Source: an uncultured virus (IMG/VR IMGVR_UViG_3300044846_004358)
Taxonomy: Duplodnaviria; Heunggongvirae; Uroviricota; Caudoviricetes
Direction: 5' to 3' (one strand)
IMG/VR virus record: IMGVR_UViG_3300044846_004358
Length of the DNA stretch: 64,000 nt
The notes beneath the pieces were generated by a model, which was not told the DNA's origin, made no database searches, and saw nothing but the letters and a program-made list of their open reading frames with translations. The stretch's first letter is position 1, and the number at the start of each line of letters is the position of its first letter. Below, piece after piece: positions 1 to 64,000 of the stretch. A program made the position numbers and the translations under genes.

Positions 1-10
1 CCCCTTTTTT

Positions 11-688
11 TTATTCTTTTTCCTCTTTTCCTGAGTATTTAACCCCCATTATTGTACCGATTATACTAAATGCGTTAGTTAATAATATACCTAACATATT
101 TGACCAAGTAGAACCAATCATTTGTGTATCTTTGTTTATTACTAAAGCCAAAATATACATAAATGTGGTTATAATACCGATAGATATAATAACACCTAAT
201 GCAATTCTCACGATGTTACCAATTAATTCGGTTTGTTTTTTCTTTTGTAGAACATCCAAATCATTAACCGCTGCAGTTTTGGCTTCTTCTGCTTGGATTC
301 TTGCTAATTCTGACTTGGCCATCTCTTGTTGAAGTTCCACACTCATTCTTTGGTTGTCTTGTTGCCAAGCAAGTAACTCTCTATTTTGAACTTCGAAAGT
401 CATTTTTGCCTCCTCAACCTCTTTCAAAGAAACTTGGAGTTCATCCATTATTCTTTGATTTTCAGTATTGAGTTCAATTAGTTCTTTGTTCTTTTCCTGA
501 ACTTGTTTTGTTATTTCTAACCTTTTTTTTCTTGTTTCTTTATCTTTATCCTTACAATTCTCAACATATTTAGCAAAATCAGGGTCATCTGAAGAGTCAA
601 TAATCTTCAAAATATTACCTTCTAAACCAATATTTTTCTTTTCGAGTAATTCTATTAACTCTTGTTTTGTTTCCTTATTAAATTTCAT
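11..688 (-). CDS. Coiled-coil protein with two C-terminal transmembrane helices, last gene of the kinase/regulator operon
   Basis: Long E/K/Q-rich heptad region, then two hydrophobic segments (IALGVIISIGIITTFMYILALVI; MLGILLTNAFSIIGTIMGV); start overlaps the stop of the response regulator. Confidence 0.75.
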   Translation of the reverse strand: MKFNKETKQELIELLEKKNIGLEGNILKIIDSSDDPDFAKYVENCKDKDKETRKKRLEITKQVQEKNKELIELNTENQRIMDELQVSLKEVEEAKMTFEVQNRELLAWQQDNQRMSVELQQEMAKSELARIQAEEAKTAAVNDLDVLQKKKQTELIGNIVRIALGVIISIGIITTFMYILALVINKDTQMIGSTWSNMLGILLTNAFSIIGTIMGVKYSGKEEKE

Positions 689-1122
689 TATTTATACACC
701 TTAAATGAGGCAGTTCTTTTTTTATAGCCTTCATAATCTTTTTTGAATTCTTCTAATCTAGGTTCGATATCATCAGATTTTATAATCCAAAATTGTGCGC
801 CAGCTTGAACAGCTTTAGCTTGTTCTTCAGGTTCATTAGATGAGGATATAATCCCTATAACCACATTATTACCATACTCAAAGTTAATCTTTCTAATCAA
901 TTCTATACCATCAAAGGAAGAACCAATTATATTTAAATCAACAAATACACACTCAGGTCTATCTGAATAATCACCACCCAACCATTTTTGAAAAAGTTTA
1001 GCGGCTTCATCAGAACTATTCAATGATTTTAGTGATAAACTAATATCTAATAAAGAACAAGCGTCTTCAAAAACTAAATGGAACAAGTCCTCATCATCTA
1101 CCAACATTAACGAATCAATCAT
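688..1122 (-). CDS. Single-domain (CheY-like) response regulator
   Basis: LVDD acidic pocket, FVDLN phospho-acceptor Asp, DGIELI, ISSS, IIK lysine; no output domain. Confidence 0.92.
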   Translation of the reverse strand: MIDSLMLVDDEDLFHLVFEDACSLLDISLSLKSLNSSDEAAKLFQKWLGGDYSDRPECVFVDLNIIGSSFDGIELIRKINFEYGNNVVIGIISSSNEPEEQAKAVQAGAQFWIIKSDDIEPRLEEFKKDYEGYKKRTASFKVYK

Positions 1123-1136
1123 TTTTTGTTTTTTTT

Positions 1137-3260
1137 TTATTTTATGTTTATTTTCATTTTAGTACCAATATCATTTTTTTCACATGTAATTTCAAATCCG
1201 TGTTCTTCTAAAATTGCAACACAAATATTTAACCCTAATCCTGTACCACTCTCTTTTTGTCCTTCTTTTCTTGTATATGGTTTTGATAAATGGTCGAAAT
1301 CTTGTTGAGTGATTCCTCTACCATTATCTTGTATTATTAACAAATCCCCCTCCATAAATATTTTAACAAATTTCGTATCAGAATCGTTATATTTCAAACC
1401 ATTTCTTATCAGATTATCAATTGATGTACAAAACAATGACTCATTCACATCTTTAGTTATTAATTCCTCGATATGAACCTGACTTTTGTATGAGGTTGTT
1501 GTTAAGTAACTTTCTAAAATACTTTTTAGATTACATTCTGTTTTATTTAATACAACATCTTTTTTTACTAAGTTTGTAAATTCATAAACACCTTTATAAA
1601 CTTTTTGAGCATGGCTCAACCCATCTTTAATCATTTTAAATGGTGCTGTTATTTTTAACTCCTCTATTTGTTCAATAGTTAATCTTCGTTCTAATGAACT
1701 AACTCCCCTAGGTATGTATGTGTTAATACCTGAGTGCATATCGTGTCTTAGAATCTTTGCTGCGTGTTCTAAATAAGTGTTCTTTTTCTCAATTTCTATT
1801 GATTGTGTAATTCTATCAGTTATATCTGTTGCAATTTTCATTACTCTTTGTACTTTACCATCTATATCAAATACAGGATTATATGAAGCTTGAATCCAAA
1901 CTTTGTTTTTATCTTTAGTAAACCTTAAAAACTCATCAGTAACATATTCTCCACTTTTTAACAATTTCCAAAACTCTTTATATTCAGGAGATTTTGAATA
2001 TTCCTTTGAAACAAAAATCTTATGATGTTTACCTTTTAATTCTTTTTCTTCATAACCCATTTTTTCACAGAATAAACTATTAGCAAACATAATTTTACCA
2101 TCCAAATCAAACTCAATAACCATATTCGATGTATTAATAGCATTCATCCTATTTTTTATATCAATTTCTTTTTTCTTGACTTCTGTTACATCATATCTGA
2201 TTGACATATACCCCAAAAACTTACCATTTTCATCAAAATCACCTTTTATATATGAATCAACCCAATATAAGTTACCATTTTTATCCCTATTTGTAACAAT
2301 CTCATTCCAAATCTTTTTCTCAACGACAACATCTTTGTACATATTAGCCCAAAACTCCTTGGGATGTTTACCCGAATTAACAATACTATGGTCTTTTCCT
2401 CTTACTTCATCTAAAGACCATCCAGATACTTCCTCAAACTTTTTATTTACATATGTTATTCTACCTTTATTGTCCGCTTTAGAAACCAAAACAGATGTAT
2501 CAACAAACTTTTCGAACTCTTGTAAATTACCTCTCAAAATATTACTTTCTTTAACCGAATAAGCAAAAGAATATAGTGATGATAACATTTGAGCAAAGTT
2601 AACTTCTAATCCAATCCATTCCCTTAATGTTTTACTCTCAATACACACAACACCAATTACATCGCCTCTGTACATAATTGGAACATCCAACATAGATTTA
2701 ATACCAAGGGGTTTCAAATACCCTTCAACAAAACAATATGTTGCGGTATGAGTTTCAGCATTGTTTGCAATAATAATCGGATTGATTTCTAAGTGTTCAA
2801 AATAGGCGATAAAATCTTTTTTATACATTTCCGCCCCACTATACCATTCATCTTCTTTTTTAATATAAAGTTGTTGACAGATAATTGAGGTTTTATCTGA
2901 ATTATATAACCAAATTGAACATCTATCAGCATCAATTGATTCTGTTACTTCCTTTGTTAAAGTTTTTGCCCCATCCTTTACATTTCCTTGATAAAATAAT
3001 GAATTGTGTGATTGTGATATAAGAACTTTGTTAAGTTTTTTGGAGTATTGTGTTAATTTTATATTATGTTTTAATTTATTAGTATATTCTTTTACCAAGA
3101 TTGAAAAGAATGGTAAAAAAACAATAAAACAAGATAATTCAATTATTTTGATTAATTGTAGTGCGTCATTTATAAAAAATAATGAAATCATCTTCATTAT
3201 AAAGAAAATTGACATAATTAAAACTGAAAAGTAAATAGAAATTTTAACCTTGATTGACAT
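1137..3260 (-). CDS. Membrane-anchored GAF-PAS-PAS sensor histidine kinase
   Basis: Two N-terminal TM segments; GAF (ADRCSIWL, LGIKSMLDVPI, VIGVVC); two PAS/PAC (ITYVNKKF...YWVDSYI; VWIQASYNPV...DIT); H-box RHDMHS, N-box NLIRNGLKY, G1 DNGRGI, G2 GTGLGL. Confidence 0.93.
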   Translation of the reverse strand: MSIKVKISIYFSVLIMSIFFIMKMISLFFINDALQLIKIIELSCFIVFLPFFSILVKEYTNKLKHNIKLTQYSKKLNKVLISQSHNSLFYQGNVKDGAKTLTKEVTESIDADRCSIWLYNSDKTSIICQQLYIKKEDEWYSGAEMYKKDFIAYFEHLEINPIIIANNAETHTATYCFVEGYLKPLGIKSMLDVPIMYRGDVIGVVCIESKTLREWIGLEVNFAQMLSSLYSFAYSVKESNILRGNLQEFEKFVDTSVLVSKADNKGRITYVNKKFEEVSGWSLDEVRGKDHSIVNSGKHPKEFWANMYKDVVVEKKIWNEIVTNRDKNGNLYWVDSYIKGDFDENGKFLGYMSIRYDVTEVKKKEIDIKNRMNAINTSNMVIEFDLDGKIMFANSLFCEKMGYEEKELKGKHHKIFVSKEYSKSPEYKEFWKLLKSGEYVTDEFLRFTKDKNKVWIQASYNPVFDIDGKVQRVMKIATDITDRITQSIEIEKKNTYLEHAAKILRHDMHSGINTYIPRGVSSLERRLTIEQIEELKITAPFKMIKDGLSHAQKVYKGVYEFTNLVKKDVVLNKTECNLKSILESYLTTTSYKSQVHIEELITKDVNESLFCTSIDNLIRNGLKYNDSDTKFVKIFMEGDLLIIQDNGRGITQQDFDHLSKPYTRKEGQKESGTGLGLNICVAILEEHGFEITCEKNDIGTKMKINIK

Positions 3261-3280
3261 AATTGATAACTTTTTTTTAT

Positions 3281-3316
3281 ATAAATACTAACTGAACCTA
3301 GTTAATTGGTATTTAT
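3281..3316. promoter_or_regulatory. Back-to-back TATTTAT motifs (putative phage late-type promoters) for the kinase operon (-) and endolysin (+)
   Basis: ATAAATA at 3281-3287 and TATTTAT at 3310-3316, each about 20 nt before an ATG; the same motif precedes about 28 gene or operon starts in the window. Confidence 0.6.
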
Positions 3317-3334
3317 AAAAAAAACTATAAAACT

Positions 3335-4138
3335 ATGTTAAAAATCGGTTCACAAGGAGAATTAGTTAAACAACTCCAAACAAAATTAGGCGTTACTGCC
3401 GATGGTGCATTCGGTCCTGGTACTGACAAAGCACTTAAAGAATGGCAAACTAAAAATGGTTTAGTTGCTGATGGTATTGCAGGTCCTGCAACACTTGAGA
3501 AAATGGGGGTATCTCTTCCAAAAGTCGAAAAAGAGACATTAAAATTGGACAAACTTAAAGGACAAATTCCTGATTCAGTAATCAATGAAATTAATGCCAA
3601 TGGTGAAAAGTTCGGTATTATCACGAATTTGAGATTGACACACTTTTTAGCACAATGTTCAACAGAATCAGGTAACTTCAAAGCTGTTAATGAGAATCTT
3701 AATTACTCAAAGGATGGTTTGATGAAAATTTTTCCAAAGTATTTTCCTGGTAACTTAGCTGAATCTTACGCTTATAAACCTGAGAAAATTGCATCTCGTG
3801 TTTATGGAAGTAGATTGGGTAATGGTGATGAAACAACTAAAGAAGGTTGGAAATATCGTGGAGCAGGTTTTATACAGTTGACAGGAAAAGACAACTTCAA
3901 AAAATTTGGTGAGTTTTTAGGTGAAGATTTAGTAACAAATCCAGACTTAGTTGCAACGAAATACCCTTTAACTTCCGCAGCATTCTTTTTCAATAGTAAC
4001 AATCTTTGGTCTGTTTGCGACCGTGGTACTGGTGAAGATGTTGTAACAGAAGTAAGTAGAAGAGTAAATGGTGGATTCAATGGTTTAGACCACAGAAAAC
4101 ACGAGTTCAAAAGATTCGAAAAATTACTTTTAGCTTAA
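3335..4138 (+). CDS. Endolysin: peptidoglycan-binding domain plus GH19 (chitinase-like) catalytic domain
   Basis: N-terminal LQ..LG..ADG.FG..T..A.K.WQ..NGLVADGIAGPAT; GH19 motifs HFLAQCSTESG, ENLNYS, YRGAGFIQLTG, RRVNGGFNGLDHR. Confidence 0.92.
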   Translation: MLKIGSQGELVKQLQTKLGVTADGAFGPGTDKALKEWQTKNGLVADGIAGPATLEKMGVSLPKVEKETLKLDKLKGQIPDSVINEINANGEKFGIITNLRLTHFLAQCSTESGNFKAVNENLNYSKDGLMKIFPKYFPGNLAESYAYKPEKIASRVYGSRLGNGDETTKEGWKYRGAGFIQLTGKDNFKKFGEFLGEDLVTNPDLVATKYPLTSAAFFFNSNNLWSVCDRGTGEDVVTEVSRRVNGGFNGLDHRKHEFKRFEKLLLA

Positions 4139-4145
4139 AAAAATT

Positions 4146-4173
4146 AAACCCCACTTTTTAGGTGGGGTTTTTT
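4146..4173. terminator. Bidirectional intrinsic terminator (CCCCAC family)
   Basis: AAACCCCAC-N7-GTGGGGTTT with T tract, between convergent genes. Confidence 0.85.
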
Positions 4174-4174
4174 A

Positions 4175-4855
4175 TTATAAGAACTCAATTTCGTTTGTCT
4201 CAGGATTCCATTCGATTGTAAGTGGTTTGTGATGGTAATTATAACTTTCATTTAATACTGCGGCATTAATGTAGTGAGTGTCACCATCAAATGTGTAACC
4301 ATATCCTGTGTGAATGTGTCCACACACATGAATCTTTGGTTTAATTTCTTTGATTCTATCAGTCAATAATTCACAACCAAGATTTTCAGGTCTACCAATT
4401 ACTTTATCAACATAACCATAAGCAGGTCCGTGAGTAATTAATATGTCTGTATTATTTGGAATGTTACCCCACTTTTCTTTTAACTCATAACCATTCCTTG
4501 GAAGATTGAATGCCCAATTATAAAACTCAGGTTGCCAAGGACTACCATAAACACTTACAAGTTTTTCACCCACCAATACTTCATTATCTTCTATATATGT
4601 TATGTCACTATAGAAGTCCAAGATTTCTTTTACTTTCTCAGTATTGATTTGGAATCCCCAATCGTGGTTACCCGCAATGAATACTTTGTGAGTGTAATTG
4701 TCCAAACTATTGTACCATTTACAGAACTCACGAATTTCGTGTTCATAACCCATAGAAGATATATCACCAGCATGGATTAACAAATCACCACCAGGTAAAT
4801 CATCAGTAACAAACTTGTGTTTGTTGTGTGTGTCAGATATAAATGTTATTTTCAT
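4175..4855 (-). CDS. Calcineurin-like metallophosphoesterase
   Basis: DTH, HAGD, GNHD, THGP, GHIH motifs. Confidence 0.92.
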   Translation of the reverse strand: MKITFISDTHNKHKFVTDDLPGGDLLIHAGDISSMGYEHEIREFCKWYNSLDNYTHKVFIAGNHDWGFQINTEKVKEILDFYSDITYIEDNEVLVGEKLVSVYGSPWQPEFYNWAFNLPRNGYELKEKWGNIPNNTDILITHGPAYGYVDKVIGRPENLGCELLTDRIKEIKPKIHVCGHIHTGYGYTFDGDTHYINAAVLNESYNYHHKPLTIEWNPETNEIEFL

Positions 4856-4882
4856 AATTGTTGTATTGTCTTTATTTTAATA

Positions 4883-4901
4883 CAAATATAAAGATATTTA
4901 T
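4883..4901. promoter_or_regulatory. Back-to-back host-type TAnnTTTG (-) and phage-type TATTTAT (+) promoter motifs
   Basis: CAAATATA at 4883-4890 (TATATTTG on -) and TATTTAT at 4895-4901. Confidence 0.6.
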
Positions 4902-4918
4902 GAATAAAAAATACAAAA

Positions 4919-5899
4919 ATGAAAACAATTATTAGATTAACAGAAAATGATTTATACAAAATTGTTAAGAGAGTAATCTCAGAACAAGTAAGTGATGAAA
5001 ACAAAGCAGGAAATTACCTTAAAAATAGTGTCCCATATTCTTTCAAAGGTCTATTTCCAATAAGACCAGATGTACAAAGTGCAACAATAACCTTCGATAG
5101 AACCCTTGGTAACATACCATCACCTCAAATTACCAAACAACCTATCAATGTTGCAGGTATTGAAAATGGTGTTCATTTTTTTATTAAAGATGAATCAGAA
5201 AGTCTGAAGTCTTATTTGAACTCCGTTTTGACTATGAACCTAAATAGTCTTGCAGGAAAACTAACAATAAATGGACAACCTTTAGACCAAGGGAGACCAG
5301 TTGACGAACCAAATGTAGGACCTACTTTTTACACAATTAGTAATGAGTTTAATAAATTGATTGGTGACCTTTCTTCAGGATTAGGTTTGTCAGGAAATCT
5401 GAACCCAAACAACGTTATGACATTTGTTAATTCAGTACCATCTATGACTAGAGATGAATTAAATAATATTATGAGAGCTGTAGAAAGTTTCAGAAAAGCA
5501 TTCGGAAACTTCAAGACTGAGTTTGAAAAAAAGGGTGTTCAAGGACTTGATTTAGGTAAATTTTCTAACGTTGAAAAATATGGTCAAGCTTACTTTGGTG
5601 ATAAAATGCAAGTGTATCTAACATTACAAGTTGATGATACAGGTGATGACCAATTGGATTCTAAATATGAAACATTCCGTGATATGATTGGACAACAATA
5701 TTTGGAATTTGTAAAAAATGGAATAAAACAGAATAACATTTTTATACCTTCTTTAGAATCATTGTTTAAGGCGAGTCCAAGAATTAAAAACGAAATTGAT
5801 AAAGGCGGTATTGGGGGAATGAACAAACTAAATCCTAAAATAAGTAAACTTGTTGTTGTGGTTTATTCACCAAATCCTGGAGGTGTAGAACTTGCTTAA
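4919..5899 (+). CDS. Hypothetical protein with class-A leader (MKTIIRLTENDLYKIVKRVISE)
   Basis: 326-aa ORF; leader shared with 8 other genes. Confidence 0.8.
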   Translation: MKTIIRLTENDLYKIVKRVISEQVSDENKAGNYLKNSVPYSFKGLFPIRPDVQSATITFDRTLGNIPSPQITKQPINVAGIENGVHFFIKDESESLKSYLNSVLTMNLNSLAGKLTINGQPLDQGRPVDEPNVGPTFYTISNEFNKLIGDLSSGLGLSGNLNPNNVMTFVNSVPSMTRDELNNIMRAVESFRKAFGNFKTEFEKKGVQGLDLGKFSNVEKYGQAYFGDKMQVYLTLQVDDTGDDQLDSKYETFRDMIGQQYLEFVKNGIKQNNIFIPSLESLFKASPRIKNEIDKGGIGGMNKLNPKISKLVVVVYSPNPGGVELA

Positions 5900-5904
5900 A
5901 ATAT

Positions 5905-5932
5905 AAAAACACTACTTACGTAGTGTTTTTTT
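5905..5932. terminator. Bidirectional intrinsic terminator
   Basis: AAAAACACTAC-TTAC-GTAGTGTTTTT between convergent genes. Confidence 0.85.
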
Positions 5933-6655
5933 TTACCATTCCTTGTCTTGGAAGTCTGTGTAGTAAACCTTATTAGTGTAGTTAAATGAAAACTTTTCAT
6001 TCTTGATTAGAGTTTTACAATAGTCTTTGTTTGGAAGTGATTTAGATAAGTAACTCATAAATGTTCTATCAATCCAAGCGGCTAATACATCATCCTTGTC
6101 ATTACTATTGATATTCATCTTTTCTTCTGAGGATAGTGAATTGAACCAAGTCATAGCTAATGTGTAACTTTTATCAGTTATTCTATCAAAGTGAACTTCA
6201 ACAGACTCAACTAATCTACCATTGTAAATCAACTCCACTCTAAAATCATACTTTGTTTTGTACTCAACAATACTATCAACGTAGAAAATAGAAAAAGGAA
6301 TGTAATTCAAAGAATAATTTACCTTTTGATTCAAGTCAATTTTTAATCTTGTGGTATTGAAAGAAATGAAACTAGGTTTTGAATGATTGTCAATTGAAAA
6401 AACAGAATTAACCTCAGTTACATATTTTTGGGCATCAACAAACATAATATCATCACCATCGAAGTAATGTTTGTTTTTATTAACATCATTACCTTCAGCA
6501 ATGTACAATTTGTTAGTTCTTATGATACCATTAGTAACATCAGAAATTGTGTCAATTGATTTAGATGGTAATGTTAAATCACCTACCATCATTGTAACTT
6601 GACAAAAAATAGATGTGGAAACCAAAAATGAAAGGAATAAAATACTTGTTCTCAT
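5933..6655 (-). CDS. Putative secreted hypothetical protein
   Basis: Signal-peptide-like N-terminus MRTSILFLSFLVSTSIFC-Q. Confidence 0.7.
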   Translation of the reverse strand: MRTSILFLSFLVSTSIFCQVTMMVGDLTLPSKSIDTISDVTNGIIRTNKLYIAEGNDVNKNKHYFDGDDIMFVDAQKYVTEVNSVFSIDNHSKPSFISFNTTRLKIDLNQKVNYSLNYIPFSIFYVDSIVEYKTKYDFRVELIYNGRLVESVEVHFDRITDKSYTLAMTWFNSLSSEEKMNINSNDKDDVLAAWIDRTFMSYLSKSLPNKDYCKTLIKNEKFSFNYTNKVYYTDFQDKEW

Positions 6656-6733
6656 AATCTCATCGTTTTTTTTTACAAGATAAACATATTTATTATAAAA
6701 TAATAGAAAATAAAAAAAATTAAAAAATAAATT

Positions 6734-7111
6734 ATGAGAAGAACTGTAAGATTAACTGAAAGTGATTTAGTTAAATTAGTAAAAAGAGTAATCAGTGAAC
6801 AAGCAACAAGTTGTATGGAACCATTACAATCTCATTTAGAGGGTATGATGAACTTAGGTCCTAATTTCAAAGAAGGCCAAAAGAAACCATATAGAGATTT
6901 GCTTATTCAAAATTGTAGTGCTCTTGAAAGTTACATAAAAAGTAACCCTAATGTACAATTTGGTACAGAAACATTAAAAGCAAATAAGACAGCATTTGCA
7001 TGTGTAACTTCTGTTAATTTTGGCAACAAAGAAGAGGATAAAGATATGGCTGTTGCTTTAGCTAAAGTTGGGGCTTTTGTAAATTGTGTAAAAGGTTCTG
7101 GTGGTAAATAA
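6734..7111 (+). CDS. Hypothetical protein with class-A leader (MRRTVRLTESDLVKLVKRVISE)
   Basis: ORF with leader; TATTTAT at 6687-6693. Confidence 0.8.
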   Translation: MRRTVRLTESDLVKLVKRVISEQATSCMEPLQSHLEGMMNLGPNFKEGQKKPYRDLLIQNCSALESYIKSNPNVQFGTETLKANKTAFACVTSVNFGNKEEDKDMAVALAKVGAFVNCVKGSGGK

Positions 7112-7131
7112 AAAAAAAGGATAATTATTAT

Positions 7132-7167
7132 AAAAAAAACGAACTTAAACTAAGTTCGTTTTTTTTT
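7132..7167. terminator. Bidirectional intrinsic terminator
   Basis: A-tract-CGAACTTA-loop-TAAGTTCG-T-tract between convergent genes. Confidence 0.85.
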
Positions 7168-7169
7168 AT

Positions 7170-7658
7170 TTAATCGAAGTGTGTTACTAAATAATCATTC
7201 TTTTGACTATAATATATAGACACAAAAAACATCTTTTTTTCTGATGAGTTCTTTGATTTATATTCTATTACGATTCTTTCACCTTTATCCGATAAAAAAT
7301 GTCTTGAGCTATGATAAGGAGTTCCCTCTTCATACAAAAAGGTTAAAAATAAAAATTTTTTTTCGATATCAGAATTACTATTAAGCACCAATAGATTTTC
7401 ATATTCATAAAAAGTAATTAAATTATTTTGTTCCTCAATTATTCTATCATCATCGAGTGTACGTATTTGTTTTATGTTAGAATCCAAAGTGTCTATTCTA
7501 CTATCAATTAAATCAGTTTTATTAAAATAAAAACCAATTTCTTTGAGTCCTTCTAATTCTAATGAATCCCATGTTGGTTCAGAATTAGGTATTCTTGATT
7601 GAGAATTAATATTTTGGGATGTAAAAACGAACAAGAAAAATAAAATTAAATTTTTCAT
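7170..7658 (-). CDS. Putative secreted hypothetical protein
   Basis: Signal-peptide-like MKNLILFFLFVFTSQNINS-Q. Confidence 0.7.
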   Translation of the reverse strand: MKNLILFFLFVFTSQNINSQSRIPNSEPTWDSLELEGLKEIGFYFNKTDLIDSRIDTLDSNIKQIRTLDDDRIIEEQNNLITFYEYENLLVLNSNSDIEKKFLFLTFLYEEGTPYHSSRHFLSDKGERIVIEYKSKNSSEKKMFFVSIYYSQKNDYLVTHFD

Positions 7659-7721
7659 ACTTACTAATATTATATGTTTATAAATAAATTATATATACTC
7701 AAAAAAAAAGTTTTAGAAAAT

Positions 7722-8279
7722 TTAATCCCACCAACCTCTCATACCAGAACCATCAAATTGGTCATCCCAATCTTTTTCCTTGTCGAACTTATCGTAGTCT
7801 TGTCCCTTCAATATTTCCCACAATTCATTCCATTCTTCATTTTCAAGCTCAGTAACCCTATTGAAATATTTGTTGTTGAATTCTTTTTCTTCATCAGAAT
7901 CATAGTCAACTAGTTCAAAATAATCAGGTTTATCCTCACAAGGAACAAATTCGATTTTACTGGTATTGTAACCTCTACCCAATTCTTTTTCAACGATGTC
8001 AAAGTATCTGTCCTCACGGATATTCTTTAGGATTTCAACAACTCTGTTCATTTTATCAACTTTCTTGAATCGTGGTTTTTCTACCTCATTTCCTTTCACC
8101 TTGAGGTTTTTAGCCATATGTTCAGTAGATATCTCAATGAACCTCAAAGTCCCATTATAATCCCACCAGTGATGATTCCATAGGGCTTTTCTAAATCTCC
8201 AAATGTTTTTTAAAAAGTTAGGTAAATCTTTGAATAGGAATATTCGCAATTCATCATACCAAGTATATCCGTAAGCCAT
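7722..8279 (-). CDS. Hypothetical phage protein (Trp-rich)
   Basis: 185-aa ORF ending GWWD. Confidence 0.75.
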   Translation of the reverse strand: MAYGYTWYDELRIFLFKDLPNFLKNIWRFRKALWNHHWWDYNGTLRFIEISTEHMAKNLKVKGNEVEKPRFKKVDKMNRVVEILKNIREDRYFDIVEKELGRGYNTSKIEFVPCEDKPDYFELVDYDSDEEKEFNNKYFNRVTELENEEWNELWEILKGQDYDKFDKEKDWDDQFDGSGMRGWWD

Positions 8280-8294
8280 AAATTTTTGTTTTGA

Positions 8295-8549
8295 TTAAAA
8301 TAAGAAAAATTGTGAAATGTTTGAAAGAAAGTTCCCTTTCTTTTTTCGTGTTTTAGAAAGTTTACCTTTTTTTTCTTTTTCGAAATTGGAACTAAGTTGC
8401 CCCATCTGTTTGTCAGTTAATTCTTTGTTCCATTTTTTGACATACAACTCGAACAATCTTTCAGTTGTTCTCACTTGTTCTTCGTTCTGACAAGAATCAA
8501 GAACTTTCATAACCCAAGTGTATTGATTTAGTAACTCGTGCTTTGTCAT
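8295..8549 (-). CDS. Hypothetical protein
   Basis: 84-aa ORF; TATCTTTG motif upstream (8588-8595). Confidence 0.7.
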   Translation of the reverse strand: MTKHELLNQYTWVMKVLDSCQNEEQVRTTERLFELYVKKWNKELTDKQMGQLSSNFEKEKKGKLSKTRKKKGNFLSNISQFFLF

Positions 8550-8606
8550 TTCGATTTATTTTATTGGGTGAACAAATATTTCTCAGACAAAGATAAGTTT
8601 TATAAT

Positions 8607-8909
8607 CTAATCCTCAAAATATTTTACATATTTTTTTATTGTTTGTCTTCTTTTTTTGTCGTCCACATCCGCAAATACATCAACAAGTAAATTATCAATT
8701 TTATCAATCAACTTTTTAAAGTTACCTCTTACAGGAACTGACTTGTCATCAACTAAAATCCTATATTTACCAAAGTATTCCTGAAATTCTGTTGGAACTT
8801 CATTGACTGGAAAATTTCTCCTCAAATAAACTAAAACTTTATCGTCAGCTTCTGTGTATTTGGCAAGTATATCCTCTTTTTCTTCTTCTGTAAGTACTAT
8901 TCTTTTCAT
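8607..8909 (-). CDS. Hypothetical protein with class-B leader (MKRIVLTEEEKEDILAKY)
   Basis: Start moved to ATG 8909, which follows the TATTTAT motif at 8916-8922. Confidence 0.75.
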   Translation of the reverse strand: MKRIVLTEEEKEDILAKYTEADDKVLVYLRRNFPVNEVPTEFQEYFGKYRILVDDKSVPVRGNFKKLIDKIDNLLVDVFADVDDKKRRQTIKKYVKYFED

Positions 8910-8957
8910 ATTTATATAAATATTGATGATTATAACAAATTTACTTATTTTAATCAA

Positions 8958-9233
8958 ATGAAGAAAGGATTATGGATTTTATTGAATAAAGTTTTCAAAA
9001 AGGATTTAGAGCTTCTTTATGGTATAGGTAGTGATGTAGAAATAACTAACATTATATTCAGTACAAATAATAAAATTCACGTGATTAGTTGTAAGTTAAA
9101 AATCGGAGATGTTAAGTTGTATGAAGACATAGGTGAAACAGGTTTAAATTATCTATTTGAAGAATCTTGGAAGTATTTGGGATTTTATGATAAAAATTTT
9201 ATGCTACAAATATCTTTTGATTTGACATTTTAA
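8958..9233 (+). CDS. Hypothetical protein
   Basis: 91-aa ORF. Confidence 0.65.
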   Translation: MKKGLWILLNKVFKKDLELLYGIGSDVEITNIIFSTNNKIHVISCKLKIGDVKLYEDIGETGLNYLFEESWKYLGFYDKNFMLQISFDLTF

Positions 9234-9277
9234 ATTAATGTGATTATTATTCATTCAATAAAACATTACAATTTAAA

Positions 9278-9703
9278 ATGAAAAAAATTCAAGTAGGTGA
9301 CACCGTTATAGTCAATTATACAGGAAGATTGGAAGATGGGACAATCTTTGATTCTTCACTTAATGAGGGACGTGAACCATTAACATCAACATTAGGTCAA
9401 GGTCAACTCATTTCAGGTTTTGAGGATGGTTTAATTGATATGGTAGTTGGTGAGACAAAAACAATCGAAATTGAACCTGAGAATGCCTATGGCAATTATC
9501 AATCAGAAATGATTACAATAGTATCCAAGAGTCAAGTACCTGAAACAATACAAGTTGGTGAAACCCTCCAAGGAAACACACCTAATGGACCGATTATTGT
9601 AAAAGTAATTGAAGTGACTGATGATTCAGTAACTTTGGATGCTAACCATCCTCTTGCAGGAAAAAAATTAATCTTTGATTTGGAAGTTATGGGTATTTCT
9701 TAG
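9278..9703 (+). CDS. slyD: FKBP-type peptidyl-prolyl isomerase (SlyD/SlpA-like, no His-rich tail)
   Basis: YTGRLEDGTIFDSS, LISGFEDGL, PENAYG, LDANHPLAGKKLIF. Confidence 0.9.
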   Translation: MKKIQVGDTVIVNYTGRLEDGTIFDSSLNEGREPLTSTLGQGQLISGFEDGLIDMVVGETKTIEIEPENAYGNYQSEMITIVSKSQVPETIQVGETLQGNTPNGPIIVKVIEVTDDSVTLDANHPLAGKKLIFDLEVMGIS

Positions 9704-9717
9704 GAAATACCTTTTTT

Positions 9718-10104
9718 TTATTCATACATATACTTTTCATCATTTGGGAACTCTTTCTCAAACAACTTTATTAATCTTGCTGAATATGCGTTAGCCTCAT
9801 CCTCATTAATTCCACCAATGTCAGGTCCTCTTTCTCTTCCCAAAATTGTCATTTGATATTCATGAATCCATTCATGAGCTAATGTTCTCAATATATCTCG
9901 ATTCATCCTACCTGATGTTAATACTTTCAAGGTATGATTGGTGTTCCTAGACCCAGTAGTCATTACACCTTCCCTTTCACCAAGTAATTCAATAGTCAAG
10001 TCGTATTTTAAAGGGTAATTCTTTTGAATGAATTTAATAAACTCCAAATACAACTTATGTGTGGTCTTTTTTTTATCGTCTTTAAATACAATTTTGACTT
10101 TCAT
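9718..10104 (-). CDS. Putative HExxH zinc metallopeptidase-like protein
   Basis: LRTLAHEWIHEYQ...EDEANA; start moved to 10104 after the TATTTAT motif. Confidence 0.65.
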   Translation of the reverse strand: MKVKIVFKDDKKKTTHKLYLEFIKFIQKNYPLKYDLTIELLGEREGVMTTGSRNTNHTLKVLTSGRMNRDILRTLAHEWIHEYQMTILGRERGPDIGGINEDEANAYSARLIKLFEKEFPNDEKYMYE

Positions 10105-10172
10105 ATCTATAAATATCATTTATTATAATTAAAATAAACAATGAATTATTGATATTTATTTAAAAAAGTGTT

Positions 10173-11468
10173 GTGAAAAAAATTGTCATTTCTGAAGAAG
10201 AAAAAAAACATATAAAAGGTCTATACAAAATTAATGAACAAGGAAAATCTCCTTTAGACATTATTTTTAGTACAGCATTAGATAAATTAGAAAAATTTAG
10301 AAGAGGTGAAATTGACCCTGAAGATATGACAACATCTGATTCAACATCCGATAGTAGTGAATATGATTCTTCATTAGTATCAAGTTTCGAACCTGGAGAA
10401 TTTTTTGTACATCCAAATGCTGAATCTTTTAAAATTACTTACGGACCATCAGCAATAAAATTAAATTCACCCTCTGAATTGTTACTTAAAAGTATTTTTG
10501 CTCAAGCAAATACATCAAATTTGAAAGTTACAAGTACTTTAAGAACGTATGAAGACCAAGCGAGAGTTAATAAACAAAATAGTAGGTCAAATATAGCATC
10601 TTGGTATGGACAAGATGTGGTAAATGTTTGGGATAAATATATGTCAGGTGAATTAACACAAAAACAATATGCTGATTTTTTAGAAGATAGAGATAAAAAA
10701 AGAGGTAAAGTTTTAAGTAACCATATACCTGGATTTGCTATCGATGTTGCACCATATAGTGAACAATTTGCAAGTGCCGCAGAAAAATTAATGAAAACCC
10801 CAAACTCTGGGATAAGAAAGGTTCTAAGAGAAAAGAATAATAACGCTGTTCACATAGAATTCAATTTTCCTGTGACAGATAAAGGTGGTATTGGCACGAT
10901 TCCAAAAATGCCATCAAAAAAAGAAGAAAAAAGATTTGATAAACAAATGTCTAAGGGGGGTATCATTGTTGATAAAAATAATAATACATCAAATTATGCA
11001 ATTGTTTTCGGTGGTTCACCAAGTAGTTCATATGGTGCTCAGTTTATGTTTGATAAAGGTTCAAAAATACTTTCAGACAAAAATGTAGTTTATAGTAATT
11101 TTGAAAATTCATTGGACAATGTTTTGAATCAGATTAAATTACAAGACCCTAAGGCTAAAATAACTTCAGTAAGTGGATTTTCAGCTGGTGGTAAAAATGC
11201 TTGGGAGGCAGCAACTAAAGGTTATAAGGTGGGTTTAATTGACCCAGTTGTACCTGATTTTGCAACTCAATTTGTTGGTTCTAATTTTAATGGTGAATTA
11301 CCCTCAAACATCAAAATGATATCAAGACAAGAAAATTGGTCGGGGCAATTTAGAAAACATGGTGAAAGATTAAAAAACTTAGAGTCGACTCAACCTGAGG
11401 TACGAAGAAATGTTAAACATGCCGATATGCCAAGTCAATTTTTTAGTGACTTTAAAAACTTTGTGTAA
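10173..11468 (+). CDS. Class-B leader protein with peptidase M15-like (LAS) domain and C-terminal alpha/beta-hydrolase-like domain
   Basis: TSTLRTYEDQ, SNHIPGFAIDV, AVHIEF; GFSAGG nucleophile-elbow motif. Confidence 0.65.
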   Translation: MKKIVISEEEKKHIKGLYKINEQGKSPLDIIFSTALDKLEKFRRGEIDPEDMTTSDSTSDSSEYDSSLVSSFEPGEFFVHPNAESFKITYGPSAIKLNSPSELLLKSIFAQANTSNLKVTSTLRTYEDQARVNKQNSRSNIASWYGQDVVNVWDKYMSGELTQKQYADFLEDRDKKRGKVLSNHIPGFAIDVAPYSEQFASAAEKLMKTPNSGIRKVLREKNNNAVHIEFNFPVTDKGGIGTIPKMPSKKEEKRFDKQMSKGGIIVDKNNNTSNYAIVFGGSPSSSYGAQFMFDKGSKILSDKNVVYSNFENSLDNVLNQIKLQDPKAKITSVSGFSAGGKNAWEAATKGYKVGLIDPVVPDFATQFVGSNFNGELPSNIKMISRQENWSGQFRKHGERLKNLESTQPEVRRNVKHADMPSQFFSDFKNFV

Positions 11469-11480
11469 AAATATTAAATT

Positions 11481-12317
11481 ATGTCAAGAAGAATGATAAT
11501 CTCAGAAAATGAGAAAAATAGAATCAAAAGTTTGTATAAAATAATTGAACAAGAAATAAATCCTTTAGATATTATTTTTAAAACCGCAATGAAAAAACTA
11601 GATGATTATAGAAGTGGTAAAATTTCACCTGATGCCGATAATAAAGATACCGAATCAGATACTGAAATCGATGATAAAACTACTCCGTATAAATCAAGTG
11701 GTAAAGGCGATTTTTATGACATAACAAAAAAGGTTATTGAAAATTTTGAAGGCGGTTATTGGAATCCTGAATGTGCTGGTTATCCAGGTTCAAAACATCC
11801 TCGTAAAACAGGAATGTATAGTAGGTCAGGTGAAACAATGTTCGGATTGGATAGAGAAGCAGGTAAGATTGAAGATATATCCTCAGATGGAAAAAAATTC
11901 TTTCAGTTGATTGATGACCAAAAAGAAAAGATGGGTATGGATAATTTTTGTAAAAAATGGACTTGGAATTATAGGGGTGGTGAAATTAAAAATCAATTAC
12001 TTGATTTAGCAGTAAAAACTATGAAAAGTTTGTTTGATAAAAATTCAAAAAATTATTTATCTGAAAAAGCAAGAAATATTGTAAATAATAGTAATCCATT
12101 ATTATTACACTTCTCATACGCCACGTGGAATGGTCCTGGTTTCTTCAAAGATTTTGCAAAAAGTATTAATAAAGGTGTTGATGAAGGCAAATCAGAGAAG
12201 GAATTAGTCAAAATCGCTAAAAACGATAGAGACAGAAGATTAGGTGGTGGTGCATGGGCTAAAGCAAACGAAAAGGTAAAAGCTCTCATTGATAAAGAAG
12301 CCTCAGGTATAGTATAA
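11481..12317 (+). CDS. Class-B leader protein with lysozyme-like (GH108-like) domain
   Basis: VIENFEGGYWNP...SGETMFGLDR; N-terminal ~50 aa similar to the upstream gene (PLDIIF.TA..KL). Confidence 0.55.
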   Translation: MSRRMIISENEKNRIKSLYKIIEQEINPLDIIFKTAMKKLDDYRSGKISPDADNKDTESDTEIDDKTTPYKSSGKGDFYDITKKVIENFEGGYWNPECAGYPGSKHPRKTGMYSRSGETMFGLDREAGKIEDISSDGKKFFQLIDDQKEKMGMDNFCKKWTWNYRGGEIKNQLLDLAVKTMKSLFDKNSKNYLSEKARNIVNNSNPLLLHFSYATWNGPGFFKDFAKSINKGVDEGKSEKELVKIAKNDRDRRLGGGAWAKANEKVKALIDKEASGIV

Positions 12318-12319
12318 AA

Positions 12320-12559
12320 TTATTCTTTTCGACAATAAGGTACTTTACCTGAAGGGTCTTGTAGTACAACTCCGAATTCTGTTTTAATTTCAGTAGGATT
12401 AGGTGGATTTTTAACACTCGAACATAACGATAAGTTCTCATATGTTTTTTTATCCAACTTTTTAGTGGTTGTTGTTGTTACAACACCTTGTTCCATTAAT
12501 CTATTTTTTTCAATTAAAACATTTCTTTCTTGTATGAGTTTTGTTTTTCTGTATGACAT
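12320..12559 (-). CDS. Small hypothetical protein with leader-like N-terminus ending LME
   Basis: 79-aa ORF; TATTTAT motif at 12573-12579. Confidence 0.65.
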   Translation of the reverse strand: MSYRKTKLIQERNVLIEKNRLMEQGVVTTTTTKKLDKKTYENLSLCSSVKNPPNPTEIKTEFGVVLQDPSGKVPYCRKE

Positions 12560-12584
12560 ATTGTTTTTAAATATAAATATATAT

Positions 12585-12770
12585 CTAACTCAATAATCTT
12601 TTAACCTGTTCCATAATTTGTACTTGTCTTCGTTCCAAATCATTAATTCTTTGTTTTTGTTGATTAGACAACTCCAAACTTTCACCTTTTATTCTATTTA
12701 TTTCATTAAATAATTTGGTATGTTCATTTAGTAAACTACCATAAATTTGAGCTTTTTGTTCTTCAGTCAT
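12585..12770 (-). CDS. Small coiled-coil hypothetical protein
   Basis: 61-aa heptad-rich ORF. Confidence 0.65.
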   Translation of the reverse strand: MTEEQKAQIYGSLLNEHTKLFNEINRIKGESLELSNQQKQRINDLERRQVQIMEQVKRLLS

Positions 12771-12781
12771 TTTTGTATTTT

Positions 12782-13273
12782 ATGTTTTTTATCAAAAAAT
12801 ATGAGTTTTATATAAAACTTAGTGTTATTATACTATCAATAATACAACCATTTATTCTTTTGTCAATATGTGGTGAATTATGGTCTTTATCAAGTTATTG
12901 GAGAACACCACTTCAACCAATGTTCATAATAATAAACGCAGCCACAAGTTACTTCTTCTTTAGTACAGACAAATGGTTGGTACCTTCGATTCTGTTATTA
13001 CTTCTGACTGCGTTTTCTTTAGACCTATACCCAACAACACATAATATTATTGCAGGTCTTTTCTTTCTCTCTTGTTCCTATCCTCTTATGACATTAAAAA
13101 GATTCCAATTTTTTGGTATTCTTTATTATATGTCAATATTTGTATTGTTGTATTCAGGTATGTTGTGGTTCGAGATTTATTGTGTTTTAATACTGGGGTC
13201 ATACCATCTTACAATACTTTTATATAAACATCATTTAGATAAATTAAGAGAAGAATCACATAACAAATCATAA
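12782..13273 (+). CDS. Polytopic membrane protein
   Basis: Five to six hydrophobic segments. Confidence 0.7.
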   Translation: MFFIKKYEFYIKLSVIILSIIQPFILLSICGELWSLSSYWRTPLQPMFIIINAATSYFFFSTDKWLVPSILLLLLTAFSLDLYPTTHNIIAGLFFLSCSYPLMTLKRFQFFGILYYMSIFVLLYSGMLWFEIYCVLILGSYHLTILLYKHHLDKLREESHNKS

Positions 13274-13863
13274 CTTTGATTAATTTGATGTTTAATAATC
13301 AATTCATCATAACGCCATAACTCGTATTTTTCTATAACCATACCAATGTGTTTCCAATATTCACCAAATCCATAACCTTTACAATGATTTGTCCAATATT
13401 TCCAATTTTTACCAACAGCGTGTTTGTAATATTTCTTAAGAAATAAAGCATGGTCTTCAAATGATTCAGAGAAACTTTCATACTTTCTCCATTTTGTTCC
13501 ACCCAAAGATACATAATAATCACCATCGTACAATTCTTTATAATACTTCATACCGAATAGATTATTTGCATTCTTTGCAATTGGTGAATACCCACCCCCA
13601 CTTTCAGCTATCGCTTGTGCTAATTGAACACTTGTAGGTATACCATGTTCTAAGTGATAGTACATTGCAATTTCGTGGTAATTATCACAAAATTTACTAT
13701 ACGGGTGTTTTCGATTTATTTTCACCTTGTTTGATAATTGTATTGCTACAACATCATTGTGAACTTTCTTTTCAACCTCCGAAGAAACTGAAATTTTTTG
13801 TGGACTATTAGAATCCAAGGAAACCAACAAGAACCACAAAATGATTGCAATTATCTTTTTCAT
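13231..13863 (-). CDS. GH73 glucosaminidase (FlgJ-like) with signal/anchor sequence
   Basis: GIPTSVQLAQAIAESG, NNLFGMK, WRKYES..ESFEDH. Confidence 0.85.
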   Translation of the reverse strand: MKKIIAIILWFLLVSLDSNSPQKISVSSEVEKKVHNDVVAIQLSNKVKINRKHPYSKFCDNYHEIAMYYHLEHGIPTSVQLAQAIAESGGGYSPIAKNANNLFGMKYYKELYDGDYYVSLGGTKWRKYESFSESFEDHALFLKKYYKHAVGKNWKYWTNHCKGYGFGEYWKHIGMVIEKYELWRYDELIIKHQINQSYDLLCDSSLNLSK

Positions 13864-13949
13864 TTTGTTTTTTGTTTTTGTAAAACCACAATTCGTTTTA
13901 CCCCATTACATTATAAATATAATAGTTAAGTAAGTAAAGCCACAAAGTG

Positions 13950-14408
13950 TTAAACTGGATAAACTGCGTTGATTTGGAGTTGGTAAGTTTTTTCAAACCA
14001 AGCTTTCAACATTTTTTCGAAAAGTTCTTTACCAAAAGCACCTGAAACATTCTTAAGTTCCCAAGCATGATATTCTAAATTGTAATCGTCTGAATTGTCT
14101 ACTGGTAATACTTTAAACACATATTCATCGTCTTCCCAATCTATTTCAGGGTCAACATAATAAACATATGCTTGGTATATATCATAAGTCTTAAAATCTT
14201 CATACTCCCTCTGAACTTCAATTAGATTTTCATACTTCTCCATCATAGAATCAAACAAGTTTTTTAATCTTTCTTCCTTGTTTTCATTAACAAACTTTAA
14301 CTTATTTGTAATTCTAAATTCATTTTTATTAAGTTGATGATGAAGTTCCCAGTTATGAATTGAGTTATTGTATTCTTCCAATAATATTTTTTTAATTATC
14401 TTTTTCAT
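13950..14408 (-). CDS. Hypothetical protein with class-C leader (MKKIIKKILLEE)
   Basis: 152-aa ORF. Confidence 0.75.
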   Translation of the reverse strand: MKKIIKKILLEEYNNSIHNWELHHQLNKNEFRITNKLKFVNENKEERLKNLFDSMMEKYENLIEVQREYEDFKTYDIYQAYVYYVDPEIDWEDDEYVFKVLPVDNSDDYNLEYHAWELKNVSGAFGKELFEKMLKAWFEKTYQLQINAVYPV

Positions 14409-14411
14409 CTA

Positions 14412-15098
14412 TTAGGATATAAATAAATTGTATTCTTGTTCTCTTCTATTTGCTAATCCCTCTGTTGTACCAATATAAAAAGTTTTCACAAGTTCAGCAG
14501 CTTTTTTTGTATTACCTTTTTTTAGTTCTTGTATAAATCTAGATTTTCTCATACTTGTACATCCAGCATTGAATGTCATTGAAACCATAGCATCAAATTG
14601 TCCTTGAGTTAATTTATAAGTTTTTAAATCATTTTTTTTCCATTCATCCATTATTCGTCTGATACAACCAATAGCATCGCCAGAATCTTGAACCAAAAAA
14701 TCTTCAGCTTGTTTTTTGGTTATTTTCATACCAACCCTAACACCATCGGTATGACCATATCCAATCGTTGGTATTCCCCTTGAGTCAAGATATCCTACCA
14801 ACTTAGGTTGTTTTACCCCACCAATTCTATTTGCTGCGTCACCCTCCCATTCTCTAACTATTTTTTTGTAATCATTTGTTATATTCATAACAGAACCATC
14901 CATCAATTGTTTCCCACTAATTTTCTGTGGTTCAGGATTGGCAATACCTTTTGGTTTTACCTTTTTTGTTGTTTCTATTTTTTTCTGAGAAGGTCTTTGA
15001 ATCCCCACCATTTTATATGGGTCAGTTATATTTCCAATCGTTTTATTTACTTGTTGTAAAATATTATCGTATTGTTGTTCAGTAATTATAATTTTCAT
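14412..15098 (-). CDS. GH24 phage lysozyme with class-D leader (MKIIITEQQ)
   Basis: WEG...YLDSRGIPTIGYGHT, QGQFDAMVSMTFNAG, GLANRREQE. Confidence 0.88.
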   Translation of the reverse strand: MKIIITEQQYDNILQQVNKTIGNITDPYKMVGIQRPSQKKIETTKKVKPKGIANPEPQKISGKQLMDGSVMNITNDYKKIVREWEGDAANRIGGVKQPKLVGYLDSRGIPTIGYGHTDGVRVGMKITKKQAEDFLVQDSGDAIGCIRRIMDEWKKNDLKTYKLTQGQFDAMVSMTFNAGCTSMRKSRFIQELKKGNTKKAAELVKTFYIGTTEGLANRREQEYNLFIS

Positions 15099-15183
15099 AA
15101 ATGAATTTTACAATAAATATCACAAATAAAAATCCCCACCTTATTGATGGGGATGTGTCTGATAAATAGTTTAAAATTTATAA

Positions 15184-16095
15184 TTATAAAAGTATTGATT
15201 TTCCGTTGAATCTTCTTGCTTCAAAAAGTATATCTAATGTTGTCTCACCTTCGAAACTGAAATACCTTTCAAACATTTCACTCATTAAACCACCCAAGAA
15301 TCCAGTAACATTACCTGCAGCCTTAGAAATACCACTACCAATATCACTTGCGGTTTTCGAAATTTGTGAACCAACATTTTGGGCTGTTTTTTTTGCTGTC
15401 TGATAAGCACCTGAAGCTAAAGATTTAGCTTGTTCCCAAGTTTTACCAACCTGTGCTTGAACTGTTGACCATTGTTGTTTAAGATAATCTCCGACCAAAT
15501 TAGCAATTGTACCTATTTTAGATGCTCCACTTAATACTGCAGCATAAATCTTGGAACCAAATTGTTTTGCTTGACCAATAATCCATTTACCTAAGGTTAC
15601 TGATGAATCTTTAAGGTTAGAAAGTTGTTGTCCTACATATTGAGCACCCTTATCAATTAATATACCACCAGCTTTTAAAGTATCTACTGATTTCTTACCT
15701 AATTCAGTTGCCCCCCCAATAACTAATTTACCTGTTGATGATAATAATTTTAATAAAGCATCGGATGTGGCTTTAGCTATTCTATAAACACCTTTACCAA
15801 TCAACCAAATAACTGCAGCACCATATATTACAATTGTAAAGGTAATGTTACCCAAAGTCACAATAGTTTGTTTACCAGCTTTCATTACTTGTTGTGCTCC
15901 ACTAGATATAGCTTGACCGGCTACCTGAGCACCTTGTTTTACCGCAGTTACCGCCTGACCTACAGCTTGTTTTGTTGCTTGAGCGGCCTTTTGACCTTGT
16001 TGTTGTCCTGCTTGATAAGATGTTGTTTGTTCGTCTATTATTTTTTTTATTAATCTTGTCAAATCAGATTCAGTTAGAGTTATAATCCTTTTCAT
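15184..16095 (-). CDS. Class-A leader protein, Ala/Gly/Gln/Lys-rich helical repeats with one hydrophobic segment
   Basis: MKRIITLTESDLTRLIKKIIDE; ~11-aa periodic helical repeats; ITFTIVIYGAAVIWLIG. Confidence 0.75.
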   Translation of the reverse strand: MKRIITLTESDLTRLIKKIIDEQTTSYQAGQQQGQKAAQATKQAVGQAVTAVKQGAQVAGQAISSGAQQVMKAGKQTIVTLGNITFTIVIYGAAVIWLIGKGVYRIAKATSDALLKLLSSTGKLVIGGATELGKKSVDTLKAGGILIDKGAQYVGQQLSNLKDSSVTLGKWIIGQAKQFGSKIYAAVLSGASKIGTIANLVGDYLKQQWSTVQAQVGKTWEQAKSLASGAYQTAKKTAQNVGSQISKTASDIGSGISKAAGNVTGFLGGLMSEMFERYFSFEGETTLDILFEARRFNGKSILL

Positions 16096-16159
16096 TTTTA
16101 TACTTTTTATAATTTTATTATTGTCTATAAATATATCATAAAAATAAAAAAATTACCCA

Positions 16160-16552
16160 TTATAAATTCAATATACCATCCTTGACTATTGTTTCATTTG
16201 GTAACCAAATCTTTATCTCAAAATTTTCAACCAGTTCCAATTCACCAATTTTTATTTTATCCTTTAGGTTTGGTAAAGTTATAATCAATGTTTGATTATT
16301 AATCTGACTTTCAAAATTATATCGACCATTTTTTGCCAAAACATCCAAAATTTCATACCTAAGATTTGTTTTAACCATCAATTCCACCCTAACATATGTC
16401 TTGTCCCAAGTTAAAACAGATTTTTTACACTCCAAAGGGAATACAACCTCATTCACATTTACATTAAAAGACCTAATTAATGTTTTCTCGGATTGTCCAA
16501 AAGAGATATAACTACCAAGTAAAAAAACTAACAACAGAATTAAATTTTTCAT
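16160..16552 (-). CDS. Putative secreted hypothetical protein
   Basis: Signal peptide MKNLILLLVFLLGSYISFG-Q; TTTG-N19-TATATTTG promoter upstream. Confidence 0.72.
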   Translation of the reverse strand: MKNLILLLVFLLGSYISFGQSEKTLIRSFNVNVNEVVFPLECKKSVLTWDKTYVRVELMVKTNLRYEILDVLAKNGRYNFESQINNQTLIITLPNLKDKIKIGELELVENFEIKIWLPNETIVKDGILNL

Positions 16553-16581
16553 AATAAGATTTTTTTTAATCGTTTATAGTT

Positions 16582-16612
16582 CAAATATAACTATAAATAT
16601 CAAAAAAACAAA
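16582..16612 (-). promoter_or_regulatory. Bacteroidota sigma-A-type promoter (TTTG-N19-TAnnTTTG)
   Basis: CAAATATA at 16582-16589 and CAAA at 16609-16612 on +. Confidence 0.65.
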
Positions 16613-16678
16613 TAAAATTCTGTGGATTACTTCAAAAATTGTAATTAAAAACCCACTCTTACTCAGGTGGGGTTTAAT

Positions 16679-17128
16679 TTACCTATAATAAAATTTATTT
16701 TGTATGAATTGTTCAATTATATCCCAATTATCTGAGTAATAATCTTCGTTGGAAATATACGATGGCTCAAACTCATAATCATAATCTCTACCATCGTGAA
16801 ATTCTTGCATACTTCCTGTCAATTCAAACATTTCACCATTATCTAATTCCTTTGTGAATGTGACATCATCACCATCAAATTCAACATTACCATAAAACTT
16901 TTGTTCAAAATGAACTTGGATTGGGAAACTCTTACTGAAAATATTTTTTAATTCATTATGTAATTGAACTTTGATAGCATTTTCTCTTTTGAAACTTTCC
17001 TCACCAGGAAGAATAATCTCAAGCATCTTGCCTGTGAAGTAAACATCAACAATTTCATTCTTAAATGATTTCTTGACATATCTTATTACAGCATCTTCAA
17101 ATTGACTTTCAGTTATTATAATTTTCAT
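16679..17128 (-). CDS. Hypothetical protein with class-D leader (MKIIITESQ)
   Basis: ATGA overlap with the upstream gene. Confidence 0.75.
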   Translation of the reverse strand: MKIIITESQFEDAVIRYVKKSFKNEIVDVYFTGKMLEIILPGEESFKRENAIKVQLHNELKNIFSKSFPIQVHFEQKFYGNVEFDGDDVTFTKELDNGEMFELTGSMQEFHDGRDYDYEFEPSYISNEDYYSDNWDIIEQFIQNKFYYR

Positions 17129-17568
17129 TCCCCACAATTTTTAATAAATGTATTTGTAATTAATTCACCATAATTTTTGATAAGATAATGTTCCATTTGA
17201 TAAAATATATTTTCAAACTCCATATCTTCTTCATCAATATTATAATGAGAAGTAAAATTAAAATTATTATAACAAAACTCATTAATTGCCTCAGTTACGA
17301 CAATAAGAAATTGACTTGGGGTTTCATAAAGGTCACACATACCAATTTTCTTATCGAAGTCATAAACTTTATGAAATTTATTTTCCATATAGAAATCAAT
17401 TAAATCAGTAATTCTTTTATCCTCCAACTCGAAACCAAATCTATCAATAAATTGATTTGTATCCATACCCATCATTCTGGCCGTATTATAGATACCATCT
17501 TCCATAACCTTTTTGGATATGGTTTGTTTTAATTTCTCCAACTTACTTTCCGAAATAATAATTCTCAT
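17125..17568 (-). CDS. Hypothetical protein with class-D leader (MRIIISESK)
   Basis: Also carries the GIYNTARMMG sub-module. Confidence 0.75.
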   Translation of the reverse strand: MRIIISESKLEKLKQTISKKVMEDGIYNTARMMGMDTNQFIDRFGFELEDKRITDLIDFYMENKFHKVYDFDKKIGMCDLYETPSQFLIVVTEAINEFCYNNFNFTSHYNIDEEDMEFENIFYQMEHYLIKNYGELITNTFIKNCGE

Positions 17569-17580
17569 ATACAATATATA

Positions 17581-17868
17581 TTAACAATTTCCAACATAAG
17601 AACCGATGTGAAAATTAATACCTGAAAATATTGTTTTCAATTCCTCTTTTATTTCTTTTTTTAATCTAACAACATCAATCCAAAAATCATCAGTATTATT
17701 TTCATCCCTCCAATCTTGAGATATTATAGCCATTATCCAAAACACATCATCCTCATCATAACCATCAACCTCAAAACGACATATCTTACCTGAATATCTA
17801 TTTAATAATTTATCCAAATACTTTTGTAATACTCTATCAAATTGATTCTCGTTAATTCTAATCTTCAT
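17581..17868 (-). CDS. Hypothetical protein with class-D leader (MKIRINENQ)
   Basis: 95-aa ORF. Confidence 0.72.
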   Translation of the reverse strand: MKIRINENQFDRVLQKYLDKLLNRYSGKICRFEVDGYDEDDVFWIMAIISQDWRDENNTDDFWIDVVRLKKEIKEELKTIFSGINFHIGSYVGNC

Positions 17869-18181
17869 ATATTATATCGTTGAAAAATAATTTTATATTT
17901 GGGAAATGTGTACCAATTAAATATTGAATTGTTGCTCTAATATTATCAAAATCCTCTCTATTACCACTAACATAAAAATTAAGATAAACATTTAATCCTG
18001 TATATGGCACAATTCTATCAATCTCAATTCTCTTAACAGATTCCAACTCCTCCAATTCATCCATCTCACCCAATCCCCAATCCTGAGATTCTTCTCTCAA
18101 ATTATCCAATTCACCATCAATCAAATTTTGAATGTGTTTTTTGAATTTCTCCAATTGTTTATCCGTGATTTCTACTTTCAT
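17858..18181 (-). CDS. Hypothetical protein with class-D-like leader (MKVEITDKQ)
   Basis: 107-aa ORF; TATTTAT motif at 18187-18193. Confidence 0.72.
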   Translation of the reverse strand: MKVEITDKQLEKFKKHIQNLIDGELDNLREESQDWGLGEMDELEELESVKRIEIDRIVPYTGLNVYLNFYVSGNREDFDNIRATIQYLIGTHFPNIKLFFNDIIYED

Positions 18182-18215
18182 AATATATAAATATCTTAAA
18201 TAAAAAACCCAACTT

Positions 18216-18338
18216 TTATTGTTGGGTTGTTAAACATTTTTTCAAAACCTCTTTATTCTCATTCATTCTTTTCAAGGTTTTCTTAAATGATTTTTTACTT
18301 TGTCTTTTGTTTCTTGGAACTCTTTTATTCTTTGCCAT
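18216..18338 (-). CDS. Small very basic 40-aa peptide (not in ORF track)
   Basis: Hand translation MAKNKRVPRNKRQSKKSFKKTLKRMNENKEVLKKCLTTQQ; TATTTAT motif at 18350-18356; terminator hairpin at its 3' end. Confidence 0.6.
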   Translation of the reverse strand: MAKNKRVPRNKRQSKKSFKKTLKRMNENKEVLKKCLTTQQ

Positions 18339-18373
18339 AATTTTTTAATATAAATATACTTCTATAAAAAAAA

Positions 18374-18407
18374 GGTTAGGGACTCAATACGAGTGAAACA
18401 AGGAAAT
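18374..18407. repeat. ~38-bp intergenic repeat, copy 1 (degenerate)
   Basis: GGTTAGGGACTCAATACGAGTGAAACAAGGAAAT. Confidence 0.6.
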
Positions 18408-18420
18408 CATCAGATAATAT

Positions 18421-19071
18421 TTAATTATTTTGGTGTTTAAAAGAAAAAGGTCTTTTTATTATTTGACAACACTTTTTACACAACCATTTTTTTTCTTTAT
18501 CTATTTGTTTGATAGTCCCTTTAGCATCATTCATCAAACATTCATTATCAAAATCACAATGTTCTAAACCTAAATTATGACCTATTTCATGTAAACATAC
18601 TTTTTCAACCCTTTCTTTTATAATTTCTTTAGATACATTTTTTTTCATTCTGAATGTTGATACAACACAAGTGTTTCCAGGTCTATATCCCAAACCAAGA
18701 ATACCCCATTCATCAATCATACCCTTTTTCATTGTAATATCAATTTCAGTAATAATTAATAGATTTTGATTTGAGTCAAATTTTTTTAATATTGTACTTG
18801 CACAATATCTTTTTTTACTTTTGGAAAGTAAATCATCAGTTAATTCAACACGTGGTTTTATTTCACACTTATAATTGTAAAAGGACTCAACTGAATTTTT
18901 GATGATGTTTAAATATTCTGGTGAAACATCACCTAAAGGTAGGATATTAATTTTTGGTTTAATATCTGTTTTTTTAATATTTTTAGATATCTTTTCATTT
19001 GTTGGTTTACACGATAATAGAAATATTGATGTCACCAAAATTGTTGTAAGTATTATAATTGTATTTTTCAT
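18421..19071 (-). CDS. Archaemetzincin-like zinc metalloprotease, probable lipoprotein
   Basis: Lipobox-like LLSC; HEIGHNLGLEHC, CLM Met-turn, WLCKKC; TTTG-N19-TATCTTTG promoter (19076-19106). Confidence 0.85.
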   Translation of the reverse strand: MKNTIIILTTILVTSIFLLSCKPTNEKISKNIKKTDIKPKINILPLGDVSPEYLNIIKNSVESFYNYKCEIKPRVELTDDLLSKSKKRYCASTILKKFDSNQNLLIITEIDITMKKGMIDEWGILGLGYRPGNTCVVSTFRMKKNVSKEIIKERVEKVCLHEIGHNLGLEHCDFDNECLMNDAKGTIKQIDKEKKWLCKKCCQIIKRPFSFKHQNN

Positions 19072-19123
19072 AATACAAAGATAATAAACAAAGACCTAAC
19101 TACAAAAGATTTTCTTATTGTAA

Positions 19124-20194
19124 TTACACAAAATTACTAGTACCTTGAGCCCCAAGTGATTGAGGAGATGGGCATACCTCACTATTTAACATTTTATCGA
19201 AATAATTTTTAGAATTATCAACCAAATAGTTCTCATTGGATTCTGATAATACAAAAACTTTAGCTTTATCCCAATATTTTTGTAAAATATTCAAAAATTC
19301 TGTTGTTAAATTTATGCAACCATATGATAAATCTAAATTTAAACCACCAGTGGATACCGCATTTATAAATTCCTTTTTTGCCTCAGGGTTTTTAACATCT
19401 CCCAAAAACTTTTTTGCCTTTTGTAATACTAATGTTCGTGGTTGTTCTAGGTAATAACCATGAATTGCTTGTGTGTATTGTTTGTTATTTTGAACCAAAT
19501 GTTTTATATTATTTATCTTTCCCGCATACGATGCGTCACTCGTAATCGTACCCATATCATAAACACCAGGAGAGGTAAACCTCTTGTTATTTCTATCTAT
19601 CCAATCATACACATAATCATGATTGTATTTTCTATTCTGACTTGTTTGGTCAACATATCCCTTACCATTAATCCATTTAAAACCCGCTTTGATAGCTGAC
19701 TCATCCCAAGATAACATAGCATTTGCTATATCCGTAGGGTTAGTGGGTTGTTTGTTTTTTCCTGAAATAATTACATCTTTCGCAATAAAATTACCATTCG
19801 GGTCAAACAGATATATCAATTGATTTAAAGTGTCAACTACAATCAAATTATAAGTTCTCATCAATGGTCTAATACAATTCAAAGCAATTTCACAAGAAAT
19901 TCTATCATTCTTTATTGTTTTATAATACATTTCAGCTCTTTTATTTATTAAATTATTAATATAATTCCAAATAGTTGTATCAACTGTAATCGATGGTAAA
20001 TTAAGTTGTTTTTTGTAAAAATCGTAAATATTTTCAATATCAACAATTTGTTTAGAGTCCTTATTAATATAAGGACAAAATTGTTTTTGTCTCTCTGATG
20101 ATTTTTTAATTTCAGGTTTTGATTCTTGTTCACTCAAAATACCATACAATAATTTGATTAAAACCTTTTCCTCCTCCGTAATTCTAACTTTCAT
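19124..20194 (-). CDS. Class-B leader protein with L,D-transpeptidase (YkuD)-like domain
   Basis: LIVVD...Q.IYLF, TSPGVY, AIHG, SYGCINL. Confidence 0.65.
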   Translation of the reverse strand: MKVRITEEEKVLIKLLYGILSEQESKPEIKKSSERQKQFCPYINKDSKQIVDIENIYDFYKKQLNLPSITVDTTIWNYINNLINKRAEMYYKTIKNDRISCEIALNCIRPLMRTYNLIVVDTLNQLIYLFDPNGNFIAKDVIISGKNKQPTNPTDIANAMLSWDESAIKAGFKWINGKGYVDQTSQNRKYNHDYVYDWIDRNNKRFTSPGVYDMGTITSDASYAGKINNIKHLVQNNKQYTQAIHGYYLEQPRTLVLQKAKKFLGDVKNPEAKKEFINAVSTGGLNLDLSYGCINLTTEFLNILQKYWDKAKVFVLSESNENYLVDNSKNYFDKMLNSEVCPSPQSLGAQGTSNFV

Positions 20195-20224
20195 AAATTT
20201 TTATTTATAAATATATCAGTCAAA

Positions 20225-20260
20225 TAATAATCCCCACCTATGTAAGAGTGGGGATTATTA
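20225..20260. terminator. Intrinsic terminator (CCCCAC family)
   Basis: 13-bp perfect stem TAATAATCCCCAC / GTGGGGATTATTA. Confidence 0.8.
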
Positions 20261-20264
20261 AATT

Positions 20265-20882
20265 TTAAACCAACCTTCTAATTATTTCTCGTATCTTGGC
20301 TTCAGATATATTTGTACCTCCACCATCCAACTTATCAGTAAAACCTTTCAACTTATCAAATGCTGGATGAGAAGATATTGGTTCTTTTTTTGCATCCTTC
20401 ATAACATCCCAAGTTGATGGCTTAATCTTCATATGGTTTTTAACCAAATATTTTATTTCATCAACATCAGTTCCTTCATAAGATTCAACCCAATCTCTAA
20501 ATTGTTCAACATATTTTTCTGATTTATCTTCATGTCCATATGCGGTAGGTTCTCCTGTCTTAGGATTAATTCCATAGGTATCCATTTTACCCAAATCATG
20601 AAATAATGCGGTCATTATCATATTGGGGTCATCAGGATAATGATGATACGCCCTCTTGATTACAACCAAAATATGTTTTAATGAATTACCCTCAGGATGC
20701 CATTTTGGATTCTGTTTTGCATCCCATTGTTTGAATAATAATTCTTTTAATTCTTGGGGTAAATCATCATATAATTCTCTATACGATTTTGGAAATTCTT
20801 TTTTGTTTTCTTCCATTTCATTTATTGTTTGTTTAACCAAACTTAATAAATCTCTTTCAGTTAGTCTAATTATTTTTTTCAT
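20265..20882 (-). CDS. HD-domain phosphohydrolase with class-A leader
   Basis: QNPKWHPEG..LKH, ALFHDLGK, GHE, NHM; resembles the HD domain of CCA-adding enzymes. Confidence 0.82.
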   Translation of the reverse strand: MKKIIRLTERDLLSLVKQTINEMEENKKEFPKSYRELYDDLPQELKELLFKQWDAKQNPKWHPEGNSLKHILVVIKRAYHHYPDDPNMIMTALFHDLGKMDTYGINPKTGEPTAYGHEDKSEKYVEQFRDWVESYEGTDVDEIKYLVKNHMKIKPSTWDVMKDAKKEPISSHPAFDKLKGFTDKLDGGGTNISEAKIREIIRRLV

Positions 20883-20885
20883 ATT

Positions 20886-21422
20886 TTAGTTTTTATTTAT
20901 AAAGTCATTATATACATTCTCATCAAAGAAAAATCTACCCCCCAATTCCACAGAATTAACACCATAGTCATATCTATAATCATTATCAAGATATGCCTTG
21001 ATTAAATCACCACCATCCACAGTTATGGTTACCAATGGAGAACCCTTTTTTTCATATGAAACATCATCATCCACCCTTTCCTCATTTCCCTCACCAATAT
21101 ATTCAAAGTCATCATTCATAAAACCCAATAACATATCAACCTCTTGCTTTAATCTTTCAGGATTTATATAATCACCATAGTTAGAAAAGAAATCATCAAT
21201 TTCATCCTTAAATTGTTCATAGGTAGGATATTCACTTGATTCATCATCATTTGTCATTTCAAATTCATCATCACCATCCATTTCCATTAATGGTTTTACA
21301 TTTCCCAAACTTGATTTCAATAATTTATTGAATTTTTGTGTTTCAACAATCAAGGAATTATTATATTGTTCCAAGATTCTATTTTTTTCTTCACCAGATA
21401 AATCGTTTAATAAATGTTTCAT
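20886..21422 (-). CDS. Acidic hypothetical protein with class-B-like leader (MKHLLNDLSGEEKNRILEQY)
   Basis: 178-aa ORF; TATTTAT motif at 21435-21441. Confidence 0.72.
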   Translation of the reverse strand: MKHLLNDLSGEEKNRILEQYNNSLIVETQKFNKLLKSSLGNVKPLMEMDGDDEFEMTNDDESSEYPTYEQFKDEIDDFFSNYGDYINPERLKQEVDMLLGFMNDDFEYIGEGNEERVDDDVSYEKKGSPLVTITVDGGDLIKAYLDNDYRYDYGVNSVELGGRFFFDENVYNDFINKN

Positions 21423-21458
21423 AATTTTTTATTTATAAATATATTTTATTTCAAAAAA

Positions 21459-21496
21459 GGGGTTGGGGATTGAATACGACCGAAGGGAGAAAAATT
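21459..21496. repeat. ~38-bp intergenic repeat, copy 2
   Basis: GGGGTTGGGGATTGAATACGACCGAAGGGAGAAAAATT. Confidence 0.75.
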
Positions 21497-21499
21497 ATA

Positions 21500-21934
21500 T
21501 TATAATAACCCCATTATCGATTTAATCTCCATCTTCAATTTATCAAAATCAGGCATCTTAAAATAACCCTGCCATACCAATGTCTTCCCATTCTCCATAT
21601 TCATTGTCGTACCCACTCCATTAATTAATTTCTTTGACAGTTCAACATTAGATGTGGGACTAGTAACAAACAAACGATATGTACTCTCATCATCAACAAT
21701 CTTAGGTCCAACCTTCAACTCTAATTCCCCACCATTCTTACCCTTATAATATAATTGATTGTTGACAAAAACCATCCCCAATTCCTTACCAATCTTTTCC
21801 ATATCAATCTTACCTTGAAAGGTGGGAACACCAGGAGGAGCTTGGTCAATATACAAATCAACATTCTGCTCAGAAATTATTCTATTTACCAATTTAATTA
21901 ATTCACCCTCTGTTAATCTTATAATTCTTTTCAT
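21500..21934 (-). CDS. Hypothetical protein with class-A leader
   Basis: MKRIIRLTEGELIKLVNRIISE; TATTTAT motif at 21949-21955. Confidence 0.8.
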   Translation of the reverse strand: MKRIIRLTEGELIKLVNRIISEQNVDLYIDQAPPGVPTFQGKIDMEKIGKELGMVFVNNQLYYKGKNGGELELKVGPKIVDDESTYRLFVTSPTSNVELSKKLINGVGTTMNMENGKTLVWQGYFKMPDFDKLKMEIKSIMGLL

Positions 21935-21969
21935 AAATCAATTTTAATATAAATATACAAAATTAAAAA

Positions 21970-22006
21970 GGGGCTGGGGATTTGAATACGAGTGAAACGA
22001 GAAAAT
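21970..22006. repeat. ~38-bp intergenic repeat, copy 3
   Basis: GGGGCTGGGGATTTGAATACGAGTGAAACGAGAAAAT. Confidence 0.8.
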
Positions 22007-22042
22007 ATAAAACCCCACTCTATAATGAATGGGGAAACTAAT

Positions 22043-22585
22043 TTACCTAATAATAAGATTAGGATTTATCTTTATGTTTTCAAATATAGTGTCAAAATTA
22101 TAAATGATGATATTTCTACTTTCATAATCAGTAATATCCTTTATGTAATAACCAGTAGTTGCCGACAAACTATTATGTTCCATCTTGGTTACTGTCACCG
22201 TAACATTGTACTTATATAAAAAATCAGTAAACTCCTCAATCGTCATATCAGGGTTTTGTTGAAGATATTCCAATAACAACACAACAATAACAACCCTATT
22301 AACAACATGCTCCTTAACTATCTTAAACTCATCCTTTTTAAGTTCACTAATCATCCCATTCTTTTTCATTTCCTTTATCACTTTCTCCAATTCAATTACA
22401 CCAACAGATTTTAATCCAGTATCAAAAAAAGAAACATCAAATATCTGACTCCTTAATGAACTAACCAAAGCATCGTATAATATAATATCATTATTCCTAG
22501 CTTCAATACAATCTTTTAAACATCCTTTGATAAGAATATAACAAGCTTTAATTCTTACTTGCTGACTTGGACTTAATTTTTTCAT
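22043..22585 (-). CDS. Hypothetical protein
   Basis: Start moved to MKKL after TATCTTTG (22616-22623); KEHVV and MEHN motifs weakly suggest a His-Me nuclease. Confidence 0.65.
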   Translation of the reverse strand: MKKLSPSQQVRIKACYILIKGCLKDCIEARNNDIILYDALVSSLRSQIFDVSFFDTGLKSVGVIELEKVIKEMKKNGMISELKKDEFKIVKEHVVNRVVIVVLLLEYLQQNPDMTIEEFTDFLYKYNVTVTVTKMEHNSLSATTGYYIKDITDYESRNIIIYNFDTIFENIKINPNLIIR

Positions 22586-22714
22586 TTTAGTATTTTTTTT
22601 TGTTAGTAATCTCAACAAAGATATTACTATTTCACAATTTCTAAAATTTTTCCAAAAATATTTTTTTTACAATTTCACTTATATTTGTACACATCAGATT
22701 TTTTCCCAAAAAAT

Positions 22715-22751
22715 GGGTTGGGGATTTGAATACGAGTGATAACGAGAAAAT
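22715..22751. repeat. ~38-bp intergenic repeat, copy 4
   Basis: GGGTTGGGGATTTGAATACGAGTGATAACGAGAAAAT. Confidence 0.8.
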
Positions 22752-23500
22752 TATAATTCCGCAATTTGTTGCTCAATTAATTCTTTATATAACGGATGTT
22801 CTTTATACTCTTTCAATAGGCTAAAATAAAAATTAATCTTTTCATCTATCCTTTGTCCCGCAGGTTGTGATGTATCCCATAACTCCAAATTCTCAATTCT
22901 ATTGTCAGTCCTTATCCCATTTATATGATGTATGTTTTGGTGGGGTAATAATTTGATTCCGTAGTGTTGTTCATATATAACCCTATGTTCTCGCATCCCT
23001 CTGAATTCACCATGTCTATATTCAAGATATCCCTTCCCATTAACTATTGGTTCACCCCCCTTCCAATTATAATGATTAGACCCCGACATTCTTTCACTAA
23101 CAATATCTTTAACCAAACATCCACAAGACCTTGTTGGATTTTGTTTTTTTGTCAAATCCTTTCTGAAAACATCCACCTCATTACCACAATCACATTGACA
23201 TTTCCATTTAACACCATAGTTCTTTACCGACTCAACAAATTCAGTAACAACTAATCTACCTACCCTCATACCTATTATATTGTCAATTCCTTTTTCCTTT
23301 TTTACATAGGTTTTTTTGTGACGTTCTTTTCGCTTGAGCAATATTGATTCTTTGTTTTTTTCATATTCATTTTTCTTTCTAATACTAGTACAAGGTTTAC
23401 AATAACTAGCCTTACCATATGTCCCCTTTTTGTCATTGAAAAAATCATCCAGTACCTTCCCAATTTTACAAGAACTACACACTTTTTTTACTCCACACAT
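22751..23500 (-). CDS. HNH homing endonuclease with zinc-binding motifs
   Basis: CSSC/CKPC, WKCQCDCG, SCGC, EHR..YE, HHINGIRTDNRIENLELW. Confidence 0.9.
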   Translation of the reverse strand: MCGVKKVCSSCKIGKVLDDFFNDKKGTYGKASYCKPCTSIRKKNEYEKNKESILLKRKERHKKTYVKKEKGIDNIIGMRVGRLVVTEFVESVKNYGVKWKCQCDCGNEVDVFRKDLTKKQNPTRSCGCLVKDIVSERMSGSNHYNWKGGEPIVNGKGYLEYRHGEFRGMREHRVIYEQHYGIKLLPHQNIHHINGIRTDNRIENLELWDTSQPAGQRIDEKINFYFSLLKEYKEHPLYKELIEQQIAEL

Positions 23501-23519
23501 ATTATTCGATTTTTTTAAA

Positions 23520-23930
23520 GATAGGAGTAATTTTCCAATTTCCCAAAATTTTTTTTTCAATATAGGGACATTTTTCCAATTTTCAGAATTTTTTCCATAA
23601 ATATTTTTTCACCCATATACTTTGTTTAGGGGATTGTCCCCCCTTTTTACGAAAAATACGACAAATATAGGGAGGGGGGATACGGAGGAGGGGGGTATAT
23701 ACCCATACCACCCCCCATATAGGCCACCAACCCCACCCATACCATTTCAAACAATCAAATAAAATAGATAGCCCCTCCTATGTCAAATGAAACCCTATGA
23801 CAATATGACATAGGTAATGCTCTCGTATATGATGGGGATATGAACATAGTTATCCACTGACAAGATGACAATGTGGATAACAATAATAAAATAAAGATGG
23901 GGGAATGTTTGGTAATGCCGGCACCATATA
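23520..23930. other. Non-coding G/C-run region with DnaA-box-like motifs; candidate origin or packaging/terminus region, left half
   Basis: G-runs switch to C-runs near 23700; TTATCCACT 23850-23858; TGTGGATAA 23872-23880; TGACA-N3-TGACA repeats. Confidence 0.5.
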
Positions 23931-23939
23931 TTACCTTTG
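23908..23939 (+). promoter_or_regulatory. Bacteroidota sigma-A-type promoter
   Basis: TTTG 23908-23911, N20, TACCTTTG 23932-23939. Confidence 0.7.
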
Positions 23940-23966
23940 TTGTTCACACTTAAATCAAGAACCAAT

Positions 23967-24341
23967 ATGAAGAAGACATTATTATTAATGTTGGTTGGGG
24001 GTTCATTGTATTCTCAGGGAATAGATTGTTCGAGTATGTTCAACCCCACCAATAAGACCATTCAATTAATTGACTCACTTAATATGAGTGAGATGACCTA
24101 TCGTGTACAGGTTGTATCATCATCCTATGTAGACAGGAATAAGTTTGGTAAGTATTTGAGGACGCATAGATGTGAGGTGGACTATTGTTTATTACCGAGT
24201 GGTAGGGAAGTATATAGATATACCATATCCCCAACCATTGTTAATAGTTATACTGAGGCATTGAAGTTGATGGAGGTATTGAATAGGACTTATGATAATC
24301 CGTTTGTGGTAATGTATCGCAAGGGGAAAAGAATTAATTAG
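23967..24341 (+). CDS. Secreted protein with SPOR-like domain
   Basis: Signal peptide MKKTLLLMLVGGSLYS-Q; YRVQV...YRYTI...SYTEA...FVVMYRKGKRI. Confidence 0.6.
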   Translation: MKKTLLLMLVGGSLYSQGIDCSSMFNPTNKTIQLIDSLNMSEMTYRVQVVSSSYVDRNKFGKYLRTHRCEVDYCLLPSGREVYRYTISPTIVNSYTEALKLMEVLNRTYDNPFVVMYRKGKRIN

Positions 24342-24347
24342 AAATGT

Positions 24348-24378
24348 TTTGTAGTGTGGGGATGGTTTATTATCTTTG
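24348..24378 (+). promoter_or_regulatory. Bacteroidota sigma-A-type promoter
   Basis: TTTG 24348-24351, N19, TATCTTTG 24371-24378. Confidence 0.7.
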
Positions 24379-24400
24379 TTGTATCACAAACACCACCACT

Positions 24401-24769
24401 ATGATTGAAAACATTGTAAAGAAACTTATGAAGGGAAAGACATTTACTTGTCAGGGATATGGATTGACCATTACTTACAAGGTGAATGTTAATGTGAAGA
24501 TTGATAGTAGACATTGGAAGGGAGAGTATAAGTATATTGATTTGAACATCAAGGTGATTGAATGTGTTAGAAGTGGTTATGGTCGTAATATTACCTTATT
24601 TAAGAATGGTAGGGGTAATAGGAGTGACTATAGAGATGTACAGGATATTGTTAGACAAGATATGAATAAGTGGGTGTCCCCAATCTTCTCTACACATTTT
24701 TATAGAAACTATTACACATTAATTACGCATCTTACTGAGATTAGAATAAACCGTTATACATATAGTTAA
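24401..24769 (+). CDS. Hypothetical protein
   Basis: Start moved to ATG 24401, downstream of the promoter. Confidence 0.7.
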   Translation: MIENIVKKLMKGKTFTCQGYGLTITYKVNVNVKIDSRHWKGEYKYIDLNIKVIECVRSGYGRNITLFKNGRGNRSDYRDVQDIVRQDMNKWVSPIFSTHFYRNYYTLITHLTEIRINRYTYS

Positions 24770-24770
24770 T

Positions 24771-24929
24771 ATGATTTACTTAATAGTAATACCGACCATC
24801 CTCGTTTTAATATGGTGGTTTATCTTTTATCTTGGGGAGAAAGTTTCCAAGAGATATCCCACCTCTTTGTTTGCCAAGTTTTGGAATAACTACATTTGTA
24901 TGGGTATTCCTGATAACGAGGATATGTAA
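24771..24929 (+). CDS. Small single-TM peptide (52 aa, not in ORF track)
   Basis: Hand translation MIYLIVIPTILVLIWWFIFYLGEKVSKRYP...; ATG immediately after the upstream stop. Confidence 0.5.
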   Translation: MIYLIVIPTILVLIWWFIFYLGEKVSKRYPTSLFAKFWNNYICMGIPDNEDM

Positions 24930-25213
24930 TCTTTTAGTTTGGCAAGAGAATCAGTTCTTATCTCCATTTGGAGCTTGGTTAAATCCCCCTCGTTGAGTGG
25001 GGATTTTTCATTTATATAATCTATGATTTCGAACATATATACTTGTGTCAGCAGATAGACAGGTTCAGTTTGGTATTTGGACCTTTGTTCCCATTCTTTA
25101 TAATTACATCCCCCTACTATTGTCATTGTATCTTCTTGTATTGTGTATATAACATGATACTCCTTGTCTACTTGTTCTATTATGGTGGGGATATTGGATA
25201 GATAATTGTTCAT
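24890..25213 (-). CDS. Hypothetical protein
   Basis: 107-aa ORF. Confidence 0.6.
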   Translation of the reverse strand: MNNYLSNIPTIIEQVDKEYHVIYTIQEDTMTIVGGCNYKEWEQRSKYQTEPVYLLTQVYMFEIIDYINEKSPLNEGDLTKLQMEIRTDSLAKLKDYISSLSGIPIQM

Positions 25214-26010
25214 AACTTTGTTTATAAAATGTACCTGACGCTATGTCAGTGGATAAGTTTATGTGTTAAAATTGTTAAAAAATTTGAAAATGTCATTATG
25301 TCAGGTGGAGGGGACAATCCCTTTGAAGGGTTTTATGGTAATTAATTCCCACCTTTTCCCACAACTTACCACTGATAAATACATTCCAGCGTATTAAAAA
25401 CCCACTTTTTTGTGTCTGGCGGTATCTGTAGAGGTATTTTTTTTACTATATACATTTCCCAGATAAAAATGTTAGTTATATATTTGAGTCGGGTGGGACA
25501 TGTAATGTCTTAGGAATAGTATTAATATATGTTATAAAATGAATACTTCAACCCCCATCTTTGATGGAATTAATCGTATCTTTAAGTATCAAATCGTATC
25601 ATATTTTGATGGATTACCATAACAATCCTTTCATAAACCCCTTATATAATTTACCAATATATTTCCTGGAATGATATGGAATATCTATTATGAAATACCA
25701 TAGTAAATTACTATCTTAGAGGACATTTCCCCACTTACCATATGTAGAGTCGAAGACATATAGAAAAGTGTTGTATGGGGGAATTGTGTGGGTTATATAA
25801 TGGATTACCATAATGGTGGGGATTATATGTAAATGAATATAGTATTGGTAAAATATGGTCTTTTAGATGGGGGATTATATGTGAATGAATATAATGTAGT
25901 ATTAATATATGAACGAGGGGAATGACATTCATAACGGAGTGGTTTGACCCCGACCGTAGGGATGGGGGAAAAATGAATGGAAATGGAGGTGAGTGAGTAT
26001 ATTAATATTA
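25214..26010. other. Largest non-coding stretch (~0.8 kb) with short repeats; candidate origin region, right half
   Basis: TGTCAGTGGATAA 25244-25256, GGGGACAATCCC 25310-25321, two copies of ATGGATTACCATAA, and a C-rich to G-rich switch near 25750. Confidence 0.5.
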
Positions 26011-26045
26011 CATTATGGTATTTATGTAGATAATATAATTTGAAT

Positions 26046-26498
26046 ATGAAACTAATAATAACTGAAGAACAATATAGATTACTGATTGAGAATGAAGATG
26101 GTAAGAATCTTATTGATTTAACATCATTTGAGAATTTGAAACCATCAGCTTTGGATGATATGTTTTTACATATTAATAAAAAGAAGGGTGGGAAGTATGA
26201 TGGATATTATATTGATGGGGATTTGGATTTATATGAAAGAGAGGCCGATGTTACCACTTTGGATTATTTGGTTAAGGTTGGTGGTAATCTTTATTTGGCA
26301 AATACAAAAATAGAATCTTTACCAAGATTGACTGAGGTTGGTGGTTTTTTGAATATAACAAAAACCAAAATAAAATCATTACCAAAGTTATCATCGGTTG
26401 GGGGTTATTTGGCTTTACTTTTTACTCCCCTCTCTAAGAAGATTAGTAAAGAAGAATTGGAGAAACAAATAAATGTTGGAAGAGAAATATATCTATGA
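26046..26498 (+). CDS. Class-D leader plus LRR-like repeat protein 1
   Basis: MKLIITEEQY; ~21-aa repeats LPRLTEVGGFLNITKTKIKS; TATTTAT at 26019-26025. Confidence 0.8.
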   Translation: MKLIITEEQYRLLIENEDGKNLIDLTSFENLKPSALDDMFLHINKKKGGKYDGYYIDGDLDLYEREADVTTLDYLVKVGGNLYLANTKIESLPRLTEVGGFLNITKTKIKSLPKLSSVGGYLALLFTPLSKKISKEELEKQINVGREIYL

Positions 26499-27088
26499 AA
26501 CTAATAATAACTGAAGAACAATATAGATTAATCATTGAGAATGAAAATGGTGGTAAGTTATTTACTATACCAACTGAATTAATAAAGGATGAAGAAGGTA
26601 TTGATAAACTATTCACATTATATCATAAAACTAAATCTAAAAAAGGTTGGGTTGGTATAAAGATTTTGGGTGACTTGAACTTGAGAATAATGAACTTTGA
26701 CGATACTTTTCACTTATTTAGTTTATTACCTGAAATTGTTTATGTTAAGGGAAATATTTTATTACCTGAATATGATTTTGATTTCGATTTTAATAAATTG
26801 GAATATGTTGGTGGTAGTTTTAGAGGTCATTTGACAGGTGAAGTGTTATTACCAAAATTAAAAAAGGTTATGGGGTTTTTATCGTTATCTGTTAGTAATC
26901 TTACATCATTACCCGAACTAGAATATGTTGGAGGTGGTTTGAATTTGAGGCAAACACAGATAAGTGAATTACCAAAATTAAAATATGTTGGTGAGGCAAT
27001 GAGCTTGATGGGGACACCCTTTGCTAAGAAAACAAATAGAGAGGAACTAAGAAATAAAATACAAGTAGGAGGAAATATATTATTATGA
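26495..27088 (+). CDS. Class-D leader plus LRR-like repeat protein 2
   Basis: LPELEYVGGGLNLRQTQISE-type repeats. Confidence 0.82.
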   Translation: MKLIITEEQYRLIIENENGGKLFTIPTELIKDEEGIDKLFTLYHKTKSKKGWVGIKILGDLNLRIMNFDDTFHLFSLLPEIVYVKGNILLPEYDFDFDFNKLEYVGGSFRGHLTGEVLLPKLKKVMGFLSLSVSNLTSLPELEYVGGGLNLRQTQISELPKLKYVGEAMSLMGTPFAKKTNREELRNKIQVGGNILL

Positions 27089-27735
27089 AACTAATAATAA
27101 CTGAAGAACAATTAAGATTGATTATTGAAAGTGAGGGTGATGGTAAATTATTTAATGTGCCTAATGCTTTTTTACAAACAATAGGTGGTGTAACTAAGAC
27201 CTTAAATCTTTATAACAAATTAAAAGATGTTAAAGGATTTGATGGAATTAAGGTTATTGGTAAATTGGATTATTATGAGATTGACGCTGATGATAATGAT
27301 GACTTGGATAATTTCACCAATGAGGTTGTTTATATTGATGGAACTTTAATTTTGGCTGAAGAAAATCCTGATAATAATTTCGGTAAATTGAAAGTTATTG
27401 ATGGTAATTTGAGAGGTTCTGAGGTTGATAATATTTCATTCCCCAATTTGGAATATGTAACTGGTGATGTTAGTTTGGAAGATAGTGGTATTAGTGAATT
27501 ACCGAAACTGAAAGAGGTTGATGGTTGTTTATATTTACAAAGAACAGGTATTCATTCATTACCAGAATTGAAATCTGTTGGATTACATTTGAATCTTTAT
27601 AACACAATTATTAAGGATTTACCTAAGTTAGAAATTGTTCAGGGTGTATTGACATTGAGACATACACCTTTAGCTGATAAAAAAAATGAAGAGAAACTAA
27701 GAAAAATACAAGTAGGAGGACATCTTAATTTATGA
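27085..27735 (+). CDS. Class-D leader plus LRR-like repeat protein 3
   Basis: LPKLKEVDGCLYLQRTGIHS-type repeats. Confidence 0.82.
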   Translation: MKLIITEEQLRLIIESEGDGKLFNVPNAFLQTIGGVTKTLNLYNKLKDVKGFDGIKVIGKLDYYEIDADDNDDLDNFTNEVVYIDGTLILAEENPDNNFGKLKVIDGNLRGSEVDNISFPNLEYVTGDVSLEDSGISELPKLKEVDGCLYLQRTGIHSLPELKSVGLHLNLYNTIIKDLPKLEIVQGVLTLRHTPLADKKNEEKLRKIQVGGHLNL

Positions 27736-28304
27736 AAATAATAATAACAGAAGAACAATATAGATTATTGATTGAGGGTGAGGGTAGATTACTTCCTGTA
27801 CCTGAAGATATGTGGAATCAAGATGGTGGTATTACAAAGATTTATAGTTTATTTGACAAGACCAAGGACACTAAGAATTGGGTTGGTATAAAGGTAATTG
27901 GTGATTTGAGTTTAACATATGAGGATGACGAACATCTTAAAGATTTCTGTGAATACTTAGTTGAGGTTACAGGTGATTTTGAAATGTCAAACAGAAAAAG
28001 ATTTGAATTTCCTTTATTAATTAAAGTTGATGGTGATGTTAATATTGCGAACTCGGATATTGATTTTCCAAAATTGAGATATGTTGGGGGTGATTTTAGA
28101 GGAAGAGGAAGTGATACTGAGGAACTACCTGAATTGGAATATGTTGGTGGGTCATTATCATTAAGAGAAACTTTTATTCAGGATTTGCCAAAATTGAAAT
28201 ATGTTGGTGATGTATTGAATATTATGGATTCATCCCTCTCTAAGAAAACTACTGAGAAAGAATTAAGAAGTAAAATAAATGTTGAAGGAAACATATGGTT
28301 ATGA
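27732..28304 (+). CDS. Class-D leader plus LRR-like repeat protein 4
   Basis: LPELEYVGGSLSLRETFIQD-type repeats. Confidence 0.82.
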   Translation: MKIIITEEQYRLLIEGEGRLLPVPEDMWNQDGGITKIYSLFDKTKDTKNWVGIKVIGDLSLTYEDDEHLKDFCEYLVEVTGDFEMSNRKRFEFPLLIKVDGDVNIANSDIDFPKLRYVGGDFRGRGSDTEELPELEYVGGSLSLRETFIQDLPKLKYVGDVLNIMDSSLSKKTTEKELRSKINVEGNIWL

Positions 28305-28699
28305 AGTTAATAATTACAGAATCTCAATATAAGGAACTTAATAAGATTGATGATATCTATGATGGTTTAGACCCATATTATCGTAGGAGGATTGATTATA
28401 TTGATATAAAGGACGATATTGATATGAGGATTGGATTTAGGCAAGTTTTTCCTTCTCAAAGGGAAGCTTTGCACGGGCGTATGAATGTTCTTAAGAAAAG
28501 TCCTCGTGGTATTGATGGACATATCGATGATATAATTCATAATGTTGTTTGGAGTACAATACCTGATGAGTGGGGTGGAAGTGAAGATGAAAGATTATTT
28601 GATTATGTTAATGAAATGACAGATAGAGTTAAAAAGAAATATCGTGGTTATATAATGGGTAAATTACTTAAAATGCTTGAAGATGAGGATAATAATTAA
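28301..28699 (+). CDS. Class-D leader hypothetical protein (paralog pair 1a)
   Basis: ESQYKELNKIDDIYDGLDPYYRRRI...NVVWSTIPDE, shared with the next gene. Confidence 0.78.
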   Translation: MKLIITESQYKELNKIDDIYDGLDPYYRRRIDYIDIKDDIDMRIGFRQVFPSQREALHGRMNVLKKSPRGIDGHIDDIIHNVVWSTIPDEWGGSEDERLFDYVNEMTDRVKKKYRGYIMGKLLKMLEDEDNN

Positions 28700-29027
28700 T
28701 GAATCTCAATATGACGAACTAAATAAGATTGATGATGTCTATGATGGATTGAAACCTTATTTTAGGAGGAGAATTAAATATATTAATATTCCTGAGGCAA
28801 TTGATAGGGTAATTAAAAATATTGACAGATTTTATGATAAGACCGCGACATTTCATTATTTAGTTACAAGGGTTATTAGTAATGTCGTATGGGAAACTAT
28901 ACCTGATGAAATGGGTGCAAATACTAATATGGAATTATTTGAATATCACGATACAATGGCCGCCAACATAATGGACAAGTATGGTGAATACATTAAAAGA
29001 TTGGTTAGAAAAAGAATGGATAAATGA
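28683..29027 (+). CDS. Class-D leader hypothetical protein (paralog pair 1b)
   Basis: ESQYDELNKIDDVYDGLKPYFRRRI...NVVWETIPDE. Confidence 0.78.
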   Translation: MRIIINESQYDELNKIDDVYDGLKPYFRRRIKYINIPEAIDRVIKNIDRFYDKTATFHYLVTRVISNVVWETIPDEMGANTNMELFEYHDTMAANIMDKYGEYIKRLVRKRMDK

Positions 29028-29599
29028 AGGTAATAATAACTGAAGAACAATTTGATAAGTTCACAACTAAGATTAGACAACTAATTGACAACCAAGGTTT
29101 TATTGAGGCGAGTGAAATGATGGGTATCAATAAATTGAAGCTTGCTGAAATGAGTAATCTTCCTATAAAAGGTGATATCAGAGATTCAAGATTTACTGAT
29201 GATAATGAAATTGTTGCAAGTGATTTGTTGTCTGATTTGGTAAAGAAAGATGACAAATATAAAACTTGTAATCTTGAATATTTTATTGATGGAGTATTAT
29301 TGTGGGAATGTAGATTTAAGGATGAGGAAAATTATTATTATGTTGGTGTTGATGCAACACCATATTGGGCGGGTTATGAGAAAACACAAGTATCTATAAC
29401 AAATATTCATATAGCACCAATTGATTCACCTGAGGACAAAGAAGAATATGTAATAAACATATATGATGAAGAGTTTGATTGTCCTAAATCATTTGAAAAT
29501 GTGAGTGAATTTGTTGATTGGTTTGAGAATGAATATAAACCAAAAACATATAATTACATTAAAACTTTACTTGATAGATTTAAAAAAGAACAATTATGA
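29024..29599 (+). CDS. Class-D leader hypothetical protein (paralog pair 2a)
   Basis: KLKLAE.S.LPIKGD, CRFKD.ENYY, ATPYW, FDCPKSFEN shared with 30369..30935. Confidence 0.8.
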   Translation: MKVIITEEQFDKFTTKIRQLIDNQGFIEASEMMGINKLKLAEMSNLPIKGDIRDSRFTDDNEIVASDLLSDLVKKDDKYKTCNLEYFIDGVLLWECRFKDEENYYYVGVDATPYWAGYEKTQVSITNIHIAPIDSPEDKEEYVINIYDEEFDCPKSFENVSEFVDWFENEYKPKTYNYIKTLLDRFKKEQL

Positions 29600-30369
29600 A
29601 AATAATAATAACTGAAGAACAACATAGATTGATTAAAGAATCAAAAGGAAAATTGGCCAAGATTAGTTTGAAATCTTTACCTGGTGATTCTAATGAAGAG
29701 AGATATCTTAACTTTATGAAACTATATAAGAAGGCCAAGGAAGCTAAAGGTTTCACTGGTATTCATATCATTGATGATTTGAACTTGAGCACGGCATTTA
29801 TTAAATCATTGGGTGAGATTAAGAAAATTGATGGTGATTTATATTTAAGATTTTCATTTGTTGAAGACCTTGGTGATTTGGAATATGTTGGTGGTAATGT
29901 GTATTTGAAAGGGTCTGACCATTTAAAATCTCTTGGTAATCTTAGAGAAGTTGGTGGTGAATTGTCTATTGAAGATTGTGTTGAATTGGAAGATTTGGGT
30001 CAATTGGAAACTGTTAAAACCATTAAAGGATTGGAGACCACAAAGGTTACAAGTTTGGGTAATCTTAAAGAAATTGGTTATCTTTGGGGAGGTAATGATG
30101 TAGATATTACCGAAAATATTAAATCATTGGGTGAGTTGAGAAAGGTTGAAAAGTATCTTGATTTAAGTAAAAGTAAAATTGAAACTTTGGGTAACTTGGA
30201 ATATGTTGGTGATTGGTTAGATTTAACCGATTCTCGAGTAGAAGATTTGGGTAATTTGAAGTTTGTTGGTTCTAGTATGAGTATATGGAGAACTCCATTA
30301 TCTAATAAATATGACCCCAATGAAATCGAAGAAATGGTTGATATTCAAGGGGTATTAAATTACGACTAA
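29596..30369 (+). CDS. Class-D leader plus LRR-like repeat protein 5
   Basis: LGNLEYVGDWLDLTDSRVED-type repeats (about 8). Confidence 0.82.
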   Translation: MKIIITEEQHRLIKESKGKLAKISLKSLPGDSNEERYLNFMKLYKKAKEAKGFTGIHIIDDLNLSTAFIKSLGEIKKIDGDLYLRFSFVEDLGDLEYVGGNVYLKGSDHLKSLGNLREVGGELSIEDCVELEDLGQLETVKTIKGLETTKVTSLGNLKEIGYLWGGNDVDITENIKSLGELRKVEKYLDLSKSKIETLGNLEYVGDWLDLTDSRVEDLGNLKFVGSSMSIWRTPLSNKYDPNEIEEMVDIQGVLNYD

Positions 30370-30935
30370 TGAAAATAGTAATTACAGAAAATCAAATGGA
30401 TAAGTTTGCCCAAAAATTAAGAATGGGTATTGAAAAACATGGGTTCACTGATACTGCCAGAATGACAGGTATGAATAAGTTGAAATTAGCTGAACTTAGT
30501 GGATTACCAATCAAAGGAGATACATTCCATAGTGAAAACGAAATTGTTGTTGGTGATTTACTTAGAGATTTGGTTAATCAAAATAGAGAATACAAAACTT
30601 GTGAATTACATTATTCTGGATTAGAGGGTATAGTTGAATGGAATTGTAGGTTTAAGGATGATGAAAACTATTATAGATTAACTATTGCTGCTACACCATA
30701 TTGGGATGGTAATAATACACCTATTGATATGTTTAATGTTGAAGTAACTCCAATTTACTCACCTGAGGATAAAAAAGAGTTTGAAACTATTAATGATTAT
30801 TTACACGAATTCGATTGTCCTAAATCATTTGAAAATGCTAATGAATTGATGGATTGGTTTAGGGAAATCTATATTCCAAAAACATATGATATTATTGTAA
30901 AAAGTTTAGAGGATTTTAAGGAGAGGGAATTGTAA
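30369..30935 (+). CDS. Class-D leader hypothetical protein (paralog pair 2b)
   Basis: Paralog of 29024..29599. Confidence 0.8.
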   Translation: MKIVITENQMDKFAQKLRMGIEKHGFTDTARMTGMNKLKLAELSGLPIKGDTFHSENEIVVGDLLRDLVNQNREYKTCELHYSGLEGIVEWNCRFKDDENYYRLTIAATPYWDGNNTPIDMFNVEVTPIYSPEDKKEFETINDYLHEFDCPKSFENANELMDWFREIYIPKTYDIIVKSLEDFKEREL

Positions 30936-31427
30936 CTATCTCAAATTATGATTTATATCTAAATCTATTTTCATTGGTGTAAATGGTACAACAATATCAT
31001 AAATAATATCATCTATTTCACTTTGTATTTCCCACCAAAAATCTTTTTCCCACAAATCAGAGTCCCATAAGTCATATGTTTCACCATCAATTAAAATTAG
31101 TGTAACTTCACCCTTTAATATTTTTACATATACAGCCCAAGTATCATTCATTCCCCAATCAATATCTGTAATCATAAAATTAAAATCATATCCACCAGTT
31201 TTAATTTCAAAATCTTTTATTGAGAACTCTTTATCAATGAAGAAATCTTTGGCCAAATCAATTGGTGTGGTGTCAAGTGTTTTGGCAACATTATTAACAC
31301 CAAATAATTTGATAGATTCGATTAATCCTTTTTTTTCAATTAGATTAATCATTTTATCTTTGGGTGATATTGATTCATTTACCCCCATCATTTCTTGTAT
31401 TCTATTTAATTGTTCTTGTAGGTTCAT
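30936..31427 (-). CDS. Hypothetical protein with class-F leader (MNLQEQLNRIQEMMG)
   Basis: Leader DNA near-identical to that of the upstream gene. Confidence 0.8.
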   Translation of the reverse strand: MNLQEQLNRIQEMMGVNESISPKDKMINLIEKKGLIESIKLFGVNNVAKTLDTTPIDLAKDFFIDKEFSIKDFEIKTGGYDFNFMITDIDWGMNDTWAVYVKILKGEVTLILIDGETYDLWDSDLWEKDFWWEIQSEIDDIIYDIVVPFTPMKIDLDINHNLR

Positions 31428-31801
31428 TTTACAATTGCAGGTATTTTATCAACATTTAACAAATTTAATAGGTTTGCTCTATGATTTCCATCTTTTAAAT
31501 GATAAGTATCATCAGGTAATTTAATTAATAATACTGGGTCAGATTTAACATATTTGTATATTGATTCAATAATTTCTGGCATTTCTCTTAATTTGAGTAT
31601 CAAATCTTTAAATGAATTAAAATTGGGTAAGTCAAAATTTTCTTCATTTGATATATGCTTTAATAAACTAACCATTGATTCAGGAGTAAATCCTTGTGTC
31701 CCTACTGAACCATTTGGTCTTCTGAGTTCATCAGTTGGAATTAATTTATAATCAATCCCCATCATTTCTTGTATTCTATTTAATTGTTCTTGTAAGTTCA
31801 T
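31424..31801 (-). CDS. Class-F leader plus ParB/Srx-like domain
   Basis: DPVLL...YHLKDGNHRA...IPA; start moved to 31801. Confidence 0.7.
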   Translation of the reverse strand: MNLQEQLNRIQEMMGIDYKLIPTDELRRPNGSVGTQGFTPESMVSLLKHISNEENFDLPNFNSFKDLILKLREMPEIIESIYKYVKSDPVLLIKLPDDTYHLKDGNHRANLLNLLNVDKIPAIVK

Positions 31802-31802
31802 A

Positions 31803-32750
31803 TTACCATTGTCTATTATGTATGTTGATTGAGTCAATAACATCTATTTTAACATTACCATATTTTTTCAATTCGTGTTTCAGCTCATATATAAATTGAT
31901 TTTCGTCAATATATCTAAGATATGAGTATTTTATTACAATTTGAATTGTGTTGTCACTCGTAATATCTACAACTTTTGCTTCTACTAATGCTTCTAAAAA
32001 ATCACAAGTATCTATGGATATGTTCCTATCATCTATACTATCTAATTCACAGTCCTTTTTCATACCATCTATAGATTTATCAATTAGTTTTTGGAATGCT
32101 AATAGTTTTCTGTTTGAATCTTCTTTTAATGATTTCACGCCTTCGCCATCATCTGACCACATTTCTTTCTTTCCAAGTATTTCTATTGATTTGAAATCTT
32201 TACAAGCAATATTAATCAATCCTTCTTCGTGTGTTACAAAACCATTAAAACCTTTTGACTCTATGAAATCTAAAAACTTATCTGTTTCCAAGATTGCCCA
32301 AGAATCATTGAACTTGGTTAAAAAATAATATAATAATCCCACCATATCATCTTCATCTCCACCAGCATCAATATAATATTCCATTACTTCATTTATGCTA
32401 TCCACACCAGTTTTTTCCCATTCATTTAGAAAGTAACTTAGGTTGTCTTCAAACAATTCTAATACTTCATCTTTATAATCTTCCAAGGTATATTTTATAC
32501 CATAATCATTAATATGTTTGAAGGTGTTGAATATTTTGTTGGGGTCAAATTGTAATTTAACTTTATATGTATATTTCCTGTCGATAAATGTGTTTGGTTC
32601 ATTACTGAAGAAAAGATAGTTAGTTCTCTTGTCTTTATTGATTTGGGTGTTAAATGAATTGATATCATAATCTGAGTTGTGATAAAAAATACCACCACCT
32701 GATTCAGTTTGTTCCCTCAATATTCTTCTTATTGTTTGTTTTAGGTTCAT
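31803..32750 (-). CDS. Class-C leader protein, possible ADP-ribosyltransferase-like N-terminal module
   Basis: MNLKQTIRRILRE; FYHNS...F...YLFFS and GFNGF...IA motifs recall ART-like domains of polyvalent proteins (weak). Confidence 0.5.
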   Translation of the reverse strand: MNLKQTIRRILREQTESGGGIFYHNSDYDINSFNTQINKDKRTNYLFFSNEPNTFIDRKYTYKVKLQFDPNKIFNTFKHINDYGIKYTLEDYKDEVLELFEDNLSYFLNEWEKTGVDSINEVMEYYIDAGGDEDDMVGLLYYFLTKFNDSWAILETDKFLDFIESKGFNGFVTHEEGLINIACKDFKSIEILGKKEMWSDDGEGVKSLKEDSNRKLLAFQKLIDKSIDGMKKDCELDSIDDRNISIDTCDFLEALVEAKVVDITSDNTIQIVIKYSYLRYIDENQFIYELKHELKKYGNVKIDVIDSINIHNRQW

Positions 32751-33130
32751 TTCTTTGTCTTTTTTGATTCATAATACCAAGAAGTATCGTTATAAGAATC
32801 TAAGGTAGAAACACCCATAGATATACCACCTTTGAAAAAATCTTGTACTAAATCTCTAATTGTTTTTTGTATTTCTCTTCTTTTATTATGGACTTCATCA
32901 GCTTCATTCTCAGTAAAAGGTCTTTTGAATAAAACTGAAATCCTACAAACTTTTCCATAATCAGTGTCATAAATATCAACAACAACACCATAATAATTGT
33001 CGTTTTTGATTGTTTCAGGTAAATCTGTTTCCACTTGTTTTGATATATACCTTTCCATTTTGGTTCTTTCACCAATATCAGTATATTCTTCCCTCAATAT
33101 TCTTTTTATGGTTTGTTGTATATTATTCAT
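32747..33130 (-). CDS. Hypothetical protein with class-C leader (MNNIQQTIKRILREE)
   Basis: 127-aa ORF; ATGA overlap with the downstream gene. Confidence 0.78.
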   Translation of the reverse strand: MNNIQQTIKRILREEYTDIGERTKMERYISKQVETDLPETIKNDNYYGVVVDIYDTDYGKVCRISVLFKRPFTENEADEVHNKRREIQKTIRDLVQDFFKGGISMGVSTLDSYNDTSWYYESKKTKK

Positions 33131-33440
33131 TACAGGTTCTTACATATTTTGATTTCATAACTATTGTTTGGTTGGTAAAATCGTAAACCAAATCCCAAGC
33201 TTCGTTCATTATTGAATCGTGTTTTTCTTTGGCATAAAACGATACTTTACCTCTATGAACGATGAATGTAAATGTTACTTCATAACTTTCTCCATCAACA
33301 GATTGTACAACCTCAACACCACATAAAATATCTTTATTATGTTTAACTAATAGTTTATTTAACAGATTTTCAAGGATTGGTGATAAATCCTTTTGAGTTT
33401 CTTCCCTCAATATTCTTCTTATGGTTTGTTCTAATTTCAT
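33123..33440 (-). CDS. Hypothetical protein with class-C leader (MKLEQTIRRILREE)
   Basis: 105-aa ORF. Confidence 0.78.
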   Translation of the reverse strand: MKLEQTIRRILREETQKDLSPILENLLNKLLVKHNKDILCGVEVVQSVDGESYEVTFTFIVHRGKVSFYAKEKHDSIMNEAWDLVYDFTNQTIVMKSKYVRTCNE

Positions 33441-34840
33441 TTCTTTGTCTTTTTAACGCAATTAGGATATCTTTTACCAAACATTGTTTTCATTCCTTTT
33501 TGAGTATAATCAGGCCAACATTTTTCTGTTAATTCACCCTCTCTGATTTCCCCTTGTTTTCCCATATGACTGAATACTTTTCTAATATTTTTAGGAAGTG
33601 AATTGATTGGTATTATCTTTGCTTTGATTGTTTCTAACCCTTTTCTTATTGCTTTTTGTGCTCTGTGGTGACCATCTATGATTGATATAAATGAACCATC
33701 GTCTTCAACAAATATTAGTATTGGATATTGTAAATCGGCCTTATCTATTTTTTTTATTTCATCTTCATCACCATCCCATGATAATAGTTTTGACTTTAAC
33801 TTTTCTACTGGTATCTTTTTAATTGGAATATCTTTAGTCGCGTCTAATAAATCAATAAGAGTAATTCTATCACCTTCATCATTTTCCCAAAATGTATCGT
33901 GTAAACCTTCTTTTTGTAATCTTATTGTCTTTTGTTTTGATTTTTCTTTTTGTGTTTCGATATAATCATAAGCTCTTTTCAATCTTTTCTTTGTCTCAGG
34001 GTCTTTGGCATTTTGATAAGCAGCTCTCACCCTTTGATGAATAAGATTAATGATTTGAGATTGTCTTTTGTGAGGTTTTGATTTGAAACTTTCTTTGTTC
34101 AAGGTATCAACAATATCCTCTTTGGTTCTAAACTTAACTGAAACTGTATCTTTTGGATTTTCGTCAGTATATAACCTTCTACTAGAACCTTCAGGTTTTT
34201 TACCAGTACCAACTTTGGGGTCAGCTTCATCAATTTCTTCTCTATTATAGGGTCTAAATCGATTGGGGTTAGCTTTGATTGCTGACTTTGGAAATCTTAG
34301 ACCTGCACCTTGTTGTCTTGCATTTTTCAAGGTTCTTGCATACTCAGACATTTCTTCATCCAATTTTTCTGTATTTGTTCTGTATTGTTTATACAAGTTT
34401 TTGAAGAAACTATTGTTTTTTAACAAATCTCCAAATTTCAAATACAATAATTTTGGTGTATCAGGTATTATCCATTCTGTTGTTTCAAAATTAACTAATT
34501 TGGAATGGAAATCATCAATTGTAACATCAATAATAAATTCAATAACATTATCCATTGGATTATTTTTCAATCTAGGATAAAATGTACCAGGTCTTTCTCT
34601 CATCCAAGACATTGTGTCAAATAACGAATTTTCGAATTCTTCATCAGTAAAAATTGTTTCGAAAGGATTATATTTTTCTAATAATTCTTTTTCTGTCATA
34701 TGTAACATATTAGACAATCTATTGATATCATTACCAAACATTTTTAATGTGGTAACTAATCCATACTTGTCCAAAGTTTTTTGAACTTTTTCTGCATGGG
34801 ATTCTTTGAGTATTCTTTTTATTATATTTCTTATCTCCAT
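33437..34840 (-). CDS. Multi-module class-C leader protein including a ParB/Srx-like domain
   Basis: MEIRNIIKRILKE; GTGKKPEGSSRRLYTDENPKD module; ADLQYPIL...IIDGHHRAQKA; terminal CW.DY...G.K...GK..PNCVK module. Confidence 0.75.
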   Translation of the reverse strand: MEIRNIIKRILKESHAEKVQKTLDKYGLVTTLKMFGNDINRLSNMLHMTEKELLEKYNPFETIFTDEEFENSLFDTMSWMRERPGTFYPRLKNNPMDNVIEFIIDVTIDDFHSKLVNFETTEWIIPDTPKLLYLKFGDLLKNNSFFKNLYKQYRTNTEKLDEEMSEYARTLKNARQQGAGLRFPKSAIKANPNRFRPYNREEIDEADPKVGTGKKPEGSSRRLYTDENPKDTVSVKFRTKEDIVDTLNKESFKSKPHKRQSQIINLIHQRVRAAYQNAKDPETKKRLKRAYDYIETQKEKSKQKTIRLQKEGLHDTFWENDEGDRITLIDLLDATKDIPIKKIPVEKLKSKLLSWDGDEDEIKKIDKADLQYPILIFVEDDGSFISIIDGHHRAQKAIRKGLETIKAKIIPINSLPKNIRKVFSHMGKQGEIREGELTEKCWPDYTQKGMKTMFGKRYPNCVKKTKK

Positions 34841-36744
34841 TTTGCTTGTGGTAATAATTTCTTTCCGTGTTTAATCAATTCTTTTTTCACATATTCTTTT
34901 TCCTCAATTGAACTGAATAATTCTTCTCTTTCATCCGCCCATTCATCGATAATATCATCCATTTTCATTTTCCTTGTTTTTGCCTGAGTATAAAAACCTT
35001 GTAAATAAGCATCCTTTTCTTTTGGTGTTAATACTTCTTCGGCAAATGTATCGGTGGGTATTTCTTCGACCTTTTTATATGGATTCTCAGATTGATATAA
35101 ATGTTCTATTTCGTGTCTTAATACATCTTTTAACTCAGCAAACAATTTATTGAGATTCTCCATCTTGAAATTCGTATCAATATAAATCTGTAAATTAACA
35201 ACATCTATGCTATCTTCATCGTCCCACTTTTGTTCAGCATGAATATCATATGGTGTGCGTATATCTTCAGTTATAGCTGTAAGCCTCACAGTAAAAGTAG
35301 TTGTTGAATACTGTTCTTCCTCCTCTTCGTCATCATATTCTTCATCATCCATAAAATCTTCATAGTCGAATTCTTCTTGGAAATATTCTTCCTCCCATTC
35401 AAGTTCTGTTGATTCTTCATCCCTGATGAAATCCATTAACTCTCTTTTTATATCTCTCCAAATCTGTAATATGGTTTGACTATATCTTCCTTCAGTCAAA
35501 ACATCCTTGGATATTCCCATCATTTCGTGTATTCTATTTATTTGTTCGTTCAAATTTGAATTCTTCAAATTTTTGGATGTCCTAACAAATTCATAAACAT
35601 CATCACAAATTTTAATATTTTTTAAATTTTTGATTGGATAGAGGTCTCTTTTATTTTCAAAGGTTGTGAAATATTCAATATAATTTTCAACATCATAATA
35701 TGAAATACAACCTAATTCCATTCTTTTCAATAACCAACTCAATTTTTCATAATTTGGATACAATTTTACCATTTTTTCAAACAATCCGTAATCCACTATT
35801 GAGGGAGCATAAATACTTTCTAATTCATCTATTTTTGCTTGTGTTATGTTTTCAGTCCAAGCCAATCTTTCCTCCTCTTCTTTTTTTCTTTCCTCCTCTT
35901 CTTTTTTTCTTTTTTCCAATTCTTTTTCCTCTTCTTTTTTCGATAACTTTTCAAGAAAATTATTTTGAGCTTTTGGTGCTAAATCTCTTGCTATTTTCAT
36001 TAGTTGTTCACAAGTATCTGAAAATTCATCGAATTTATTATTTTTGTTTTTACACTCTGAGTCATAAAAGGGGCTAATTTGTATGGGAGTTTCAGGATTA
36101 TTTTTTTGATGGAAAACAACAAGATAATCTTTATTTATGTAGTCTACAAATTTTCGTTTATTTGTTAATGTACAAAATCTAACATAATTATTCCTATTAC
36201 GATTTTCACAATCCCCCAATATATTCTTGTATGCTTTGTACATAGGTTCATACATGTATTCGTACTCAAGATTATAGTCAAGATGAGGAATTACAAAAAC
36301 TTGATATCCACTATGGACACCCATATATTCAATAAAATTTTCATTTAGTTTTTTGATATCAGAAAAATTTATAAAATGTTCATCTTCAAATGAAATTTTA
36401 TCAATTAATTCATTTGATATTGAAATAAAATTTTTGACATCTGAACAAGTTTTTATCTGACCTAAATCTTTTATTGGAAAATTTTTTTTATGTTTATCGA
36501 AAATTTTGAAATATTCCACAAAATCAGGTATTTTATTATACGAAATACAATTTGATTCTAATTTTTTCAAAATCCATATGAATTGTTGGTATTCCTTGAA
36601 TGTATTTTTCAATTCGTCAAATTTTTCTGACGTAACTATTTTTTTTTCATCGACATATTTGTACCGAACCTCATTAGGATTATATACTTCAGTAAGAAGT
36701 CCCATCATTTCGTGTATTCTATTTATTTGTTCTTGTAGTTTCAT
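34831..36744 (-). CDS. Multi-module protein with two class-F leaders, an internally duplicated domain and a C-terminal HExxH module
   Basis: EQINRIHEMMG at the N-terminus and internally; two W.LK..E..CISY...EYF..F...PIK.L..IK.C.DV repeats; LRHEIEHLYQ. Confidence 0.8.
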   Translation of the reverse strand: MKLQEQINRIHEMMGLLTEVYNPNEVRYKYVDEKKIVTSEKFDELKNTFKEYQQFIWILKKLESNCISYNKIPDFVEYFKIFDKHKKNFPIKDLGQIKTCSDVKNFISISNELIDKISFEDEHFINFSDIKKLNENFIEYMGVHSGYQVFVIPHLDYNLEYEYMYEPMYKAYKNILGDCENRNRNNYVRFCTLTNKRKFVDYINKDYLVVFHQKNNPETPIQISPFYDSECKNKNNKFDEFSDTCEQLMKIARDLAPKAQNNFLEKLSKKEEEKELEKRKKEEEERKKEEEERLAWTENITQAKIDELESIYAPSIVDYGLFEKMVKLYPNYEKLSWLLKRMELGCISYYDVENYIEYFTTFENKRDLYPIKNLKNIKICDDVYEFVRTSKNLKNSNLNEQINRIHEMMGISKDVLTEGRYSQTILQIWRDIKRELMDFIRDEESTELEWEEEYFQEEFDYEDFMDDEEYDDEEEEEQYSTTTFTVRLTAITEDIRTPYDIHAEQKWDDEDSIDVVNLQIYIDTNFKMENLNKLFAELKDVLRHEIEHLYQSENPYKKVEEIPTDTFAEEVLTPKEKDAYLQGFYTQAKTRKMKMDDIIDEWADEREELFSSIEEKEYVKKELIKHGKKLLPQAKWR

Positions 36745-36747
36745 ATA

Positions 36748-37740
36748 TTACTTTAATGTTGATTCCAAATATTTTAAGTCCTTAATTTGTTGTTCTTCAT
36801 CTCTGTTGAAAACTTCGAATGGGAAACTTTTAAGTCCTAAGTTGTATGCTGCTAATAATCTGTGTCTTCCATCACTTATACCAATTTTTGGTACATCATA
36901 ATATTGTTTTTGACTATTCTTATCATACTCAAAACTTTCAACATATAACATTGTTGGTTGGTATGCTTCGACATTTGGATTTTTCAGATATTCCATTGCC
37001 TTTTCTAATCTATCCCCAATTCTTACACCTTGATTTCTTATATCAAAACCTGAACCCATATCTTTACCAACTCTTTCCAATACTTTTTCTGGTGATAAGA
37101 ATATTATTGTTGAGTCACTATATCTTTTAACAATTTGTTTGGTACTCCAATCAATATTAAATCCTCCTTGTGTTTCAGTTGACTTGGTTGTTTGACCTGA
37201 ACTTATATTACCATAACTTTGTTTAAGATATTGGAATAATGCTTTTATTAACTCTAACATTGAGTTGTTATCTTTGATTGTTAAATTGTAATATCTTTCA
37301 ATTTTTGGTTTCAAAGTATTGATATCTGATGTTGGGGTTTCTTTGATTTCGTTTACAACTTTTTGAATATCATTGTACAAGTAGTACATATACTTAAAAT
37401 ACTCATTAAACTTTTCAAACCCCAAACTACTAGTTGATTCACTTTCTAATAATGGAGATACCTCTGAATTTGATGTTTTGTTAATTAGATTTAATATCTT
37501 TTCAGCATTTGTTCCTGTTAAAAATATTTGATTAAAAAAGGTATCTAATTTTTTTGAGAAAACTTGGATGAATGTTAGAACATTTTCTTTGTTATTTCTT
37601 GAATTGTTTTGGTGTATTTCTCTTAATTGTTTGTATATCTCGTCAACATAGATTTGATTCCCAAGTAGATATTCAACTTCTTTACTAATTGAAGTAGTTT
37701 CTTCCATCAAAATGTTTCTGATAATTTTTTGTAGTTTCAT
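36748..37740 (-). CDS. Class-C leader protein with C-terminal ParB/Srx-like motif
   Basis: MKLQKIIRNILMEE; ISDGRHRLLAA; TATTTAT motif at 37746-37752. Confidence 0.72.
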   Translation of the reverse strand: MKLQKIIRNILMEETTSISKEVEYLLGNQIYVDEIYKQLREIHQNNSRNNKENVLTFIQVFSKKLDTFFNQIFLTGTNAEKILNLINKTSNSEVSPLLESESTSSLGFEKFNEYFKYMYYLYNDIQKVVNEIKETPTSDINTLKPKIERYYNLTIKDNNSMLELIKALFQYLKQSYGNISSGQTTKSTETQGGFNIDWSTKQIVKRYSDSTIIFLSPEKVLERVGKDMGSGFDIRNQGVRIGDRLEKAMEYLKNPNVEAYQPTMLYVESFEYDKNSQKQYYDVPKIGISDGRHRLLAAYNLGLKSFPFEVFNRDEEQQIKDLKYLESTLK

Positions 37741-37756
37741 AACATATAAATATTAA

Positions 37757-37787
37757 AAAAGGTGATAAGTTTGACCTATCACCTTTT
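37757..37787. terminator. Intrinsic terminator
   Basis: AAAAGGTGATA / TATCACCTTTT stem. Confidence 0.75.
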
Positions 37788-37805
37788 AAAGTTTGTTTTT
37801 TGTTT

Positions 37806-38093
37806 TTACATTGGTAATGTTGGGTCAGAAGGAGTTTCTGTGGATTCTTTGTCTCCTCTTTTGGAAACAATCCATTTGTCAACAGATGCGATACCGAATG
37901 AAGCGATTGTTAGATACATAAATCCATCAAAGATAAATTGATTGATTAACAATTCTTTTCCTGTTACACCAGTAACGATATCAACACCCATAGCAATAAC
38001 CATCATCATAAAGGAAATGAAACCAACAACAGATTTTTCGTTGATGTCATTTTGGTCTTTGAACATTTCAATGAAGAAGTACTTTTTTTTCAT
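37806..38093 (-). CDS. Small two-TM membrane protein (holin candidate)
   Basis: Two hydrophobic helices and a charged C-terminal tail; own TATTTAT motif (38111-38117) and terminator. Confidence 0.55.
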   Translation of the reverse strand: MKKKYFFIEMFKDQNDINEKSVVGFISFMMMVIAMGVDIVTGVTGKELLINQFIFDGFMYLTIASFGIASVDKWIVSKRGDKESTETPSDPTLPM

Positions 38094-38150
38094 AGATGTG
38101 TATTTTAATAATAAATATCATTAACACATCGATTTTCTATTTACTTTTTT

Positions 38151-38354
38151 TTAATCTTCTTCAAGGTAAACTCTAATCTTGGTGAACTTACTATATTCAT
38201 CAAATACCCATTCAATGTCTTTGATTTTGAAATCCATTATACCTGATTTTACAAATGGGAATACAAATATTTCACCTTTACTTGGTGGGTGTGGTAAATA
38301 TACCTCGATATCATCGACATCACTTGTTAAAAATACTACTTGTGTTAATATCAT
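38151..38354 (-). CDS. Small hypothetical protein
   Basis: ATGA overlap with the upstream gene. Confidence 0.6.
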   Translation of the reverse strand: MILTQVVFLTSDVDDIEVYLPHPPSKGEIFVFPFVKSGIMDFKIKDIEWVFDEYSKFTKIRVYLEED

Positions 38355-38560
38355 ATCCAACTTAATAAATCTTCAATTGTTAAACCATCCATTACATAAT
38401 CATAGGTGTTATAAAATTCTTCACCATCGAACCAATATTGTGGTTCTTCATCACTTGAATCGAATACTCTGAATGAGTGTGATTCACCATTAATCTCTAA
38501 TAGATATTCATTAGTTTCTTGATAGTAAACTCTGTTACTGTCTAATACTTTAATCTCCAT
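38351..38560 (-). CDS. Small acidic hypothetical protein
   Basis: 69-aa ORF in a tightly packed operon. Confidence 0.65.
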   Translation of the reverse strand: MEIKVLDSNRVYYQETNEYLLEINGESHSFRVFDSSDEEPQYWFDGEEFYNTYDYVMDGLTIEDLLSWI

Positions 38561-38566
38561 TTTCTT

Positions 38567-38866
38567 TTAGTTTTTTAGGTGTTCATTGGGGTCAAAATTA
38601 TCTACAAAACCTGATTGTTCCCCTTCTTCAAGTTTTTGTCTTATGTAATCAATATAGGCAACATTATCTTTCATTGTCAAGTAACCTGAGCAAGTAATAT
38701 TCCAATTGTCTTTAGTTTCTTGACTATAGTCATTTGAAATATAAGTTCCTAAATTGATAACAATATCTGGGTGGAGGGTTTCTTGTCCATTATATAATAA
38801 CTTCCATCTATCACTATCACCAGTGTTGTTGGAGTTAAAACTAATTTGACATATCTGTTTGTTCAT
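38567..38866 (-). CDS. Hypothetical protein
   Basis: 99-aa ORF. Confidence 0.65.
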   Translation of the reverse strand: MNKQICQISFNSNNTGDSDRWKLLYNGQETLHPDIVINLGTYISNDYSQETKDNWNITCSGYLTMKDNVAYIDYIRQKLEEGEQSGFVDNFDPNEHLKN

Positions 38867-38984
38867 TTAATTCTTTTTCTTTTGCTTGTTCGATTAATTC
38901 ATCTAGTTCTGTCCATTCTATTTCACATTTGAATGGGTCACCATATGATTCCAATTGCTCTTTTAACCAATCTAGTACTGACAT
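38841..38984 (-). CDS. Small hypothetical protein (MSVLDWL...IEQAKEKE)
   Basis: Start moved to ATG 38984, just after the upstream stop. Confidence 0.55.
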   Translation of the reverse strand: MSVLDWLKEQLESYGDPFKCEIEWTELDELIEQAKEKELNEQTDMSN

Positions 38985-38985
38985 A

Positions 38986-39363
38986 TTATTTGTTTTTGAT
39001 TTTATCATATTCTTCATCACATAGAGTTCTCCACCAACCAATATCATTTCTCAATTTACCAGGTTTTCCTGTCGCTTCACAGATTGTTGAACTTTCTATT
39101 TCAGCTTTGGCAATTCTTCTATGTATGTCATCAGTTCCTTCTGTGATATAGAATCTTAGTGTACCATACTTTTCTTTAACTTGGACTACTTCTTTATTCC
39201 AACCCATTTTAATTAGGTCAGAGATGAGGTCTTTGATAAGTTGATTCCAACCTCCACCAACCTCAAAGAAGTCAGAGTTGAGTAATTTATTACCAGTATA
39301 TCCGTGGATTAAACCATCTATTGAAACGAGGTAATCATCCAATTCTTTATATGTTAAAACCAT
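38986..39363 (-). CDS. Conserved-looking phage hypothetical protein
   Basis: GW..LI, QVKEKYGTLRFY, ICEATGKPG, GWWRTLC motifs. Confidence 0.75.
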   Translation of the reverse strand: MVLTYKELDDYLVSIDGLIHGYTGNKLLNSDFFEVGGGWNQLIKDLISDLIKMGWNKEVVQVKEKYGTLRFYITEGTDDIHRRIAKAEIESSTICEATGKPGKLRNDIGWWRTLCDEEYDKIKNK

Positions 39364-39719
39364 CGTTTGTCTTTAAGATATTTTAAAAATACTTTTAAAT
39401 GTTTAATTCCTTCATTATCCATTGCTTCCCCAGCAAGTTTAATTGAATGGTTATCATTTTCAAGAACACCATTAATAAATCGCATATTGTCCCAATCTTC
39501 AGTTTTCCAAGGGGTTTTTGTTTTATCTGTAAACTCGATATCAAAACCATCGTAAAATGTTTCCCCATCATCTTTGAAGATTCTTGTTGCTTCCCAAGAA
39601 TAATCACTATTTTCGTAAATAATATTTAGGGTTTGCGTTAAATCATCAAGTATTATTTCCTCTTCAGGTTGTGTTTCTCTAACATACCAAACACCATTGA
39701 TTAATATTCTATCTTCCAT
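39354..39719 (-). CDS. Hypothetical protein
   Basis: 121-aa ORF. Confidence 0.7.
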   Translation of the reverse strand: MEDRILINGVWYVRETQPEEEIILDDLTQTLNIIYENSDYSWEATRIFKDDGETFYDGFDIEFTDKTKTPWKTEDWDNMRFINGVLENDNHSIKLAGEAMDNEGIKHLKVFLKYLKDKRWF

Positions 39720-39722
39720 AAT

Positions 39723-40097
39723 TTATTTATTTATTTTTATAAGTTGAACTAAACATTTCAATTGAACTAAACATTTCAGTTGGGCTTCTTCATATGTTCC
39801 AAAATATTCATCAATCACATTATCCTTGAATCCATCCCAAATAACATATGTGAATATGTTTTTACCATTATCATAACCACCTTCAACTAGTCCAATTAAG
39901 TTATAATTGTCTCTGAACCATTTGAACGCTTGTTCCCAAGTTGGTGACATAACATATTTTGTATTGGAGTTTTTCATCCAACCACCATAAGCTTCATTCA
40001 ATATATTTTCACCCCAGTAATGAGTCAAACATATCTCATCAAAACCAAGTTCTCTTAATTCCAAGGATTGTTCATAGGGGACAAATAAATCTTTCAT
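39723..40097 (-). CDS. Hypothetical phage protein
   Basis: FVPYEQSLELRELGFDE...PTWEQAFKWFR...TYEEA; short tandem duplication QLKCLV x2 at the C-terminus. Confidence 0.75.
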   Translation of the reverse strand: MKDLFVPYEQSLELRELGFDEICLTHYWGENILNEAYGGWMKNSNTKYVMSPTWEQAFKWFRDNYNLIGLVEGGYDNGKNIFTYVIWDGFKDNVIDEYFGTYEEAQLKCLVQLKCLVQLIKINK

Positions 40098-40107
40098 TTT
40101 ATTTTAA

Positions 40108-40320
40108 TTAAAAAATGTCAGAGAAATTAGTTTCTTCGGGTTCGACTTTATCGAGAGTCAAACAGAAAACTTCATTGATAGTACTTAAAGGATAACCATC
40201 AATCTCAAGAGCCAACATAAGTGCATCTCTGATAGCATATGGGTAATGACAAGTTTTGGTGTCAATCGTTACGATTGGGTATTGTCTTTCATCGTTGTTT
40301 CTTTCTACTATAATTTTCAT
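40108..40320 (-). CDS. Small hypothetical protein
   Basis: 70-aa ORF. Confidence 0.62.
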   Translation of the reverse strand: MKIIVERNNDERQYPIVTIDTKTCHYPYAIRDALMLALEIDGYPLSTINEVFCLTLDKVEPEETNFSDIF

Positions 40321-40363
40321 TTTATTTAGTTTTTACATTTCTATTAACAATAAGTCCTAATTT

Positions 40364-40618
40364 TTACCCCTTTTCTTGTATCAAGGTGTAATTCGAGTTT
40401 TTTGTTGAGAACTTCAATACACCATCTTCATTTGTAAATGATGTTATTTCAGTTGTTAACCAAGTATAAACAACATACTGGGGGTCTAATATTAATGACC
40501 TACCAATAGCTGGTTCATCATATGAGTTGGAAACTCTGCCCTCTTCATTCCACTCAATATATTTAATATCTTTACCAACCTTGGTTAAGTTGTCTCGTTC
40601 TCTGATTAGTTTATACAT
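40364..40618 (-). CDS. Small hypothetical protein
   Basis: 84-aa ORF. Confidence 0.68.
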   Translation of the reverse strand: MYKLIRERDNLTKVGKDIKYIEWNEEGRVSNSYDEPAIGRSLILDPQYVVYTWLTTEITSFTNEDGVLKFSTKNSNYTLIQEKG

Positions 40619-40796
40619 CTTCTTCTAATATTTTTTCAATTGATGTGATAATTGTGAAATTGATGGGGTAACAAGCAACAGTTTCGTCATTATACCAAAA
40701 TCTGTAGAAACCATTATCAGTTTCAAAATCTTCAGCAAAAACCTTGAAACTCTTAATATTATCACCTGTTATAACGAATATGTCATATCTGTTCAT
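40611..40796 (-). CDS. Small hypothetical protein, first gene of a host-promoter operon
   Basis: TACTTTTG motif at 40810-40817 upstream. Confidence 0.65.
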   Translation of the reverse strand: MNRYDIFVITGDNIKSFKVFAEDFETDNGFYRFWYNDETVACYPINFTIITSIEKILEEDV

Positions 40797-40883
40797 AGTT
40801 GTTTTTTTACAAAAGTAAGGAATAGTTTTTATTTTTTCTAATCTAAGTGATATTTATTTAAAAATAAAACTCAAAAAAAAACA

Positions 40884-41180
40884 ATGAAAAAGATAGTAAG
40901 ATTGACTGAAAGAGATTTAACTAGATTGGTTAAAAGAGTAATCAAAGAGGATGAAGAATCTATGAAGAGTTATAAAAAAATGTTAAGTAAAATTGAATCA
41001 GATTTGGATAAAGATGAATCAGATTTGGATGAAATTCAAAATAAACTTTATGATTTTGATAACTTAATTTGGGATGAAGATACCTTAGATGAGGATGAAA
41101 AAGAAAAATTATCATATTATATTGGTGAGTTACTTAAAAGATGTGTGAAACCTAAAAATAAAGGATTTGGTAAATTTTAA
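40884..41180 (+). CDS. Acidic hypothetical protein with class-A leader
   Basis: MKKIVRLTERDLTRLVKRVIKE; TATTTAT at 40851-40857. Confidence 0.8.
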   Translation: MKKIVRLTERDLTRLVKRVIKEDEESMKSYKKMLSKIESDLDKDESDLDEIQNKLYDFDNLIWDEDTLDEDEKEKLSYYIGELLKRCVKPKNKGFGKF

Positions 41181-41189
41181 TTATATCTC

Positions 41190-41215
41190 CCCCCACCCTA
41201 AGAGTGGGGGTTTTT
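41190..41215. terminator. Bidirectional terminator (CCCCAC family)
   Basis: CCCCCAC-N7-GTGGGGG-TTTTT between convergent genes. Confidence 0.8.
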
Positions 41216-41218
41216 ATT

Positions 41219-44047
41219 TTAGAACTTGTGACTTACACCAAATGTAAATGTCACACCAGGATTGACTGAATTGAATATTTGTTTTTCAGCTTTATATGAT
41301 TGATAAAAACTTTCCACTCTATCATTAAGAATATTTTGTACTCTAAAATCTATTGATGTATTCTTAATCTTTTGACTTACAGATAAGTTTAATGAGTGAA
41401 ATGGTTCATCATAGATATCAGGTGATAATCCTGTTCCAACGATGGATAATGTTTGTCCTTTAACATTATAAAACACACCCACATTTAATCCAATCTTTTC
41501 GACATTATAAGATAACCCAGTATTAATAACAAATGGTGATTGTCCGGCCATAACTCTGGTATTGTTTATGTTCTCACCATCTCTTTCATATTGTTTCCTT
41601 GCTTGGTATTCTGTCTCTGTCATTGTTATTTTGGATTGAGCAATGGTGACATTGGTATTGAAAGAAAAGTTCTTTAGAAACGATTTTCTTAACTCAAACT
41701 CAATTCCATATAAATCCCCATTTCCAACATTCCTTGGTTGATATTCCGTTGATGTTTGTTGTTCAGGTATTCTTACCAATTCAATTGGGTTATTAAAGTG
41801 TTTATAAAATCCTGATACAGAGTAAAAATCCTTATCTTTGGCCAACTCCCATCTCAAATCCAAGTTATCAATATTCGTTTCTCTTAGATTACCATTCCAA
41901 GTTCCGTTATAACTGAATAAACCTCCATTGAATATTCTATTTGTGATTGGGTCTAATATTTGAGCATAAGACATTTCCTTGAATGATGGTCTGGCAATTG
42001 TTCTGTTATATGATAATCTAAGATTTTGTTTTGGGGTTATTGAATAGATTAAGTTAGTAGATGGAAATAAATGAAATGTATTTAATACAATATCATTTTT
42101 AAGATTGTTTCCATTCATATCACCATTGGCATATCTTATATCTCTTCCTGTATGTCTTTGGATAAAATATTCAGCTCTTAATCCACCATTAATTTTGAAT
42201 CTATTTTTAATATTATATTCACCTGAAACATATACACCAGTGTTATTCACATTTGATGAATATTGATTTGGGTTTGGGTTAACATTACCAGATTGAATAT
42301 ATGTTCCATTAATCTCACTTGGATATAAGTTTTCCGTACTCATAACAAGATTTGGGTCTGGTGTTGTCCAAGATTGCGGTTTGGAAAACATCAATTCATA
42401 TAACTTGATACTATAATCTCTTAACTTATATGAATGTGATACACCAAAGTTTAATTTGAAGTTATTAAATTGTTTGGATACATCAACTTTAACATTATTG
42501 TTAAACTCACTTAAGTTTCTCCATATCCTTGATGGATTACCAGCTTCACCAGATGAGAATGTATATGTTCCATCATAACTGAATGGTGTCTTTCTAATAT
42601 CAGGGTCAACTGATGAAGAATAAGTTGGGGATAATTTCCAATCAACATTCCAATCATTGATGTTATGTTTTCCACTTAATAATAAATTGGTTAAACCTCT
42701 TTGGTTATATTCCAAGTTATATGATTTGGCTTCATAACCTGATTGTCCAACGGCATTTGAGTTGTTAGTTATATTGAATACACCTGCTCTACTTTCCCCA
42801 CTCTGTAAATGAATAAGATTTAGTTTGTATTTACTCTTACCTTTGGTATAGTTAAACCCAACTAATCCACCCAAGAAGTTATTAATCTCAGTAAGTTGTC
42901 CTGATTGTTTGGTTGCATATATCAATTCATTCTCATTATGATTTGATGACCTTTGATATTCACCATACTTTACATCAGTATAAAACTTGTAATCAGTTTT
43001 ATGATTGATTGATAAGATATATCCAAAGTTCTTATTTGTTTTACCATAAGATATACCACCACCGAAATCAATCATACTTAAATCAGTTGTAGCCCCTAAT
43101 ACAGGATTCAATCTGTTTAACAAATTGACTATGTTTTGTTGATGTTGTGTTGAACTGATATTTGATGGTTTGTTAAATGGGGTTGGGATATAACTTCTAT
43201 TCAATTCGTCAGGTAATCTTCTTAAACCACCATCAAATCCCAATATATCAGTCGCTGAACCTTTTTCACTTATGAAGTTGGGATTGAAGTGAACTTGGGG
43301 ATTATAACCTAATGATAATGAGAAAGAACCTTGACTTGTTTCAGGTATATCTTTTGTTTCCACATTAACCAATCCACCAGTAAAATCAGCAGGTAATTCA
43401 GGTGAAAAACTTTTTGATACGACAATATTATTCAGTAAATTGGTTGGGAAGATATCCATCTGTAATGAGTTTCTATCTGGGTCTAAACCTGGTATTTCAA
43501 TTCCATTTAATAATGTCTTGGAATATCTATCACCCAATCCTCTTACATAAACATATTTACCACTTTCGACTGAAACTCCTGTAACTCTTTTACTTGCATC
43601 AACCGCATTATTGTCACCAGTACTTTTCATTTTCTCAGAACTGATACCATCCAATAAGATATTGGATTCCATTTTCATATCAATTAATGCTGTTTCATTT
43701 TTTACAATCCTATCAGCTGTAATCACAACTTCACCTGTCTGTAAAATATCTTCTTTCATATAGATATCAGGCAAACTTGTCAGGTCACCAACTAGTGAGA
43801 TTTTTTCTATTGTAATCTTTTGATATGATATATAGGAAAACACCAAATCAATCGTGTCCAATTCTGTTGTAATTGAAAATGTTCCATCAAAATCGGTAAT
43901 CACACCTGTTGATGTCCCCTTTATAATAATTGTTACACCAACCAAAGGTTCTTCAGTTGTTGCATCAATTACTTTACCAAATAATACATTTTGTGAATAA
44001 GAGAGGAGGGGAAGTAAAACGAATAATAACGATAATAATGTTTTCAT
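41219..44047 (-). CDS. TonB-dependent outer-membrane receptor (Bacteroidota type, N-terminal carboxypeptidase-regulatory-like domain)
   Basis: Signal peptide; GKVID..T.EPL.GV.I...GT..G..TD.DG.F; plug RVTGVSV...YVRGLGDRY; beta-barrel; C-terminal Phe. Confidence 0.92.
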   Translation of the reverse strand: MKTLLSLLFVLLPLLSYSQNVLFGKVIDATTEEPLVGVTIIIKGTSTGVITDFDGTFSITTELDTIDLVFSYISYQKITIEKISLVGDLTSLPDIYMKEDILQTGEVVITADRIVKNETALIDMKMESNILLDGISSEKMKSTGDNNAVDASKRVTGVSVESGKYVYVRGLGDRYSKTLLNGIEIPGLDPDRNSLQMDIFPTNLLNNIVVSKSFSPELPADFTGGLVNVETKDIPETSQGSFSLSLGYNPQVHFNPNFISEKGSATDILGFDGGLRRLPDELNRSYIPTPFNKPSNISSTQHQQNIVNLLNRLNPVLGATTDLSMIDFGGGISYGKTNKNFGYILSINHKTDYKFYTDVKYGEYQRSSNHNENELIYATKQSGQLTEINNFLGGLVGFNYTKGKSKYKLNLIHLQSGESRAGVFNITNNSNAVGQSGYEAKSYNLEYNQRGLTNLLLSGKHNINDWNVDWKLSPTYSSSVDPDIRKTPFSYDGTYTFSSGEAGNPSRIWRNLSEFNNNVKVDVSKQFNNFKLNFGVSHSYKLRDYSIKLYELMFSKPQSWTTPDPNLVMSTENLYPSEINGTYIQSGNVNPNPNQYSSNVNNTGVYVSGEYNIKNRFKINGGLRAEYFIQRHTGRDIRYANGDMNGNNLKNDIVLNTFHLFPSTNLIYSITPKQNLRLSYNRTIARPSFKEMSYAQILDPITNRIFNGGLFSYNGTWNGNLRETNIDNLDLRWELAKDKDFYSVSGFYKHFNNPIELVRIPEQQTSTEYQPRNVGNGDLYGIEFELRKSFLKNFSFNTNVTIAQSKITMTETEYQARKQYERDGENINNTRVMAGQSPFVINTGLSYNVEKIGLNVGVFYNVKGQTLSIVGTGLSPDIYDEPFHSLNLSVSQKIKNTSIDFRVQNILNDRVESFYQSYKAEKQIFNSVNPGVTFTFGVSHKF

Positions 44048-44122
44048 ATAATGTTGTTGCGAATCATAAATAGGAATTATAATTCACATTGTCAATATAT
44101 CTACATTAAGTTTTGGTTAATT

Positions 44123-44773
44123 TTATCCGTATTTTTCTTCGTGGTAATCTAATATGGTTTGGATTACTTTTTCTTCATCTTTTTGATTCATATTATGAAT
44201 CTCACGATTGTCTTTGAACCACTTTCTAACAACATCTTCAAATGGAGTTTGTTGTAGTTTTGACACTCTTCTAAATCCTTGTATTTGTGCCCCCAATTCT
44301 TCAGGTGACATATAATATTTCTTACCTTTTTTTTCTTTCTTTTTTCTAGTTAAATTGAATTCCCCGTGATACTCTTGTAATCCGTGTTCCAATTCGTGAG
44401 CAATAAGATTGTTTAATTCTTCTATAATCTCATATAATTGTCCTTCCAATTTATTTGGATTAACTATTATTTTTACTTCAACAACATCATCTTCCAAACT
44501 ATAACTTCCATTTGTCATAAACCTCAAAGTATTAGGATTGAATACTAAATGTAATTCAACACTAAATTGAACTGGGTAGTTATTAAATGAATAAAAATCT
44601 TCATCGGGGTTCTCAGGTAATATAAAAGAACCTTCTTCACCTCTTTTTAATATCTTTATTATATCTCTTACAACTTCTCTTACAGCTTGTCTACTCATAC
44701 GAGCTTCAGTTATTGTTTCTAAACCCATATTTTTCAACATTTGGTTTACACTTTCATTTAAGTTCGTTCTCAT
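44123..44773 (-). CDS. Class-F-like leader protein with HExxH module
   Basis: MRTNLNESVNQMLKNMGLETITE; IAHELEHGLQ...EE..A.IQGF; paralogous to the C-terminal module of 34831..36744. Confidence 0.72.
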   Translation of the reverse strand: MRTNLNESVNQMLKNMGLETITEARMSRQAVREVVRDIIKILKRGEEGSFILPENPDEDFYSFNNYPVQFSVELHLVFNPNTLRFMTNGSYSLEDDVVEVKIIVNPNKLEGQLYEIIEELNNLIAHELEHGLQEYHGEFNLTRKKKEKKGKKYYMSPEELGAQIQGFRRVSKLQQTPFEDVVRKWFKDNREIHNMNQKDEEKVIQTILDYHEEKYG

Positions 44774-44808
44774 ATTACCAATTCGTATTTTTTTTAATTT
44801 TAGTAAAA

Positions 44809-46431
44809 TTATATATCGTATAATCTGTCACTTAAATATTGATTGAAGTCATCTTCATCAATACTTGGATACCATCTGTCATCGAAACTTGGTTTTGGTA
44901 AATCAATATTATCTTCACTCACCAATTCTCTAAAAACACAAGCTGGGTCATCATAACAATTTTCATAGTATTCGTCCAATTCATCTTCAGGAAAGCCAAA
45001 ATCATTCAAATCAACTTGTATTTTGATATTATCATTAGTAAACTCAAATACATTACCAAGTTCATTTAAGGCATCTTTGATGGTATCTCTTAAGTATTTG
45101 ACATATTCATTACTTTCAACTTCATTAATACTACTACTAATAGCATTTCTTATATCATAGTTTTCATCATATTCTTCAATCTTATCAACCAAACTCATAT
45201 CTTCATCAACTTCACCACCTTGTTTTTCTATCATACTATTGATGATTTCCTCAATTTTCTTTTCGTTCTCTGAATCTACATTATATTCTAAAGCGGATTT
45301 CCAATCTGCATCATAGTTATCCCACATTTCCCAAGCGTCATCAGACATTATTGTTTCATAGAAATACACTCTTTTTACTTTTTGGTCTTTTGCACTACCA
45401 TAAGTTTTATAAACATAGTCACCTGATAAATAATCACCAACATCTTTTGGGTCTATTTCTAATGTAAATGTTGTTTGTAGTGGTTGAACTTCAACAATAC
45501 CCATCTCACTTAATTTTCTTTGTAAACTTCTTGTATTGAATAATTCAGGTCTATTACTATAAAGTTCTCTTATTGTTTGGTTTGGTAAATCTGTAAGTTT
45601 GAAATCTTGTTGTGCGGCATATTCAGTTCCAAAACCTTGGATTAAATAATCATCCTCTTCACCTCCACCACCTAAAAGATAGAATAATGGTTGTATATAT
45701 TTGTGAAACTCTTCTTTTGGTTTTTCATTTCTAGGCCCTTTCATTTGATATAATATTCCATCAGTTCCAATTGAAGCTGTAACATGACTTTTATTTATCT
45801 TAAACTTTCCTCCTGGTAACTTTTTATCACTCCTTAATGAATATAGATATCCATATGAACTTCTTCCACAATGACCCATTCTTTCACATTCTTCAGGGGA
45901 GTTTTTAACATTCAAATCAGCCCAATAAAAACCTTCACCATCTTCATTCCTAAAATCAATTAAAATTGGAGCATTTTCAATATAGTTGATTTTTCCCTCA
46001 CCTACACCTAAACTATCATGCCATTGTTTTTGTTTTTCAAAAATCTCTGACCATTTATCATCTTCAAGTGATGACTTGTTTCCATTTAATCCAACACGGA
46101 TATAATCCATCATTGGAATAATAATTCTAGTTAATGTTGGTGTATGTATTTTATTAATTTCACTAATAGTAAACTCTTTTATTTCTTGTGGAGTCATATT
46201 ACCTTCCACATTATAACTCTTAGTTCTTTGAACATAATGTTTGTATAATTTGTTGGCCATCCATATAGCTAAAGGGCCACATAATTCATCGAATATTTTT
46301 GCGATTGGTTCACTGAAACCAACTTTATCAGTTAATATTTTGAGTTTAGATGCTTCTAACAATACACCATACTTGTTGTTGTATTCTTTCAGTATCTCAA
46401 TTATCTTCTTTTCTTGTAGTATTCTTTTCAT
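44809..46431 (-). CDS. Large acidic hypothetical protein, possible PcfJ-like module
   Basis: Start moved to MKRILQE after the TATTTAT motif; WHDSL, ECERMGHCG, YSLR, QMKG..N..P motifs. Confidence 0.65.
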   Translation of the reverse strand: MKRILQEKKIIEILKEYNNKYGVLLEASKLKILTDKVGFSEPIAKIFDELCGPLAIWMANKLYKHYVQRTKSYNVEGNMTPQEIKEFTISEINKIHTPTLTRIIIPMMDYIRVGLNGNKSSLEDDKWSEIFEKQKQWHDSLGVGEGKINYIENAPILIDFRNEDGEGFYWADLNVKNSPEECERMGHCGRSSYGYLYSLRSDKKLPGGKFKINKSHVTASIGTDGILYQMKGPRNEKPKEEFHKYIQPLFYLLGGGGEEDDYLIQGFGTEYAAQQDFKLTDLPNQTIRELYSNRPELFNTRSLQRKLSEMGIVEVQPLQTTFTLEIDPKDVGDYLSGDYVYKTYGSAKDQKVKRVYFYETIMSDDAWEMWDNYDADWKSALEYNVDSENEKKIEEIINSMIEKQGGEVDEDMSLVDKIEEYDENYDIRNAISSSINEVESNEYVKYLRDTIKDALNELGNVFEFTNDNIKIQVDLNDFGFPEDELDEYYENCYDDPACVFRELVSEDNIDLPKPSFDDRWYPSIDEDDFNQYLSDRLYDI

Positions 46432-46502
46432 AAATAAGTTTCTGTCTATCTGTATAAATATTAAGTTAATCCACTTATATTTATGGTTAAAGAAAAAATT
46501 AA

Positions 46503-47174
46503 ATGACACCGAAAATAGATTCACCAATCAAGTTATACTTCTATAAGTTTTTAAGAGGTGGTAAGAAAACATTACAAGTGGGTGATATTACATTATTACC
46601 AGAATATGACGAATATAGCGATAAAGTATATTGGACTATGGATAATCCAAACGATAGTTCATATTCAAGTTATACATTAAGAGGTTATGTTGAGGAGGCG
46701 GCTCACGATTTTAGTAAAATGACAAGTAATGATTATTTCAAAGAAGTTGATAAAAAACAAAAGTTAGAAACACCTCAAGCAATCTATATTAAACCTGAAC
46801 AAGAAAATAAGTTTTTACAATACGCAAAGAAATCAACCACATTTAACTATAAAGAATTACTTATGGATATTCAGGCTTTTGATGTCTATCCTACGATGGA
46901 TAGTGAGGGACTGTATTTTACTATTAGTGTAATCTGTAAAAATCCATTTGATAAGGAAACCAACAAATATATAAGTTATGATTGGTTAAAGGATAGGTTA
47001 GATTATTATAAAGAATGGGATAGTTATTTCGATTATATTAGTTTTACTTTATTCACCAGTTTAATGGATTATACTTGGTCGAAAATACCAACTCTATTCG
47101 ACAACACTTATATGCACACTATTTGTGAGATTAGATATTTCACCCCCGATAAAAAAGAAATAAGATTATGGTAA
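46503..47174 (+). CDS. Hypothetical protein
   Basis: 223-aa ORF; TATTTAT at 46478-46484. Confidence 0.75.
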   Translation: MTPKIDSPIKLYFYKFLRGGKKTLQVGDITLLPEYDEYSDKVYWTMDNPNDSSYSSYTLRGYVEEAAHDFSKMTSNDYFKEVDKKQKLETPQAIYIKPEQENKFLQYAKKSTTFNYKELLMDIQAFDVYPTMDSEGLYFTISVICKNPFDKETNKYISYDWLKDRLDYYKEWDSYFDYISFTLFTSLMDYTWSKIPTLFDNTYMHTICEIRYFTPDKKEIRLW

Positions 47175-47178
47175 AAAT

Positions 47179-47206
47179 AAACCCCACTTTTAATGGTGGG
47201 GTTTTT
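47179..47206. terminator. Bidirectional terminator (CCCCAC family)
   Basis: AAACCCCAC-N8-GTGGGGTTT between convergent genes. Confidence 0.85.
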
Positions 47207-47209
47207 AAT

Positions 47210-48910
47210 TTACTTCTTTATCATTGTTTGGATTGTCTCGTGTAAGGATGATAGGTGTTTTATCCTTATGGTATATTTTCCTGATGGAATATTGGAGGTA
47301 TTAATCGAAACATAATTTCCACAAGTTTGACAACTTACATTATATTGAAATACTTTCTGTCCTAATATATTAATGACTTGTATCTCCAATTCTTCATTTT
47401 GTTCACTTTCGTAAGTATAAATTAATGAATCTTCAAATGGGTTGGGATAAACTTTGGATTCTATTTGGTTTTTTGTTTCTAAATAAATGATTGAGGAATA
47501 TGAAAAGGTTTCATCTAAATCTACCATTTTTAATCTATAATAATTTGAACCACTATAAGGTGAGTTATCTATAAAGTTGTAACTTTTGGATGGGTCAGTT
47601 TCCACAATACCTATTTTAATAAAATCATATCCATTGTTACTTCTCTCTATTTCAAAGTGTGAACTATTAATTTCTTGTTCTGTTAACCAGTACAAATGAT
47701 TTTCTCTACCTTCATTGTGACCATCAAAGGTTGCTAAGTAAATTGGTAATATACAATTGGGGTCAACAAAAACATTTACCATTGCTCTTGAACTAATACA
47801 ACCATTCAGTTCCGCCTCAGCATAAAATGGTGTATTATTAAGTAAGGGCGATGTTGTATAACTATATCCAGTACCTAACAATGTTCCACTTGTTGAAGCA
47901 TCGTACCATTGTAATGTTCCAATATTTGATGAACCATATAACACAGCAAAATCACTTGGACATATTGTAGTATCAGGATTTAATGTTGGTATATTTGGTA
48001 TTGGTTTAACCACAACATTAGTTGAAGAGGTTGAACTACAAGTATTTCTCGTACCCAAACCATTAATCATACCATTGTATGTACCAGTTACAGAATATGA
48101 TGTTGTTGAGGTGGGTGTAAATGAAACACCATTAGATATACCACCATCCCAAACATAAGTATTAGCGCCTGATGCCGTTAATGTGGTTGGTGTACCATCA
48201 CATACACTATTAACACCATTTATTGTAATTGTTGGTGTTGGTATTATTTCGATAAGTTCAACATTATCAATCCAAAACTCTTCACCAGCTGAATTGGCAC
48301 GACAATATAAATCCACAGCAACCTGAGTGATGTTTGGTTGTAGATTCAAAGTAATTGTGGAAGGGCCAGTTGTTGTTGCTCCCGCTGGTGCCTGATAAAC
48401 ATCACCAGTTGGTGCTGCTGAGTTTGTGAATGTTCCGTTTGCTGTATGTGTAATTGTACCTGTTGAAGTATATGGCCAAGTAGCATTTGAGTTACCAGTT
48501 ATTCTTAATTCTGTCACATAAGAAACACCCCCATTTGTTGAAACTTGAACACTCAAATAATCTGCAACATCTAATCCTCTAGTTGTTGCAGTAGAATTAG
48601 AAAAGGTATAAGAAGCTAATCTAAACTTTAGTTGATATGAATATGCGGGATTTAATCCGGTAATATTAGGTAGAGAATACCAATCTTGTTCAATTGCTGA
48701 AGTACCATTACCTGAACCATAAATTACAGCACTAATATTTGCCGATACTGAAGCATTCGTAAAAAAACCAGTAGTTAAAGCTGGTGTCCACCAATCACCG
48801 AACCAAGTAAAGGTTTCCATATTGTCATAATAAACGGTGGATGTACAAGATTGTGTATAAACATTAACACTGAATAACACAGAGAGAATAAACAATAATA
48901 TTTTTTTCAT
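47210..48910 (-). CDS. Secreted Thr-rich Ig-like protein with T9SS type-A C-terminal sorting domain
   Basis: Signal peptide; Ig-like repeats (C.G...TLTASGA.TY.W); LPI.L..F...W.T.QE.N...F.IERS; KVYPNPF...INILGQ...PSGKYTIRI...IKK. Confidence 0.88.
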   Translation of the reverse strand: MKKILLFILSVLFSVNVYTQSCTSTVYYDNMETFTWFGDWWTPALTTGFFTNASVSANISAVIYGSGNGTSAIEQDWYSLPNITGLNPAYSYQLKFRLASYTFSNSTATTRGLDVADYLSVQVSTNGGVSYVTELRITGNSNATWPYTSTGTITHTANGTFTNSAAPTGDVYQAPAGATTTGPSTITLNLQPNITQVAVDLYCRANSAGEEFWIDNVELIEIIPTPTITINGVNSVCDGTPTTLTASGANTYVWDGGISNGVSFTPTSTTSYSVTGTYNGMINGLGTRNTCSSTSSTNVVVKPIPNIPTLNPDTTICPSDFAVLYGSSNIGTLQWYDASTSGTLLGTGYSYTTSPLLNNTPFYAEAELNGCISSRAMVNVFVDPNCILPIYLATFDGHNEGRENHLYWLTEQEINSSHFEIERSNNGYDFIKIGIVETDPSKSYNFIDNSPYSGSNYYRLKMVDLDETFSYSSIIYLETKNQIESKVYPNPFEDSLIYTYESEQNEELEIQVINILGQKVFQYNVSCQTCGNYVSINTSNIPSGKYTIRIKHLSSLHETIQTMIKK

Positions 48911-48962
48911 ATAAATTAAAATTAGTTAGTCACAATATAGGATAAAAAAGTTGTATAGACAA

Positions 48963-49988
48963 CTACAAATACTTTTTTAATATTTCATTTATATTTTCAC
49001 TTACCCTAGTCGAACTAGGATAATCTGAGATTCTAAATGATAATGGTTCAAAGGCATTACAACCAATACCTTCTCTAATCAAATACGAATAATCACCCAA
49101 ACCATCTATATCATAACATCGAGCATTATTTACATATTGTTTGATTAATCTTGGTAAAACATCAGTTACTTTGAGTTTTGTATAATAACTATCTCTAAAC
49201 TTGAACTCAATTGGTTCAGCATCAATATCAATGAACTCACCTCTCAATTCATTCCAAACTTTATCATAATATTCATCTCTATAAGCATCGTTATAACTAT
49301 TAGTGTAAATATTAGTTAAATAATCACCTGTTTCACTTAAATCATATTGGAATAGATAATTCATTATATCATCATCACTGAACAAATCCAAAACATTGTC
49401 TTGAGTGATGGTTATTTCGTAATCACCCTCGTAATCACTACTCTCACTTTCAGTTCCAATTCTTTCAATCATATCATTTACTCTTCTACTTGGAATTATA
49501 AATGGAACATTAGCATATCTATCAACAATATAATCTCTAACATATTTCTTATTTTCTTCTGTCAAGTCATCATAAACTTCGGTCATAAGATTGATATCAC
49601 CTTTATAAAAATAAAATGGTTCCCAATAATCTTCCTTGAATACACCTTCAGCTATATCACGAGGTGAGAAATCTCGACCTCTAGTACTGAACCATTCACC
49701 CATATCATCCAAATATCTCAATTCATAATAATAATCTTTACCATCGTAACTTAAACTACCCATACCTCTAATGATTTCGTCCATTGCTTTCTTTTCATAA
49801 CCATTATTAATCAGATACAAATAATAATCATTTGTCAAATCAGTATCACCCAATTTAAATTCTTCAATAGCACCACCCCACTTCAAATAATCCAATAGTT
49901 TTTCAAAGTTATCGTTGAAGAATGGTAAAACTGACTCAATTCCCTCGTTGTTGATTTTATTTAATACTTTCTCTACTTTAGGGTTCAT
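48963..49988 (-). CDS. Acidic hypothetical protein
   Basis: Start moved to MNPK after the TATTTAT motif (50007-50013). Confidence 0.72.
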   Translation of the reverse strand: MNPKVEKVLNKINNEGIESVLPFFNDNFEKLLDYLKWGGAIEEFKLGDTDLTNDYYLYLINNGYEKKAMDEIIRGMGSLSYDGKDYYYELRYLDDMGEWFSTRGRDFSPRDIAEGVFKEDYWEPFYFYKGDINLMTEVYDDLTEENKKYVRDYIVDRYANVPFIIPSRRVNDMIERIGTESESSDYEGDYEITITQDNVLDLFSDDDIMNYLFQYDLSETGDYLTNIYTNSYNDAYRDEYYDKVWNELRGEFIDIDAEPIEFKFRDSYYTKLKVTDVLPRLIKQYVNNARCYDIDGLGDYSYLIREGIGCNAFEPLSFRISDYPSSTRVSENINEILKKYL

Positions 49989-50029
49989 AATTAATTTAAT
50001 ATCATTATAAATATTTATATAAGAACAAT

Positions 50030-50380
50030 ATGCACCCAGTATTACATGCAAAATCTTCGGTAAAGAAATTCGGTGGGAAATGGGAAGATTATATCCATAT
50101 CCATAATTGGTTCGATGAAACCAAAGCATGGGTTGGACACTCAGACCACAGAGTTTTTAGACATCATAGTGAAGGAATATTTGAATGTGAAAAGATATTC
50201 GGCCCCACATTTATAAACTCCGATAACAAGATTGTTTATACAAGATATGTTGGAGAACAGCATGTGAAAGAAGATTGTTATAATTATATACCAAGTGCAA
50301 GAGAGTTCCTAAAAGCATTAACTGAAAAAGATAAACCAATCTGGATACTAAGAGTACTAGATATAGAAATAGACGATTAA
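50030..50380 (+). CDS. Conserved hypothetical protein (DUF6915-like, from memory)
   Basis: HP..HA.SS.KKFGG..EDY..IH.WFDETK...HR..RHHSEGIF. Confidence 0.6.
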   Translation: MHPVLHAKSSVKKFGGKWEDYIHIHNWFDETKAWVGHSDHRVFRHHSEGIFECEKIFGPTFINSDNKIVYTRYVGEQHVKEDCYNYIPSAREFLKALTEKDKPIWILRVLDIEIDD

Positions 50381-50381
50381 A

Positions 50382-51074
50382 ATGGAATTAACAAAAGAAC
50401 AAAAAAAGGTTTTAGAAGTATTCTCAATGTATGCAAGAGGATATGGTAAAAAGAAAGTTTCAGCATGGGGTTCAATCGAAGGATGTGAATTATATTTTGA
50501 TGTAAAAACTTTTAATGATGAAGAAGGTGGTTCAGATTTAGATAGTTACCCAAAGATTTCAACATTATTAAAAGGAATCGCAAATGAATTAAGTCAAGAA
50601 GCTTTAGATTCTATGGATGATTGTGATGGTTATGGTGAAATTAAGTTTTTAATTGATTGTGTTGAAAAAGATTTAACAATACAAGTTTATGAAAATGTCC
50701 GTTCTTCAACTGAGGATGGTAGTAGTGATGAAATACCAAGTGATGTTCATTTTAGAGGTCTGATTGAATATATGAAAAAGAATGGATACTCAATTGGTCA
50801 TGTATATTTCAATGGTGGTGGTGATAGTGGTTATATTGAAAACAACATTGATTTTAGTGGTGGTGGAAGTGGAAGAGCTCCATTAGATAGATTTGGTAAA
50901 GTTGAAGATTTTCTTTATGATATGTTACATAATTTACTACCAGGGTGGGAAATTGATTCAGGTTCTTCAGGTTCATTTGAAATAAATCTTAATGATAATA
51001 TGATTTATCTTTCAATAAATGTTTATGACTATGAAATGCAACTAGTCGCCACTTTATTAAGAACTGAGTTCTAA
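50382..51074 (+). CDS. Conserved hypothetical protein (DUF6878-like, from memory)
   Basis: F.GGGDSG.IE and GWEID.GS.G motifs. Confidence 0.55.
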   Translation: MELTKEQKKVLEVFSMYARGYGKKKVSAWGSIEGCELYFDVKTFNDEEGGSDLDSYPKISTLLKGIANELSQEALDSMDDCDGYGEIKFLIDCVEKDLTIQVYENVRSSTEDGSSDEIPSDVHFRGLIEYMKKNGYSIGHVYFNGGGDSGYIENNIDFSGGGSGRAPLDRFGKVEDFLYDMLHNLLPGWEIDSGSSGSFEINLNDNMIYLSINVYDYEMQLVATLLRTEF

Positions 51075-51087
51075 AAATACAAAACCC

Positions 51088-51618
51088 TCACACCTGAGGG
51101 TTTTTTTTATCATACTGATATAACTTGTACTTTTTAATAATCGATGTCAATGTATTTGTATATGTATTCGATGTTGCATATCCACACCTTTTAAGATTTC
51201 TAACCCAACATTTCCAATCATCCCCACACTCTCTACATCTCTTATATCTCTTTCCCATCAGGAACTGAGAATGGTCACGGAAACTATACCAATTACTTTC
51301 ATAAACCTTAAACCTGTCAGTTGGTTTATCATCAGCAAACCTTTTGGAGTTTTTATAATTACATCCACTAAAACACTTAATACCAAAATGATTGTTGGTT
51401 TTCTTGGTTAGGTCAGATTGACCACTCCTCGATTCCAATATACCCTGAGCCAGAGTAACAGATGCGGGAATACCAAACTTCTTGTGTTCGTAAACTGCAA
51501 CCTTTTTGAACCTATCAATGTATTGTTCAGTTGGTGTTAACTTCTTTTCAACAACTTTTTTAGGTTTTAGATATGGAATAAATAAAAGGAGGGGAATAAA
51601 ATAAATAATTCTTTTCAT
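51088..51618 (-). CDS. GH73 glucosaminidase (second copy)
   Basis: GIPASVTLAQGILES..G, NNHFGIKC, SFRDHS, GYAT; TATATTTG motif at 51642-51649. Confidence 0.9.
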   Translation of the reverse strand: MKRIIYFIPLLLFIPYLKPKKVVEKKLTPTEQYIDRFKKVAVYEHKKFGIPASVTLAQGILESRSGQSDLTKKTNNHFGIKCFSGCNYKNSKRFADDKPTDRFKVYESNWYSFRDHSQFLMGKRYKRCRECGDDWKCWVRNLKRCGYATSNTYTNTLTSIIKKYKLYQYDKKNPQV

Positions 51619-51673
51619 ATCGTGTAAGTTTGGTTCTTTCACAAATATAAAAAGAATTAGTTAAATTGGAAAT

Positions 51674-52117
51674 TTATTTTAGGAACTTTAACTTGTAAAG
51701 CGTAGAATTAATCAAAGTGCAAACATTATCAATTTCATTCTGTAACCAACTATCTTTACAACAATCTCTTAACTGAGTTACTTTATCACAAAGTTTCTCG
51801 AAATAACCTATTGTATTTTCATTACCTTTGTATTCATTGAACGGGAAGTTTTTATATCCTTTTATAATCCCATATTTTCCTTGGTAAGCTTCAACAATTG
51901 TATCAACTAAACCATCAATTCCTTCGTAATATTTTTGTAATGCTTTGTGTTCAGCATATGATTCTGTTTGTAGATGATAGGTGTGTGCTTGTGTTTGTGA
52001 GTGCATCAAAATTGATATCATTTCCACAAAATCAGTGTTAGTTTTTTCTTCTTGCTCAACCATTAAACCTCTTTTCTTAGCCTCTTCGAATACTGTTTTT
52101 TTTATTTTGTCTTCCAT
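51674..52117 (-). CDS. Ferritin/Dps-like four-helix protein
   Basis: H..H...H....SYAEHKAL..YY......D...EAYQG; QNEID...LI..T.YKL. Confidence 0.7.
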   Translation of the reverse strand: MEDKIKKTVFEEAKKRGLMVEQEEKTNTDFVEMISILMHSQTQAHTYHLQTESYAEHKALQKYYEGIDGLVDTIVEAYQGKYGIIKGYKNFPFNEYKGNENTIGYFEKLCDKVTQLRDCCKDSWLQNEIDNVCTLINSTLYKLKFLK

Positions 52118-52155
52118 TATTTTTTTTTTATTTATAAATATACCACTAAAATAAA

Positions 52156-52179
52156 AAAGGAGATATCTCTATCTCCTTT
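52156..52179. terminator. Intrinsic terminator
   Basis: AAAGGAGATA-TCTC-TATCTCCTTT. Confidence 0.7.
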
Positions 52180-52225
52180 AGGACCGATTAAGGACTCCAC
52201 CACCTTATTTTTCTAAACAAGGAAA

Positions 52226-52354
52226 CTACTTGTGGCTACAACTATCTGTTTCTACTTTGTGACAAGTTTTCTCAGTTTTTTGACAACAAGTTTTTTTCGC
52301 AGGACAACAAGCAACCATAAAAGTCAAACATAGTCCGAATAACAATAATCTCAT
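52226..52354 (-). CDS. Small Cys-rich putative lipoprotein (42 aa, not in ORF track)
   Basis: Hand translation MRLLLFGLCLTFMVACCPAKKTCCQKTEKTCHKVETDSCSHK. Confidence 0.6.
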   Translation of the reverse strand: MRLLLFGLCLTFMVACCPAKKTCCQKTEKTCHKVETDSCSHK

Positions 52355-52375
52355 TTTTGATTTGGTTTAAACATT

Positions 52376-52651
52376 TTATTTTGTGACGAGAGCTTCAATC
52401 TTTGATTTAACAATCTCACTCATTCCATAAGTATCAAGTTTTGTTGTTACAATTGAATCAACAAGTTTAGTATAGGGAATGTGAATCATAAAGTCAACTC
52501 CGTTGAAGAATGTCAAATTAGTTTTCAGTTCTAATGCACCATTAATCATTTTCAAGAATAACTTGAATTGTATTCCATCAACAAAGTTCTCGTTCAATAA
52601 TACACCAAACTTTTCGTTTTCAATTCTTACATTATAATTTATTGTATTCAT
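52376..52651 (-). CDS. Hypothetical protein
   Basis: 91-aa ORF. Confidence 0.7.
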   Translation of the reverse strand: MNTINYNVRIENEKFGVLLNENFVDGIQFKLFLKMINGALELKTNLTFFNGVDFMIHIPYTKLVDSIVTTKLDTYGMSEIVKSKIEALVTK

Positions 52652-52911
52652 AATTGTGCTTTTAATTTTTCATAATCAAACTTACTAACAAAATCCATCG
52701 CATCATCCAACTCATCCCATCTTTTCTTTATCCACAATGAGTTCCAATATGCGTCATCCTTTGTTCGGTGAGCTAAGATATACCAAGATAAACCTGAACG
52801 AATGATTTCAATGTTGAAGTGGTTTTTTCTGCAACACCAACTCAATCCTCTATTACATCTATCTCCGTATTTTTGTGTGAATGTCGTTTTGTTAAATACC
52901 TTTTTTACCAT
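52648..52911 (-). CDS. Hypothetical protein
   Basis: 87-aa ORF. Confidence 0.65.
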   Translation of the reverse strand: MVKKVFNKTTFTQKYGDRCNRGLSWCCRKNHFNIEIIRSGLSWYILAHRTKDDAYWNSLWIKKRWDELDDAMDFVSKFDYEKLKAQL

Positions 52912-53321
52912 TTTGATTTTGATTGAAGTTCCCTTTCAATATCTCTATTCTTAATAGATTCACGCTTATCGTAAAGTTTTTTTCCTTGTGCTAACACAAT
53001 TTCAACTTTGACAAAACCTCTATCATTAATATAGATTTTGGTTGGGACTATTGTTAAACCATTAATTAACTTTGACTTTAACCTTTTGAGTTCTACTTTC
53101 TTTAACAAGAGTTTTCGTTCCCTTTTGCTATCATCATTACCCAAAGATATAAAAATATTTTTAACCCACAAATCATTATCCTTAAAAAAACAATAAGTGT
53201 CGGTTAAATTAACATTTCCCTGACGAATACCTTTAACTTCCATTCCTGTCAATACAATGCCGGCCTCGTAAGTTTCAAGGAAGTTATATTCAAATCTGGT
53301 TTTCTTGTTTTCAATCTTCAT
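52905..53321 (-). CDS. smpB: SsrA-binding protein SmpB
   Basis: NKK.RFEY..LETYEAGIVLTG.EVK.IR, R.RKLLL.K, GLTIVP, GKKLYDKRE.IK.RD; exact start ambiguous. Confidence 0.92.
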   Translation of the reverse strand: MKIENKKTRFEYNFLETYEAGIVLTGMEVKGIRQGNVNLTDTYCFFKDNDLWVKNIFISLGNDDSKRERKLLLKKVELKRLKSKLINGLTIVPTKIYINDRGFVKVEIVLAQGKKLYDKRESIKNRDIERELQSKSKW

Positions 53322-53541
53322 CTTCATCATCATATTCTACTTCCCAATTGGCTTCGTAGTATTTGTTTTTAATATACTTTTCCAATAGTTCAGCGGTTTC
53401 CAAATATTGATTTCTCAACTTGTGGAACTCTTCATCCTCTATTTCTTCAAAACTAGAGAAATGTTTGAAACAATAATGAAATTCTTCATCTCTCATTTTG
53501 GCGTGAAGATATGTCCAATTTTCAGCTTCGTGTGCTTTCAT
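53311..53541 (-). CDS. Hypothetical protein
   Basis: 76-aa ORF. Confidence 0.65.
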   Translation of the reverse strand: MKAHEAENWTYLHAKMRDEEFHYCFKHFSSFEEIEDEEFHKLRNQYLETAELLEKYIKNKYYEANWEVEYDDEDED

Positions 53542-53545
53542 ATTT

Positions 53546-53791
53546 TTATTGATTTACTAGTTCGTAATTTTCTGTGCTCAACAATTTTAATACCTTTTTT
53601 TCACTGGTTGTATTGATAGCGGGTCTTGTAGCAATGTCATATATATTTTTGGAGAATATTACATTGAACTTCAAAGTGTTCTTATAATAATATCTTGTTA
53701 CATTAATATACTCACCATTTGGATTAACAAAGATACCATTGTTTTTCCCTTTTAAAATTTGTCCCAATGTTTGATTGATTGTGTTGTTCAT
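53546..53791 (-). CDS. Hypothetical protein
   Basis: 81-aa ORF. Confidence 0.62.
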   Translation of the reverse strand: MNNTINQTLGQILKGKNNGIFVNPNGEYINVTRYYYKNTLKFNVIFSKNIYDIATRPAINTTSEKKVLKLLSTENYELVNQ

Positions 53792-53845
53792 ATCTCCTTG
53801 TTTTTTTGTTGAAACGAAGATAAGAAAAGAAATTGGAATAAAAAA

Positions 53846-54664
53846 TTATTTCAATGAAGAAAATATATGAGAAATTACATCCACAGTCCAACCATTACCA
53901 ATCATCTTATACCTTTCAGTATTATTAACCACAGAGGTATATCCTTCAGGTATTGTTTGCAATCTCTCAAACTCATCAGCGGTCAATAATCTACATAAAC
54001 TTTTATCCTCATTGAACAAATACTGATTGGTATGACAATTTTTGGTGGTTAAACAATTTGATTTGTCATTACATACCCAATTCACTCCCTTCTCAATTCT
54101 AGGTTTGTTTCCCCACTTATTATAAAAACATTTTGGTATTTCTCTGAACTCTGAATTACCCAACACATCATTCAATTTGATATTTCTATTTTCTGGTTGA
54201 GTTACATTAGGAATATTTGTCCAATATAATCTTTCTCTGTTTTGAGCTGATACCAAATTACTATTAATTGAAATTGGTTCAACTCCCATCTCTTTTGTTA
54301 TGATGTCTTCCCATTCCTTTTTCATCTTAACATTTTCTAATAGAAAATATTTGGGTTTAACTTCATTCAATATTCTTACATATTCCCAAAATAATCCACT
54401 CTTTCCATCAAATCCTGTTCTATTACCAGCAGATGAAAAACTTTGACAAGGACTACCACCAAATAATAAATCAATACTAGGTAAATCACTACCTTTGATT
54501 TTGGTAATGTCACCAAGTTGAATTGTATTTGGATAGTTGTGTTGGGTTACTTTAATTGCGTGCTGGTCAATCTCTGAAGCATAATAGTTGTCATATTTTA
54601 TTCCAACTTTGTTTAATGCTATTTGACCACAGGACATTCCATCGAAAAGGCTCAGTATATTCAT
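53846..54664 (-). CDS. C5-cytosine DNA methyltransferase
   Basis: LSLFDG, EID, GGSPCQ, LENV, Q.RER.YW, ERLQT, GNGW. Confidence 0.92.
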   Translation of the reverse strand: MNILSLFDGMSCGQIALNKVGIKYDNYYASEIDQHAIKVTQHNYPNTIQLGDITKIKGSDLPSIDLLFGGSPCQSFSSAGNRTGFDGKSGLFWEYVRILNEVKPKYFLLENVKMKKEWEDIITKEMGVEPISINSNLVSAQNRERLYWTNIPNVTQPENRNIKLNDVLGNSEFREIPKCFYNKWGNKPRIEKGVNWVCNDKSNCLTTKNCHTNQYLFNEDKSLCRLLTADEFERLQTIPEGYTSVVNNTERYKMIGNGWTVDVISHIFSSLK

Positions 54665-54701
54665 AATGGAAAATATAAGAAATAATCTTCATAAAAAAAA
54701 G

Positions 54702-54730
54702 AAACCCCACCTTTTTTTGAGATGGGGATT
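54702..54730. terminator. Intrinsic terminator (CCCCAC family)
   Basis: AAACCCCAC...ATGGGGATT. Confidence 0.65.
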
Positions 54731-54741
54731 TTTTCTTAAAC

Positions 54742-55191
54742 TTAAAAAGTCATAGTACCTAAAAAATTTTTATCGTTATCATACAAATTAACACTTTGTA
54801 GATTACCTGCACTCCATGCTCCTTTTACCCCTCCCCATTTCCAAACACCATTATAATATGGAACATTTTTTTTAGATACCCAATTTGCTAAATATTGTAA
54901 CTCAACCACAGGTCCGTTGTATTTGTCATCATTAGGCATTATAGTTGTTTCCATAACAACTTCATTCTTATCAGAAAAAAACCTAATGTTCCCATTTCTA
55001 GTATCATATTTCCAAGTTCCTTGGGGGCAATATCTATCCCAAGGGTCCGTTGGTTCTGGACATTCATTTTGTTTATTCATTGCCCATTTTTTAAAATCTT
55101 CTAAAGTTTTTCCACTTATTGATTGTTCGTTAATTACTCTTTTAATCAATCTAACTAAATCACTTTCAGTTAATCTTACTATCTTTTTCAT
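54742..55191 (-). CDS. Hypothetical protein with class-A leader
   Basis: Start moved to MKKIVRLTESDLVRLIKRVINE. Confidence 0.8.
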   Translation of the reverse strand: MKKIVRLTESDLVRLIKRVINEQSISGKTLEDFKKWAMNKQNECPEPTDPWDRYCPQGTWKYDTRNGNIRFFSDKNEVVMETTIMPNDDKYNGPVVELQYLANWVSKKNVPYYNGVWKWGGVKGAWSAGNLQSVNLYDNDKNFLGTMTF

Positions 55192-55586
55192 CGTTTTTTT
55201 TTCAATTTTATTAATATTAATCCGTTTTTCAAATATTTTTCCATCCACATTTTTTGGATTCTATTTTCGTTGAAGAATGGCCAAGAAATATTATTGCTGT
55301 CATCTATGAACGTATGTACTTTTCTAATTAATGTCATGTCCCTATCGTCTTCATTAAGTTTTATTATATCAACATTTTCATTATTAAAGAATTTAAAGGC
55401 ATCTTCAATTTCAGGATAATCTGACAATTTTACTTTTTCATCATTTTCATTAAACATTGTATTCGGACCATACCAATCTGGAATATAATAAAAATACTCG
55501 TATTCATTCATATTTCTTTTTTCATTAATAACTCTTTTAACCAATCTAACTAAATCACTTTCAGTTAATCTTACTATCTTTTTCAT
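55188..55586 (-). CDS. Hypothetical protein with class-A leader
   Basis: MKKIVRLTESDLVRLVKRVINE. Confidence 0.8.
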   Translation of the reverse strand: MKKIVRLTESDLVRLVKRVINEKRNMNEYEYFYYIPDWYGPNTMFNENDEKVKLSDYPEIEDAFKFFNNENVDIIKLNEDDRDMTLIRKVHTFIDDSNNISWPFFNENRIQKMWMEKYLKNGLILIKLKKKR

Positions 55587-56025
55587 CTTTTTTTATTTGT
55601 TTTTCTATTTCAGAATATATCAGTTTAATCATTTTAAAATAAAATTCATCTGTTTTATTTTGGTCTGTCATATTGTTAATTATGTTATATAATATATTTG
55701 CATAATAATCTTTTTCAATAAATTCATACGTTATATCATCAATGGCTGAATCAATCCGCCTATATTTTTTTTCTTTCATTACAGAATGTACTTTTTTTAC
55801 CCACCACTTGAAGTCACCTTCTTTAACTATTTTATCTAAAATTAAGTCCAAAACTTTGTCTTCCAAATCTAATGTTTCACCTAATTGTAATGCCGTTTCA
55901 AATTGTTCATTGTCAATTAATATCTTGAATTTTTCAAGATATTCTTCGTTTTCATCTTGTTCTTTAATTATCCTTTTAACCAAATTAGTTAAATCACTTT
56001 CTGTTAATCTTACTATCTTTTTCAT
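55561..56025 (-). CDS. Hypothetical protein with class-A leader
   Basis: MKKIVRLTESDLTNLVKRIIKE; TATTTAT motif at 56054-56060. Confidence 0.8.
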   Translation of the reverse strand: MKKIVRLTESDLTNLVKRIIKEQDENEEYLEKFKILIDNEQFETALQLGETLDLEDKVLDLILDKIVKEGDFKWWVKKVHSVMKEKKYRRIDSAIDDITYEFIEKDYYANILYNIINNMTDQNKTDEFYFKMIKLIYSEIEKQIKKDEKDSKIN

Positions 56026-56182
56026 CGTTTTTTTTTCAATTTTATTTTATAAAAATAAATATCTCATATAAATAAAAAAACCCCAACAAATTTCTACATT
56101 TATCGGGGTTAAGATATATCGACCAACATAAGAAAGGGAAGTTGGGTTGTGAATATAAATATATCAATATTTACAAAAAGTA

Positions 56183-56569
56183 TCAAAAAATTTTATTAAT
56201 TATAAAAAAAAGTTGTTTTTCAACATTATCAGGCAAGTTTTTTTTATTAAACCACCCACATTCATCGTGTTCGTGACCATCCATAGCCTCATCCAAATCA
56301 ATCTCGACCTTTCTTGAAATCTCATACATAAACAAATAATACTTCATTCTACCCCCACCAGTCAATGTTGCCAAATATTTCAAATCACCCAATATCACCA
56401 ATCCTGTCTCCTCACTAAACTCTCTAATAGCACCATTTTCAACACTCTCACCTTTCTCCAAATGACCACCAGGTACAGACCATACACCAGGTAAACTACT
56501 CTTCTGACTTCGTTTACATAATAAACATTGATTTTTATATTTTAATAAGATACCAGCACAATTTCCCAT
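56183..56569 (-). CDS. NUDIX hydrolase
   Basis: WSVPGGHLEKGESVENGAIREFSEETG Nudix box. Confidence 0.92.
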   Translation of the reverse strand: MGNCAGILLKYKNQCLLCKRSQKSSLPGVWSVPGGHLEKGESVENGAIREFSEETGLVILGDLKYLATLTGGGRMKYYLFMYEISRKVEIDLDEAMDGHEHDECGWFNKKNLPDNVEKQLFFIINKIF

Positions 56570-56595
56570 AACGAATTATTATTATATTTATAAGT

Positions 56596-56943
56596 ATGAA
56601 GTTAAGTATAAACGGAAACATTTTCAAGGTAAAAATCCAAACATCTCCCGAAGAAACTCAAGAAGGAATGATGTTCAAAAAATTTGATAAAACATTCAAC
56701 GGAATGTTATTCGTAATGAAAAACCAAGAACATTGTTTTTGGATGAAAAATTGTATTATACCACTAGATATCATATTCATCGACAATGATGTTATCACCA
56801 AAATACATCATAATTGTCAACCAATGATTAATGAATCACATAAGAATTATTGTGGTGAAGGAAACTTTATTCTTGAAGTAAAAGGAGGAACTTGTAAAGG
56901 AATGGGAATTAAAAAGGGGGATGTTGTTACATTCCCCCTTTAA
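56596..56943 (+). CDS. DUF192-family protein
   Basis: G.MF...GMLFV...FWMKN..IPLDIIFI...LEV.GG. Confidence 0.85.
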   Translation: MKLSINGNIFKVKIQTSPEETQEGMMFKKFDKTFNGMLFVMKNQEHCFWMKNCIIPLDIIFIDNDVITKIHHNCQPMINESHKNYCGEGNFILEVKGGTCKGMGIKKGDVVTFPL

Positions 56944-56945
56944 TC

Positions 56946-58619
56946 TTAACCTTTCATTATTTTCTTTATTATATTCCTAAAGTAGTTTTCATCGATATTC
57001 TGTTTTTTCTCTTTCTGAATTTCATTTTTCAACTTTTCAACAAACTCATCTTTAATCATTCCAATGAACTCAGTTGTTTTGTATGGACCGAATCCACCAC
57101 CCAAAGCAGAAGCTTGGAAATTTGTAATACACTTGTGTCCACCACTATTGTTTTTTATAACATCATAAGCATTAATATAAACTTCTTTTAGAATACTTTG
57201 TTCAAAATCCGTTAAACCAACAAAAGGTTTCATCATAGTTTTTCTAATTAGATTTTGCCAAAACTTAAGTGGGGTCATTTTTTTTTGTCCTTTTTTCTTA
57301 TTTTCCTCCTCACTTTTCTTATTTTCCTCTTCACTTTTTTTGTTTGTAAAATTTTTAAATTTTTCAGGTACATCAAAATAGCCTTTTATATTTATGATTT
57401 TACCATCTTTATCTTTGATAACTTTACCATTCTCATCTTTTTCGCTATACAATGCAATAAAATCTTGAAAGGTAAAACCAACACTTTCATAAGGTACAAA
57501 TTTTTTACTACTTTCAGCAACTTCTTTTAAACGTAAAAGTGTAGTCTTAATACCTTCTAATTCAGATTTATGGTTATTGAGAATTTCTGTATTCATTTTA
57601 CCTAAATCAACCCCTTTGAGTCCTCTAGATTCTTTATATGGATTACAAGAAACTTGTAATAATCCAACTGAACCCCAAGTTACAACCTGGAAATCAGCGT
57701 CAGGAATCAATTCAAAAGCCACATATCTATCATAACTTCCAACATTAGCCATACTAGCACCAGCAGACCCATCTTTGATGATAATACCATCCTCGTATTT
57801 GAGTTGTTTACCTATGTTACCTCTAACTTTCTCCAAATAGGTTTCACCATGTTTTTGAAGTTGTTGTTGAATTCTTCTGATTTTATCACCTTTTGGTTCT
57901 TCATTACCCAACTCTGTGTTCAAAAATCCCTTCACTTTATCCATTAAACCAGAATCCATAATCATTCTTATCAAATTATTATAGATATTTTTAAGTGATG
58001 GAGTACAAATAAGAACAAGTCTCTCTAATATATTTTTACCTTCAAATTCTTTATTTTTAAACGCTAACAATATTTTGTTTGTAACCAATCCCATTATTAT
58101 ATTACTTCTTTCAGGAGATTCTTTTTCAACCTTGAAAATGTAATTCATAACCTCCCTAACAGTAATATTCATTGCTCTAAAATTAGCAGAATCAATTGTT
58201 GATATTATTTTAATGTCAGATGGAGGAAATAAGTCATATGTTGAAATTACACCTGATATTGTTTCAACATTTGACCTTGCATGTCTGAAACTTGTTGATG
58301 TTCCTGATTCAACCCCTGCTTGTCTATCGTGATGGTCTGTATGAATCTTAAACATTGGTTTTCCGTGAGCAAAATCTACCAAAACAGGCATAACATTTCC
58401 ACTGGCATCTGGTTTTTTGATAGCAAACTCATCTGTACCATATTGTATTGTTTCAGCATCAACAACCTCTATACCATAACTTTCCAAATATACTTTCATT
58501 GCAATTGCTGATGTAACACCATCCAAATCAATATGAAAATATATTTTGGCCTTGTTGTATCTTTTTGCGATATCATTAATATCACGAATACCTGATTCCT
58601 TAATTAATTGTTTTTTCAT
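56946..58619 (-). CDS. DHH-family phosphoesterase-like protein
   Basis: FHIDLDG, VLVDF, HTDHH, SGGH; TATTTAT motif at 58637-58643. Confidence 0.7.
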   Translation of the reverse strand: MKKQLIKESGIRDINDIAKRYNKAKIYFHIDLDGVTSAIAMKVYLESYGIEVVDAETIQYGTDEFAIKKPDASGNVMPVLVDFAHGKPMFKIHTDHHDRQAGVESGTSTSFRHARSNVETISGVISTYDLFPPSDIKIISTIDSANFRAMNITVREVMNYIFKVEKESPERSNIIMGLVTNKILLAFKNKEFEGKNILERLVLICTPSLKNIYNNLIRMIMDSGLMDKVKGFLNTELGNEEPKGDKIRRIQQQLQKHGETYLEKVRGNIGKQLKYEDGIIIKDGSAGASMANVGSYDRYVAFELIPDADFQVVTWGSVGLLQVSCNPYKESRGLKGVDLGKMNTEILNNHKSELEGIKTTLLRLKEVAESSKKFVPYESVGFTFQDFIALYSEKDENGKVIKDKDGKIINIKGYFDVPEKFKNFTNKKSEEENKKSEEENKKKGQKKMTPLKFWQNLIRKTMMKPFVGLTDFEQSILKEVYINAYDVIKNNSGGHKCITNFQASALGGGFGPYKTTEFIGMIKDEFVEKLKNEIQKEKKQNIDENYFRNIIKKIMKG

Positions 58620-58667
58620 TAAAAAATGTTTTCTTCATAAATATCCCCCTTAAACAAAAAAAGGAAC

Positions 58668-59534
58668 TTATTCAGCTCCTTCTTCAAATTCTATTTTCAT
58701 TTGTTTCTTGTTATCCACAAAGGCTTGAACCCTATCAGTTCCAATCTTTGTATAATTTGGACTTAATTCTATCCCAACCCATCTTCTATCTAATATCTCA
58801 GCGGCAACCATTGTTGTTGCACTACCACAGAATGGGTCTAAGACAATATCGTTTTTATATGTCAAAATCTTTATCGCTTTTGTTGGAATATCCATGCTGA
58901 ACGTGGCTTTCGTTAATGTCTTGGTATCTGCAAAGTAACTCCATTGACCATAAACCAATTCCATAAACTCTTTCTTATCTTCATCAAGATAAGTCATTTT
59001 GGTTTTACCATCTTCTTGGACAACTGGTGTTCCTGTCCATTGTGGTTGTCCTTTGGTTTGTTTCTTATGAAATTTCTTATATGCCAATATTACACATTCT
59101 TTTGGATTGTAGATATAAGGACTAGAACTACTCATCCAAGAACCCCATGCTGTAGTTTTACTTCTATGTGGGGATTGTTCTTCCAAGTCAACAACACCAA
59201 AGAATTGGAATCCAACTTTCTTCATTAACATCCAAAACTCAGCAACCATAAAAACTCTTCCACCTCTATCTTGTGTATTGATTTCATAAGGAATGTTCAA
59301 AGATAATCTTCCATCCTCTTTCAATACTCTGAATGCTTGGGTCAACCACTTTTCAGTCCATTCCCAATATTGTTCCATAGTTAAACCATCATTGTATGTG
59401 TCATAAGAGATATTAACATTATATGGAGGTGATGTGATAACTTGGTCAATACTATTTTCGGGGAAGGTAGACATAACCTCAATACAATCCCCATTTATTA
59501 TTTTATTTACAAATTGTTCTATATTATTTTCCAT
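58668..59534 (-). CDS. N4-cytosine/N6-adenine DNA methyltransferase (beta class)
   Basis: GDC, TSPPYN, VLDPFCGS.TT, GIELS. Confidence 0.92.
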   Translation of the reverse strand: MENNIEQFVNKIINGDCIEVMSTFPENSIDQVITSPPYNVNISYDTYNDGLTMEQYWEWTEKWLTQAFRVLKEDGRLSLNIPYEINTQDRGGRVFMVAEFWMLMKKVGFQFFGVVDLEEQSPHRSKTTAWGSWMSSSSPYIYNPKECVILAYKKFHKKQTKGQPQWTGTPVVQEDGKTKMTYLDEDKKEFMELVYGQWSYFADTKTLTKATFSMDIPTKAIKILTYKNDIVLDPFCGSATTMVAAEILDRRWVGIELSPNYTKIGTDRVQAFVDNKKQMKIEFEEGAE

Positions 59535-59572
59535 TATTTGATTTTCTATAATTGTAGGTATTTTTTTGGAGA

Positions 59573-59824
59573 TTATAAAGGGGGTTGTCCATCTATTATT
59601 CTAACTTCACTTTCCGTAATAATAACCACTCTTGCACCACAAGATAATAGTGGTTTTGCCTCACATCCTTCACCACCATATATAACTTTACTTGGACCTA
59701 ATATCTCAACTTCATTACAATAGGTGTTCTTCTTACCTTGTTTTACGGTTATGACAGGTAGATTTGTTCCTTTTGTTTTATTGGAACGGATGTGATGTTG
59801 ATTGACGTGGATATAGGTTTTCAT
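59573..59824 (-). CDS. Conserved-looking phage hypothetical protein
   Basis: IHVNQH.IR.N...PVITVK...PLLSCGARV. Confidence 0.75.
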   Translation of the reverse strand: MKTYIHVNQHHIRSNKTKGTNLPVITVKQGKKNTYCNEVEILGPSKVIYGGEGCEAKPLLSCGARVVIITESEVRIIDGQPPL

Positions 59825-59827
59825 TTA

Positions 59828-60037
59828 TCAAAGATTTGGTATATTCCCTGTTACATCACTGATTATTTTTTCAAAGGTATTTTTACAATCTTGAGCACCT
59901 TGGTTATAATACTCTTGATTAATTTTATTTTCCATTTCTAAGGCTTGTTTATATACCTCATATCCTTCTTCTATTGTTGCTTCAGGATTATCATTGAAAA
60001 ATCTGTATAAAAAATATACTGCTCCGGTCTTTATCAT
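59828..60037 (-). CDS. Small hypothetical protein
   Basis: 69-aa ORF. Confidence 0.62.
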   Translation of the reverse strand: MIKTGAVYFLYRFFNDNPEATIEEGYEVYKQALEMENKINQEYYNQGAQDCKNTFEKIISDVTGNIPNL

Positions 60038-60038
60038 T

Positions 60039-60545
60039 TTATTTAAGTTTAATTAATCTATCTAATACATCTTTTGAGGTATGCCCATCAAAAGGATATT
60101 TGGCCTTTTCATATACTGGTATATCAAATAAATCCCAATCGTGAGCTTGATAATGATTACTGATTTGTCCTGATGGTAAGTTTGCCACTACTATAAACCA
60201 TCCACCACCAAAACATAATTCACCATCATTATGTCTCCAACTTTTATGAACATCATACTTTGGTAAATTAAGTATTTGCCAATCTTCACTTTCCCATTTT
60301 AGATATTCTTGCATTTGTTTTCCCCATTCATTGAATAGTGTTGCATTATATACTTTTCTAAACTCATAGAGTTCCTTGAAGGTATGGTATCCATCAGAGG
60401 TGTCTTCTGTAATGGTGGATTGTTCCTTTTCCATTTCTTTGGCTTTTTCAAATACTCTAATGTTATATATAACATCTTCATTTGATAAAGGATTATCTAA
60501 TAAATTTTTATATAGATATTCAACTGCTGTTTGTTTCTTTTCCAT
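60039..60545 (-). CDS. Conserved-looking phage hypothetical protein
   Basis: SDGYHTF.ELY..R, KSWRH.DG, GWFIV, GQIS.HY, FDGHT motifs. Confidence 0.75.
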   Translation of the reverse strand: MEKKQTAVEYLYKNLLDNPLSNEDVIYNIRVFEKAKEMEKEQSTITEDTSDGYHTFKELYEFRKVYNATLFNEWGKQMQEYLKWESEDWQILNLPKYDVHKSWRHNDGELCFGGGWFIVVANLPSGQISNHYQAHDWDLFDIPVYEKAKYPFDGHTSKDVLDRLIKLK

Positions 60546-60546
60546 A

Positions 60547-60792
60547 TTATATTTTTTTTACTTCTAATTTAACTTCTTCCCAATATTTGTAATGTAATTC
60601 TCTATCTGAGAATATTAGTTGCATTTTGGATAATTCATCCAAGTGAAGGTTAATTGATAACAACACACACTGCTTGATTAATTCTTTTCTAATATGACGA
60701 TTAATTACAGAGGATATCTGGTGTAGTCCTTCCTTATTAAAGGTGTGGAAGAGCTCTTGTGCCATATCTTGGGGTGGGATGTTGTTTTCCAT
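60547..60792 (-). CDS. Hypothetical protein
   Basis: 81-aa ORF ending YWEEVK.E. Confidence 0.7.
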   Translation of the reverse strand: MENNIPPQDMAQELFHTFNKEGLHQISSVINRHIRKELIKQCVLLSINLHLDELSKMQLIFSDRELHYKYWEEVKLEVKKI

Positions 60793-60844
60793 TTTATATA
60801 GTTGTATTTGTTGATATTGTTCTTGGATATATTACTGGGTTGTG

Positions 60845-60991
60845 CTATACAATCAGACACCCCAATATTATCATAACACTTACTATCATAGTTAACATCA
60901 TTAATATAATAACATCCCCATTTGTTACATAAGGTTCATAAAATTGTCCTCCTTCACCTTTGTCAAGCCACTTTTTAATTTTGTTACACAT
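60845..60991 (-). CDS. Small single-TM peptide (48 aa, not in ORF track)
   Basis: Hand translation MCNKIKKWLDKGEGGQFYEPYVTNGDVIILMMLTMIVSVMIILGCLIV. Confidence 0.45.
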   Translation of the reverse strand: MCNKIKKWLDKGEGGQFYEPYVTNGDVIILMMLTMIVSVMIILGCLIV

Positions 60992-61071
60992 TATTTGATA
61001 ATTGTTCTAATTTTTTTTATAAAATTCATTAATAATACCATAAATTTCTGAACTATTGGGTATCAAAACTA

Positions 61072-61251
61072 TTAGGGTTTACAAATATCCAACAATTGTT
61101 CTATATATTGAATATTTGTTTTAAATTTAATTTCACATTCAACTTCTTCAACTTCAGTTTTATTTTCATCTTTATAAATTGGTATAATATTAACCTCATC
61201 AATTCTACTGTTTAATAAACTTTCCAGTTTTTTTCTTTCTAAATTTTTCAT
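61072..61251 (-). pseudogene. Frameshifted small ORF (or sequencing error)
   Basis: MKNLERKKLESLL then TAG; removing one A from TTAAAACAG joins it to NSRIDEVNIIPIYKDENKTEVEEVECEIKF... Confidence 0.4.
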
Positions 61252-61361
61252 AATGTATTGTTTTTAATTAATATTAACTATTTGTCTTCTCCAATTAAGT
61301 TTTTGTTCAGCACAATCTTTCTTGAAACTCTTTAAAACTTTCTCTTTTTATGATTTTATTT

Positions 61362-61562
61362 TTAATATGTAAAAAAATTTGTACGTCTATCACCACATTT
61401 AACGCAAATCTTATATTCAATATCTTGATATGTTGAACTTATAACGGTTTTACCAGCTATTAATTGAATAACTAGATTGCGAAAAGTTACAGTTTCATAT
61501 CTGATTTTATCAGAATCACAAACACTACAATTATTAGTAAGTTTTTTTAAATTTTCTTCCAT
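61362..61562 (-). CDS. Small CxxC...CxxC zinc-ribbon-like protein
   Basis: CSVC and CVKC. Confidence 0.6.
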   Translation of the reverse strand: MEENLKKLTNNCSVCDSDKIRYETVTFRNLVIQLIAGKTVISSTYQDIEYKICVKCGDRRTNFFTY

Positions 61563-61565
61563 AAT

Positions 61566-61664
61566 TTAATTGTTTTCTGTGGTTATTAAATCGTGAAGCC
61601 CTTCCTTATTGAAACGATGGAAGAGCTCTTGTGCCATATCTTGGGGTGGTATGTTGTTTTCCAT
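61566..61664 (-). pseudogene. Truncated duplicate of 60547..60792
   Basis: MENNIPPQDMAQELFHRFNKEGLHDLITTENN*; 48 bp with one mismatch to 60746-60793. Confidence 0.65.
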
Positions 61665-61891
61665 TATTTGATAATTGTTCTAATTTTTTTTCTTTTGAAC
61701 CAATCAACATATGATGTAGCCTCTTCAAGAGTTATAAATTGATAATTAGTGTTTATCCACGGCATAAAGAAAAATATTTTCTTTTCTATTTCATATCTTG
61801 TTACAAAGTATACTTCAGGTATAAAATCTATTTTAGCCTCATAATTCTTCGTTATTTGAGGTGTTTCAACTTTTACAATTCTGTATTCCAT
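61664..61891 (-). CDS. Small hypothetical protein
   Basis: 75-aa ORF. Confidence 0.65.
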   Translation of the reverse strand: MEYRIVKVETPQITKNYEAKIDFIPEVYFVTRYEIEKKIFFFMPWINTNYQFITLEEATSYVDWFKRKKIRTIIK

Positions 61892-61892
61892 A

Positions 61893-62288
61893 TTATATTG
61901 TTGTTTTAGTTGAAGTTAAACAATAGGTATAGTTGTCTTCTGATGTACAATTACAGATACCAAAACCGCAACTTAAAGCATCAGAATATGTTGTTGTATT
62001 TGATTTAATTGTCCCTTCATATTTTTTTTGCATTAGTTCCATAACACTCCCAATCGTACAACCACAAATACCATTACCACCATTTTCTGGATTACATCCA
62101 CATATTGTATGATATGGAACTTTTTCAGGTATCTTGTGGTCGTATCTGTCTTTGATGAAAGTTGATTCAGTTTTATCGGTCATCTCGTATAATCGTATTA
62201 ACGAAAATATGGAACTTTCAATTTCTTTGATGTCTGTTGAATTATCAAAAACATCTTTAATTAACAATCTTAAATTGTCTAGTGTCAT
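61893..62288 (-). CDS. Cys-rich hypothetical protein
   Basis: ICGCNP..GGNGICGC, CGFGICNC. Confidence 0.65.
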   Translation of the reverse strand: MTLDNLRLLIKDVFDNSTDIKEIESSIFSLIRLYEMTDKTESTFIKDRYDHKIPEKVPYHTICGCNPENGGNGICGCTIGSVMELMQKKYEGTIKSNTTTYSDALSCGFGICNCTSEDNYTYCLTSTKTTI

Positions 62289-62289
62289 A

Positions 62290-63414
62290 TTAATTAGATA
62301 ATGGTAATTTTATGATTGGGTGTGATTGGTAATTTTCTAACTTGAATGTTATACTTGGGTCTAATGTATTCAATACTTCATCCAATTCCAATAGATGCCA
62401 ATTTTCATTACCTGAATTAATCTTCAATGTTGGTAATTGATATGGTTCTCTTGTTAGTTGTTCCTTAACTCCATCAATTTGATTTGAATAAATATGACAA
62501 TCTCCCATATTAGCAATTAACTCATCAGGAATCATATTAACCATTTTACCCAATATCACCAACAACAATGCGTATGAAGATATATTGAATGGAGTTCCGA
62601 GTGGTACATCTTGGCTTCTGGCATTATACATTAAAGAGATTGCTCTGGTTGGGATATTTTCCCAATCAATTTTAGTATCACTTCCTTTTAGTGCTTGATG
62701 TAAGTTATTCTTCAAGTATTGCATATCTCTAATTTCATTTCTTTCATCTTCACTCAATTCTCTTGTATAAACTTGAAATCCATAATGACAAGGTGGAAGT
62801 ACCATTTGGTCTAATTCACCCACATTCCAAGCTGAAACCATTAGTCGTCTTGAGTCTGGATTTGTTTTGAGTTCGTTAATGAGGATTACTATTTGGTCAA
62901 TAACTGTTTGGTCTGCATCATCATAAATGTTTTCGTATGAACCATCAGTTGATAGATACATTTTCTTTTTAGTCCATCTTCGCCATTGTCTTCCATATAT
63001 TTTTCCCAATTCACCCCACTTCTTAGCAAACTCATTATCTGTTTTGATTTTGTTAATGAATTCTTCTTTTGTTAAATTTCTACCATTAAATTTTTCACCA
63101 TCAGAAACAACTTCAGATAATTTTTTTGGTAACATAATATACCGCTTATAAGCATCACCATCCCAAATATGACAATCATTATCAACAAGGTATTTGATGT
63201 TTGTATCACCCCTTAAAAACCAAATCAATTCAGTCACAATTCCCTTGAAATACATTTTCTTGGTTGTTAGTACTGGAAATCCATCTGACATTTTATGTCT
63301 TATCTGGCGACCGAATACTGATATTGTTCCTGTACCAGTTCTATCATTTTTTGTTACCCCATTTGTCATTATATCCAATAGGAGTTCTTGATAATCTTTA
63401 TCTAATTTATTCAT
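62290..63414 (-). CDS. thyA: Thymidylate synthase
   Basis: DRTGTGT, TTKK, ELIWFLRG, IYGRQWR, SRR..VSAWN, LPPCH, RSQD.PLG.PFN, GDCHIY. Confidence 0.96.
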   Translation of the reverse strand: MNKLDKDYQELLLDIMTNGVTKNDRTGTGTISVFGRQIRHKMSDGFPVLTTKKMYFKGIVTELIWFLRGDTNIKYLVDNDCHIWDGDAYKRYIMLPKKLSEVVSDGEKFNGRNLTKEEFINKIKTDNEFAKKWGELGKIYGRQWRRWTKKKMYLSTDGSYENIYDDADQTVIDQIVILINELKTNPDSRRLMVSAWNVGELDQMVLPPCHYGFQVYTRELSEDERNEIRDMQYLKNNLHQALKGSDTKIDWENIPTRAISLMYNARSQDVPLGTPFNISSYALLLVILGKMVNMIPDELIANMGDCHIYSNQIDGVKEQLTREPYQLPTLKINSGNENWHLLELDEVLNTLDPSITFKLENYQSHPIIKLPLSN

Positions 63415-63419
63415 ATATA

Positions 63420-63851
63420 TTATTTTTCTTCAGGGTTTAATAGTCCTTTACCATATTGTTCCATTCTGTTGTAGTATCTTGTTTTAACTCGTTCAGAGAT
63501 TGGGATGGCTCTACCTTCTTCATCAATTCTTACAAATTTGATATTGGTTGATACCACCACATCTTGATGACCAGTATAAACATTATGTTTTCTAACTTCC
63601 ATATATAAAGTTACGGAACTTGTACCAAACTCTTTAACTGTGGCATAGAACTTAATAATATTACCAACCTTAACGGAGTTCTTGAAAATCAATTCATCAA
63701 TTTTGATTGTCACCATTCTTGGTGTATCACATATCTGTGCAGCATAAGCACCAGCACTTTGGTCGATTAACCCCAATATTGTTCCACCGAATATATTATC
63801 GTGAACACCATTATCTGAGGTCTTACAAATATAAGTCGTTACTAATTCCAT
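63420..63851 (-). CDS. Hotdog-fold acyl-CoA thioesterase (YciA-like)
   Basis: N....IFGG.IL..ID..A, VT..ID...F...V.VG, GTSS...V, FV.ID..G. Confidence 0.85.
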   Translation of the reverse strand: MELVTTYICKTSDNGVHDNIFGGTILGLIDQSAGAYAAQICDTPRMVTIKIDELIFKNSVKVGNIIKFYATVKEFGTSSVTLYMEVRKHNVYTGHQDVVVSTNIKFVRIDEEGRAIPISERVKTRYYNRMEQYGKGLLNPEEK

Positions 63852-64000
63852 TTTATCAATCTAACTAATTTATGTTAATATATCAATTTGTTTTACCACA
63901 CAATCCAAAATATATTTTCCAACATCAGGGTCAACACAATTTCTAATTATCTGGTCTTTTCTGTGGGATAACTTAAACTCCCTCAAATCAAAATAACCTT

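Follow-up and report, generated by a model that had tools for sequence, protein, structure and literature searches.

Why do three neighboring genes of a phage start with the same DNA and then encode unrelated proteins? The genes lie on the minus strand of a 64-kb stretch of DNA from an uncultured virus (hereafter the window, to which all coordinates refer). Gene A (55561..56025, 154 aa), gene B (55188..55586, 132 aa), and gene C (54742..55191, 149 aa) each encode an N-terminal tag (55957..56025, 55518..55586, and 55123..55191, respectively) joined to an ORFan cargo, which is all-helical in the AF2 model of gene A and Trp-rich in gene C. A NUDIX hydrolase gene (56183..56569, minus strand; PHROG NUDIX families, E 9.6e-22) lies directly upstream of the array. 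A terminator-like hairpin with a 13-pair stem and a following T run (56079..56110, minus strand) lies between the NUDIX gene end and the array start, and a TATTTAT motif (56055..56061, minus strand), which may be a promoter, is located upstream of gene A. Genes B and C have no TATTTAT motif before them. Another terminator-like hairpin (54705..54727, minus strand) lies at the array end. The order of the elements in a cassette is terminator hairpin, TATTTAT motif, A-rich stretch, tag, and cargo. The preliminary description of this locus proposed that the leader DNA is a homology handle by which cargo genes are inserted, swapped, or lost. Is the leader DNA such a handle, and what is the role of the peptide that it encodes?

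Exact copies of the 36-nt gene start ATGAAAAAGATAGTAAGATTAACnGAAAGTGATTTA lie on the minus strand at 56025, 55586, and 55191, and a copy with two mismatches lies on the plus strand at 40884 (four matches in the window against none in 100 shuffles). The 21-nt 5′ flank AATAAAATTGAAAAAAAAACG has two exact copies on the minus strand, against a shuffle mean of 0.01. The first (56026..56046) is non-coding and precedes gene A, and the second (55192..55212) precedes gene C inside the 3′ end of gene B, where it codes for the B tail IKLKKKR; the stop codon of gene B overlaps the ATG of gene C. In addition, the last 26 nt of gene A are leader B in another reading frame. The gene at 40884, gene D (40884..41180, plus strand, 98 aa), has a related flank, AATAAAACTCAAAAAAAAACA, and its own TATTTAT motif (40851..40857, plus strand). 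Thus far the preliminary description was accurate: it had pointed out the near-identical starts of genes A, B, and C, the flank that recurs before 56025 and 55191 and gives gene B its tail, and the similar 5′ DNA at 40884. It had also called the cargos unrelated, and none of the 28 pairs among the eight tagged proteins of the window matched at BLASTP E<0.07 when the first 25 residues were left out.

Does the identity of the leaders go beyond what the peptide requires? With positions numbered from the A of the ATG, the longest identical runs are 44 nt for A and C (-21..+22), 46 nt for B and C (-1..+44), and 24 nt for A and B. In the pairs of these leaders, 15-18 of the 17-20 same-residue codons are identical, where 8.5-10.2 are expected from the genome codon usage (z 3.1-3.7). 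Thus, the identity among A, B, and C exceeds protein constraint. When 5,214 tag pairs were taken from other loci, only 1.5% of them had codon identity at the level of this trio, and only 0.7% an identical 21-nt flank. The leaders of the window are not alike in this respect. In four of the eight, codon identity is at the level given by protein constraint and codon bias; the leader at 6734 is at chance level against those at 21934 and 20882 and reaches up to z 3.1 against that of gene C. In 68 other loci, the within-locus excess of codon identity is modest (0.71 versus 0.61), and typical tandem leaders are slightly more alike than unrelated ones. Outside the A/B/C trio, protein constraint and codon bias account for most of the leader DNA identity.

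The tag set is larger than the four genes first noticed, since eight ORFs of the window carry the tag. The ORFs at 4919..5899 (plus strand, 326 aa), 6734..7111 (plus strand, 125 aa), and 21500..21934 (minus strand, 144 aa) were recognized by a tag match, and the one at 20265..20882 (minus strand, 205 aa) has an HD-domain cargo (Pfam HD, E 9e-5). The eight tagged ORFs thus start at 4919, 6734, and 40884 on the plus strand and at 21934, 20882, 56025, 55586, and 55191 on the minus strand. The tag consists of the 22 N-terminal residues, with the consensus MKKIVRLTESDLxRLVKRVIxE. M1, R6, L7, T8, E9, L12, I20, and E22 are invariant in the eight tags of the window, and these residues include two L/I-x-E protease motifs, L7-T8-E9 and I20-x-E22. 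Among 250 unique tags, L7, T8, and E9 are conserved at 96, 94, and 99% and I20 and E22 at 95 and 99%, values that are biased upward because these tags are the best matches. The stretch from residue 6 to 22 is conserved throughout, and conservation falls away after residue 23.

How widespread is the tag? A tag profile matched 7,364 protein clusters at E<=1e-3 and 387 at E<=1e-10 among 1.84 billion metagenome representatives. In 185,579 species genomes, a degenerate tag pattern had four matches, of which two share a contig that bears phage head genes. Judging from these searches, the tag appears to be viral and almost absent from cellular genomes. Related records have 2-13 tagged genes each. No Pfam family covers the tag, and tblastn searches of 50,697 GenBank phage records with tag queries of 30-35 aa gave nothing or one weak match (E 7). 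A tag query of the ESM Atlas returned just unnamed viral clusters under a useful score, and a literature search found no publication on the tag.

The cargos are hardly better known. Pfam gave eight weak matches on 182 tagged proteins, of which two (GNAT and annexin repeat) were over the cut-off and one below it was ArdA. Full-length relatives of gene B were found in its own lineage only (five loci, 100% identity). The gene C cargo matched only its own cluster, P0269, in a word-based search of 5.8 billion proteins, and it had no tblastn match in the 50,697 GenBank phage records. The AF2 model of gene A has a mean pLDDT of 80.6 and gave no Foldseek match in the PDB at E<=0.001. In this model, residues 1-8 are coil and a helix starts at residue 9; the tag blocks have pLDDT values of 64-68 and most cargo blocks 78-91.

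The window belongs to a 98-kb fragment (G000) whose record is 33% complete. It is collinear with a relative, G007, with 38 of 136 ORFs matched, and 20 public lake-water runs contain this stretch in the form of Logan contigs. From the relatives I infer that the source is a T4-type jumbo myovirus of about 300 kb from lake water with a T4-type head. G007 encodes a T4-type portal protein (Portal_T4, 1.6e-75), a prohead protease (Peptidase_S77, 1.9e-26, 93 bits), and a capsid protein (Gp23, 2.8e-72) according to Pfam, as well as sheath and baseplate genes. Peptidase_S77 was over the cut-off in nine of ten further tag-bearing records and also on G006:C9. No capsid, portal, or protease gene was found in the 98 kb of G000 or in G001-G003. 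None of the head-module proteins of G007 resembles the tag.

I suggest that the tag serves as a propeptide for capsid targeting, as in the T4 internal proteins, a reading to which I give about an even chance. The textbook example of a phage that loads arbitrary proteins into its head is T4 with its capsid-targeting sequence (CTS), and an injected anti-restriction factor is among the T4 internal proteins. The tag would dock its cargo to the prohead core, and a gp21-type prohead protease would remove it after Glu9 (L-T-E), Glu22 (I-x-E), or both. In this way the head would be loaded with a changing set of small proteins, which would probably be delivered alongside the DNA. In T4, as summarized in PMC9026906 and PMC3012670, gp21 cleaves after L/I-X-E, and the CTS is a 10-residue N-terminal propeptide of diverse internal proteins. 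Points counted for this reading are the head genes of G007, the Peptidase_S77 matches in tag-bearing records, the coil-helix arrangement in the AF2 model, and the lower confidence of the tag than of the cargo in that model. A further one is that L-K-E44 and I-N-E60 occur in the capsid protein of G007 where T4 gp23 undergoes maturation. Other points count against it. The conserved stretch from 6 to 22 exceeds the needs of a cleavage site, the residues after both Glu are mostly Ser and Gln where both T4 CTS copies have Ala, the tag and the T4 CTS are dissimilar in sequence, and no head genes were found in the 98 kb of G000 itself. The co-occurrence of the tag with Peptidase_S77 may reflect one phage clade only. 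A complex prediction of the gp21-type protease of G007 or G006 with the tag scored 0.00 and is evidence neither way.

The likeness to T4 extends to gene architecture. Like the CTS of IPI, IPII, IPIII, and Alt, the tag is a short N-terminal peptide on otherwise unrelated small proteins and ends in L/I-x-E. Like the T4 ip genes, the genes of the array are in tandem on one strand and share identical flank and tag DNA followed by unrelated cargo. In T4, ipIII and ipII share 47 identical nt over the flank and CTS, close to the 44 nt of A and C and the 46 nt of B and C, and then continue into unrelated cargos on the same strand downstream of nudE. Both loci are thus downstream of a NUDIX gene, and the NUDIX protein of the window matches T4 NudE at only 33% identity over 58 aa. 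Cargo content of the T-even ip locus varies between relatives according to PMC3012670 and PMC9026906, as it does here, and relatives of this phage carry homologues of gp20, gp21, and gp23 as in T4. T4 IPIII and IPII both start with MKTYQEFIAE, which has in common with MKKIVRLTE only M-K and the final [LI]-x-E. Thus, the tag is an analogue of the CTS and not a homologue. It also differs from the CTS in its length (22 versus 10 residues), its two candidate cut sites, and its strongly basic, helical character. Tagged genes are more numerous (eight in 64 kb, compared with about four in T4). Unlike the CTS, the tag also occurs inside longer proteins and in 7,364 clusters, and its packaging and cleavage are putative.

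Could the tag be a protein module with another job? It may be a docking or oligomerization helix for another machine of the phage or the host, or it may bind membranes or nucleic acids as a basic amphipathic helix; the tagged proteins would then not be capsid-packed, and the cassette dynamics would be the same. I regard this as rather unlikely. Several observations favor this alternative. Residues 6-22 are conserved as one and form a basic amphipathic helix. Of 302 placed tag copies, 39 are internal, between domains of longer proteins; they retain LTESDLxRIVKRVIxE and not the first five residues, and 17 of the 25 listed lack Met at model position 1 (e.g., P0121, P0123, P0126, and P0129). The tagged genes of G007 lie in a variable region of small ORFans distant from the head genes. 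The shared upstream motif, which precedes nine of ten tagged genes in G007 compared with 76 of 262 of all ORFs, is not restricted to structural genes. It also occurs before the terL, portal, protease, scaffold-like, sheath, DnaB, and DHH genes. Since DnaB, DHH, and 76 of 262 ORFs have it, TATTTAT is no marker of virion genes. Against such another job, the residues invariant in the window include exactly two L/I-x-E motifs, the tag is found almost only on viral contigs of which those large enough encode a gp21-type protease, and T4 is a worked precedent of the same gene architecture. A phage DnaK was also considered as a reader of the tag. The tag was found in none of three huge-phage records with a similar DnaK, a fourth had weak matches only, and G007 has no match to that DnaK. 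The idea was therefore dropped.

How do the tagged genes come and go? Two related contigs from different metagenomes, L013 (120,655 b) and L015 (91,045 b), have gene A directly before gene C. A 395-nt cassette unit of one repeat period (55203..55597, minus strand), which holds cargo B and the flank of C, is missing. The unit is drawn with its ends 11 nt before the ATG of B and 12 nt before the ATG of C and takes in leader B and cargo B; its true ends can slide inside the shared run. The blastn blocks at window positions 57260-55518 and 55202-51251 overlap by 80 nt on these contigs. At the junction, B-type upstream flank is followed by the leader and then by C-type sequence. Thus, the crossover took place inside the 46-nt run common to leaders B and C. 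One natural variant therefore differs by exactly one cassette, with its junction within the identity between neighbors (24-46 nt).

Other events did not follow this pattern. In L007, a block of genes A, B, and C, a C5 methylase gene, and an 81-aa ORF is absent, and L012 has six untagged ORFs instead. The breakpoints of this block lie after the NUDIX terminator, whose hairpin is kept in both L007 and L012, and before the next conserved gene; none lies in a leader. In L007, what had looked like a breakpoint at the leader A ATG was rejected as chance A/T-rich similarity, the real junction being after the terminator. In three events examined between G007 and G008, the breaks lie in the terminator, promoter-like, or A-rich flank or at ATGAAAAA. 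Gene A has a hairpin and TATTTAT upstream, as do several tagged genes of G007, and the motif differs from the sigma-70 consensus. A breakpoint inside leader DNA was thus found for one event only. Comparison of orthologous loci gave a mixed answer to the homology-handle proposal. The gain or loss of gene B agrees with it, and the L007/L012 block and the G007/G008 events do not. A leader-DNA handle is not supported as a general rule, and the cassette idea is partly supported. Scans of window ORFs against Pfam (25 ORFs) and against PHROGs (54 ORFs; the sets overlap) gave no integrase family.

In the explanation preferred here, the phage's own homologous recombination would use leader patches and intergenic flanks for the deletion, insertion, and duplication of cassettes. 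The A/B/C trio would be a recent product of it, in which flank and leader were copied before gene C. Is the leader then anything special? It may be that a single recent and local event, a duplication or a gene conversion of flank and leader, gave rise to A, B, and C, that cassette turnover is ordinary mosaicism at gene boundaries, and that the B deletion was a one-off between direct repeats. The L007/L012 block unlinked to leaders, the intergenic breaks in G007/G008, and the chance-level codon identity in four of eight leaders fit this account. Only 5.7% of within-locus tag pairs elsewhere are as identical as the trio. The B junction within the shared 46 nt speaks against it. So do the ends of homology blocks, which coincide with 26 of the 32 starts of tagged genes versus 92 of 225 other starts, counts that are not independent; the latter fraction (41%) again agrees with ordinary mosaicism. 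In four related jumbo-phage records, tagged genes were retained less than neighboring ORFs, and at least two tags occur in 22 of the 68 five-kb loci, which show the within-locus synonymous excess noted above; both speak against a leader of no special role. I consider that account improbable on balance, though it keeps appreciable weight.

It is very unlikely that the two-gene form (A-C) is an assembly artefact of the repeated leader, with no natural cassette polymorphism. The repeat is an exact 46 nt, and the two-gene form is known wholly from two assembled metagenomes. The k-mer-based Logan contigs of four lake runs break at every leader (54300-55176, 55183-55571, 55558-56032, and 56017-56500). 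Thus, there is no bridging record for either the three-gene or the two-gene form; the joints listed are short-sided or come from other tagged genes such as D. Against an artefact, the junction is identical in the two contigs, and their lineage is about 5% diverged from the window around the junction and has its own base just before the ATG. Cargo B is nowhere on either contig, and the flank-and-leader 47-mer occurs once instead of twice. Finally, a conserved 5′ sequence that works at the level of the mRNA, as a signal for translation start or for stability, with the peptide incidental, might explain the A-rich stretch before the ATG and the AAA/AAG-rich first codons, but it is highly improbable because distant leaders differ at synonymous sites and keep the peptide, because the 39 internal copies, most of those listed without the first Met, retain the core of the tag, and because genomes of different habitats have this peptide in common.

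The recombination mechanism proposed here is not new in kind, since T4 ipIII and ipII show the same flank-plus-leader identity and repeats of a regulatory cassette have been described as handles for recombination in T4-type phages (PMC2839356). In RB49 and phi1, ORFans of the hyperplastic regions are flanked by PeSL (promoter-early stem-loop) units, which consist of a stem-loop and a promoter and extend as far as the ATG (PMC2839356, Arbiol et al. 2010). According to the account in PMC2839356, close relatives there differ by whole ORFan cassettes through crossovers between repeats, with no dedicated integrase. Relatives of the present phage likewise differ by whole cassettes, and the B crossover lies in a repeat, although L007/L012 is a counter-example. 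Unlike in PeSL, the repeat here continues past the ATG for about 45-70 nt, which encode a conserved peptide tag, and the promoter-like motif is TATTTAT instead of the sigma-70 consensus. The jumbo phages phiKZ, 201phi2-1, and SPN3US resemble this group in that propeptides of head and ejection proteins are cut by gp21-like proteases. These propeptides are not known to be one shared peptide. Unlike in the phiKZ-like phages, gp23, gp20, and gp21 of T4 type are detectable by Pfam in this group. In the phiKZ-like giants, as outlined in PMC9026906, many proteins are packed into the head, and a gp21-like protease cuts after Glu, often at several sites per propeptide, in a motif which that account describes only as a short one before Glu. 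As in integrons, the arrays consist of exchangeable, promoter-served single-gene units, mostly of unknown function. However, integrons need an integrase and attC and have no shared coding tag in their cassettes, whereas cassette exchange here appears to rest on plain homology.

These results indicate that the tagged genes form a very large family in which one tag is fused to unrelated, mostly ORFan cargos, in the architecture of T4 ipIII and ipII. The indel of gene B is a natural example in which the gain or loss of one tagged gene is traced to a crossover in tag DNA. It supports the older idea, from the T-even ip loci and PeSL, that gene shuffling in the plastic regions of T4-type phages is organized by short conserved 5′ modules. 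If the tag acts like the T4 CTS, thousands of unknown proteins of uncultured jumbo phages would be probable virion cargo, and injected effectors could be found from sequence alone. In its broadest form, which I offer tentatively and think may well not hold, the RLTESDL tag would be the address label of a vast, undescribed pool of capsid-packed, injected small proteins. This pool would comprise at least 7,364 clusters, nearly all ORFans. Its carriers would be uncultured jumbo phages of T4 type from lakes and oceans, and a variant would occur in Bacteroidales phages of the gut. The pool would be kept in flux by the exchange of promoter-tag-cargo units through tag DNA, like an integrase-free effector integron. 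If this is true, injected host-takeover and anti-defence proteins could be read directly from metagenomes, and the tag could be used for loading foreign proteins into such capsids.

Three tagged genes lie in tandem on the minus strand of the window: gene A (56025..55561, 154 aa), gene B (55586..55188, 132 aa), and gene C (55191..54742, 149 aa). Each encodes a near-identical 22-residue N-terminal start, the tag (its DNA, the leader), followed by the remainder of the protein, the cargo. It was found that the first 36 nt are identical in the three genes and that a copy with two mismatches opens a fourth tagged gene, D, on the plus strand (start at 40884); these four matches compare with none in 100 shuffles. 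A 21-nt flank is present in two exact copies, 5′ of A and 5′ of C, and the second copy lies within the 3′ end of B and codes for the B tail IKLKKKR. The stop codon of B overlaps the ATG of C, and the last 26 nt of A lie within leader B in a different frame. The longest perfect identities are 44 nt for A and C (-21..+22), 46 nt for B and C (-1..+44), and 24 nt for A and B. After the first 25 residues were removed, no cargo pair among the eight tagged proteins of the window fell below E 0.07. The preliminary description had reported the near-identical starts, the same flank before 56025 and 55191, and the unrelated cargos, and all of these were reproduced. Hairpin terminators lie on the two sides of the trio (56110..56079 and 54727..54705, both minus strand). 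Since a TATTTAT motif was found upstream of A only within the trio, A, B, and C look like a single transcription unit. The C-terminal ends of A vary between orthologues (P0003 and P0008 were compared): KKDEKDSKIN, KKYEKDSKIN, and KKLNDENPHI. Because the A tail is read from whatever sequence comes next, the gene that follows P0008 is probably a different one.

Is the array fixed in related phages? I retrieved 15 related loci via the neighbouring 557-aa DHH-like gene. Seven traverse the array with a window-like A; five have the order A-B-C (L001, L003, L005, L006, and L014), and two have A-C (L013 and L015). Two others, L002 and L004, stop within gene A. The alignment of L013 and L015 with the window runs to 55518 and starts again from 55202, with the same 80 nt aligned to both sites, and the difference of 395 nt equals one period. 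Their junction starts with the B upstream flank (which is the A 3′ end) and passes through the leader; from the first position at which B and C differ, the bases are of the C type. A 47-mer of flank and leader has two copies in the three-gene contigs and one in the two-gene contigs, and cargo B was not found anywhere on the L013 and L015 contigs. As read from these alignments, the junction is what a crossover within the common 46 nt would give. The A-C form may stem from a deletion out of the three-gene form; alternatively, a circular B cassette with a hybrid flank and leader may have inserted into leader C. An assembly error could also yield the A-C form, but this is unlikely since the junction is the same in two assemblies from a lineage with about 5% divergence.

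Other differences have their ends elsewhere. In L007, A, B, C, a C5 methylase gene, and an 81-aa ORF are all missing; L012 carries six ORFs at the array position, all untagged. Both have their junctions between the NUDIX terminator and the next conserved gene and not within a leader, which tells against leader breakpoints as a general rule. Tagged genes are turnover hot spots; across four related jumbo-phage records (G007-G010), 1-4 of 6-10 tagged genes were retained, against 58-87% of the other ORFs of the same region. A homology block ends in the interval -90..+75 nt around 26 of 32 tagged starts; for other starts the count is 92 of 225 (Fisher p 2e-5 in a naive test with non-independent counts). 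Of three events examined closely between G007 and G008, none clearly breaks inside the tag; the breaks lie in the terminator, promoter, or A-rich flank or at ATGAAAAA. A GC hairpin and TATTTAT precede many tagged genes; in G007, the motif is upstream of 9 of 10 tagged genes versus 76 of 262 ORFs overall, and it is also upstream of the terL, portal, protease, scaffold-like, and sheath genes. Judging from these upstream elements and from the breaks in the flanks, the predicted exchangeable unit runs from the hairpin through the promoter-like motif, the A-rich stretch, and the tag to the cargo. It is close to the promoter-early stem-loop (PeSL) cassettes of T4-type phages, in which ORFans are deleted, inserted, and circularised by crossovers between repeated stem-loop/promoter units (PMC2839356).

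The preliminary description had proposed that leader DNA is a homology handle by which cargo ORFs are inserted, swapped, or lost, as in an integrase-free cassette array. The B difference and the turnover of tagged genes agree with this, and at least one difference the size of a cassette did take place in leader plus flank DNA. However, leaders are not the sole breakpoints and perhaps not the main ones, and the mechanism is the one already known from the T4 internal protein (ip) loci and PeSL cassettes. Separately, direct repeats of 41-86 nt (86-90% identity) were found as self-hits among small ORFs 5′ of the thymidylate synthase gene (60721-60805 versus 61593-61678; 60978-61018 versus 61651-61691), which may be another repeated intergenic unit.

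The preliminary description had also noted that the identity extends to synonymous and non-coding positions. At sites with the same residue, the trio leaders share the codon at 15-18 of 17-20 sites, against 8.5-10.2 expected from genome codon usage (z 3.1-3.7), and leader D is intermediate (z 1.8-2.6). Pairs among the leaders at 6734, 4919, 21934, and 20882 gave z of -1.0 to 1.7, and one pair with the trio, C versus the 6734 leader, gave 3.1. For an empirical scale, 104 tags were taken at 68 viral loci elsewhere; among their 5,214 between-locus pairs, trio-level codon identity was seen in only 1.5% and an identical 21-nt flank in only 0.7%. Mean codon identity was only slightly higher within loci, at 0.71 versus 0.61 between loci (Mann-Whitney p 7e-9, pairs non-independent). 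An identity that is above expectation and rare among other loci points to recent common DNA ancestry of the trio leaders, less clearly so for D. Across the family at large, protein constraint and codon bias account for most of the leader identity.

The leader encodes a very common protein tag. The eight tagged ORFs of the window follow the pattern M-[KR]-x-[IT]-[IV]-R-L-T-E-x-[DE]-L-x-x-[LI]-V-[KN]-[RQ]-x-I-x-E, with M1, R6, L7, T8, E9, L12, I20, and E22 invariant, and a ninth, internal copy is present in the 98,377-b record containing the window (G000). The first 40 residues of A retrieved 140 proteins with the same tag and with cargos that are unrelated and 84-270 aa long. A profile built from the eight tags matched 7,364 proteins at E ≤ 1e-3 (387 at ≤ 1e-10) among 1.84 billion cluster representatives. 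In a set of 268 proteins, which are best hits and therefore inflate conservation percentages, the 302 placed tags include 256 at the N-terminus and 39 at internal positions. The internal tags retain LTESDLxRIVKRVIxE and lose the first five residues, and 17 of the 25 listed have no Met at model position 1. Beyond tag residue 23, conservation collapses into a polar, acidic linker. No Pfam family covers the tag; a Pfam search of 182 tagged proteins gave eight weak hits and hardly any family for the cargos. No relative was found for cargo C beyond its own cluster or for cargo B beyond its own lineage. One tagged protein of 112 aa (P0048) has a sub-threshold ArdA antirestriction match (22.7 bits, cut-off 27). 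Two or three tags occur in some proteins (among P0121-P0137 and P0248), where every one of several unrelated domains has a tag in front of it; such proteins resemble fused cassettes, or polyproteins whose parts could be released by a tag-directed protease.

A degenerate tag DNA pattern matched only four stretches in 185,579 prokaryote species (one genome each), and two of these share one contig with phage head genes; the tag is therefore viral. Another is in a gut Bacteroidaceae MAG with the variant tag TRLTESDLHRIVKRSVNKVLRE. The gut variant MAKKQVTRLTESDLHRIVKRSVNKVLRE opens a gene at L023:580-684 on a 61,524-b Bacteroidaceae gut MAG contig, and the family may reach gut Bacteroidales phages.

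The record holding the window is 33% complete by CheckV, so the genome size is near 300 kb, and the locus is present in 20 lake-water metagenome runs. The 98-kb record carries lysis, nucleotide-metabolism, methylase, homing-endonuclease, and DnaK genes, and head genes are absent from its annotated 98 kb. It is collinear with G007 (240,759 b, 82% complete), with 38 of 136 ORFs matched and the order kept. G007 encodes a T4-type portal (1.6e-75), a gp23-type capsid protein (2.8e-72), a Peptidase_S77, the family of the T4 prohead protease gp21 (1.9e-26, 93 bits), and also a terminase, an acidic scaffold-like protein, a tail sheath, and a baseplate wedge. Peptidase_S77 is above cut-off in nine of ten further tag-bearing records (84-272 kb), the sole miss being 49% complete, and occurs with gp23 on the tag-bearing contig G006:C9. 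G007 and these ten records have 2-13 tags each, often in tandem, and at least two tags were found in 22 of 68 five-kb loci.

Several other genes were noted. The window has four separate genes for peptidoglycan hydrolases or endolysin-like proteins (3335-4138, plus; 13231-13863, 14412-15098, and 51088-51642, minus). Domain matches identified three host-like, Bacteroidota-type genes, all on the minus strand, for a TonB-dependent receptor with a CarboxypepD_reg domain (41219-44047), a T9SS C-terminal sorting protein (47210-48910), and a GAF/PAS histidine kinase (1137-3260). They sit in the part of G000 without a G007 counterpart, and hint at a Bacteroidota host or possibly a chimeric contig. Outside the window, a full DnaK/Hsp70 gene (L017:1349-3280, about 83.7-85.7 kb of G000:C1) encodes a protein 68% identical to DnaKs of 634-642 kb uncultured phage records; the tag was absent from the three largest similar-DnaK records searched (635-735 kb), and a fourth (484 kb) gave weak matches only. 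At L018:857-2455 (G003; cut at the G000 start), an extremely charged, low-complexity 532-aa protein has the internal tag-like stretch IIKLTENEIVDLIESLVNEQ, and its 230-aa upstream neighbour (L018:142-834) weakly matches the N-terminal part of the Gp23 profile (21 bits). Both may be head-core components.

What might the tag do? According to two accounts (PMC9026906; PMC3012670, which cites Repoila et al. 1994), T4 IPIII begins with a ten-residue capsid targeting sequence (CTS), which directs internal proteins into the prohead core and is removed afterwards; gp21 cleaves after Glu in L/I-X-E; and T-even internal proteins are diverse except for the CTS. The invariant residues of the tag form two motifs of this L/I-X-E kind, L-T-E9 and I-x-E22. 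In the G007 capsid protein, L-K-E44 and I-N-E60 occur at the place of T4 gp23 maturation, as judged from the alignment of capsid protein residue 72 with residue 28 of mature gp23. In the AlphaFold model of A, residues 1-8 are extended and a helix starts from residue 9, with pLDDT of 64-68 for the tag and mostly 78-91 for the cargo, which fits a detachable appendage. On the motifs, the capsid sites, and this model, the tag is best read, at about an even chance, as a capsid-targeting propeptide. It would load the cargo proteins into the prohead, and a gp21-type protease would then remove it. Against this reading, the tag is longer and more evenly conserved than a cut site requires, Ser and Gln, not Ala, follow the Glu residues, head genes are lacking in G000 itself, and the co-occurrence of tag and protease could be a clade effect.

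The T4 ip locus offers a close parallel. In T4 (AF158101), nudE, e, ipIII, ipII, and denV lie in this order on a single strand, and ipIII and ipII share 47 identical nt from 17 nt 5′ of the ATG through MKTYQEFIAEA, with complete divergence beyond. Both T4 and the window thus have identical flank and tag DNA before unrelated cargo, and both have a NUDIX gene 5′ of the array (56183-56569, minus strand, directly upstream in the window; nudE in L149, T4 62000-70000). Since the window NUDIX protein and NudE show only weak similarity (33% identity over 58 aa), positional homology is not claimed. In full-text literature, tag peptide strings occurred only in one unrelated 1972 paper, and the tag was not found in the literature on CTS-like sequences in metagenomes or T4-like phages. 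The novelty is the tag itself, which differs from the T4 sequence in being non-homologous to it, longer, and also present inside proteins, and which was found on thousands of ORFan clusters of uncultured T4-type jumbo phages.
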